A DNA stretch of 32,000 bases from Promethearchaeia archaeon. Lineage in GTDB: Archaea; Asgardarchaeota; Lokiarchaeia; Sigyniarchaeales; SOKP01. The position numbers and the translations under genes are program-made. The stretch covers positions 5,368-37,367 of the forward strand of contig JAWOFX010000134.1 of NCBI GenBank assembly GCA_046497275.1, in the 5' to 3' direction. Of this stretch, positions 1 to 32,000 are shown piece after piece. How positions within the stretch are numbered: position 1 is the stretch's first letter; each line of letters begins with the position of its first letter. The notes under the pieces are model-generated. The model saw nothing but the letters and a program-made list of their open reading frames with translations. It did no database searches and was not told where the DNA came from.

Positions 1-256
1 ATATTTCATTACGATAATCTTCATTTGTTTCATTTTTGATTTCTCCATGACTATGTGGATATAACCCAGTAAGGAGTGTTCTTCGCGCTGGACCACATAA
101 TGGACAAGCGGTATAAGATTGTGTAAATTCAACTCCCTCGTTAACTACTCTTTCATAATTTGGTTTATGAATCTTAGGAGCATTTGCTTGCTGTCCATGT
201 CCATAAAATGCTTTATGGTCTTCAAAAATTAGAATAATATTAGGTTTCTTGCTCAT
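1..256 (-). CDS. Sulfatase-family hydrolase, N-terminal fragment (runs off the window's left edge)
   Basis: Not in the ORF track. Manual translation from the ATG at 256 gives MSKKPNIILIFEDHKAFYGHGQQANAPKIHKPNYERVVNEGVEFTQSYTACPLCGPARRTLLTGLYPHSHG..., with the typical KPNIILI start and a CxPxR motif (CGPAR) followed by LLTG. Confidence 0.9.
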   Translation of the reverse strand, partial: MSKKPNIILIFEDHKAFYGHGQQANAPKIHKPNYERVVNEGVEFTQSYTACPLCGPARRTLLTGLYPHSHGEIKNETNEDYRNEI

Positions 257-491
257 TTATTTTATTCTCTTAATATCTATGAATTAAAATTAAAATGCTA
301 CTTAACTTCCTATAAAGATATTTAGGATTATTATGAATTCTATAAATAACTTATCATCAGTATGGTTTCTATTTTAGAATTAAGAGAATCATAATATTTG
401 AAGAGAAAATATATTATACTTAAGAACAATAAGATTTAATTAAAATTTAAGATAAATTAAGTAAAAAACCAAATGTATTTATCAATTAAAG

Positions 492-1592
492 ATGACACCT
501 AGAAGAGAATTGAACCCGGCGGCACGTATGCTAAAATCGATGGCATATTTAAAGCCGGATAGAGTACCCGTTTTATTTTTTCCCGAATTCGACCTTATGG
601 CAGATTTCGCTGGCAAGAAAGTGAAAGAATACCTTAATGATGTAGATTTACAAATTGAGACCGGAGAGAGATTTAAAGAGAGATTTTCTGATGCCTATTG
701 CGCAGTTTCTATATACCAACCATACGCAGTTGCAGAAGCATTGGGCTGTAAATTAATGGAACCGGAGGATTTAATCCCATCCGTGCTAGAAAGGGCTATT
801 CAATCACCCAAAGAAATTGAAGAGTTAAAAGTCCCAGACACTTTATGGGATTTGCCCGGTACGGGAGACTGGTTAGAAAAAATCGAATATTCCTTAGAAT
901 CTGGTATAAAACCCGCTGGTACAGGTGAATTTGGTCCAGTAGAATTAGCAACTTTAATTTATGGTTATAACAAATTTTTATTTCATATGGTCAAAAAACC
1001 TGAGTTGATTCATACTCTATTGGAAAAATGTACTGAAGTTGTTATAAAATTCCAAAAAGAATGGATTGAACTTATTGGTGGGTATGCGACTATTATACTT
1101 ATAGCAGATCATGTCAGCGGTTTCATGCGAAGGAAATATATTGATGAATTTTTTGCTCCGTATCATAAGAGAGTATGTGAAGAACTGACGCCAATGACTG
1201 GAGCTATGTTTTATCATTCAGAAAATGAAAGTGAGCATTTTTTGGATGAAATAGGCGATTGGGGATATGCGATGTTCCATGGACAAGAATGGGGTCCTCA
1301 TAAAAAAGCAAAAGAAACAGTTATGAATTTAGAAAACAAATTTACTTTAGTAGGACAAATACCTGGTCGAGATGTAATGCTCAGAGAACCTGATGATGAA
1401 GTTTTAAAACAAAAAATTATTGAAAATATTACCATCTATGGTCCGGGAAGTGGTTATATCCTCTCGACGGGTGGTGGTGTCAATAGAGGTACTCCATTTG
1501 AGCGAATGGATATGATGATTGAACTGACTAAAAAATACGGAAGATATAAAACAAAGAGAAAGCTCTATGGACCAGAGGAAGGTTTAGATTAG
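492..1592 (+). CDS. Uroporphyrinogen decarboxylase-family protein (URO-D / MtaA-CmuA methylcobamide methyltransferase-like TIM barrel)
   Basis: 366 aa. AEALGC early, GPVELATLIYG...FLFHMVKKPELIHTLL in the middle and GYILSTGGGV..GTP at the C-terminus all match the family pattern. The exact substrate cannot be determined. Confidence 0.8.
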   Translation: MTPRRELNPAARMLKSMAYLKPDRVPVLFFPEFDLMADFAGKKVKEYLNDVDLQIETGERFKERFSDAYCAVSIYQPYAVAEALGCKLMEPEDLIPSVLERAIQSPKEIEELKVPDTLWDLPGTGDWLEKIEYSLESGIKPAGTGEFGPVELATLIYGYNKFLFHMVKKPELIHTLLEKCTEVVIKFQKEWIELIGGYATIILIADHVSGFMRRKYIDEFFAPYHKRVCEELTPMTGAMFYHSENESEHFLDEIGDWGYAMFHGQEWGPHKKAKETVMNLENKFTLVGQIPGRDVMLREPDDEVLKQKIIENITIYGPGSGYILSTGGGVNRGTPFERMDMMIELTKKYGRYKTKRKLYGPEEGLD

Positions 1593-1609
1593 TCTATAAC
1601 TGATCTTAA

Positions 1610-1652
1610 GCATATCCTATACAGTTTTTTAAATCTTACTTTTATAGGATGC
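1610..1652. terminator. Possible bidirectional terminator/hairpin between convergent genes
   Basis: ATCCTATA (1614-1621) and TATAGGAT (1643-1650) are an exact inverted repeat around a T6 tract, in the gap between two convergent genes. Confidence 0.3.
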
Positions 1653-1704
1653 GATCTAACTAAAAAATAAGTAAGAAAAAATTAGATTAATTAAAAATTT
1701 AAAT

Positions 1705-2676
1705 TTAAGGTTGCACTCGCACTAACGATGCCCGAAATTCCTTTTTACGTTTCCAATTTTTGTAAAAAGCATATACCACTACGGCAATAATTACTGCTCC
1801 AACAATACTTACTGTAAGCCAAACCGCCCATTCTGTACCATAAGGCGTTATCTTGTAAAAAACATTCTCATCACTATCTAAAAAAGTTATAGTTGATTGT
1901 AATCCTGTTTTTTCAAAGTTTATTTGAACACTATAATTATCTTCACCTTGAATGTCTAATATGAGGGTATTTGCTTCACTAGAAACATTTACATTATTTA
2001 AAGTGTTCACCATTTCTGTTAAATAGGAATCAATTGGGCTAGCAACCGCGAATCTAGTGCGGAACAGTTCAAATAAGAAATTATTAGCGGTATAATTTGA
2101 TAAAATCTTGAGAGGCGCTGTATAATTATTAACTTCTTCCGTGAATGAATTATAATCGTCTAAGAGTGTTTTAAAACCTTGTGGATCTTTAAGGATGTAT
2201 GAAACGCTATTAGGGTAGGTTGCGCTTTCTGGTAAATTTTCTGGGTGAAAACTCCATTTTGCGGTTAATATAAGATTTATCTCATAAGTTGTAGTATAAT
2301 TTTCATCCACAAAACTCTGATTGAACCCTAACCCTATCAGAGTTGGTATTCTATCTGGGGGAATAAGTAGGCTGAAAAATAGTTCTGAAGTATTATAAGT
2401 AACATCATACCACCCACGAAAAATACTTTTACTCTCTGAACCTGTGATGTTTGCATTCTCCCCAAAATATTCTTCTGGTCCGAATTCTTCACTAACGGTT
2501 GCATTCCATATTTCTTCATCATATGAATCTATCCTATACCTCATCGAACCTTTTTGTAGTGAAACAGAATAATTTGCTGCTGATATAAAAGAAGGAGTAA
2601 ACAACCAGATAATAATCCATCCAAGCATTACAAAGACTTTAAATTTTCTATTTATCTTAATTCTTTTTGTTGTCAT
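1705..2676 (-). CDS. Secreted/surface protein with N-terminal signal peptide and C-terminal membrane anchor
   Basis: Basic then hydrophobic N-terminus (KRIKINRKFKVFVMLGWIIIWLF...ISAA); C-terminal TM helix (WAVWLTVSIVGAVIIAVVVYAFY) plus basic tail KNWKRKK; 10 N-x-S/T sequons; starts 1 bp after the permease stop. Confidence 0.75.
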   Translation of the reverse strand: MTTKRIKINRKFKVFVMLGWIIIWLFTPSFISAANYSVSLQKGSMRYRIDSYDEEIWNATVSEEFGPEEYFGENANITGSESKSIFRGWYDVTYNTSELFFSLLIPPDRIPTLIGLGFNQSFVDENYTTTYEINLILTAKWSFHPENLPESATYPNSVSYILKDPQGFKTLLDDYNSFTEEVNNYTAPLKILSNYTANNFLFELFRTRFAVASPIDSYLTEMVNTLNNVNVSSEANTLILDIQGEDNYSVQINFEKTGLQSTITFLDSDENVFYKITPYGTEWAVWLTVSIVGAVIIAVVVYAFYKNWKRKKEFRASLVRVQP

Positions 2677-2677
2677 T

Positions 2678-3514
2678 CTATAATTGCCTCCTTTTGAAAA
2701 TTATAGCCGCAAATAATAAACTAAAGAACGTATATATAAGCATAATAGAGATTCCTGCGAATATTGTGGGCGTATTCCATGTTCTGAAAGTGAAATTTCT
2801 TACAGAAATTTGAGTGTATCGTTCCGCTACGGTTTCTGGAAAATCTAAATATAAAATAGATGACATTAAATTTCCCGCATATTGTAATGAGTAGAGTGGT
2901 TCAATATCAGGATTAGCTAAGACAACGAATTGGGTAATTACGTTAAAAGCGATTAACAGAATTAGAATTGTAGTAATTATTGTTATATTTTCTTTTTTCA
3001 TGAACGAACTGAAAAAGGTTATGAAACTACTTACCGCTAAAATATATAAAAGAGCCATCCCAAATGATTGAAAGAATCTAAAGTTAAGAGGGCCACCATA
3101 ATAATATAATCCAAGTAATCCTAAAGTGAAATAAAATACACCACTTATGCCCATTACTAAAGCATAACTGCCGATATATTTCCCAATAATTAGTTTATAT
3201 TTGCTTATCTTGGGAAAGAGGATGAATCCAGTCTCTTTATCATATTCGGAGCATATAATTCCTGAAAAAAAGAAACAATTCGCAAAGATCAGGATAAATG
3301 AAAGAAAAGTCTGATTTGTTCTGAAGTATTCCGTTTGGATCGATGGTAGCGAGTTTCCAGGAAAAAACGCATAAGGTAACCAACTTGCTAATAGGACTAG
3401 TCCAACAGTAATAACTGAAAAAGCAATAAATTTCTTCCATTGTTTTTTTAATTCAAATATAAACGTATGTCCAATCGGTTTCATTCCTATATATAATTTA
3501 TTAAAAAAGTCCAT
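2678..3514 (-). CDS. ABC-2 type exporter permease
   Basis: About six hydrophobic segments. The IICSEYDKETGFILFPKISKYKLIIGKY segment matches the conserved ABC-2 permease loop, and the gene is adjacent to an ABC ATPase. Confidence 0.85.
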   Translation of the reverse strand: MDFFNKLYIGMKPIGHTFIFELKKQWKKFIAFSVITVGLVLLASWLPYAFFPGNSLPSIQTEYFRTNQTFLSFILIFANCFFFSGIICSEYDKETGFILFPKISKYKLIIGKYIGSYALVMGISGVFYFTLGLLGLYYYGGPLNFRFFQSFGMALLYILAVSSFITFFSSFMKKENITIITTILILLIAFNVITQFVVLANPDIEPLYSLQYAGNLMSSILYLDFPETVAERYTQISVRNFTFRTWNTPTIFAGISIMLIYTFFSLLFAAIIFKRRQL

Positions 3515-3518
3515 TTTT

Positions 3519-4586
3519 CTAATTAAACCTCCTTCTATTCATTTCTTTTTGTGCATCTGTTCCTATTAATTGTTCATAGATACGTTCTAATTGGGATGTT
3601 CTAGGTTGTGAAAATGATACGATATTTAGCTCAGGAAAATCATTGACCAGAATCTTGAGTATTTTTGCTCGTGATTCTCTTTTTCCATCATAATATATGT
3701 TAAACTCCTTATCTTTTATGTTATAGGATATTGGGATTTTCGATATTTTTGGATCTAAATCCTTATCTAAATAAGGCTCAAGTTCCTTAGTTAATTTGTC
3801 TATTATTGGTTTTAACTTATCTGAAGATATATCTTTTAAAGGTTGGAATACCAATTCGTTAGTTTTTAAATTTAGTTCCAAATTTTCAATCGTATCGAAT
3901 GCGACGATTTGTCCACGGTTTATTAACGCAATCTTATCACAAATTTCTGAAATCTCGTGTAATAGATGTGAAGCAACGAAGATAGTTTTTCCTTGTTTTT
4001 GTAAAGATCGAATAAAACGCCGAACATCAATGCGAGCTTTCGGATCTAGTCCCGTTTGTGGTTCATCAAGGATAATAAAATCGGGATCATGAATAATAGC
4101 TTGTATTATCCCTAGTTTTTGCTTCATCCCCTTTGAGAATTCATCAACGGTTTCATATTTCCATTCATATAAATTGAATAATTGGAGCAATTTGTTCATT
4201 CTGTCTTCAATTTGATCGTTTGGATAATTCTGTAATTTCGCAAAATATTTTAATAATTGAGCTGGTGTCATTTCATAAAATGAGGGAATATCTATGAGAA
4301 ACCCCCTCGGAACGAGGTTTCTATCATTTTCAAATAAGTTTTGAAGCTCTCCGTGTTTATTTTGAACAAAGATTTTTCCACTTGTAGGTTTCATAATGGT
4401 TGAGATCATCTTAATTGTTGTCGTTTTTCCTGCTCCATTAGGCCCTACCAATCCAATTGTTTCCCCTCTTTTGACTTCTATATTTATATTATCAACTGCT
4501 TTCAGGTTCCCAAAATGTTTACTCAAATTCTCGAGTTTAATGATAGTTTCTAAAATTCTTTTCACCTGCTTTGATTTTTTTATCAA
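3519..4586 (-). CDS. ABC exporter ATP-binding subunit (start codon uncertain)
   Basis: Walker A GPNGAGKTT, signature variant FSKGM, Walker B IILDE, H-loop ASH. The track start is TTG 4586; an alternative GTG lies at 4565. Confidence 0.93.
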   Translation of the reverse strand: MIKKSKQVKRILETIIKLENLSKHFGNLKAVDNINIEVKRGETIGLVGPNGAGKTTTIKMISTIMKPTSGKIFVQNKHGELQNLFENDRNLVPRGFLIDIPSFYEMTPAQLLKYFAKLQNYPNDQIEDRMNKLLQLFNLYEWKYETVDEFSKGMKQKLGIIQAIIHDPDFIILDEPQTGLDPKARIDVRRFIRSLQKQGKTIFVASHLLHEISEICDKIALINRGQIVAFDTIENLELNLKTNELVFQPLKDISSDKLKPIIDKLTKELEPYLDKDLDPKISKIPISYNIKDKEFNIYYDGKRESRAKILKILVNDFPELNIVSFSQPRTSQLERIYEQLIGTDAQKEMNRRRFN

Positions 4587-4591
4587 ACATT

Positions 4592-5149
4592 TTATTTTTT
4601 GTTTTTCAAATTTTCAAGTTCATTCTCAATATTTTGTAGAAAACCTTCTAATTTTTGGATTCTCATCTTAACAAATCGTTTTCTTCTTTCTAAGAGTTTT
4701 ATCTTTTCTTCCTTCGGGATTTTTTGTGATTTTCTAAAAATCATTGGGGGGAACATAATGCGTTCGATATCATCATCAAACAAATCATCTTCTTCCAATC
4801 CAAATGATGTAATAATTATTGAACGCATTGCCTTCATCATATCTCTCTGTTTTTGGATCAGTCTTTTTAAAGTTTCCTCGCCTTTCAGTGTTAATTTATA
4901 ATTTTTCCTTGGACGTTTGTCTTCTTTCTCCTCTTCAATTATCTGTATTAAGTCATTTTTGCATAAATCATCTAAAAGCGGATACATTGTCGAGGCTGAA
5001 GGTTTCCACATGCCAAGCGTAAAATTCTCGATTTCCTGCATAATTTTATAACCGTGCATCGGTTTTTTTTCCAGAATCGTGAGCACTAGCATACTCATAA
5101 ATCCTTTTTTCATTGCTCTTTCAAACCGTTTAACATGCTCTTCTGTCAT
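4592..5149 (-). CDS. PadR-family transcriptional regulator
   Basis: LVLTILEKKPMHGYKIMQEI...WKPSASTMYPLLDDL...RPRKNYKLTLKGEE is the PadR winged-helix signature; first gene of the ABC operon. Confidence 0.92.
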   Translation of the reverse strand: MTEEHVKRFERAMKKGFMSMLVLTILEKKPMHGYKIMQEIENFTLGMWKPSASTMYPLLDDLCKNDLIQIIEEEKEDKRPRKNYKLTLKGEETLKRLIQKQRDMMKAMRSIIITSFGLEEDDLFDDDIERIMFPPMIFRKSQKIPKEEKIKLLERRKRFVKMRIQKLEGFLQNIENELENLKNKK

Positions 5150-5182
5150 TATTCAGGACCTAAAATATTGAGATTAAATTCT

Positions 5183-5231
5183 ATATATCGATCTACGATA
5201 TATCATTATTATATATAAGTTACCGATATAT
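5183..5231. promoter_or_regulatory. Tandem palindromic operator upstream of padR (probable autoregulatory site)
   Basis: Perfect ATATATCG-N5-CGATATAT at 5183-5203 and a second copy ATATATAA-N5-CGATATAT at 5211-5231, 34-82 bp upstream of the padR ATG. It overlaps minus-strand TTTATATA TATA-like boxes. Confidence 0.7.
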
Positions 5232-5618
5232 ATAAAAACTCTTAAATTAAGCTATTGAAAAAAAAATAGGTTCTCTTAGAAATTAAAATTAAATTTCAAC
5301 TAAATTGAACTAAAGATGAGGAATATAATTTCACATATTTCACGATATTAATAAATTCTGATTACTTTTTCCATTCCATTCCAAATAATTTATAGCTATC
5401 TGATACACCCATTAAATTTTCTACTTGAATACGGAATCCTTCAATATTTGAGACAAAAGGCACGAAATCCATAAAATCTCTTTTTTTATTTTTTTTAATA
5501 CTAGGAATGAGATTTCTAAATTCTATTGTTATCTAAAAGAATTCTGATCACATAAAATTATGAAATATTACTATAAGATATAAATTGAACGGAGAGTATT
5601 TGTAATAAGAGAGTCAAT

Positions 5619-6083
5619 ATGAGTGAAATCGTTCCAGAAAAAATTCATATAAAATATCTTGATTCGATTGAGAATAGAGAATCATTTTTGCCGCGAAAAT
5701 ATACTCTCACTCATTCAGATTTTACGGGAGATCTCTTTTTAACAATTAGTAAAGAATATGATACTGAAGAGTTTTCAGATTTCTATACGAAATTAATGAG
5801 GGATGAAGTGTTAGCAGAATGGAAGAAGAATGAGGATGAATATGAGCTTCATGTGTATCTCCACGTAAGCGGCGGTTTTGCTTTTGGTGGGGCATGGCTG
5901 CGAGATAAGATATTTCGACATCATATGCCTCATGTCTTAAAAGTAATTAGATATGGGGATAATGAACTTTTTGAAGCGATTCCAGAACTTGATAACTGTA
6001 ATATTATAGTCCATTTTCAATCGCAAAAAAAGAAATATGACACTGTTGAAAACTTTGGGCAATTTAGAGAGTATAAAGAATAG
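5619..6083 (+). CDS. STAY-GREEN (SGR)-family protein, Mg-dechelatase homolog
   Basis: 154 aa with PRKYTLTHSD, LMRDEVLAEW, LHVYLHVSGG, YGD and VHFQS...VENFG, matching plant SGR motifs (PRTYTLTHSD, RDEVVAEW, HVHCHISGG, HGD). Confidence 0.9.
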   Translation: MSEIVPEKIHIKYLDSIENRESFLPRKYTLTHSDFTGDLFLTISKEYDTEEFSDFYTKLMRDEVLAEWKKNEDEYELHVYLHVSGGFAFGGAWLRDKIFRHHMPHVLKVIRYGDNELFEAIPELDNCNIIVHFQSQKKKYDTVENFGQFREYKE

Positions 6084-6137
6084 ATACCCATAATTAAACT
6101 TTTAGAATAAAACTTCCCTATTAAATTACTATTCATT

Positions 6138-7481
6138 ATGAATTCTAGACGAGTCCGGCAATTAAAAAAGGCACCTGAAAAAAAAGGACCAATTTTATAT
6201 TGGATGAGTAGAGATCAGCGAATAAACGACAATTGGGCGTTAATATATGCCCAAGAGAAAGCAATAAAAACAAAAAGTCCGCTTGTTGTTATTTTTAACT
6301 TATTGCCAGAGTTCAAGGAAGCAACCATGAGAGCATATAAGTTTATGGTAAATGGATTACAAAAATTAGAAAAAAAGTTAGACTCACTTAACATCTCATT
6401 TGTTCTCAAACAAGGATACTCCGAAGAAACCATCCCAAATTTTATTGATGATTACAATATAAGTGTATTGATCACTGATTTCTCTCCCCTCAAGATAAAA
6501 CAAGCATGGATTGATAAAATAAAAGACCTTATCTCAGTTCCCTTTTATGAAGTAGATGCTCATAATATAATCCCAGTCTGGGAAGCCTCGAATAAAAAGG
6601 AATATGCTGCCTATACATTACGTAGTAAGATTGAAAGCAAATTAAATCAATATTTAGATGAATTTCCAAAAATAAAAAAACATCCAAACCCCTGGAATGA
6701 AAATTTTTCTTCTATTGAATGGTCTAAAATCTTTAATAAAATGAATCTTCAACAAATTCAATCTAATAGCATTGATTTTATATCTGGAGAAGATGAAGCT
6801 CATAAAACTTTAAAAAAATTCCTTAAAACTAAATTTCATGACTATAATAGGGATAGGAATGATCCAACCAAAGACGCGACTTCTAATTTGTCTCCTTATT
6901 TACATTTTGGACACATAGCGTCTCAGAGAGTGGTTTTAGAAGCTCAAAAAGTGAAACCAATAAAACAGTTAAAAAACTCCTTTTATGATGAGATTATTGT
7001 TCGAAAAGAATTATCTGATAATTTCTGCTTTTATGAATCTAGCTATGATGCTTTTGAAGGATTTCATTCTTGGGCAAAAGAAACGTTAAATACCCATCGT
7101 AATAATGAAAGAGAATATATCTATTCGACAGAAGATTTCGAAAATGCAAAAACTCATGATGATGCGTGGAATGCTGCTCAACTTCAGATGGTCAAAACAG
7201 GAAAAATGCATGGATATATGAGGATGTATTGGGGGAAAAAGATTCTTGAATGGACGGAATCTCCAGAGCAGGCTCTTGATATTGCGATTTATTTGAATGA
7301 TAAATACGAATTGGATGGGAGAGATCCAAATGGATATACGGGAATTGCATGGTCCATAGGTGGTATTCATGATAGAGCATGGAAGGAGCGAAAAATCTTT
7401 GGAAAGGTAAGATATATGTCCTATAATGGTTTAAAGAGAAAATTTGATATTCAAAATTTTATAGATAATTATAATTCTTAA
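6138..7481 (+). CDS. phr: Class II CPD DNA photolyase
   Basis: YWMSRDQRINDNWAL N-terminus; SNLSPYLHFGHI; HDDAWNAAQ; GKMHGYMRMYWGKKILEW; YLNDKYELDGRDPNGY; GGIHDRAWKERKIFGKVRYM. These are class II-specific motifs and include the Trp triad. Confidence 0.96.
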   Translation: MNSRRVRQLKKAPEKKGPILYWMSRDQRINDNWALIYAQEKAIKTKSPLVVIFNLLPEFKEATMRAYKFMVNGLQKLEKKLDSLNISFVLKQGYSEETIPNFIDDYNISVLITDFSPLKIKQAWIDKIKDLISVPFYEVDAHNIIPVWEASNKKEYAAYTLRSKIESKLNQYLDEFPKIKKHPNPWNENFSSIEWSKIFNKMNLQQIQSNSIDFISGEDEAHKTLKKFLKTKFHDYNRDRNDPTKDATSNLSPYLHFGHIASQRVVLEAQKVKPIKQLKNSFYDEIIVRKELSDNFCFYESSYDAFEGFHSWAKETLNTHRNNEREYIYSTEDFENAKTHDDAWNAAQLQMVKTGKMHGYMRMYWGKKILEWTESPEQALDIAIYLNDKYELDGRDPNGYTGIAWSIGGIHDRAWKERKIFGKVRYMSYNGLKRKFDIQNFIDNYNS

Positions 7482-7499
7482 AAAAAGAGGTAGATAGAT

Positions 7500-8492
7500 T
7501 TGAATGAGTTTGTAAAACCGACGGTAGTAAGCTCAAAATGCATTGAATTTGAGTATTGTCGTTATAATGCGAATATTATAAGTAGTGATGTAGTAAAAGA
7601 GATGAAGAGTTTTGTAAACTTTATCCCTGTGTGTCCAGAAGTTGAAATCGGGTTGGGTGTTCCAAGAGATCCAATTCGGATTATTCAAGAGGATGATTCT
7701 TTAACATTAATGCAAAGTTCCACGGGAAGAGATGTGACATCCTCAATGATTAATTTTGCGGAAAATTTCTTAGATTCTCTGGATTATGTAGATGGATTTA
7801 TTTTGAAATATAAATCACCGTCTTGTGGCACTAAACACACTCCATATTTGGCAAGCATCCAAAAAGGGGCAGCGAAATTAGGAATGGGTCCTGGTTTGTT
7901 CGGAAAAGTAGTAATGGAAAGATTTCCAAATTTACCTATTGAAAATGAAGGGAGACTGAAAAATTTCAGAATACGAGAATATTTTTTAACTAAATTATAC
8001 ACAATTGCTAGGTTTAGAGAAGTCAAGAATTCTGAAAAAATGCGAAGATTAGTTGACTTTCAGGCAAACAATAAATTTCTTTTCATGGCATATAATCAGG
8101 CAGAGATGAGAGAAATGGGTCGTATAGTCGCAAATCAAGAAAAACAATCTTTCTCAACACTCATAACAAAATATGAATCTCATCTTCTCAAACTTTTAGC
8201 TTATCCACCAAAATTTACTTCTCACATAAATGTGTTGATGCATATGTTAGGTTATTTCTCAGATGACCTTACAAAAGATGAGAAGGCATATTTTCTTGAT
8301 GAATTGGAAAAATATCGAGCAGGATGGATCCCATTATTCGTTATGAGAAGTCTACTGAAATCTTGGATAGTAAGATTTAATCAGCCCTATTTAAAAACTC
8401 AGACCTATTTCGAAATCTTTCCGGAAGAGCTCATGAGATTTGATTTAAAAGATACTTGGCGGGGGAGAAGTTATTGGGAGAAACCAAAATGA
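7500..8492 (+). CDS. DUF523-DUF1722 fusion (YbgA family; TudS/RudS-like thiouracil / 4-thiouridine desulfidase)
   Basis: N-terminal domain has SSKC..RYN, PVCPEVEIGLGVPRDPIR and KSPSCG (three Fe-S Cys). C-terminal DUF1722-like helical part has NKFLFMAY and NVLMHMLGYF. TTG start follows a GAGGT RBS; the gene sits directly after phr, as in the E. coli ybgA-phr linkage. Confidence 0.88.
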   Translation: MNEFVKPTVVSSKCIEFEYCRYNANIISSDVVKEMKSFVNFIPVCPEVEIGLGVPRDPIRIIQEDDSLTLMQSSTGRDVTSSMINFAENFLDSLDYVDGFILKYKSPSCGTKHTPYLASIQKGAAKLGMGPGLFGKVVMERFPNLPIENEGRLKNFRIREYFLTKLYTIARFREVKNSEKMRRLVDFQANNKFLFMAYNQAEMREMGRIVANQEKQSFSTLITKYESHLLKLLAYPPKFTSHINVLMHMLGYFSDDLTKDEKAYFLDELEKYRAGWIPLFVMRSLLKSWIVRFNQPYLKTQTYFEIFPEELMRFDLKDTWRGRSYWEKPK

Positions 8493-9181
8493 AATTAATT
8501 GGTCTCATTGGAGGTATGAGTTGGGAAAATACTATTGACTACTACAGAGTAATTAATGAAATAGTTAATGAAAGATTAGGAGATTGGAATTCAGCAAAAA
8601 TAATACTCTATTCAGTTAATTTTCAAGAAATTTTACCGCTTCAAAATAGTGATAAATGGGATATAATTACTGAAGAGATGATTGAAATCTGCAAAAAACT
8701 TGAATTGATAGGATGCAAAGCTATTGTAATTTGTTCAAATACGATGCATAAGATCGCCGATCAAATTGAATCACAGATTTCAATTCCCATCATTCATGTC
8801 GTTGATGAGACCTCAAAAGCAATAAAAAAGAAGAACATTAATAAAGTAGGGTTATTAGGCACTAGATTTACCATGGAAGGAGGCTTTTATGTTAGAAGAC
8901 TAGAAGATAGGCACAATCTCTCTGTATTACTCCCAAAAAAGATGGAAAGAGACTACATTCACAATGCGATTTATACTGAATTTGCTAAAGGTATATTTAA
9001 GAATAAAACTAAGGAAAAATTTTTAGAAATTATACATGAACTAATAAATAATGGGGCAAAGGGAATAATCCTTGGCTGTACAGAGATTCCCTTAGTTATT
9101 AAGCCCAAGGATGTGAAAATTCCTTTATTTGATACTCTTAAAATCCACCTTCTGGGTGCTGTTGATTACATGCTAAATTAA
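8489..9181 (+). CDS. Aspartate/glutamate racemase-family amino-acid racemase (YgeA/RacX-like)
   Basis: The true start is probably ATG 8489, overlapping the upstream TGA (ATGA). MKLIGLIGGMSWENT start; both catalytic Cys motifs, ICSNT and GCTE, are present. Confidence 0.92.
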   Translation: MKLIGLIGGMSWENTIDYYRVINEIVNERLGDWNSAKIILYSVNFQEILPLQNSDKWDIITEEMIEICKKLELIGCKAIVICSNTMHKIADQIESQISIPIIHVVDETSKAIKKKNINKVGLLGTRFTMEGGFYVRRLEDRHNLSVLLPKKMERDYIHNAIYTEFAKGIFKNKTKEKFLEIIHELINNGAKGIILGCTEIPLVIKPKDVKIPLFDTLKIHLLGAVDYMLN

Positions 9182-9396
9182 TCATTAGAGACCTCTAAAC
9201 CTCTGACAACATTACGATTAGTATTCACACTAATTATTATATTGATGAAATGAGCAGAGGAAATTGAAATTAAGTTTTTATAAACAATATATTAAAATTG
9301 CCTTTAAAAATAATAAAATCACCGGTAGAGTTTTTGAAATCATAAAAAAAACCTTTTTTATCAATTAACCGTGAATTAAAATAAGGTGAAAAAAAA

Positions 9397-9888
9397 ATGG
9401 TAAATTTTATTTCCCAAGAAATGAACGATTTAATGAATAAACAAATCGTCGAAGAACTAAGATCAGCATATATATACTTAGGAATGGCTGCGTGGGCGGA
9501 TCGAGAGGGTCTAAAAGGCTTCGCTCAGTTTATGCGTACACATGCAGAACAAGAAGAATATAAACATGCAATGAAATTCGTAGATTATATCTTAGAAGCT
9601 GGAGGTAAAGTAGAATATGGAACAATTGAAAAAATCTCGACTGACTGGCAGGATGTTGAAACCGTTTTAAAAGAGGCAATTTCCCATGAAGAACATATTA
9701 CCAGCACAATAAAGAATTTAATGGATTTAGCTCAACAGAAGAATGAAGTATATGCATTTGAACTTTTAAATTGGTTTCTTGAAGAGCAAATGGAAGAGGA
9801 GAATCTATTCACTGATCTCTATGATGCTTTTAAACTAAGTGGCAGAAATCTTCTTATGTGGGACAGAAATATTAAACATCCAGAATAA
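9397..9888 (+). CDS. ftn: Non-heme ferritin
   Basis: MNKQIVEELRSAYIYLGMAAW, GFAQFM, EEYKH, HEEHIT, FLEEQMEEE ferroxidase-centre motifs; GGTGA RBS at 9385-9389. Confidence 0.93.
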   Translation: MVNFISQEMNDLMNKQIVEELRSAYIYLGMAAWADREGLKGFAQFMRTHAEQEEYKHAMKFVDYILEAGGKVEYGTIEKISTDWQDVETVLKEAISHEEHITSTIKNLMDLAQQKNEVYAFELLNWFLEEQMEEENLFTDLYDAFKLSGRNLLMWDRNIKHPE

Positions 9889-9899
9889 TATAAACAAAT

Positions 9900-9940
9900 T
9901 TATGAGATATTCTTTTTTTTTATTATATTTAATTTTTTTT
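9900..9940. terminator. T-rich archaeal-type terminator region after ferritin
   Basis: Two oligo-T tracts (TCTTTTTTTTT and TTTTTTTTT) immediately after the ferritin stop, between convergent genes. Confidence 0.45.
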
Positions 9941-10623
9941 TAGATAAACTCAAGAGAAAATTCTACAATATCATTTTCGAAATCCATTTTTTCAATCTGA
10001 GCCCTAACCTTCAAATTTAGCTTTTTTTGGATAGATTTTTCAATAACGCCCATCATAATATAAAAATGAATTTGCATAAATCTCCCAAGTTCTTTTATAT
10101 TACTCAGACGATATATGGCTCTCTTCTTATGCTCATCTAATTTAGTAATAACATTTATTTTATTTCTATAGACAAATTGAACGAATGGAATCATGCTTCC
10201 AAAATAAGTTAAAAATTTATCCACGGACTTTCCGTTGTTTTTTGGGAGAACTTCTGCGGGTACTTTCGAACCGTAAGGAAAATCCATATAATCAGCTATT
10301 TTTTTTCCTATCATTTTTAATTTTTCTTTATCTTCAATGAACTGGTCTAACCCATTCAACAACCCCTCAAAATACGAAAAGACCATTTCTCTGGGAATTA
10401 ACTGGCTTTTGGAACTATAATAGAGTTTATACGCACCAATTTCTTTGAAAAATACTTCTTGCCGTTCTAACAAAATCGCTATATATTTTCCAGCAGTAAC
10501 GCGAGAGGTATTTATACCCTTTGCGATATCAGTGATGGTTACCCCTGAAGGATTATGATCAATGAAGGCGATAATTTCCTCTCTATACTCCTCAGCAGAC
10601 TTTTTGTTCTTTGATTTTTTCAT
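9940..10623 (-). CDS. Winged-HTH protein with C-terminal putative ligand-binding (V4R-like) domain
   Basis: GVTITDIAKGINTSRVTAGKYIAIL...KEIGAYKLYY is a wHTH. The C-terminal alpha/beta domain with HFYIMMGVIE resembles a paralog family I associate with Lokiarchaeia. Confidence 0.75.
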   Translation of the reverse strand: MKKSKNKKSAEEYREEIIAFIDHNPSGVTITDIAKGINTSRVTAGKYIAILLERQEVFFKEIGAYKLYYSSKSQLIPREMVFSYFEGLLNGLDQFIEDKEKLKMIGKKIADYMDFPYGSKVPAEVLPKNNGKSVDKFLTYFGSMIPFVQFVYRNKINVITKLDEHKKRAIYRLSNIKELGRFMQIHFYIMMGVIEKSIQKKLNLKVRAQIEKMDFENDIVEFSLEFI

Positions 10624-10658
10624 TTTAAAGTAGTTTATTTTTTTAATTAAAAATAATC

Positions 10659-12173
10659 TTAATTGTACGCATCTCTTTCTGGATACCGTGGATATAATCT
10701 AATTATTTCTCTTAACATTCGATCAGTCAATTCCTTTCTAAGATTTTCATCATCCCATAAATTATTCATTTCATCGGGATCTTCCTTCAGATTATAAATA
10801 TCTCCAAACTCAGGTAAGCTTTCATATATTGTATACCTAAAAGTTTCAGTAACGAGGGTGCGTAATCTCATAATCTTATCTTTGGCTATCTCCTCATCAT
10901 GTTCTATTAAAATTTGGTCGCGAATTTTTTTATCTGGATTCTCTAAAACTTCGGTAAAATCATACCCTTGCATTCGTTTTGGATGATATTTTTCTCTGAT
11001 TCCTAACATATTTAAGATTGTTTTTGGCAGATCAATTGTTGAAATGAGTGAATTTGAAACCTTATTTACCGATTTACCAGGAACTTTCCATAAAAGTGGT
11101 ATATTAATTAAATTATTGTAATGTGCGGGACCTTTCAATATTAAACCATGATCTCCACATAAATCCGCATGATCACTTGTGAAGATAATCATTGTATTTT
11201 CAAAAAGTCCTAATTCATTTAATTTTTCCAATATCGCTCCGACACCATCATCAATCATGGAAATAGATCCATATGTTAATGCGGTAAATTTTTTAGCAGT
11301 TTTTTCATCAACTTTTTGAGGTAATAGATGTCTAAACCGAGCATCCTTTATATGTTGACCCAAAAATGGATGTTCAAGCAAATTTTCACCGTCTTTGAAA
11401 CTAGGTGGTAATATGATATCTTCAGGTGAGTAAAGATCCTTATATTTTCCCGGAGGACAGACCGGATGATGTGGATCATTATAAGAACAATGCAAAAAGA
11501 AGGGTTTATCTCCATACTCTCCTTCTGAATATCTCTCAAAAAACGCAAGAGTTTGTTCGGTTATATAATGAGTAGGGTAAAGCTCCTCAGGCAACTCAGT
11601 CTCATAATAATTTTCATTTATAGCCAGAAATCGGTTTTTTAACTTATCTATATTTTCATAATTTTGCTCTTTTAGCCATTCAAAATAATGCCCTCCCATC
11701 ACATCTCCATGTCCAACTGTTAATAAAACCTCATCAAATCCATAATAAGGGGTCGGAAATGGATTTGGAATTTGTCCCATCATCCATGCGGAGATGTCTT
11801 CCAGAGAAGATACATTTCTACTAAAGGGATGAGAAAAAAAATTGAAATGGGTTTTCCCAATCGAAATTGTATGGTATCCTTTCTCTCTTAAGCTGTCTGC
11901 TATCGTTTTTTCTTCTGGATTTAAATTAATTCCATTTGATCTGGTTCCATGAACACTTGGATAAGAACCTGTGAAAAAATTTGCTCTATTCGGCATGCAA
12001 ATCGGAGTATTGCAATAATAATTCGTAAATCTAACTCCATCCTCACCGATTTTATCAATATTTGGCGTCTTGAGAACTCGATTCCCATAACAACTTAAAT
12101 GATCTGTTCTTTGCTGATCGGTAATTATAAACAATACATTGATCTTTTTGCTCATTTTTGAATCATTTTCCAT
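10659..12173 (-). CDS. Cys-type sulfatase-family hydrolase (copy A)
   Basis: NVLFIITDQQR, CMPNRA (CxPxR), GKTH, DPHHP, FTSDHADLCGDHGL, LYNL..DPDEMNNLW. Confidence 0.95.
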   Translation of the reverse strand: MENDSKMSKKINVLFIITDQQRTDHLSCYGNRVLKTPNIDKIGEDGVRFTNYYCNTPICMPNRANFFTGSYPSVHGTRSNGINLNPEEKTIADSLREKGYHTISIGKTHFNFFSHPFSRNVSSLEDISAWMMGQIPNPFPTPYYGFDEVLLTVGHGDVMGGHYFEWLKEQNYENIDKLKNRFLAINENYYETELPEELYPTHYITEQTLAFFERYSEGEYGDKPFFLHCSYNDPHHPVCPPGKYKDLYSPEDIILPPSFKDGENLLEHPFLGQHIKDARFRHLLPQKVDEKTAKKFTALTYGSISMIDDGVGAILEKLNELGLFENTMIIFTSDHADLCGDHGLILKGPAHYNNLINIPLLWKVPGKSVNKVSNSLISTIDLPKTILNMLGIREKYHPKRMQGYDFTEVLENPDKKIRDQILIEHDEEIAKDKIMRLRTLVTETFRYTIYESLPEFGDIYNLKEDPDEMNNLWDDENLRKELTDRMLREIIRLYPRYPERDAYN

Positions 12174-12213
12174 TTATTGATTGATTTATTTTTAGAATAA
12201 TTTTTATTATGAT

Positions 12214-13359
12214 CTATACTTCATTATCAGCCTTACTAAAGAATTCTTCTTCTGTTGGAGGGTAATATATCTCTACTTCACCTTCTTTATCGATCTTTTT
12301 TACGTATTCTCTTCCCTCCTCATCAATAAAGACTTTTCCAGAAGTTTTTAATAATTTTAACAATTCGACTCTCTTTTTTGGATCAGCAACGCATATAAAA
12401 TTACAATTTCCGCATCGAGGATTAGTATCTTTCAAAGGTCTTTCTGCCACATTTTCTGTGGAACCTACTTTCCCGTATGATTTAAGTATTTCCCTATTAA
12501 ATTTCTTCAGATTTTCTGGAGTATTTTCATCTAACAGGATTTTTCTCATTATTTTTTTAACAAGCATAGGATCATCTTTCCATTCTTGATTACTATATTC
12601 TTTCAAACAGATATGATCCGCACTCCAAGTGCTCCAATCTCCATCCTCTGATAAACCTGTCAATCCAGCACATCCAATAGCACATTTAGAATAAATCCCT
12701 CGTTTTGCATATACTTCTTTTTTTCCTCCAATAATAACTTCTTGAGTTTCCTCTTCCTGTTTCTTATCAAAAAACCCAGTTGTACACGCTTGATAACATA
12801 TCATACATTTATTACAGTGATTTTCTTCTGCCATTGGATCTGGTTCCAAACGTGCTGTTGTTAAGACTCCTCCGAGATATAACGAGCCACCATATTCTTC
12901 AGTTATTAAATTCCCTGACCATCCTATATGTCCCAATCCTGCTGCAACTGCGCCGTATCTTAATGAAAAATCAGGGTATGACTTATCGTCCTTAAAAATA
13001 TTCGAATAACCTCCCTTTTTTCTATATTTGCCATTTGGAATAACCGCAAATGCTTTAAAGTTAGTATTCTCTTCAATAAATTCTTTAATTTTAACAGCTG
13101 TTTTCCATGCGGTAGTATAAGCAAAATGTTGGAATTTTTTAAGACTCATTCTTTCTCTCTTGGCAAAATAATTTTCTAATGCTTCAATGGGATTGGGATA
13201 TGCCCATATTATACAACTTTTTGCATCTGGTAAAGAATATTCCATATCTGCGGAAGGAGGAGCATCTTTTAACCTTTCTCTATTACCTACACCAACTAGT
13301 TTTGCGCCTGAATCTAAAACTATTTTCTTAATCTCTTCTTTCAATTCATTTAAATTCAT
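12214..13359 (-). CDS. QueG/RdhA-like 4Fe-4S (probably cobamide-dependent) reductase
   Basis: DFSLRYGAVAAGLGHIGWSGNLITEEYG..YLGGVLT is the QueG/RdhA core. Fe-S motifs are CNKCMICYQAC and a split second cluster (KCAIGC ... RCGNCNFIC). Confidence 0.8.
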   Translation of the reverse strand: MNLNELKEEIKKIVLDSGAKLVGVGNRERLKDAPPSADMEYSLPDAKSCIIWAYPNPIEALENYFAKRERMSLKKFQHFAYTTAWKTAVKIKEFIEENTNFKAFAVIPNGKYRKKGGYSNIFKDDKSYPDFSLRYGAVAAGLGHIGWSGNLITEEYGGSLYLGGVLTTARLEPDPMAEENHCNKCMICYQACTTGFFDKKQEEETQEVIIGGKKEVYAKRGIYSKCAIGCAGLTGLSEDGDWSTWSADHICLKEYSNQEWKDDPMLVKKIMRKILLDENTPENLKKFNREILKSYGKVGSTENVAERPLKDTNPRCGNCNFICVADPKKRVELLKLLKTSGKVFIDEEGREYVKKIDKEGEVEIYYPPTEEEFFSKADNEV

Positions 13360-13377
13360 ATTAATTTATTTAACATA

Positions 13378-14304
13378 TTATTTTGGTTCGAGATGAAATT
13401 TCATTCTATCCTTCCCTAAGATGATCTCTCCATCGAAAACTTCCTTAACTCCATTTAAATACATTTTTTCTGCCTTCTCATTGGGTAGATATGGAGTGAT
13501 ATGAACAAATACTAATTTTTTTGCATTTGCGTCTTTTGCTAATTCTCCTGCTTTTACTGGATTCATATGATAATTTTGAATATCAGTTAAGATCTTTGCG
13601 TATCTATCAAATTTAAGTTTCTTTGCCCCCGAAACTATATTATTGAGCATTTTATAAGAAATAGCTTCACTAAAAAGGATGTCAGCATCTTGACAATGGT
13701 TTGCTAAATTTTCTGTTTTTACTGTATCCCCCGTGATCGCGATAACATTCCCTTTATATTCTATTCTATACCCAAATGCAGGTTCAATAGGTGAGTGATC
13801 GACTAAAAAAGCAAATACTTTTAATTTATTTCTTTCAAAACATAGTTTTCTTTCATCTTTATTCTCTATTAAAATTGGCTTGCTTATCATTTTACCATTT
13901 TCTAGTGAAAGAATCTCTAATCCATGATGTGCTATTCTATATCCTGTATCTAACTCATATGCCATTTCGAATCCTTTAACTACTCTATCTACTCCTTTAG
14001 GACCATATACTTCCAATGCTTTTTCTCTTCCATTTACCCATGAAAGCATATTTGCTTCTCCAAGGTCACCTATATGATCAGAGTGGAAATGAGTAAGGAA
14101 TATTTTACTTAGTTTTCCTGCGGGAAGTCTCAATACATCAACATTTCTATATGAACCCGGTCCCACATCAAAAAGAAGGAATTCTCCGTCTGCTATTATA
14201 GCAATACTAGAGGCTACTCTTTTATCATTATTTATGGGACCTCCAGACCCCAACAAAAACACATGAAGTTTTCCGTCCATAAGAATTTTATCTTGACTTA
14301 TCAT
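13378..14304 (-). CDS. MBL-fold hydrolase of the RNase Z / AtsA arylsulfatase-like group
   Basis: LLGSGGP, DVGPG, THFHSDH, VDH..PAFGYR, ITGDT, YH and LVFVH motifs. The context favours a small-molecule hydrolase over the housekeeping tRNase Z. Confidence 0.85.
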   Translation of the reverse strand: MISQDKILMDGKLHVFLLGSGGPINNDKRVASSIAIIADGEFLLFDVGPGSYRNVDVLRLPAGKLSKIFLTHFHSDHIGDLGEANMLSWVNGREKALEVYGPKGVDRVVKGFEMAYELDTGYRIAHHGLEILSLENGKMISKPILIENKDERKLCFERNKLKVFAFLVDHSPIEPAFGYRIEYKGNVIAITGDTVKTENLANHCQDADILFSEAISYKMLNNIVSGAKKLKFDRYAKILTDIQNYHMNPVKAGELAKDANAKKLVFVHITPYLPNEKAEKMYLNGVKEVFDGEIILGKDRMKFHLEPK

Positions 14305-14317
14305 CTCTTCTTATCTC

Positions 14318-15166
14318 TTATTCTTTTTTTTCCTCTACCAATTTTCTATCAATCAATTCTTTCATATATTTAAATCCTGGAGTTAAATTTTCTGTTAAAT
14401 TTAGTGGGATCATTGATTTAATTGGAAAGCCAAGACCTTGCCTCCCTCCTGTTTTAAACAGATTTTGAAGTATATAAAAGATATGATCGGCGGGCATTCC
14501 AATTCCAATCTCATGATCTTGAATTCCAGCAAATGATCTATCGCCTGATCCGGGAATAACAATTTGGGCTTTTCGAGTGAGAAACGGCATTAAACTTCCT
14601 TTTCCACAAGATTCTCCAAAACCTTCAAAACTTGAATTTATACTATATTTTTTTTTATGTTCAAAACAGAGAGCATGAATTATGTGAGTTATTTGTGCTC
14701 CATTCCCAAACACTAAAATAGTATCAGGAATGAGGGGTGATTTATGTAATGGATATGAAATCAATCCGCAATATCCAAGTTCCATGATATTCTTAAAATT
14801 ACTTGAATATAATTTTTTAGCTCTTCTAATCTCTGCTTTTTCATCCTTATGCCATCCTTGACGGACTTGGCTTTCAATGAATTCCTCTTCTGAGATCTTT
14901 ACCCAACCATGGGCAACCGTAGAAGGTGTACAAAAATTATCCGCTGCGGTAATGGCGTAATTGTTTCCAAATCTTCGAGACATATAGAATGCTTGGCATA
15001 TACTCATTCTTTTATCTCTCTTAGAAGGTTGAATTGCCTCTTTGGGTATTTCCGACTCATCTTTAATGTATTTTATTCCAATTGGATAACTTTGAAAATG
15101 AAGTTCATCGTAAAGCTCTTGACCTGCTTTTTGGAACTCCTCTAAATTCTTATTTTTACCTGACAT
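14318..15166 (-). CDS. DUF169-family protein (COG2043-like), paralog 1
   Basis: YPIGIKY, ICQAFYMSRR, NFCT, PDTILVFG, GESCG, PGSGDR and IGIGMP follow the DUF169 pattern. Confidence 0.85.
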   Translation of the reverse strand: MSGKNKNLEEFQKAGQELYDELHFQSYPIGIKYIKDESEIPKEAIQPSKRDKRMSICQAFYMSRRFGNNYAITAADNFCTPSTVAHGWVKISEEEFIESQVRQGWHKDEKAEIRRAKKLYSSNFKNIMELGYCGLISYPLHKSPLIPDTILVFGNGAQITHIIHALCFEHKKKYSINSSFEGFGESCGKGSLMPFLTRKAQIVIPGSGDRSFAGIQDHEIGIGMPADHIFYILQNLFKTGGRQGLGFPIKSMIPLNLTENLTPGFKYMKELIDRKLVEEKKE

Positions 15167-15178
15167 TTCTAATTAATC

Positions 15179-16006
15179 TCAATTATCTTTTTTTATTCTT
15201 TTTCTTAAATATGGCCATACACCAGGTTCATTAGGACTTCCAAATATATCTAATGGACCCAATGAGGCGTTTAAATTTGGAATCCCAAAGGGTTTGGGAT
15301 TGATCTTATTACCGGCTAAAAATAAATTATCATTAACTTCTTTTAACTTAGATTCTGGAATAGAAAAAATCATCTCGAAATCTTGTACTCCCGCGAGAAC
15401 GCGATCTCCCATACCCGGAGCTACAACTTGACATTGATTTGTTGTAAAAGTTCTAATTATGCCCTCTTTACAAGAACTTTCCATTCCATTGAAATAACTT
15501 GTTATATAATCACCATTATAAGTAGCTGATAGGATTAGATGGGATAATATTAACGGCGTACAATAAATCATTATCACATCGGGAATTATAATAGATGCGT
15601 GTAGAGGAGAAACAACTAAACCCTTGAACTCTCCAAATTCAAGCGTAGCATCACATTCTCTTGATCCTTTTTCTGCTACCATATTTTTTTTATATCCTGC
15701 TTTTTTTTCCCATGCTTCAAACACGACATTTGGATCATCCACTTTTTCAAAGCCAAAATTACGAATAGAAATTGGTTTACACACAATATCTTCTCCTTTT
15801 AAAAAGAATGAAAATCCTGAACGACGACACCATGTGTAACTTAAACAAGCGGGAATTTCTCTTCCAAATACATCGAGAGGTCTTAAGGCATTGGATGAGA
15901 CTTCTTCATTTTCTTTAATCAGTTTAACTGCGATCGGATAAGTCTGAAGTTTTAATTTATCAATTAGTTTTTGTCCTATTTTCTTATAGGTTTCTAAATG
16001 CTCCAT
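15179..16006 (-). CDS. DUF169-family protein, paralog 2
   Basis: YPIAVKL, PACLSY, IVCKP, PDVIMIY, ESSC, PGMGDR, MIFSIP; strong GGAGG RBS. Confidence 0.85.
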   Translation of the reverse strand: MEHLETYKKIGQKLIDKLKLQTYPIAVKLIKENEEVSSNALRPLDVFGREIPACLSYTWCRRSGFSFFLKGEDIVCKPISIRNFGFEKVDDPNVVFEAWEKKAGYKKNMVAEKGSRECDATLEFGEFKGLVVSPLHASIIIPDVIMIYCTPLILSHLILSATYNGDYITSYFNGMESSCKEGIIRTFTTNQCQVVAPGMGDRVLAGVQDFEMIFSIPESKLKEVNDNLFLAGNKINPKPFGIPNLNASLGPLDIFGSPNEPGVWPYLRKRIKKDN

Positions 16007-16025
16007 TTCTATTCCTCCGAACTTT

Positions 16026-17300
16026 TTATTTTTTTTGAGATTTAATCCTCGATTTAATCTGTTTAGCTCCGTTATTTATAATATTACGAACGATAAATGA
16101 GGGTTCTTCTTTCATTTTCTTGTTTAAAATATCATATTTAAGTTTTAACGCTTCCAATGATTTGTCTTCCCCTAAAGAATCCTCTCCTTGAATAATAACA
16201 TCCAGCATATGAAGTGCTAGTTGATATTCCTGATTATCATAAAGTTTTTTTGCATGGTTGAGATATTTTTCAGGTCTATTTATTTTCAAAAATTCTTGAG
16301 CGATTTTATGTGATTTCGCTGGAAAAAGGTCAGTTGGATTTCCCGTATCATACCAACCGTGATATAATCTATATACTGCATGTATGGCAAAACGATAGCT
16401 GCCATAAAGAGGCTTGAGATATTCATGATTCTTGAACTTATCAGGATATATTTCTAGCATTTCATGGAATATTTGTTCAAACCATTTTCCTTCATTCAAT
16501 CGTTTAACAACTTCGTCATGAACAAAATGCATAGCTTCAGCGGTAATTTCTAAAACATCCCTTACTTTATCTTTTCCCTCTATCATTTTCCCATGACCTG
16601 GGATAATATATTTTGCATCTTTTTCCATCATATGTTCCATTGCCATTGCCCATCCTTTCGGATATCGTTGCACTTTATAAGGATTTCCAACATTTGGATA
16701 TGAGGAAATCATCAGATCTCCACTACAAATTAACTCCTTCTCTGGAACCCATAACCAACTGGAATCGTCTGTCTCTCCAATATCATGATTAACTTCAAAC
16801 TCTATTCCTCCAAATTCAAACACAAATGGTTCTTTACCATCGAGGATTATTGTTGGATATAAAACTTCATGGGGAGATATTACCTCATCATCCTTTCCCA
16901 TAACGGAACCAAATTGCTGAGCATTTAGCCATTTATGATATCCATCAAGCATCTGATATTTCTTAAATCTTTTAACTACATTTTCATGCGCAATTATTTC
17001 CGGCATTTCCCATCCTTTCTCTTTAATTTCTGAAATAAATGGCTCAAACCCATAAGAATGGTCGAAATGACCATGACTATAAATAATGTACTTTATAGGT
17101 TTTTCAGTAATGCTTCTAATAGTCTTAAAATTGCGGGGACCGAACTGCTTTAATCCAATATCAAACATTACCAATCCATCGTCCGTTTCTATAATCCCAA
17201 CATTTCCAAATGACGGGATCAAATGAACGGTATTATCTTGTACACTCTTGGGAGGATACATACCGAGGAAAAACTTAATATCATCTTGAGAATAACTCAT
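16026..17300 (-). CDS. Alkyl/aryl-sulfatase-like MBL-fold hydrolase (SdsA/BDS1-type catalytic plus dimerisation domains)
   Basis: IIYSHGHFDH, GETDD..WLWVP, SGD....YPN, IPGHG, and YRLYHGWYDTGNPTDLFP matching the dimerisation-domain motif; no C-terminal sterol-carrier domain apparent. Confidence 0.85.
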   Translation of the reverse strand: MSYSQDDIKFFLGMYPPKSVQDNTVHLIPSFGNVGIIETDDGLVMFDIGLKQFGPRNFKTIRSITEKPIKYIIYSHGHFDHSYGFEPFISEIKEKGWEMPEIIAHENVVKRFKKYQMLDGYHKWLNAQQFGSVMGKDDEVISPHEVLYPTIILDGKEPFVFEFGGIEFEVNHDIGETDDSSWLWVPEKELICSGDLMISSYPNVGNPYKVQRYPKGWAMAMEHMMEKDAKYIIPGHGKMIEGKDKVRDVLEITAEAMHFVHDEVVKRLNEGKWFEQIFHEMLEIYPDKFKNHEYLKPLYGSYRFAIHAVYRLYHGWYDTGNPTDLFPAKSHKIAQEFLKINRPEKYLNHAKKLYDNQEYQLALHMLDVIIQGEDSLGEDKSLEALKLKYDILNKKMKEEPSFIVRNIINNGAKQIKSRIKSQKK

Positions 17301-17364
17301 TTTTTATCTTCTTTATTTATATTATGTAATTTTTTAAATTTGAAACAATTAATTTTAAAGATTT

Positions 17365-18228
17365 TTATTTTTTATATCCTTGCGGACAGATTTTTAAACA
17401 ATAGGAACAGTAATTATTATCTAAAATACTTTGTATACATTTCGATCTGTCTATATGGGTAATATGTGGAGAATTATCGCGTTCGATGGGGTCCTTGTAG
17501 GCCGCATTTCCTTTACATTCTCTCACACAAGCACCGCACCCCTCACAAAATTCTTTTAATGCATCTAGATTTCTTTTTTCAGATTCAGGTATCTCAGCAT
17601 CAGTCGTTATAATGCTCCATCTTTGACGGGGTCCAAACTCAGGTGTAATGATTAATCCATTCTGTCCTTTAATGCCGAGTCCTGCTGCGACTGCGTGTGG
17701 ACCATATAATAGTTTTCCACCAAATGGATGGTGCGCTTCGCTTTTATATCCCTTACTTTTTAAATACTCCGCCAGTCCAATAGTCACATCTCCCAATACT
17801 TTATAGACTCGAAATACTTCAATTTCACAAATTGCGCTTGGGGCTGTTTTAATTTTATCCCATTTCATCTCCATTCCCAACACAATCGCATTTTTTCCAT
17901 ATACTTTTAAATTATGAAAAATAAATCTCTCGTCTACTGGAGTATAACCAATAAAATCTACATTTAATTCTCTAGCTTTGGCTTCAAAATCTTTCCAAAA
18001 TTGAGGAGTTGTTTGGGTTTTAGTATTATTTTCATTCCCATATTTAGTCTTTCGAGCATCTTGAAATCCTTTAAACGTCCCTCTAATATATTTACTAAAT
18101 TCTTTTGCCAAATCACGATCAATGGTTTCCGCTGGACCTGCACTCATATTAAAAAGCTCTTTAGGGACAATAAACTTGAGATCTTCATTCTTTCCTACAT
18201 ACGTCGGTTCTATTTCTATTTTTGACAT
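17365..18228 (-). CDS. Reductive dehalogenase (RdhA)-like / QueG-like 2x[4Fe-4S] cobamide protein, no Tat signal
   Basis: VDFIGYT, NAIVLGMEM, AEYLKSKGY..EAH, AVAAGLG..GQNGLIITPEFGPRQRWSIITTD, FCEGCGACVREC and C-x9-CSYCLKICP. Confidence 0.82.
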   Translation of the reverse strand: MSKIEIEPTYVGKNEDLKFIVPKELFNMSAGPAETIDRDLAKEFSKYIRGTFKGFQDARKTKYGNENNTKTQTTPQFWKDFEAKARELNVDFIGYTPVDERFIFHNLKVYGKNAIVLGMEMKWDKIKTAPSAICEIEVFRVYKVLGDVTIGLAEYLKSKGYKSEAHHPFGGKLLYGPHAVAAGLGIKGQNGLIITPEFGPRQRWSIITTDAEIPESEKRNLDALKEFCEGCGACVRECKGNAAYKDPIERDNSPHITHIDRSKCIQSILDNNYCSYCLKICPQGYKK

Positions 18229-18319
18229 TTCTTAATCAAATCAATTGTTCTTTTATTTTCAATAAAACTTTATTTTTGGAACTTTGTTAAATAATATTTT
18301 ATATGTCAATCTTCGTGAT

Positions 18320-19432
18320 TTATTCTCGATTTTCTTCATATATTGTATTTTGTAGGATGGCGGGATTTTTAAATAATTTATTTCGATCTTCTCGATGAAG
18401 AGTAATAGCTTTTGTAGGACATGTAACCGCACAAACTCCACATCCATAACATTTATTTGGATTAACATCGGCTTTCTCATCGATTAATGTGACTGCGTCA
18501 AAAGGACATCTCTCTACACATAATCCACATCCTTTACAGAGACCTTTATCCACTTTTGATACATAATTTGATTTTGCTAAACAGTTCTCATTTTTATCTT
18601 CAAATCTCGTCATACCCCTCACGAAGGCACAACAGCACTCACAACAGCAACATAAAACCTGGTGATTAATATTATCATGATTTTCCGTAGTAAAAACCAA
18701 TCCTGCTTTTGCAAACTTATCAACTAACTCCTTCGCCTCTTTAATTGATAATTCTCTGCCCTCTCCTCGTCTAATAAAATATGATCCAAAGAATCCTAAT
18801 TGAAAACATGAATCCTCTACAGGATATTTTCCTTTGCATTCTCTTTCGCCAAGAATCTCTTTCCGCTTCCTACAAGGACAATCTGTTATTACGATGGGCT
18901 TTTGACAATCCTCTAAGATTCTATGAACTTCCTCAACGTATAATATTTCTGTTTCATAATTTATTGACTGCTCTACAGGGACTACTCGCATTAATGAGGT
19001 GCCTTTATCAGATGTTTCATATCTCTTATAAAATTGTTCATCTATAAAGAATCTATTATATAACTCTGCCCCCTTCTCTCCCAACCGTTCTAAGGCTTTG
19101 GAATATTTATATCCTACATTGAATAAATGCGCGATGGTGAGAAAATACGAATATCCTCCAATATCTTGAATTATCCCCTTATCTGCCATATCTTCTAAGA
19201 TTTTTTCAACTTCTTCTTTTTCTTTTCCAATTTTTTTCGCTAAAATTCTTACAGATTGTGGTTTAACTCGAAGATATTGTGCGATCTCAGCCTCTTCAGG
19301 AGTAAATAGTAATTCGATAAATTCTCTGAATGCTTTAGATACCTTTCCATCCGTAATAGGGATATCTTGTGGATATTCTCGCATATTTTCTATTATTTTT
19401 TCATAAGGGTTTTTATCTTGTGAGTTTGTCAT
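18320..19432 (-). CDS. 4Fe-4S dicluster protein with N-terminal helix-turn-helix-like region and Cys-rich central domain
   Basis: LFTPEEAEIA, DCPCR, SCFQLG, LCCCCECCC, then two ferredoxin motifs CKGCGLCVERCP and CYGCGVCAVTCP. Confidence 0.85.
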   Translation of the reverse strand: MTNSQDKNPYEKIIENMREYPQDIPITDGKVSKAFREFIELLFTPEEAEIAQYLRVKPQSVRILAKKIGKEKEEVEKILEDMADKGIIQDIGGYSYFLTIAHLFNVGYKYSKALERLGEKGAELYNRFFIDEQFYKRYETSDKGTSLMRVVPVEQSINYETEILYVEEVHRILEDCQKPIVITDCPCRKRKEILGERECKGKYPVEDSCFQLGFFGSYFIRRGEGRELSIKEAKELVDKFAKAGLVFTTENHDNINHQVLCCCCECCCAFVRGMTRFEDKNENCLAKSNYVSKVDKGLCKGCGLCVERCPFDAVTLIDEKADVNPNKCYGCGVCAVTCPTKAITLHREDRNKLFKNPAILQNTIYEENRE

Positions 19433-19501
19433 TTTTCATAACTTAATTACTTTTTTTCAATTTAGAAGTGTTCTATATTACTTTCTTCTTGAACTATTTA
19501 A

Positions 19502-19574
19502 AGATTTACACTGCAGATTTACAATAGTGATAAGATTTATAAATAAAAAAATTCAATATTAATTTATAAATCTT
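19502..19574. promoter_or_regulatory. Divergent promoter core with repeats
   Basis: AGATTTACA at 19502 and 19515 and AGATTTATA at 19533 (direct repeats); perfect 13-bp inverted repeat AAGATTTATAAAT (19532-19544) / ATTTATAAATCTT (19562-19574), each arm containing TTTATAAA. Confidence 0.55.
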
Positions 19575-19626
19575 TTGTTTAGTATGAAAAATTAAAAACC
19601 TAAAGTGGCTTAAAAATATTATAACG

Positions 19627-19660
19627 TATACAAATTTAATATTAAACTAGTATTTGTATA
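19627..19660. promoter_or_regulatory. Inverted repeat upstream of the right-arm DUF169 gene (candidate operator)
   Basis: TATACAAAT (19627-19635) -N16- ATTTGTATA (19652-19660), a perfect 9-bp inverted repeat ending 23 bp before ATG 19684. Confidence 0.4.
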
Positions 19661-19683
19661 AAAAATTCCATGAGATTAAAAAA

Positions 19684-20535
19684 ATGTCAGAAATTATAGA
19701 AGAATTTAGAACAACGGGACAAAAATTCTATAATAAACTCAGATTATTAACTTATCCAGTTGCGATAAAATTTATCAAGGATTACGAGGAGATTCCAGAA
19801 GAAGCCCACAGACCTTCCAAGATTGGACAAACAATTACTTTATGTCAAGCCTTCACGATGGCACGACGCTGGGGAGAGCATGTTGCTATGGCCTATGAAG
19901 ATAATGCATGCATAACTAGTTCTCTTGTTCATCAATGGAAAAAGGTTCCAATTAAAGATATAATTGAATCCCAGATAAAATCTGGCTATCATAAAGATGC
20001 AAAAGCTGAAATAGCGGTTCAATCTCAATATAGTGCTTTAGCAAAGAAGGAAAATTATCTCAAAATCAAGGATCATGTAGGATTCATCGTCTCTCCTCTC
20101 ACTAAAACGATTGTGGAACCAGATGTTATTCTAGTTTATGGGGATCCCGCTCAGATGACGCATATCGTACAAGCATTAAGCTATGAGGGAAAATACCTTG
20201 TAAATTCTTCATTTATTGGATTTGGAGAGTCATGTCTTAAAGGTGTCCTAATACCATATATTACAGATAAGCCGGAGGTTGTATTGCCTGGTACTGGAGA
20301 TAGAACACTCGCATTAACAAAGGAAGAGGAGATGGCCATAGGTATGCCAGCCAAACTCATTTCATATGTCAATGAAAATCTTTTCAAATCAGGAGAATCA
20401 TTCAATATGGGAGAACCATCGAGATTTTTTGTTGGAAATATCCCCGAAGGGTTTGGACCACCAGCATGGAGCTTTTTAAAGAGAAAGGTAGAAAACCAAG
20501 AAAAGAAAAATGCAAAAAAAGAAAACTCAAGCTAA
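19684..20535 (+). CDS. DUF169-family protein, paralog 3
   Basis: ATG 19684 is preferred over the track's TTG 19654 by comparison with paralog N-termini. Motifs: YPVAIKF, LCQAFTMARR, NACIT, PDVILVYG, GESCL, PGTGDR, MAIGMP. Confidence 0.87.
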   Translation: MSEIIEEFRTTGQKFYNKLRLLTYPVAIKFIKDYEEIPEEAHRPSKIGQTITLCQAFTMARRWGEHVAMAYEDNACITSSLVHQWKKVPIKDIIESQIKSGYHKDAKAEIAVQSQYSALAKKENYLKIKDHVGFIVSPLTKTIVEPDVILVYGDPAQMTHIVQALSYEGKYLVNSSFIGFGESCLKGVLIPYITDKPEVVLPGTGDRTLALTKEEEMAIGMPAKLISYVNENLFKSGESFNMGEPSRFFVGNIPEGFGPPAWSFLKRKVENQEKKNAKKENSS

Positions 20536-20593
20536 TTTTTCATACAAATCAAATTATATTTAATTAAAAAATTGAATAAGATGAATAAAAAAA

Positions 20594-21874
20594 ATGGAAA
20601 ACAATAGTTCAGAGCCCGTGAGTAAAAATTATTTTAGATATCTCGTATTTGTTTTAGTTTTAGTCCAATTAATCGATTCCTACAGCACTTCTTTCCCAAC
20701 ATTAGTCCCAGACAGCATAATAAATGAATTTCTCTCTGGGTTTACCAATCCTGAATCTATATTTGCTTTTGTAATTGCATTAGCATCGGTTGGTATGTAT
20801 TTTTGTGCATTTAACACCTATTTATCTGATAGAATAGGAAGAAAAACCATGTTAGCAGTGACAGTCTTTGGAATGGTACTTATAGCAATTTTAATTAACT
20901 TTTCCACTAGCATCATTGATTTTACTATATATCTATTCTTTTTATGGTTTTTTACACGATCTGACGTATGGATGATATATATAGGAGAAGAAGCTCCCAA
21001 AGAAAAAAGAGCTTTTTGGACTAATATTATCTTAATTTTTGGATTAGCCGGGGCAATTTTAGCCCCAATTGTCCGATCTAGATTCATTACTGAAACAACT
21101 CAAAACTGGAGAGGTATAACGTGGTTGGTTATAATAATAGGTGTTCCTTTAGGGCTATTAATTCTATTTACTCTAAAGGAGCCGGTTATCTACACTGATA
21201 TGAAAAAAGATTTAGATTCAAAGCAGAGAATAAATACTCTAAAAGAAAATATTTCCGGTATTTTTAAATCTTCCAATGGAACACAAATAAAAGTCTGTTT
21301 AATTATAAGTTTTATTTTCGGGATGAATTCAATCTTCAGAAATTTAGTAGTACGAGCTGTTTCCTTAAGTCCATATTTAACCCAAGATCAAATTAGCTTA
21401 ATGATGTTAATTGGAGTTGTTGCTGTATACATGGCGGTTATTTTGATCGGAACTCTTGCAGATAAGTTTGGTCGCCTTCCATTACTCTATTTCTTTTCAG
21501 TCATGATTCCTATTGCGAGAGTTATGTTTGCATTAGTGGCATTTCAACCGCTTTTAACTTTTCCCCTGACCGTGATATTTACGAGCATGTCAGAATTTGG
21601 CTATTGGGGCGGATGGATTACTCTTAGTATTGTTATACTGGAACTTGTTCCAACAGAAGCTCGTGGGAGTGGAAGTGGATTAAAATCGTTCTTTGGTGCA
21701 TTTGGAATAACAGTCGGCTTTCTCTCGACGAGTGTATTTACTTTATTTTTTGATCTAAGTATTTCATTCGTTATTCTGGGCCTATTTACAATCATTGCTA
21801 TCCCACTAATATATAAATATTTGAAGGAAACGAAAAAGGTTGATATGAGAGAGATTTCCAAGTTAAAAACATAA
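20594..21874 (+). CDS. Major facilitator superfamily transporter
   Basis: About 12 hydrophobic segments, with motif A in both halves (LSDRIGRK, LADKFGR), EEAPKEKRA, and ELVPTEARG. Confidence 0.92.
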   Translation: MENNSSEPVSKNYFRYLVFVLVLVQLIDSYSTSFPTLVPDSIINEFLSGFTNPESIFAFVIALASVGMYFCAFNTYLSDRIGRKTMLAVTVFGMVLIAILINFSTSIIDFTIYLFFLWFFTRSDVWMIYIGEEAPKEKRAFWTNIILIFGLAGAILAPIVRSRFITETTQNWRGITWLVIIIGVPLGLLILFTLKEPVIYTDMKKDLDSKQRINTLKENISGIFKSSNGTQIKVCLIISFIFGMNSIFRNLVVRAVSLSPYLTQDQISLMMLIGVVAVYMAVILIGTLADKFGRLPLLYFFSVMIPIARVMFALVAFQPLLTFPLTVIFTSMSEFGYWGGWITLSIVILELVPTEARGSGSGLKSFFGAFGITVGFLSTSVFTLFFDLSISFVILGLFTIIAIPLIYKYLKETKKVDMREISKLKT

Positions 21875-21888
21875 AAAGTTGATTTAAC

Positions 21889-23397
21889 ATGAGTGAAAGG
21901 ATGAATGTATTATTTATAATTACAGACCAACAGAGAGCAGATCACTTAGGATGCTACGGAAACCCAATATTAAATACTCCTAATATTGATAAGATCGCGG
22001 ATGAGGGAGTACGCTTTACAAATGCGTATTGTGCAAATCCTATGTGCATGCCAAATCGTGCAACGTTGTTAACGGGTTTATTTCCTAATGCACATGGAGT
22101 CAGGAGTAACGGAATAAATCTTCCTGAAGATATTCCTACTATTGCTGAAACTTTACGAGAAAGAGGATGGTATACGAAGTCTATAGGAAAAACCCATTAT
22201 CAATTTAATTTTCCTCCTTATAAACGATCTTCAGAATCAGCGGAATTGATCTCTGAATGGATTCGACCTAAAACTGTGGAGAAAAAGAAAAAACGGTTTG
22301 AATCTCCTTATTATGGATTTGAAGATGTCGAAATTACACTAGGTCATGGAGATTTAGTCGCTGGGCATTATCTTGATTGGTTAGAAGAACGATCTCCGAA
22401 ACACGCTCTTGAGATTAAGAAACGATTTACTAAATTTTTTGATAATCTTATGTATGAAACATCATTGCCAATAGAATTATATCCGACTACTTATGTAAAA
22501 GAGAGAACCATCAATTTCTTTGAAAAATATAAAAAAGGAGATTTTGAAGATAAACCATTCTTTCTTCATTGTTCTTTTCCTGATCCGCATCATCCTGTCT
22601 GTCCCCCCGGAAATTATTATGATATGTTTGATCAAGATAAAATTGAATTACCAGAAAGTTTCGATGATGCTGAGAATCTTTACGACCATCATTTTCTGGG
22701 AAGATATTTAAAAGACCCAATATTTCGTGGGGCTTTACTACGAGAATCCTCTGAAGAAGATGCTAAGAAATTCCTTGCACTTACATACGGTTCAATTTCT
22801 ATGATCGATCATAGTGTAGGGGAGATATTAGCCTCCTTAAGTAAATTGGGATTAGAAGATAATACTATGGTGATTTATACGAGCGATCATGGTGATTTAG
22901 CGGGAGATCATGGACTATTGCTTAAAGGCCCATCACCCTATAAAGGTATACTTAATGTTCCATTGATTTGGAAAGTGCCAGAGATAACAGAAAAAGGTAT
23001 TTCGGATTCTTTAATCAGTTCAGTTGATATTCCAAAAACAATATTGGAATTATTGAACATAAAGGAGCGCCACCAACCACCCGATATGCAGGGTTATGAT
23101 ATGACACCCATTTTACAGAATCCAAACGAGACGGTTAGAGATTGTTGTTTGATTGAGGAAGACGAGGAAGTAACAAATATTCAAATACGACTACGTCATT
23201 TAATCACAGATAAATATAAATTAACGGTTTACGAGGGATTTGATAAAGGTGACCTTTATGATTTAGAAGCGGATCCGAATGAATTAAATAATTTATGGGA
23301 TACACAGAAGGAGATACGTAAGGAGTTGGTTTATAAGTTATTACAAGAAAATCTAAAAGTGCAAGCAAGATACCCAAAACGAGAATCTCTTACATAG
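21889..23397 (+). CDS. Cys-type sulfatase-family hydrolase (copy B)
   Basis: NVLFIITDQQR, CMPNRA, GKTH, DPHHP, YTSDHGDLAGDHGL, LYDLEADPNELNNLW; 14 bp after the MFS gene. Confidence 0.95.
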   Translation: MSERMNVLFIITDQQRADHLGCYGNPILNTPNIDKIADEGVRFTNAYCANPMCMPNRATLLTGLFPNAHGVRSNGINLPEDIPTIAETLRERGWYTKSIGKTHYQFNFPPYKRSSESAELISEWIRPKTVEKKKKRFESPYYGFEDVEITLGHGDLVAGHYLDWLEERSPKHALEIKKRFTKFFDNLMYETSLPIELYPTTYVKERTINFFEKYKKGDFEDKPFFLHCSFPDPHHPVCPPGNYYDMFDQDKIELPESFDDAENLYDHHFLGRYLKDPIFRGALLRESSEEDAKKFLALTYGSISMIDHSVGEILASLSKLGLEDNTMVIYTSDHGDLAGDHGLLLKGPSPYKGILNVPLIWKVPEITEKGISDSLISSVDIPKTILELLNIKERHQPPDMQGYDMTPILQNPNETVRDCCLIEEDEEVTNIQIRLRHLITDKYKLTVYEGFDKGDLYDLEADPNELNNLWDTQKEIRKELVYKLLQENLKVQARYPKRESLT

Positions 23398-23517
23398 GAG
23401 ATCAATAAAACTATTCATAATTTTTAGAATTTCAATTTTTCTTTTAAAAAATATTTCTACTTTTTTTCTAAAAAAATAAAATGAGTATTTAGAATTATTA
23501 ATTTAATTATTTGTGTT

Positions 23518-24231
23518 CTACTCTTCCTTAGTAATAAAACGCTTCATCCAGTCAGGTAAAGCAAATCCTGCATATACTCCAAATAAACTTGGTATGAAAA
23601 ATATCAGAGGTAACACCGAAATATTTGTAATTGAAAAGAAAACTCCTCCCACAGCAAACAATATGACTCCTAGTAATATCATTTTTGCTTTAAATCTAAC
23701 TTCTGCGCTCGGAGAATCTTTAGATTTATACCAAATCAAGAATCCTGTTAATAATAAGATAACAAGTCGAATTAAATTGCGAATTCTTAGAAATAAGCCA
23801 TGGGATGCCATAATCGTTCCACTTATGCTTCCTATCAACGGTTGATTAGTAAATAAGAGTACATAAAATAATATTATTAAAATTATGAGATATACTGAAT
23901 ATATCCCAATAATTATTTTCTTTTTGCTTTTATAAGTCATGTCTGTAAACGCCAAAAGCCAAAAGAAAATACCAAACGTAAATCCATAACCCAAGATGTA
24001 GTATATCTCAAATGGAAGTGCTTGACTAACGATTAGAAACGAAATAAACGAAATAGATATAGGTAACCAAGGAAAGGACATGAAAAAGATTGCGATACCC
24101 GTGTATAATAAACGCTTATCTTTATATTTATAATAATTCCTAAGAATTGATATTCCTATATAGAAGAAAAAAACGTTTATTATTATAGCGACGATTCCAT
24201 TAAAAAATTCTATAGGTGGTAATGTTGCCAT
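23518..24231 (-). CDS. Hypothetical multi-pass (about 7 TM) membrane protein
   Basis: 237 aa, about seven hydrophobic helices with basic cytoplasmic loops; no recognisable catalytic motif. Confidence 0.7.
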   Translation of the reverse strand: MATLPPIEFFNGIVAIIINVFFFYIGISILRNYYKYKDKRLLYTGIAIFFMSFPWLPISISFISFLIVSQALPFEIYYILGYGFTFGIFFWLLAFTDMTYKSKKKIIIGIYSVYLIILIILFYVLLFTNQPLIGSISGTIMASHGLFLRIRNLIRLVILLLTGFLIWYKSKDSPSAEVRFKAKMILLGVILFAVGGVFFSITNISVLPLIFFIPSLFGVYAGFALPDWMKRFITKEE

Positions 24232-24408
24232 TTTTTAATCATTAATGATTATTTTTGAACTACTTATATAAGTTTCAACATAAATATATTTCGAATACCA
24301 TAAAGTCCAAATTTTCTATTAAGATGAAAATTTATTTAGTCCAATGAAGAATTATATTAATTAATCTACCCAAATAATAGGTATTAAACAAAAAATAGAG
24401 TGAATAGT

Positions 24409-24867
24409 ATGGTACATGAAGAAAATACTAAGGTTAGTATTCAGCTTGATAAGGATTTAATTTTTAAGTCTCTTTTTGATTTTGAAAAAACAAGAGAAAT
24501 TTTTATAGATGAGACATTAGAGGAGACCGAACAAATGATTGGTCCCGATGCAGCAACCTTATTAGGCATGACCGTTATCAGTTGCTTAAGCGCGAGCTTT
24601 ATATTCTGCTTAAATAAAAGAAATCTCACGATAGATGATTTAGAAGCTTCAGCAGATATTTCTTTTTACAAAACAGAAAAGGGATATCAACGCATTGAGA
24701 ATATAGATGTGAAAATGAAACCGAAAACAGATGATCCTGATGTTTTAAAAAGGATAAAGCAATGTACTCGGGAGATGAGAAGCGGGGATATGTTTTTTGA
24801 GGAAACTTGCATAATCACTCCATCAGTAAGAGAAGGCATCAATATTAAGGTAAATGTTGATTTATAA
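24409..24867 (+). CDS. OsmC/Ohr-family protein
   Basis: GPDAATLLGMTVISCLSAS (first Cys) and CIITPSVREGINIKVNV (second Cys, C-terminal pattern). ATG 24409 follows GAGTGA; GTG 24400 is an alternative start. Confidence 0.8.
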   Translation: MVHEENTKVSIQLDKDLIFKSLFDFEKTREIFIDETLEETEQMIGPDAATLLGMTVISCLSASFIFCLNKRNLTIDDLEASADISFYKTEKGYQRIENIDVKMKPKTDDPDVLKRIKQCTREMRSGDMFFEETCIITPSVREGINIKVNVDL

Positions 24868-24977
24868 TCATCTAATTTTTTATAAAAATATAAGAAATAA
24901 AAATAGAAGTTAAAATTTTAAGATAAAATTTAGTTGTTAGAAATGGAGAATCAATTTTTAAAATTAAAGAAAAAGAG

Positions 24978-25457
24978 TTATTGGCTTTTATTTTTAATTT
25001 CTTGAACAAATTGATCGATTTTTTCTTGGTATTTATCTTCCTCTATTTCTTTTTGGATAATATGAGCTGTAGCGATAGGATCCTTTCCACAAAATTCACT
25101 AATGCTTTCGATCAATGGATCCCCTTTTTTTCCAGAAGATGTTATTAAAATGGCCACTTTATTTAGTTGATCCTTATATCTTGTAATATAAGTTCTAAGA
25201 GCAGGGGTCATTTTCCCAGCCCAAGTGGGCGTCCCTAAAATTATTAAACCATAATTACTCGGGTCTTTTTCCATATCTTCAATTTCTGTCAATTTTTCAC
25301 GAACCGCCTGATATCCAGAATAAAACCATCTAACAAATCCGGATCGTTTTGTCTTGTCAATTATCTCATCCAGCTCAGCATCTAATTTCGCCGCGATTTC
25401 TTCTGCCATTTTTTTTGTATTTCCCGTTCTTGTGTAGTAAACTACTAAAGTATTCAT
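24978..25457 (-). CDS. Flavodoxin-family protein
   Basis: LVVYYTRTGNTKKMAEEIA FMN-binding loop; IILGTPTWAG. Confidence 0.92.
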   Translation of the reverse strand: MNTLVVYYTRTGNTKKMAEEIAAKLDAELDEIIDKTKRSGFVRWFYSGYQAVREKLTEIEDMEKDPSNYGLIILGTPTWAGKMTPALRTYITRYKDQLNKVAILITSSGKKGDPLIESISEFCGKDPIATAHIIQKEIEEDKYQEKIDQFVQEIKNKSQ

Positions 25458-25637
25458 AATTATATACCTCTTTTTAAAAATTATTTATTAAGTAATTAAT
25501 CCTTTATTCCTATTTTTTATAAATTAATTTTGTTGCCATGTCTTAAAAATTCTTAGAGGATAGTATCAAAATTTTATATTAACCAATAATTTCTTAAAAT
25601 AGTTGAGTTTCACTAGTTTCTTATCATATGTGATATT

Positions 25638-26447
25638 ATGAAGATTCTCGTTGCTGGATTGAGAGATTACAAATCGGGAAAAACGACACTTACCTTATCA
25701 TTAATGAGGTTTTTCACAGAGAAAGATATATCTGTTTGTGGCTTTAAACCTAAATCAGGGAATAATCTATGGTATCATTGGAAAAATATTAAAAAAGCTC
25801 TTGAAGAAGGAACACTTTATGGAACAGATGCTATAGCTTTACATGAAGAAATGGAAAGAAAAGTTCCTATAACCCTCATAAATCCAGTACATCGTTTATG
25901 GATGCCAAATAGCGATAAAATAAATTTTGGAGGATTGCCTAACTTTATATTGGATCGATTAACTCTGGACAATGAACAAATCATTGCAATTAATAACCAT
26001 ATAAAATCTCCTGTTGATGATAAATATTTTAAAAAATTAATCTCGCACAGTAAAATTATGGATATACAAAATCGTGAGGATTTACAAAAATTAACACCTC
26101 TCTATGAAAAAGCAGATAAATCAGCAGAGAAAAAACTTCTTGAAGAGTTTGATATAGTCATTTGCGAAAGTTATGCGAATACTGGATTACCTTGGGACGG
26201 TATTAATGAAATTGATTATGTTTTCGTAATAGAACCCTTTTATCTTAGAATATATGATGGAGAACGATATCTAGAAGCTTCTAGATTAGTTTCTACTATT
26301 AGAATAGAGCAAACCACACAAGAAATTGTGGAACCTATTAAACCGTTAAAATCAGTTAAAATTCCTCCGTTCTCTGAAAAAATCATTGATGAGTTTAAAA
26401 AATATTTAGAACCTCAAATACAAGATCTATTCTATGATTTTCTTTAA
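25638..26447 (+). CDS. Archaeal P-loop ATPase/GTPase-like protein (COG4028-like)
   Basis: ILVAGLRDYKSGKTT Walker A variant, GFKPKSGNNLWYH, NPVHRLW, ICES; pattern recalled from the archaeal COG4028 family. Confidence 0.7.
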   Translation: MKILVAGLRDYKSGKTTLTLSLMRFFTEKDISVCGFKPKSGNNLWYHWKNIKKALEEGTLYGTDAIALHEEMERKVPITLINPVHRLWMPNSDKINFGGLPNFILDRLTLDNEQIIAINNHIKSPVDDKYFKKLISHSKIMDIQNREDLQKLTPLYEKADKSAEKKLLEEFDIVICESYANTGLPWDGINEIDYVFVIEPFYLRIYDGERYLEASRLVSTIRIEQTTQEIVEPIKPLKSVKIPPFSEKIIDEFKKYLEPQIQDLFYDFL

Positions 26448-26485
26448 AAAGGATTAATTGTTAAATAACGCTTATTAAAAGTTAT

Positions 26486-26965
26486 TCATCTAAGAATCCA
26501 TTTTGGCACGGTTGCTTGATAGGATTTATACTCTTCTCCAAACATTTCAAATAAAATGTTTTCCTCAAAGTTAACCATTCTATTGTAAACCAAAAAGATC
26601 ACAAGAATAAATGCAGCAGAAATCAGAGATATTGAGAATGCGAGACTTGCTATATAAATTAACAAAATCCCAAAATACATTGGATTCCTTGTATATTTAA
26701 AAATACCATCAGTGATAAGCGTATCGGGTGGTTCATGTGTTTTAAAAAGAGTATTATGGGATAGATAAATGAAAATGAGGGAAATTCCGAATATCAGAAT
26801 AAATAATGATAGGCGAATGAAGAATGGAATATAATTATTAAGAAATGTTGAAAACTCAAAAATGAACGAGTCTAAAAACCAAATGCTCATAAAAACAACT
26901 GGAAGTAAAGAATGATATAAATGAGCATTAGGAAATTCACGTTCATGACCTTTATGTCTTTTCAA
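26486..26965 (-). CDS. Isoprenylcysteine carboxyl methyltransferase / phospholipid methyltransferase (ICMT/PEMT)-family membrane protein
   Basis: LITDGIFKYTRNPMYFG and EENILFEMFGEEYKSYQATVPKW signature; TTG start. Confidence 0.88.
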   Translation of the reverse strand: MKRHKGHEREFPNAHLYHSLLPVVFMSIWFLDSFIFEFSTFLNNYIPFFIRLSLFILIFGISLIFIYLSHNTLFKTHEPPDTLITDGIFKYTRNPMYFGILLIYIASLAFSISLISAAFILVIFLVYNRMVNFEENILFEMFGEEYKSYQATVPKWILR

Positions 26966-27063
26966 TTGTATTAAACCTCAATATGTAATTATTTTAACCT
27001 AATTAGTAGATTAATAATGAATTAGGTTCAATACTTTATATCAATTAAGGAGTCCAATCCTTA

Positions 27064-27564
27064 TTACTCAAAGGTGAAATGCTCTCCAAATTCTCTTAAT
27101 TCATCCTTTAATTGCTTAATTTTCTCATCATTGACATGACCTTTTGTTCTCCATAGAATTTCTCCATCTTTCTTAACAATCAGTATATATATCGTATCTT
27201 CAGTATCTATATTTAACGCTTTTTTAAACTCTTTTTTATTTACGTAAAGGGTAATTGTATGATTTCTGACGTTTTTATCTGGTATTCCAGCTCTCATGCC
27301 ACCATCAATCATCCAGCTCATAAGTCTATATGCACTGCTCAATGTTGGAATTTCATAAAGATGTAAAAATTCATTTTGATCATATAGCGGTTTTAACTCA
27401 AAAGTCCACTCATCTACCATAGATTGTTGGATCCTCTGAAATGGAATAATAACGATATTTAATTCTCCTTCTAAATCTTGGGGTAATATGAAATGTTTCT
27501 TTTCTAAATTATCTCCTTCTATTTCTGGAAAGTGTTCGTTTATCATTTTTTTTAATACTCTCAA
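27064..27564 (-). CDS. Thioredoxin-fold protein resembling the ATP10 family
   Basis: FPEIEGDNLE...LPQDL, IIPFQRIQQSMVDEW, YEIPT, IDGGMRAGIP, ILIVKKDGEILWRTKG; no CxxC motif. ATG 27546 is an alternative start. Confidence 0.6.
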   Translation of the reverse strand: MRVLKKMINEHFPEIEGDNLEKKHFILPQDLEGELNIVIIPFQRIQQSMVDEWTFELKPLYDQNEFLHLYEIPTLSSAYRLMSWMIDGGMRAGIPDKNVRNHTITLYVNKKEFKKALNIDTEDTIYILIVKKDGEILWRTKGHVNDEKIKQLKDELREFGEHFTFE

Positions 27565-27730
27565 TTTGCATAATATCTTATGAATTAAGAAGCAATATGA
27601 TATAAATTGATTTTCATAATAAATAAAAAAGAATTAAAAAATTATACCAATCTGTTATAATTAGTTCCCTCTTTTAATTTTAGAATATAGAGATCTTATA
27701 TATTAAGAAAATTTAGACTAATTATACTTT

Positions 27731-29317
27731 CTATATTTGATATTCTCTTCCCTTTTGAATTTTGGTGATTGCATTTTTGAAATCAAAAAGTTCTGGCTTT
27801 TCTGTATGGATTGGAAAAATCTGTTGAGGATTTATTTTTTTTATCATTTCTTTAATCTCAGGACCAGATGCATGTCCTGAAGCATGATAACGTTCTTGTT
27901 CATATTGTAAACCAAATTTAGAAATCCAATTTAAAAGAACCTTCTCTTCAAGTTCCCCTTCTTCATCAAAAGGTTCAGTTTTAAGATTGAAATAATAACT
28001 TCCTTCTGGAGGTTGGATATCAATCAATTCATTTAAATCATAAAAACTTAATTGTAAAATATACCAGTTTGGTTCGGCATTTATTTCATAGGCTTTTGTT
28101 AGAATATCTTCACCATATAATGTTGAATAAAATTCTATTTCTTCATCTCTAGACCAGTTTGTTGTGTAAGAGAGATAATGTTTTCCAAAAGTATAATCAT
28201 CGTTGGAATAAATCATACTTGATTTACGAGGCAAATAAATTTTAAGATTTTTGTTTTTTAGAATATCTTTTAATCCCAATGAATCAAAATTTTGTAAGTT
28301 ATGAATTGTATATGCTAATTTTGATTGAATTACAAGCGTTCTTTCCAATTTTTTAGCAATTTTATAAAGAGTGTGAAAACGAGTTATAGATTTCCATGGA
28401 AATGAAGCAATTATTAGTTTTTCTGACAATTCTCCATCAGTTTTTAACTGTTGAATCATGTTTTCATAAACATTATCTTCACTCATTTCAGTCTTATCAT
28501 CTATTCTTGTTCCTTCAGTTATTAAAACCTCTGGATTAGAACGGATATTATCAAGGAAATTGAATGAGTGTTGTTTTTCAAATTTATGACCATGAAATCT
28601 AATATCTCCAGTATATATTATACATTTTCCCTCGCTTGTAAAAACTTCAAAACCCATGGCACCTGGAACTGAATGATCAACAGGATATCCCTTTACTAGA
28701 AAATTTCTGCTATTCTCTGGAATTTCAATTATATCCCTAGGTTCTATTATATTAATCATCCTATCTTCATAGCACTTTTGTTTAAATATAGTACCAGGGA
28801 AATAGCCTCTATTACCTCTCTCTCCTATCTCGCTAATATCATATCTTAAGAAATCATAATTCGATAAATCGCAAATGATTTCTATCATTTTTTTAGTTAT
28901 TTTAGAACAATAGATTGGAATTTTTGGAGATATAAATTTGATGTTTCGAAGATGATCCAAATGACAATGAGATATAAAGAGTGCTGAAATATATGGGGAA
29001 CCATGTTTTTCCACATAATCTTCATAACTCATTAAGTCAGTATGAAAAATGTATTCGCTTCTAGGATCCATCTCAGGAATGCAAACATCACATAATTTAT
29101 CCTTTCCATAAATTCCTGGAACTTTTGGCACCAAGCCTAATTCTAAATAATCTCTTAAGTCATTATTTGTCCTTGGTTTCAGAAAATCTTTATAAAATGA
29201 GTTCTCATTAGAAAAGTTCATTCCATTATCTAACATTATCCGCTTGCCTTTTTCTTCTATAACTACACAATTCCCACCGATTTTTGATATTCCGCCATAG
29301 AATGTTATTGAAGTCAT
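27731..29317 (-). CDS. Beta-CASP MBL ribonuclease (RNase J-like)
   Basis: YGG...IGGN, LDNG, SHCHLDH, VDHS, YTGD, LITEGT, HASGH and PIH motifs. Confidence 0.88.
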   Translation of the reverse strand: MTSITFYGGISKIGGNCVVIEEKGKRIMLDNGMNFSNENSFYKDFLKPRTNNDLRDYLELGLVPKVPGIYGKDKLCDVCIPEMDPRSEYIFHTDLMSYEDYVEKHGSPYISALFISHCHLDHLRNIKFISPKIPIYCSKITKKMIEIICDLSNYDFLRYDISEIGERGNRGYFPGTIFKQKCYEDRMINIIEPRDIIEIPENSRNFLVKGYPVDHSVPGAMGFEVFTSEGKCIIYTGDIRFHGHKFEKQHSFNFLDNIRSNPEVLITEGTRIDDKTEMSEDNVYENMIQQLKTDGELSEKLIIASFPWKSITRFHTLYKIAKKLERTLVIQSKLAYTIHNLQNFDSLGLKDILKNKNLKIYLPRKSSMIYSNDDYTFGKHYLSYTTNWSRDEEIEFYSTLYGEDILTKAYEINAEPNWYILQLSFYDLNELIDIQPPEGSYYFNLKTEPFDEEGELEEKVLLNWISKFGLQYEQERYHASGHASGPEIKEMIKKINPQQIFPIHTEKPELFDFKNAITKIQKGREYQI

Positions 29318-29467
29318 TTTAATCCCACATTATTGTCAAATATCTAATTAAAATTAATTATTCTGTAAATATAATATGAACCTACTTATTAAATACTAAG
29401 GAACTTAACAAAATTAATTAATTATCTTTCAGAGAAATTTTTAAAGTAATAAAATATTTTAAACAAT

Positions 29468-30658
29468 GTGATACCGGCTTGGCTAAGCTTTATTATTATA
29501 ATCGGATTGATATTATTATTTTCCAAATATGAACTAAGCATTATTTTAACAATAGGAGCAATTCTTTTCGCCCTTCTTTCACAAGTTAGTTTATTGAATT
29601 CATTTTTAAATGTTATTACTGATCCCACGACAGCTTTATTAATGGTCGCGGTAAGCTTGATTCCTATTTTAGGAGGGATTATGGGAGAATCTGGATTGAT
29701 ACTAGAACTTGTTGAGAAATTGAACGTATCAAAGCGGATTTCTATGATGGTAACTCCCGCGATTTTTGGACTCTTGCCCATCGCTGGCGGAGCCCTAATG
29801 TCTGCTCCTCTTGTTGAACAGATTGGAACGGATGTTGAGGAGAACCGCAAGGCATCAATCAACATATGGTATAGACATGTGGTAATTCTTGTATACCCAC
29901 TTTCATCCGCATTAATTATCGGAAGCGCTATTGCTAAAATTAGTCTTTATCTTATCGTTATTTCTATGATTATCCCTTTCATCCTATTAGTTATTATAGG
30001 TTATTTTCTTCTGGTTAGGTCAATTAAAGTTCCTAACAGTAAAAATGAAAGGGATTTAAAAATTGTGTTAATAAATTTCATCCCCATTATAATAGCTCCA
30101 ATTATTGATTTTATTGGAAGGACTTTTTTTAATTTTCCTCTCCCTGAAGAAACCTACCTTGTCATTGGGTTAATTATAAGTATTATAGTAGGAATGAAAA
30201 TGGGGAATATCAAATTAGGAGTTATTAAAAAAATTGCTAAAGATATGAAACTTTGGCGATTTCCCCTTCTTATATTTGGTATGTTCCTTTTCCTCGAGGT
30301 TTTCAATAATTCTAGTGTTACTATGGATATTAGTGCGCTCAATCTGCCCTTTATTCTATTTCTTTGCGTAGGATTTTTTTTAGGATATGCTACAGGGCGT
30401 GTCGAAGTTCCTTTACCTCTCTTAATTCCTATTTATTTAGATCAATACATGGTATTTATAATGCCTTTGCTCGATTTTGTGTTTCTCTACGTCGCGATAT
30501 TCCTTGGTTATTTAATTACACCAATCCATCCATGTATCTCTTATTCTGTGAGTTATTTTAAGACTACTTATAATAAGGTTATTAAAAGACTAGCCGCACC
30601 AGCTTTAATAAGCTTTGGAATCCTGCTAGCAATATATTCTTTAACTTTATTATTTTAA
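29468..30658 (+). CDS. DUF401-family membrane protein (IT/TRAP DctM-like transporter)
   Basis: About 11-12 TM helices; PAIFGLLPIAGGALMSAP, NIWYRH and GYLITPIHPC follow the DUF401 pattern; GTG start. Confidence 0.8.
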   Translation: MIPAWLSFIIIIGLILLFSKYELSIILTIGAILFALLSQVSLLNSFLNVITDPTTALLMVAVSLIPILGGIMGESGLILELVEKLNVSKRISMMVTPAIFGLLPIAGGALMSAPLVEQIGTDVEENRKASINIWYRHVVILVYPLSSALIIGSAIAKISLYLIVISMIIPFILLVIIGYFLLVRSIKVPNSKNERDLKIVLINFIPIIIAPIIDFIGRTFFNFPLPEETYLVIGLIISIIVGMKMGNIKLGVIKKIAKDMKLWRFPLLIFGMFLFLEVFNNSSVTMDISALNLPFILFLCVGFFLGYATGRVEVPLPLLIPIYLDQYMVFIMPLLDFVFLYVAIFLGYLITPIHPCISYSVSYFKTTYNKVIKRLAAPALISFGILLAIYSLTLLF

Positions 30659-30820
30659 AAAAAAAATTAGAATTTTTAGTAAGATTGGAGTAATAATTCA
30701 TACAAATCTAAGTTTAAGATTTTTATGGATAATTCCCCTATGGTGTTGGGATTTCATTTGTTTTCACTGACTTAAATTTAATTTATGAATAAGATTCCAA
30801 TTATTCAACATAATCCACGA

Positions 30821-31360
30821 TCATTCAATATTTACAATTCCGAGTAAGAATCTTACCAATCCATTAAGAAGCAAAGAGATGGAAAAAGTCACGATTATAT
30901 AGATAAATCCTAGTATAGGAAAGAGTATGACCAAGAAAGCAAGGATGATTGTTATTAACCCCACTACTATAAATAATCCACGCATCCAACCCCAATATTC
31001 CTTCATTAAAATTCCTTCAAAAAATCGCACTAATCCTGTTAATAAAAACGCTATCCCTATCCATATAATCAATATTGTTATAGCGAGTGTAGGATTTGTA
31101 ATTGTTAAAAAAACTGTAATCAACGATAGAATTATGATCGCAACACTTACAACAAGCCTCCATATTAATTGGATATTAGATAATTTTTCATCAGTTAATG
31201 CATCAATCATTCTTGCAAATCCGACAATTAACATACCGATTCCCAAAAATATAAGGAATGCAATTACCGCTTCAACAGAAAATATTAGAACTAGAATTGC
31301 TAATCCCATCTCGACAAGTCCTGTCACAATGTTATATATTCTTATATTGTTTTTCTCCAT
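30821..31360 (-). CDS. HdeD/DUF308-family membrane protein
   Basis: Six TM helices with an internal repeat (GIGMLIVGFAR / GIAFLLTGLVR / SLLLNGLVR), typical of DUF308. Confidence 0.75.
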   Translation of the reverse strand: MEKNNIRIYNIVTGLVEMGLAILVLIFSVEAVIAFLIFLGIGMLIVGFARMIDALTDEKLSNIQLIWRLVVSVAIIILSLITVFLTITNPTLAITILIIWIGIAFLLTGLVRFFEGILMKEYWGWMRGLFIVVGLITIILAFLVILFPILGFIYIIVTFSISLLLNGLVRFLLGIVNIE

Positions 31361-31636
31361 TATTTATCACCAAAATGTATACAGAAGATAAAATATTTGT
31401 TCTTAAATATCTTAAATTTATAGGTTATTAATTAAGAGGAAAGAGCCTAAAGTATTATAAGGAACCAAATAATTAAAAAAAACTGATAATTTAATAAGAT
31501 ATTTGAAGATTAATTTCTCTCTTCTAGAATATTTCCTTAATTTTATTATTTTAGCAATAATTAAAATTTTTAGAAAGATTGGTGTAAATAATTTTATTCC
31601 GATTCTATAGAAAATATAAATTAATAATACATATCA

Positions 31637-32000
31637 ATGCCTTCTAACTATAGAAAGCGAGATAAGGGAGAATATTTTACTCCGAAATCAATAGCTTACT
31701 ACTTAACGAGAAAAGCATTACAATATTATCTAAACGATCCAAATCAGTACGAGTTAAATTATACCCCCTTAAACCAAGAGATCACATCCTCAAACATAGA
31801 AAAAGAAAAGATAGAAAAAATCAATATCTTAGATCCATCATGCGGAGAGGGTATCTTTCTGAAAACCGCAATTTCTATTCTACATGATTTAAAGTCTAAT
31901 TTTTACAAAAACAGCGCCAATTCTAAAAAATTAAGCGATGAAGAAATTTATCAGCACATCATTTTCAACAATATTCATGGAATAGATATAAATTTTTCCA
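31637..32000 (+). CDS. N6-adenine DNA methyltransferase (Eco57I/TaqI-like), N-terminal fragment running off the window
   Basis: Not in the ORF track. Manual translation from ATG 31637 gives MPSNYRKRDKGEYFTPKSIAYYL...INILDPSCGEGIFL...NNIHGIDIN, containing motif X (GxYFTP), SAM-binding motif I (DPSCGxG) and motif II (GIDIN). Confidence 0.9.
   Translation, partial: MPSNYRKRDKGEYFTPKSIAYYLTRKALQYYLNDPNQYELNYTPLNQEITSSNIEKEKIEKINILDPSCGEGIFLKTAISILHDLKSNFYKNSANSKKLSDEEIYQHIIFNNIHGIDINFS

What the first reader, a model, noticed from the sequence alone, without database searches (positions are those of the whole stretch)
5619..6083. STAY-GREEN (chlorophyll Mg-dechelatase) homolog with apparently intact catalytic residues in a probable Asgard archaeon
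Counting from Met1, the protein has R26, Y28, T29, H32, D34, R61, D62, R95 and D114. From memory, these match in identity and numbering the residues reported as important in the Anaerolineae SGR homolog that removes Mg from chlorophyll in vitro; this needs confirming by alignment. Plant SGR is thought to derive from non-photosynthetic bacterial homologs. An archaeal copy may point to use or detoxification of chlorophyll from settling algal detritus, to another metal-tetrapyrrole substrate, or to horizontal transfer from Chloroflexota.
Basis: partly seen in the sequence, partly recalled or inferred. Interest (0 to 1): 0.72.

Follow-up and report, generated by a model that had tools for sequence, protein, structure and literature searches.

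The report
Staygreen gene heading archaeal photolyase operon
An Asgard archaeon carries an intact copy of the enzyme family that plants use to strip magnesium from chlorophyll, placed directly in front of its only UV-repair (photolyase) gene; the family is already known in archaea, but its repeated placement beside light-sensor and light-repair genes is a testable clue to its unknown natural role.

Summary
It aligns without gaps to the Anaerolineae homolog AbSGR-h (PDB 7Y5Y), so the numbering is the same. All 12 positions mutated in AbSGR-h are kept, and the model matches 7Y5Y at TM 0.91.

The contig is Asgard: it is fully syntenic with a Promethearchaeota MAG contig. This is not rare or new. 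108 of 400 Asgard genomes carry the family, NCBI already labels many copies 'staygreen family protein', and papers mention archaeal homologs. The gene sits in an Asgard clade, so it is not a recent import from Chloroflexota.

What I add is context. The gene leads a string of Staygreen, class II CPD photolyase (the genome's only one), a RudS-like tRNA 4-thiouridine desulfidase and a racemase. Across Asgard, Chloroflexota and an actinobacterium, Staygreen lies within 10 kb of heliorhodopsin, photolyase or TspO far more often than chance predicts.

The genome lacks tetrapyrrole synthesis and plant-type chlorophyll catabolism. My best reading is a light-stress dechelatase acting on foreign chlorophyll-type pigments (confidence about 0.5).

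This scan has already noted the same link on other DNA in at least 17 genomes. Activity is untested.

The parts
5619..6083 (+). Staygreen (SGR-homolog) gene, 154 aa. Active-site residues H32, D34 and D62. Structural residues R26, Y28, T29 and D114. Hexamer-linked residues T31, R61, E63 and R95.
5150..5618 (.). A 469-nt AT-rich intergenic region shared with the divergent PadR gene. It presumably holds the promoter of the Staygreen-photolyase string. An A/T-rich TATA-like stretch lies about 35-48 nt before the ATG; this is read by eye and is weak in a 30% GC genome.
   Evidence: The sigma-70 scan was uninformative.
6138..7481 (+). Class II CPD photolyase, 447 aa, 54 nt behind Staygreen. It is the only photolyase found in the genome.
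   Evidence: PF00875 at 105.9 bits. Methanosarcina mazei class II photolyase 2xry at 534 bits. Single match in the genome.
7500..8492 (+). RudS-like protein (TudS/DUF523 desulfidase fused to DUF1722), 18 nt behind the photolyase.
   Evidence: PF04463 at 121.9 bits plus PF08349 at 142.1 bits. The RudS function and its habit of sitting in light-responsive operons come from PMC11417400.
8456..9181 (+). Asp/Glu/hydantoin racemase family gene. It overlaps the end of the RudS-like gene and is probably the last gene of the string.
   Evidence: PF01177 at 135.4 bits. The same order is kept in L035, L116, L117 and L119.
9397..9888 (+). Ferritin-like gene, 215 nt further on. It is syntenic in L035, but whether it belongs to the unit is uncertain.
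   Evidence: PF00210 at 110.7 bits. Synteny.
4592..5149 (-). PadR-family regulator, divergent neighbour, heading an ABC-transporter operon (3519-4586, 2678-3514, 1705-2676). It is probably not part of the Staygreen unit: in L035 it lies 2.7 kb away.

Best explanation
The gene encodes a working member of the Staygreen family of the compact prokaryotic (AbSGR-h) type. It is a small soluble enzyme in which D34 binds the central Mg of a chlorophyll-type tetrapyrrole, and the H32-D62 pair helps to pull the metal out, leaving the metal-free pigment.

In this Asgard archaeon it is the first gene of a light-damage string: Staygreen, class II CPD photolyase, RudS-like tRNA 4-thiouridine desulfidase, racemase. 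The cell cannot make tetrapyrroles itself, so the substrate is most likely chlorophyll, bacteriochlorophyll or their breakdown products taken up from phototrophs or detritus in lit sediment. Removing Mg would be the first step in disarming or dislodging these photosensitisers.

Shown: family membership, fold, residues, gene order, recurrence of light genes next to the family, and lack of tetrapyrrole synthesis. Inferred: activity, substrate, co-transcription and the protective role.
For: Family, fold and residues. Mechanism and mutant data for AbSGR-h: PMC8531759 and PMC11006732.

Operon-like layout: gaps of 54 nt and 18 nt, then an overlap. The order Staygreen-photolyase-RudS-racemase-ferritin is kept in L035 and in G274 of the same genus at about 70% protein identity. 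The photolyase is class II and is the only one in the genome. RudS genes are reported to sit in light-responsive operons with photolyases (PMC11417400).

Recurrence elsewhere:
- Among 80 named loci (1.14 Mb in all), heliorhodopsin is present in 17, photolyase in 10 and TspO-like in 10. At least one of the three is present in 29. About 0.3 of each is expected by chance.
- Photolyase lies within 400 nt of Staygreen in another Asgard genus (L047), a Nanopelagicaceae (L072) and a Dehalococcoidia (L100), in different orders.
- In 400 Asgard genomes, 31 of about 81 genomes that have both genes keep Staygreen within about 10 kb of heliorhodopsin. These fall in 4 genera of 3 families and show several architectures.

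The genome is 98.9% complete and has no ALAD, porphobilinogen deaminase or CobN/ChlH. It does have heliorhodopsin and a type-1 rhodopsin.

Weak support: exact-match contigs from salt-lake RNA libraries cover Staygreen, and two of them bridge the Staygreen/photolyase gap (X8 5832-6198 and X6 5957-6325).
Against: No activity has been measured for any Asgard homolog. Published bacterial homologs differ widely in Mg-dechelating activity although they share these residues. The residues are conserved across the whole family.

Metal-free pheophytin and pheophorbide are themselves photosensitisers (text), and no ring-opening enzyme (PaO) or RCCR was found. How Mg removal alone would protect the cell is therefore unexplained.

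The photolyase adjacency is absent from 30 other Asgard loci at +-1.5 kb. Three members of the same genus keep photolyase-RudS-racemase without Staygreen in front. One Asgard family has Staygreen in 10 of 19 genomes but no heliorhodopsin.

Neighbouring accessory genes can travel together without a shared function, and related genomes are not independent counts. RNA-library contigs can carry DNA and do not prove a single transcript. No light-responsive regulator was identified.
Confidence: 0.5

Rival explanations
1. The native substrate is something else: another metal chelate, or a molecule unrelated to chlorophyll. Mg removal from chlorophyll would then be only a side activity of the family, as the 'promiscuous activity' view of bacterial homologs holds. 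The light-gene neighbourhood would reflect a different light-related chemistry.
For: The literature summarised reports that homologs vary widely in activity, that AbSGR-h has low substrate specificity, and that the natural role in non-phototrophs is unknown. The genome makes no tetrapyrroles. The most frequent Asgard neighbours are an SDR (20 of 28 loci) and a SAM methyltransferase (18 of 28), which are not tetrapyrrole-specific.
Against: The complete H32/D34/D62 site and the 7Y5Y fold are kept. TspO-like tetrapyrrole-binding proteins recur beside the family in 10 of 80 loci. No alternative substrate is suggested by any data here.
Confidence: 0.25
2. The enzyme serves nutrition. It opens the breakdown of chlorophyll from settled algal detritus to harvest phytol, nitrogen or Mg, with no link to light.
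For: The DNA is found in sediment metagenomes. Alpha/beta-hydrolases, the fold of pheophytinase-type esterases, recur near the family in 12 loci.
Against: No PaO or RCCR was found, and the only chlorophyllase match is below the cut-off (19 bits). The neighbours here are DNA and tRNA photodamage genes, not catabolic ones. The excess of heliorhodopsin and photolyase genes near the family is not expected for a feeding pathway.
Confidence: 0.12
3. The position next to the photolyase is incidental. Staygreen is a mobile accessory gene that landed in a variable spot upstream of a conserved photolyase-RudS block, and it shares neither regulation nor function with that block.
For: Same-genus genomes G275, G276 and G278 carry photolyase-RudS-racemase with other genes in front: a fatty-acid desaturase, a DPRP/cryptochrome-like gene and an LRR protein. 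G277 has Staygreen but no photolyase match. In this genome the other recurrent neighbours are scattered.
Against: The adjacency persists at about 70% protein identity (G000 against G274/L035). It arose in other orders in distant lineages (L047, L072, L100). RNA-library contigs bridge the 54-nt gap.
Confidence: 0.1
4. The gene is a recent import from Chloroflexota, or the contig is a mis-binned bacterial contig.
For: Identity to Chloroflexota homologs is high for proteins from different domains (48-54%). Genome contamination is estimated at 4.4%.
Against: Eleven genes in a row are syntenic with a Promethearchaeota MAG contig at 52-89% identity. Contig GC is 31.7% against 30.4% for the genome. 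The protein groups with Asgard sequences (SH-aLRT 98 for the 4-row clade, inside Asgard-dominated clades).
Confidence: 0.03

Closest known systems
AbSGR-h, the SGR homolog of Anaerolineae bacterium SM23_63 (PDB 7Y5Y; PMC8531759, PMC11006732)
   Same: Same length class (154 against about 153-161 aa). Ungapped alignment, with 51% identity by Foldseek. Same fold (TM 0.91). All 12 mutated positions are identical, including H32/D34/D62 and the R26-D114 pair.
   Different: The host is an archaeon. The MIDAS-like motif reads THSDFT rather than THSDST. Activity, substrate range and hexamer state are untested. The protein sits in a separate, Asgard-dominated clade.
Plant STAY-GREEN proteins SGR1/SGR2 and SGRL (chloroplast Mg-dechelatases)
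   Same: Same Pfam domain. The same 12 positions are conserved, except E63D in the SGRL example.
   Different: Plant proteins are about 250-290 aa with extra N- and C-terminal parts. They form a long separate branch (SH-aLRT 100). They act inside a full PAO/phyllobilin pathway, which this genome lacks.
Light-responsive photolyase/RudS operons of bacteria (PMC11417400)
   Same: A photolyase is directly followed by a TudS-DUF1722 fusion on one strand with tiny gaps.
   Different: The setting is an archaeon and the photolyase is class II. A Staygreen gene stands at the head and a racemase at the tail. No MerR/LitR-type light regulator was seen; the only nearby regulator is a divergent PadR.
Heliorhodopsin partner neighbourhoods (photoprotection and UV-repair genes next to heliorhodopsins; PMC8612252)
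   Same: Staygreen lies within 10 kb of heliorhodopsin in 31 Asgard genomes and in 17 of 80 named loci. Published heliorhodopsin contexts also hold photolyases.
   Different: In this genome heliorhodopsin is on another contig (C51). The heliorhodopsin paper does not mention Staygreen.

Membership tests
Staygreen family (Pfam PF12638) | Full-length match to the family profile above the curated cut-off | tested here: met
   166.1 bits against a cut-off of 27, covering profile positions 4-147 of 147
Staygreen family (Pfam PF12638) | The fold of the solved member 7Y5Y | tested here: met
   AF2 model with pLDDT 81.4. Foldseek to 7y5y_A gives TM 0.91/0.92 and rmsd 2.0 A; the next hit is at E 0.01
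Staygreen family (Pfam PF12638) | Active-site residues H32, D34 and D62 | tested here: met
   Present at the same numbers in an ungapped alignment.
Staygreen family (Pfam PF12638) | Structural residues R26, Y28, T29 and D114 (R26-D114 ionic pair) | tested here: met
   All present
Staygreen family (Pfam PF12638) | Homo-oligomer (hexamer), dependent on T31, R61, E63 and R95 | not tested
   The residues are present. The assembly itself was neither modelled nor measured
Staygreen family (Pfam PF12638) | Mg-dechelatase activity on chlorophyll a | not testable with these tools
   This needs a recombinant assay. Published homologs vary widely in activity
Plant-type SGR/SGRL | Chloroplast-targeting N-terminus and C-terminal extension (about 250-290 aa), and membership of the plant clade | tested here: not met
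   The protein is 154 aa, the domain only. Plants form a separate long branch.
PAO/phyllobilin chlorophyll breakdown pathway | PaO, RCCR and chlorophyllase/pheophytinase partners in the same genome | tested here: not met
   No PaO. No RCCR, although that control rang nowhere. The chlorophyllase match scores only 19 bits, below the cut-off. The genome is 98.9% complete
Light-responsive photolyase-RudS operon | Photolyase and a TudS-DUF1722 fusion co-directional and adjacent | tested here: met
   Gap of 18 nt. The order is kept in L035, L116, L117 and L119
Light-responsive photolyase-RudS operon | Light-dependent regulator or measured light induction | tested here: inconclusive
   No MerR/LitR/CarH-type gene was seen in the window by Pfam. 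RNA-library contigs show presence only

The most novel reading that the evidence does not exclude
Staygreen homologs of non-phototrophic archaea and bacteria are light-stress effectors. They would be switched on together with photolyase, RudS, heliorhodopsin or TspO, and would strip Mg from chlorophyll-type pigments that leak in from phototrophic neighbours, so limiting photosensitised damage. The plant senescence enzyme would then descend from a microbial anti-photosensitiser defence. This window would be the variant in which the gene is wired directly to the DNA/tRNA photodamage repair operon.
Probability: 0.35. Interest if true: 0.7.

Novelty: new member of a known kind. Interest (0 to 1): 0.42.

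Why it matters
The natural role of Staygreen homologs in organisms without chlorophyll is an open question. The only published idea found here is a 'promiscuous' activity later borrowed by plants.

This window gives a clean, testable case. The organism cannot make tetrapyrroles. It has two rhodopsins. Its only photolyase gene sits 54 nt behind Staygreen.

If the light-stress reading holds, it explains why the family is common in sediment and mat archaea and in Chloroflexota, and it suggests where the plant enzyme's function came from. If it fails, the gene is simply one more annotated family member.

Tried and rejected
- NCBIfam gave no model for the protein.
- The search for related loci with the single protein found nothing, and the 32-sequence alignment was too diverse to seed a scan. 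An 11-sequence alignment worked.
- The photolyase adjacency was looked for in 30 Asgard loci with +-1.5 kb flanks and not found. It appeared only with wider flanks, and in few lineages.
- The bacterial sigma-70/terminator scan found no more sites than in shuffled sequence and does not suit an archaeon.
- Literature searches for 'staygreen'+'Asgard' and 'heliorhodopsin'+'staygreen' returned nothing. The heliorhodopsin context paper does not mention Staygreen.
- Two unknown ORFs that lie between PadR and Staygreen in L035 have no Pfam family.
- Stretches of the window without cover in the RNA-library contigs (for example 5236-5419, 5604-5787 and 6524-6891) cannot be interpreted. Contig depth cannot rank genes.
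- Habitat hints from runs with small word shares were not used.
- The tree backbone is unresolved: it is a quick search with many forks under 80, and plants and several representatives sit on long branches. No donor or direction of transfer is claimed.
- I did not run complex prediction for the hexamer, because the report does not rest on it.

Full report
**1. What is there**

window:5619-6083 (+) is an ATG-to-stop frame of 154 codons, and the opposite strand is closed.

- Pfam Staygreen (PF12638) matches end to end at 166 bits, E 6e-49. NCBIfam has no model for it.
- Against the PDB, the only hit is 7y5y_A, the Anaerolineae SGR homolog. Residues 2-153 align to 2-153 without a gap at E 5.8e-49.
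- An AlphaFold2 model (pLDDT 81.4; the loop at 52-60 is uncertain) superposes on 7y5y_A at TM 0.91 and rmsd 2.0 A. The next PDB hit is at E 0.01.

**2. What the residues mean**

In Dey et al. 2021 (PMC8531759):
- D34N and D62N are soluble but dead, and H32A is weak.
- R26D, Y28A, T29A and D114N are insoluble, so these residues are structural.
- R61A, E63Q and R95A stay highly active but lose the hexamer.

The later structural work, as summarised in PMC11006732, has D34 ligating the Mg and H32/D62 assisting.

The window protein keeps all 12 mutated positions. So do nearly all of the 139 family members I aligned, including plant SGR and SGRL and a Lachnospiraceae protein. The residues therefore establish an intact family member. 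They do not show that chlorophyll is the substrate. Published homologs with the same residues vary widely in activity.

**3. Whose gene it is**

- The best named relatives are almost all Asgard MAG proteins, many already labelled 'staygreen family protein'.
- Eleven consecutive window genes (URO-D family through a 227-aa ORF) are collinear with contig SHMW01000039.1 of a Promethearchaeota MAG at 52-89% protein identity.
- Contig GC (31.7%) fits the genome (30.4%).
- The genome has 3.85 Mb in 188 contigs, is 98.9% complete with 4.4% contamination, and holds one Staygreen copy.

The refutation test 'the contig is bacterial' fails.

**4. How common it is**

The family is present in 108 of 400 genomes of the same phylum. 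The distribution is patchy: 63 of 134 genomes in the window's family and 3 of 6 other genomes of its genus. Among species-representative genomes, at least 509 loci encode relatives. They come from Asgard lineages, Bathyarchaeia, other archaea, many Anaerolineae and Dehalococcoidia, one Nanopelagicaceae and one Pirellulales. A library clustered at 50% identity holds 629 related clusters, including plant SGR and SGRL.

Archaeal homologs are mentioned by Dey 2021, which cites Obata 2019. A 2026 preprint names a Sigynarchaeales genome. An archaeal Staygreen is therefore not new in itself.

**5. Phylogeny**

I built a quick IQ-TREE tree of 139 rows under LG+C20.
- The window groups with L035, L036 and one representative (SH-aLRT 98).
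- That group sits inside an Asgard-dominated clade of 15 rows (87), which also holds the Nanopelagicaceae sequence.
- A second Asgard clade has 48 rows (94).
- A third Asgard group falls with the Chloroflexota/Bathyarchaeia cluster, with weak support (82).
- Plants form a long separate branch (100), and the backbone is unresolved.

I conclude only that this gene is of Asgard type and not a recent Chloroflexota import. The direction of the older transfers between domains cannot be read from this tree.

**6. Context in the window**

Staygreen is followed on the same strand by four genes:
- After 54 nt, a class II CPD photolyase (PF00875; 534 bits to the Methanosarcina mazei enzyme 2xry).
- After 18 nt, a TudS(DUF523)-DUF1722 fusion.
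- Overlapping that gene, an Asp/Glu racemase family gene.
- After 215 nt, a ferritin-like gene.

TudS-DUF1722 fusions are RudS enzymes. [quoted passage not shown] The photolyase here is the only one in the genome. Upstream, a PadR regulator with an ABC transporter is transcribed divergently.

The Staygreen-photolyase-RudS-racemase order is kept in L035 and in G274 of the same genus at about 70% identity. Three other congeners have photolyase-RudS-racemase with other genes in front: a fatty-acid desaturase, a photolyase-related DPRP gene and an LRR protein. One congener has Staygreen but no photolyase match. Staygreen is thus a variable add-on to a conserved photodamage block.

**7. Is the light link more than local?**

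I tested this before reading any earlier notes.

In 30 Asgard loci with short flanks the photolyase was absent, but heliorhodopsin appeared beside Staygreen.

I then compared the coordinates of all Staygreen and heliorhodopsin matches in the same 400 genomes. About 81 genomes have both genes, where about 36 would be expected if the two were independent. In 31 of them the two genes lie on one contig within about 10 kb, mostly 0.1-4 kb apart. These genomes fall in four genera of three families. The arrangements include tandem, divergent and spaced forms. Chance predicts about 0.5% per genome.

In the 80 named loci (1.14 Mb in total):
- heliorhodopsin occurs in 17, photolyase in 10 and a TspO-like protein in 10;
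- at least one of the three occurs in 29;
- these include 14 of 32 Chloroflexota loci and 10 of 28 Promethearchaeota loci.

Photolyase lies within 400 nt of Staygreen in another Asgard genus (L047), a Nanopelagicaceae (L072) and a Dehalococcoidia (L100), in differing gene orders.

Caveats apply. Related genomes are not independent counts. Accessory genes can cluster in flexible islands. One Asgard family has Staygreen in 10 of 19 genomes and no heliorhodopsin.

**8. The rest of the genome**

- No ALAD, porphobilinogen deaminase or CobN/ChlH was found, although the controls rang. The cell cannot make tetrapyrroles, so any tetrapyrrole substrate is foreign.
- No PaO or RCCR was found, and the only chlorophyllase match is below the cut-off. 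There is no plant-type breakdown pathway.
- The genome does have a heliorhodopsin (C51), a type-1 rhodopsin (C156) and a TspO-like gene (C95). This fits a lit habitat.
- The recurrent Asgard neighbours of Staygreen (SDR, SAM methyltransferase and others) are scattered in this genome.

**9. Expression**

Near-identical DNA occurs in sediment metagenomes, and parts of it occur in salt-lake metatranscriptome libraries. When laid on the window, exact-match contigs from those RNA libraries cover Staygreen, photolyase, RudS and ferritin. Two contigs, both from runs of one study, bridge the Staygreen/photolyase gap: X8 at 5832-6198 and X6 at 5957-6325. The tool warns that DNA can be present in such libraries and that a contig is not a transcript. 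I count this as weak support only.

**10. Reading**

The most likely reading (about 0.5) has three parts:
- The protein is an active AbSGR-h-type dechelatase.
- It is made together with the photodamage repair genes.
- It acts on chlorophyll-type pigments acquired from outside.

The main rival (0.25) is that the true substrate is something else and the chlorophyll activity is a side reaction. A feeding role (0.12), chance adjacency (0.10) and recent bacterial origin (0.03) fit the data less well.

One open weakness is chemical. Metal-free pheophorbides are still photosensitisers, and no downstream enzyme is identified.

**11. Novelty and score**

The gene is a new member of a known, already annotated family.

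The Staygreen-photolyase-RudS wiring and the wider light-gene association do not appear in the papers I could search. However, this scan has already noted the same association on other DNA: 20 notes in at least 17 genomes, plus a first-reader note on this very operon. Those notes agree with my independent counts but are not independent evidence.

Interest: 0.42.

Noticed in passing
window:492-1592 (+): This is a URO-D family protein (125 bits), 87% identical in L035, in a genome that has no ALAD or porphobilinogen deaminase. It is therefore unlikely to be a haem-pathway decarboxylase. It may be a corrinoid-dependent (MtaA-like) methyltransferase.
   Followed up: partly
window:10659-23397: This stretch is a dense cluster: two sulfatases (10659-12173, 21889-23397), three DUF169 paralogs (14318-15166, 15179-16006, 19654-20535), an alkyl-sulfatase-like MBL protein (16026-17300), another MBL hydrolase, two ferredoxin-domain proteins and an MFS transporter. 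It looks like a locus for using sulfated compounds.
   Followed up: no
L035:7799-8488 and L035:9147-9839: In the syntenic Promethearchaeota contig, two ORFs of about 230 aa with no Pfam family lie between PadR and Staygreen. The window has only 469 nt there.
   Followed up: partly
L118:1316-2698 (G276:C250): A same-genus genome without Staygreen has a photolyase-related DPRP/FAD-binding gene directly in front of the class II photolyase, in the slot where Staygreen sits here.
   Followed up: partly
L037-L067 (Asgard loci), e.g. L053:1-822, L064:2872-3513: In Asgard the commonest Staygreen neighbours are a divergent short-chain dehydrogenase about 100 nt upstream (20 of 28 loci) and a SAM methyltransferase 60-110 nt downstream (18 of 28). 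From general knowledge, plant chlorophyll b reductases NYC1/NOL are also SDRs. Whether these neighbours are related to them was not tested. The window's genome has no close copy of the SDR (35% identity at best).
   Followed up: partly
L072 (Nanopelagicaceae contig DATKTW010000016.1): An actinobacterial Staygreen nests inside an Asgard clade. It is flanked by heliorhodopsin (681 nt, divergent) and photolyase (11 nt downstream). The light-gene cassette may have moved between domains.
   Followed up: no
window:6024: One RNA-library contig (run X6, depth about 5) has an extra A after 6024, inside Staygreen, which would shift the frame. Three other runs do not show it. It is probably an assembly error or a rare variant.
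   Followed up: no
G000:C51:36740-37486 and G000:C156:93873-94445: The genome carries both a heliorhodopsin (272 bits) and a type-1 rhodopsin (94.7 bits) on other contigs, yet lacks tetrapyrrole synthesis.
   Followed up: partly
P0146, P0147, P0169, P0195, P0208: Some relatives carry the Staygreen domain inside much longer proteins (400-790 aa). Fused forms therefore exist. Their partner domains were not examined.
   Followed up: no
window:26486-26965 (-): This PEMT/DUF1295/ICMT-like membrane methyltransferase is 58% identical to a protein that recurs near Staygreen in 11 other loci. Here it lies 20 kb downstream on the same contig.
   Followed up: partly

Follow-up and report, generated by a model that had tools for sequence, protein, structure and literature searches.

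A divergent, modular gene island combining sulfatase-type hydrolases with DUF169 and RdhA/QueG-like proteins in a Lokiarchaeial archaeon

An island of 11 genes arranged in two divergent arms was located at positions 10659-23397 of the window, the latter referring to the whole stretch of 32,000 nucleotides analysed here from a contig of an uncultured Lokiarchaeial archaeon of the Promethearchaeota (Table 1). It contained genes for 4 sulfate-ester-type hydrolases, 2 relatives of RdhA/QueG, an Fe-S protein, 3 DUF169 proteins and one transporter. The left arm was encoded on the minus strand in the order FeS370, Rdhl287, SdsAl424, DUF169b, DUF169a, MBLz308, QueGl381 and Sulf1, with gaps of 91, 64, 19, 12, 13, 18 and 40 bp, and the right arm on the plus strand in the order DUF169c, MFS and Sulf2, with gaps of 58 and 14 bp. 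The family assignments were checked with Pfam and NCBIfam profiles, a PDB sequence search and a fold search. The coordinates of all 11 open reading frames were exactly those of a first-pass annotation of the same DNA, and these searches agreed with its family names and its two divergent arms; the left-arm gaps, which it had described as mostly 12-91 bp, were measured at 12-91 bp.

Table 1. Features of the island and its borders, in window coordinates
Feature	Position	Strand	Length (aa)	Description
HTH227	9940..10623	-	227	Putative regulator, N-terminal winged-helix domain; weak HTH_11 match
Sulf1	10659..12173	-	504	Cys-type S1 (formylglycine) sulfatase; PF00884 154 bits, SGSH_C
QueGl381	12214..13359	-	381	RdhA/QueG cobalamin-binding fold, two predicted [4Fe-4S] sites
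MBLz308	13378..14304	-	308	RNase Z-type MBL hydrolase; Lactamase_B_2
DUF169a	14318..15166	-	282	PF02596 130.6 bits
DUF169b	15179..16006	-	275	PF02596 112.2 bits
SdsAl424	16026..17300	-	424	SdsA/Pisa1-type MBL; PF00753, PF14863 (alkylsulfatase dimerisation domain)
Rdhl287	17365..18228	-	287	Compact RdhA-like Fe-S protein
FeS370	18320..19432	-	370	Helix-turn-helix-like N-terminus, C-P-C-R and CCCCECCC motifs, 2x[4Fe-4S] ferredoxin domain
Divergent intergenic region	19433..19683			Two conserved TATA-like boxes as near-palindrome, 19532-19547 and 19559-19574
DUF169c	19654..20535	+	293 (TTG) / 283 (ATG)	PF02596 147.6 bits
MFS	20594..21874	+	426	MFS transporter; PF07690 91.9 bits
Sulf2	21889..23397	+	502	Cys-type S1 sulfatase; PF00884 171 bits
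hyp237	23518..24231	-		Polytopic (~7 TM) membrane protein; hydrophobic segments in sequence

The true cluster probably spans positions 9940-24231, which is wider than in the first-pass annotation. The left arm ended with the gene for HTH227, separated from the gene for Sulf1 by 35 bp. Orthologs of HTH227 adjoined the cluster sulfatase in genome G002 (72% identity) and in locus L084, which runs on into the same flank as the island, and more remote homologs were located inside related clusters in G028 (32% identity) and in L052, L071, L097 and L101 (114-189 bits), and HTH227 is probably part of the cluster. At the other end, hyp237 was encoded convergently with Sulf2; it had no match in the Pfam search and fell into no known family. 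Homologs of hyp237 flanked the cluster in G004 (74%), G028 (45%) and L101, making it a possible cluster member. It was also noted that a ferritin gene lies about 3 kb further away in G002 than in the window.

The TATA-like boxes between the two arms constitute an inverted repeat, I3, that is 94% complementary, the core of which was invariant in three assemblies and the flanks of which were variable. Divergent archaeal promoters would fit this repeat, although it does not prove them. Translation of DUF169c could start at TTG 19654 or at ATG 19684, of which the latter is probably the start codon, since the homolog alignments begin there, yielding 283 rather than 293 amino acids. The same codon is implied by the 250-bp extent given to the intergenic region in the first-pass annotation.

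The two S1 sulfatases were 54% identical to each other and contained the motif C-M-P-N-R, at residue 59 in Sulf1 and residue 53 in Sulf2. The best NCBIfam model for Sulf1 was the arylsulfatase PRK13759, with a score of 239 bits that is below the cut-off of 481, and the top PDB match for Sulf2 was 4upi, a "sulfatase family protein" (E=2.3e-51). The nearest relatives of these enzymes include promiscuous arylsulfatase and phosphonate-monoester hydrolases. Signal peptides were looked for in both proteins and none was found, and both are predicted to be cytoplasmic. One true anSME maturase (420 bits) was identified in the genome.

Of the 2 MBL hydrolases, SdsAl424 is encoded by a single-copy gene in its own genome. 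It aligned to residues 133-527 of Pisa1 (4av7) and also to SdsA1 (2cfu), with H-G-H-F-D-H at residue 76, and the SCP2-like C-terminal domain PF14864 was not found in the Pfam search. MBLz308, with H-F-H-S-D-H at residue 72, appears closest to an MBL-fold arylsulfatase: it matched PDB entry 8gyg, named "Arysulfatase", over its full length (E=1.6e-21), which we take to be an AtsA-type enzyme. It fell under all RNase Z and GntH cut-offs and, given further sub-threshold matches to RNase Z, PNGM-1 and GntH, its substrate is not fixed by these alignments. As claimed in the first-pass annotation, the 4 hydrolases represent three unrelated sulfatase-capable families, S1, SdsA-type MBL and AtsA-type MBL.

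The presence of these three families in a single cluster argues against a kit for scavenging organophosphorus compounds and aryl ethers, in which the hydrolases would act mainly on phosphonates, phosphate mono- or diesters or aryl methyl ethers. The phosphoric/sulfuric ester hydrolase PehA was among the second-best NCBIfam matches and the phosphonate monoester hydrolases 2w8s and 4upk were among the PDB neighbours, but the formylglycine motif was retained in both S1 enzymes and the best scores were to arylsulfatase models and structures. Likewise, not all members of the SdsA family are sulfatases, one relative being the DNAN ether hydrolase DnhAB (PMC11631463), and the alkaline-phosphatase-superfamily partners in Chloroflexota were NPP-like and lacked the formylglycine motif (C/S-x-P-x-R), whereas the nearest solved relative of MBLz308 bears the name arylsulfatase and SdsA-like and S1 sulfatase orthologs were repeatedly co-localised. 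We consider such a kit unlikely. Very unlikely, too, is the import by the MFS transporter of sulfated sugars or amino sugars, such as glycosaminoglycan or mucin-type fragments. The island of the window and its flanks contained no genes for glycoside hydrolases, sugar kinases or isomerases, and no glycan role is known for SdsA-type or AtsA-type MBLs or for RdhA-like reductases, although both S1 sulfatases contain an SGSH_C domain, the GlcNAc-6-sulfatase 5g2v was the second-best PDB match, and a GH20 hexosaminidase gene was located beside the module in L073.

Rdhl287 scored 65.8 bits against TIGR02486 (cut-off 160), and matched PceA (8q4h, E=1.4e-19) and NpRdhA (4ras) over residues 109-283. In the alignment, Y142 was placed opposite NpRdhA Y426 and R203 opposite K488, and two Fe-S motifs were identified at residues 228 and 274. 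QueGl381 had no match in the Pfam search and scored 48 bits against the QueG model TIGR00276 (cut-off 200). Its AF2 model (pLDDT 91.6) gave 46 significant Foldseek matches, solely to QueG, PceA and NpRdhA, with MMACHC next, and 8 cysteines were invariant across 38 homologs. Neither protein matched PF13486, and neither a Tat signal nor RdhB was found for them. Since both fell far below the curated cut-offs, neither can be presumed to dehalogenate substrates or to reduce epoxides. The gene for CobS was not found in the 99%-complete genome, and any cobamide must therefore be salvaged. Both differ from a published "Loki RDase", which corresponds to the C75 gene of the same genome and has other neighbours.

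RdhA/QueG-fold proteins were repeatedly found alongside sulfate-ester enzymes, which would also fit a reductive desulfation, in which the sulfate ester itself is the target of the cobamide proteins and sulfate leaves like the halide in RdhA chemistry, so that organosulfates serve as electron acceptors or are deoxygenated. Alkyl sulfates alkylate Co(I), which makes this chemically plausible, but we know of no precedent for it. Furthermore, the 4 hydrolytic sulfatases would compete for the substrate and there was no membrane-bound respiratory partner, Tat signal or RdhB. We regard this reaction as very improbable.

In FeS370, a candidate electron donor, the Fer4 families covered residues 293-345, and 9 additional cysteines were invariant across 18 Asgard and bacterial homologs. 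Its gene was translationally coupled to that of DUF169c in L048 and L049. DUF169c has a signature of Cys 64, 86 and 194, R71, D83 and P-G-T-G-D-R at residue 212, and its AF2 model (pLDDT 92.9) had no structural relative in the PDB. DUF169a, with P-G-S-G-D-R at residue 205, adjoined MBLz308 in each full cluster copy, and DUF169b, which shares 30-32% identity with each of its two paralogs, lay next to the SdsA-like MBL in L022, L050 and L137 as well as in the window.

The same gene order was observed in two congeners (G002/BC3 and G004) and in one near-identical metagenome contig (L137), all of which retained the MFS gene between DUF169c and Sulf2. Rearranged or expanded versions were identified in other Lokiarchaeial genera (G028/L051, L097, L101, L071, L052 and L164), and sub-modules in Helarchaeota and Chloroflexota. 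Genes for TetR, DUF169, full-length SdsA and QueG-like proteins recurred together in two Chloroflexota genomes, and L058 and L067 combined DUF169, an SdsA-type alkylsulfatase, a QueG-like Fe-S protein and AP-superfamily hydrolases. L042 contained 3 DUF169 and 3 FeS370-like genes beside a genuine RdhA plus RdhB. Around three anchors (DUF169c, QueG-like and SdsA-like), the other members were each 5- to 55-fold enriched, as counted in related, non-independent loci with our own ORF calling and phmmer. For the QueG-like anchor, observed numbers versus those expected from own-genome density were 8 versus 0.14 for SdsA-like, 5 versus 0.14 for MBLz, 10 versus 0.96 for DUF169, 9 versus 0.96 for FeS370 and 9 versus 1.65 for sulfatase genes. 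A QueG-like gene was present in 10 of 14 Asgard loci anchored on DUF169, although it is single-copy in its own genome, and orthologs of the cluster S1 sulfatases were located within 10 kb of the SdsA-like gene in 7 of 20 loci, from five other genera. The clustering exceeds chance, since independent assemblies share the gene order (73-93% protein identity) and partners are enriched at all three anchors. The first-pass annotation had made its case depend on conservation of the cluster elsewhere and proposed a neighbourhood survey of Asgard and bacterial genomes; in that survey, the gene set was clustered in other genomes.

However, about 47 of 66 QueG-like and 8 of 20 SdsA-like orthologs had no partner nearby, and orthologs of Rdhl287 were found inside this cluster only in its own genus and a few other genomes (G028 and G010, both g5), while they lay outside it in about 10 genera, the usual neighbour there being an SNF2 helicase gene, indicating a modular kit rather than a fixed operon. 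The island is a genuine accessory island conserved among relatives, but modular. It is conceivable, if rather doubtful, that it encodes no pathway, and that modules for detoxification or scavenging (ester hydrolases, RdhA-like reductases, DUF169 and ferredoxin), each shuffled independently, work side by side on different compounds, whether natural or xenobiotic-like, with accessory genes accumulating at this site. Members were often found without one another, within the genus the set at the locus by the ferritin and racemase genes was complete in the window and G002 and reduced in G005/BC1, the number of QueG-like genes varied from 1 to 5 per locus, and separate mini-modules were present in the same genome (FeS370-like and sulfatase on C172, MBL and DUF169 on C180). 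Against this, the close spacing and the single divergent promoter region favour co-regulation, the pairings DUF169a-MBLz308, DUF169b-SdsA-like and DUF169c-FeS370 were held across genera, and that of DUF169, SdsA and QueG-like proteins even crosses domains, to Chloroflexota.

The island probably degrades imported sulfated small molecules. Our working model, of a catabolic island for sulfated compounds, is the likeliest of those considered, and we hold it with about even confidence. Two divergent transcription units would be expressed from one shared promoter region, and the MFS transporter would bring in small sulfated organic molecules, of one kind or several, from which sulfate would be removed in the cytoplasm by the 2 anSME-matured S1 sulfatases, the SdsA-type MBL and the AtsA-type MBL. 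Import followed by intracellular desulfation fits the predicted cytoplasmic location of all enzymes beside an MFS transporter. A reductive module of 2 Tat-less RdhA/QueG-fold proteins, probably with cobamide and two [4Fe-4S] clusters, would then reduce the carbon skeleton, freed or still esterified, with electrons supplied by FeS370, and the 3 DUF169 paralogs, each paired syntenically with one hydrolase or the Fe-S protein, may add an accessory or catalytic step. Of the import-desulfation-reduction pathway in the first-pass annotation, the functional coupling and the sulfate-ester theme held up, whereas dehalogenation or C-O/C-S cleavage and a linear sequence of steps can be offered only as inference, as can the substrate class, the use of cobamide and the direction in which electrons flow. 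No published description of this gene set was found in the literature searched, in line with the first-pass annotation, which knew of no such pathway.

Compared with known S1 formylglycine sulfatases, of which 4UPI is the nearest solved structure and PRK13759 the nearest model, Sulf1 and Sulf2 share the PF00884 fold, the C-x-P-x-R motif and, in the alignment to 4UPI, the conserved D-Q residues of the metal site near the N-terminus, and anSME is present in the genome as in known S1/anSME systems. They differ in being cytoplasmic, in scoring below every equivalog cut-off, in carrying Asn as the fourth residue of the motif, and in having B12-reductase-like and DUF169 genes as neighbours rather than glycan-utilisation genes. 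SdsAl424 shares the binuclear-metal H-x-H-x-D-H MBL and dimerisation domains with the type III alkylsulfatases SdsA1 (2CFU) and Pisa1 (4AV7), but is cytoplasmic and lacks about 100 N-terminal residues and the SCP2-like C-terminal domain of full-length members, including the Chloroflexota partners. MBLz308 aligns over its full length with 8GYG in the same RNase Z-like MBL subfamily, but at low identity.

Rdhl287 and QueGl381 share a cobalamin-binding core with PceA/NpRdhA, QueG and cytosolic RdhA-like proteins, in its fold and in the presence of two [4Fe-4S] motifs, but fall well short of the cut-offs of TIGR02486 and TIGR00276, and Rdhl287 retains positions aligned with the catalytic Tyr and Lys/Arg of reductive dehalogenases. 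The cytosolic ("simplified") RdhA types likewise have no Tat signal or RdhB (PMC12219181), but at a mean of about 395 amino acids are longer than Rdhl287. Finally, the Chloroflexota kit contains NPP-like enzymes and a TetR regulator, whereas the archaeal island contains true formylglycine sulfatases and a winged-helix regulator, and additionally FeS370, the compact RdhA-like protein and 3 DUF169 paralogs.

The gene layout and coordinates of the 2 divergent arms, which the first-pass annotation had described as a candidate undescribed anaerobic organosulfate catabolic system at 10659-23397, matched the ORF map base for base (Table). The arms were separated by an intergenic region of 221 to 251 bp, and the outer ends were flanked by the genes for a winged-helix protein, HTH227, and for a protein of about 7 TM segments without known family, hyp237. 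Since homologs of both flanking genes adjoin or sit within the cluster in relatives, we placed the island at 9940-24231. A recent horizontal transfer of the island was considered, and was found to be without compositional signal, since the GC content of 0.30 to 0.36 was uniform with that of the flanks. The core of the divergent intergenic region was identical across 3 assemblies. Its 2 TATA-like boxes are consistent with paired archaeal promoters and its inverted repeat is possibly an operator for HTH227, both of which represent weak evidence in a genome of 30% GC.

Table. Location of the features of the island, its surroundings, and related loci (single ranges refer to the window; G000, source genome; C, its contigs; L, loci in other genomes or metagenome contigs). 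Genes of each arm are listed outward from the intergenic region.
Feature	Location	Strand	Description	Gap to preceding gene (bp)
FeS370		minus	370-aa Cys-rich ferredoxin-like protein	
Rdhl287		minus	287-aa RdhA-like protein	91
SdsAl424		minus	SdsA-like MBL	64
DUF169b		minus	DUF169 paralog	19
DUF169a		minus	DUF169 paralog	12
MBLz308		minus	RNase Z-type MBL	13
QueGl381		minus	381-aa QueG-like protein	18
Sulf1		minus	S1 sulfatase, 504 aa	40
HTH227	9940-10623	minus	227-aa winged-helix protein	35
TATA-like boxes	19532-19547, 19559-19574		inverted repeat, 94% complementary	
DUF169c		plus	DUF169 paralog	
MFS		plus		58
Sulf2		plus	S1 sulfatase, 502 aa	14
hyp237	23518-24231		convergent with Sulf2	
OsmC-like, flavodoxin-like	24400-25457		just right of the island	
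DUF401 protein	29468-30658		about 6 kb from the island	
Third S1 sulfatase	1-256 (G000:C157:4127-5623)		continues left of the window	
URO-D-family protein	492-1592		divergent from third sulfatase	
FeS370-like/sulfatase pair	G000:C172:25663-28321		FeS370-like of 373 aa, 177 bits	
anSME	G000:C171:13370-14440		sulfatase maturase	
DUF169 and RdhA region	L042:969-12632		1.5-Mb metagenome contig	
DUF169 region	L043:2065-15766		Dehalococcoidia contig	
DUF401 protein	L044:6576-7892		unrelated metagenome contig	
Rdhl287 ortholog	L027:5894-9499		non-island locus	
GH20 locus	L073:7252-13832		Promethearchaeia MAG	
QueG-like ortholog	L094:1456-3765		769-aa ORF	

It was also noted that the third S1 sulfatase gene on the contig of the island was divergent from a gene for a URO-D-family protein, a family that includes corrinoid-dependent methyltransferases. 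Weak matches to the flavodoxin-like protein (Fld159, 22 to 25 bits) recurred between QueG-like and DUF169 genes in 4 loci (L052, L075, L076, and L164), and in an unrelated metagenome contig a DUF401 gene was separated from a DUF169 gene by about 2 kb, which may be a coincidence.

The 2 S1 sulfatases, Sulf1 and Sulf2, were 54% identical in sequence and consisted of PF00884 (154.4 and 171.1 bits, respectively, with a Pfam gathering cut-off of 25) and SGSH_C, with the formylglycine motif (C/S-x-P-x-R) present as C-M-P-N-R at residue 59 in Sulf1 and residue 53 in Sulf2. Both proteins open directly with the catalytic domain, and are therefore placed in the cytoplasm. All NCBIfam equivalog scores fell below their cut-offs, the best model for both being the arylsulfatase PRK13759, also under its cut-off, while the nearest solved relative in a PDB sequence search was 4UPI; the S1 relatives include non-sulfatases. 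The source genome (3.85 Mb, 98.9% complete) contained about 12 genes for sulfatases and a single true anSME (TIGR03942, 420 bits vs. a cut-off of 349). FeS370 was rejected as a sulfatase maturase, because it contained neither a radical-SAM nor a SPASM domain and the bona fide anSME is located elsewhere in the genome.

The SdsA-like protein, SdsAl424, contained PF00753 (66.6 bits), the alkylsulfatase dimerisation domain PF14863 (79.5 bits), and the H-x-H-x-D-H motif as H-G-H-F-D-H at residue 76. It aligned to Pisa1 and SdsA1, but without their N-terminal part, and ended after the dimerisation domain, whereas the Chloroflexota homologs also have the SCP2-like C-terminal domain PF14864; the SdsA family includes non-sulfatases. 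The second MBL protein, MBLz308, aligned end to end with PDB entry 8GYG, which is named an arylsulfatase (E=1.6e-21). Its identification as an RNase Z was rejected, as the best score was 130 bits vs. an equivalog cut-off of 252 and the best PDB match was the arylsulfatase. The main evidence for the function of the island is the convergence of 3 unrelated sulfatase-capable families. Because this convergence recurs in other genera and is accompanied by a transporter, by enzymes placed in the cytoplasm, and by a maturase, the intracellular desulfation of imported small organosulfates is the best-supported predicted core function.

The C-terminal 170 residues of the RdhA-like protein Rdhl287 matched PceA (8Q4H, E=1.4e-19) and NpRdhA, with a score of 65.8 bits vs. 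a cut-off of 160.35 for the RdhA model TIGR02486 and no match to PF13486. Two [4Fe-4S] motifs were located at residues 228 and 274, and a pairwise alignment, made for Rdhl287 only, placed Y142 and R203 at the catalytic Tyr and Arg/Lys positions Y426 and K488 of NpRdhA. There was no RR motif for a Tat signal within the first 40 residues, and no small 3-TM ORF for an RdhB anchor adjoined the gene in the ORF map.

The QueG-like protein, QueGl381, scored 24 bits with the RdhA family model, which is under the cut-off, and 48 bits vs. a cut-off of 200 with the QueG model TIGR00276. Its structure was predicted because it had no Pfam match and the QueG match covered only 60 residues (137-200). The model was built from an alignment of 38 sequences, in which 8 Cys residues were invariant, as expected for 2 [4Fe-4S] sites, and obtained a pLDDT of 91.6. 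The sole significant PDB neighbors in a Foldseek search were QueG, PceA, and NpRdhA, followed by MMACHC, with 5d0a, 5d0b, 5t8y, and 5d6s as top matches at probability 1.00 alongside PceA and NpRdhA. The C-terminus of the model (residues 340-381) was beta-rich and in this respect appeared unlike a HEAT repeat, the type of the tRNA-binding domain at the C-terminus of QueG. According to the predicted structure, QueGl381 is a genuine RdhA/QueG-fold protein that is a member of neither curated family, and this fold is compatible with a bound corrinoid. CbiM was present in the source genome, in which CobS was not found at a completeness of 98.9%. The QueG-like ortholog in L094 was called as a 769-aa ORF, possibly fused to a domain downstream.

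The ferredoxin-like protein FeS370 had an N-terminus resembling an HTH, a 2x[4Fe-4S] ferredoxin domain, and the motifs C-P-C-R and CCCCECCC, both invariant; these features were kept from Asgard archaea through bacteria. The 3 DUF169 paralogs, DUF169a, DUF169b, and DUF169c, matched PF02596 at 130.6, 112.2, and 147.6 bits (cut-off 27) with mutual identities of 30% to 43%, and shared C64, R71, D83, C86, C194, and a P-G-x-G-D-R motif. The structure of DUF169c was predicted with a pLDDT of 92.9, but no PDB entry matched the DUF169 model in Foldseek at E<=1e-3 or the DUF169c sequence in a PDB sequence search, and the best hit in a wide VIA-align fold search, to thiolase/PfaB-like halves, had a Z score of 5.0, which is under the stated noise level. 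A complex prediction for FeS370 and DUF169c gave a score of 0.00 without controls, and counts neither for nor against binding. Mentions of DUF169 in the literature are incidental and establish no function: it was found near SepRS (PMC8762117), listed in a table of co-occurrence with selenium (PMC5322559), and located beside the gene for a TauE-like permease of D. alaskensis (PMC4001038).

To see whether the gene set is conserved, neighborhoods were collected around 3 independent anchor genes and an additional one; the MAGs with close homologs were those of Promethearchaeota/Lokiarchaeota, among them BC1 and BC3 from Baja California. Among 60 relatives surveyed with Rdhl287 as the anchor, the whole cluster was kept in the congeners G002, with the exception of DUF169b, and G004, with the exception of FeS370 and DUF169c, while G028 contained a larger related cluster and G010 a partial one. 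In about 10 other genera, the Rdhl287 ortholog (59% to 79% identity) had no island neighbors and was located beside an SNF2 helicase. Of the loci with these non-island orthologs (L023-L036), 9 of 13 showed a divergent pair of the ortholog and an SNF2-family helicase of 1200 aa, and a 915-aa FrhB/Fer4/pyridine-nucleotide-disulfide oxidoreductase fusion was nearby in 5 loci.

With DUF169c as the anchor in species-representative genomes, for which a narrow DUF169 alignment was used so that distant DUF169 clades are under-sampled, 14 Asgard loci were obtained, which contained QueG-like genes (10/14), SdsA-like genes (6/14), sulfatases (5/14), and FeS370 (5/14); the source genome holds a single QueG-like and a single SdsA-like gene. 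Two Chloroflexota genomes (L058 and L067) contained TetR, DUF169, full-length SdsA, and QueG-like genes, and L058 also had 2 AP-superfamily genes, both without the FGly motif. In the metagenome contig L042, 3 FeS370-like and 3 tandem DUF169 genes preceded a VcrB/RdhB gene and a true PF13486 RdhA, so that DUF169 is here connected with an operon of the canonical dehalogenase type. The same region carried a nitroreductase, alpha/beta hydrolases, and DUF1330. In the Dehalococcoidia contig, DUF169 was located between 2 molybdo-hydroxylases and a DHODH-Fer4 protein, with 4 HGD-D subunits and then a BcrAD activase after it, a context of the aromatic-ring or dehydratase type.

The QueGl381 anchor yielded 66 loci in metagenome contigs (529 kb), of which about 19 had partners. 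Compared with the counts expected from own-genome density, we observed 8 SdsA-like MBL genes (0.14 expected), 5 RNase Z-type MBL genes (0.14), 10 DUF169 genes (0.96), 9 FeS370 genes (0.96), and 9 sulfatase genes (1.65). The gene order was identical in L137 at about 92% identity, L084 ran on into the same ferritin/racemase flank, and L097 and L101 contained rich, rearranged versions. About 24 longer loci with "solo" QueG-like genes had no neighbor in common, and clustering these and the bacterial DUF169 loci by neighbors gave no consistent partner, apart from an SDR that recurred in a small number of Syntrophaceae. Orthologs of the SdsA-like gene were present in 25 of the 36 genomes of the family. 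An ortholog of the island S1 sulfatases was located within 10 kb in 7 of 20 neighborhoods, in 5 other genera, and FeS370 in 6 of 20, while 8 of 20 had none of the partners. Since the loci share ancestry and some were obtained with more than one anchor, these ratios serve as description and not as probabilities. In one Promethearchaeia MAG (L073), a GH20 beta-hexosaminidase adjoined a sulfatase/QueG-like/DUF169/FeS370 module.

At a finer scale, syntenic pairs were formed by DUF169a with the RNase Z-type MBL, by DUF169b with the SdsA-like MBL, and by DUF169c with FeS370, the latter with a gap of 2 bp in L048 and an overlap of 8 bp in L049. Mini-modules elsewhere in the source genome consisted of an FeS370-like gene directly upstream of a sulfatase (C172) and an MBL with DUF169 (C180); a further FeS370-like copy was located about 9 kb from the C172 pair. 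Within the genus, the spot beside the ferritin and racemase genes contained the full set in the window and a reduced set in G005/BC1, with the ferritin about 3 kb further off in G002, which marks an accessory locus remodeled in place. The expectation of a conserved gene set held for the same or rearranged clusters in relatives, but the kit is facultative, with many orthologs lacking partners, and all sub-family scores were under the curated cut-offs.

The association of an ester hydrolase, an RdhA/QueG-fold protein, DUF169, and a ferredoxin-like protein recurs both statistically and phylogenetically, which makes the coupling of some reductive step probable; the reaction may be a dehalogenation, a deoxygenation, or of another kind. 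A more specific joint reading, which we consider unlikely, is that DUF169, the QueG/RdhA-fold proteins, and FeS370 form an undescribed cobamide/Fe-S reductive system acting on sulfate (or other) esters in Asgard archaea and Chloroflexota, with DUF169 as a new Cys3-ligated metallo- or Fe-S enzyme fold. Such a system might dehalogenate halogenated organosulfates, for example bromophenol sulfates or chlorosulfolipids, or might reductively cleave the C-O-sulfate bond itself.

DUF169, which is widespread in anaerobes without an assigned function or a solved fold relative, hereby gains a reproducible genomic context of MBL or sulfatase-type hydrolases and RdhA/QueG-fold proteins in 2 domains of life. 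The predicted catabolism of organosulfates in the cytoplasm may be a niche trait among Asgard archaea living in sediments and mats, which could guide the choice of enrichment substrates for cultivation. In agreement with the first-pass annotation, no description of this gene set turned up in our literature search, and surveys of RdhA describe "simplified cytosolic" RdhA-like proteins without mention of a link to sulfatases or DUF169. The "Loki RDase" known from the literature (PMC6737245) corresponds to another gene, located on C75 in the source genome with other neighbors. Most of the island RdhA-like genes of Lokiarchaeia are not this gene and also fall outside the dehalogenase and QueG families as curated, which calls for caution before they are counted as organohalide-respiration potential. 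If the reductive module does act on sulfate esters or their aglycones, B12-dependent reductive chemistry would extend past halides and epoxides.
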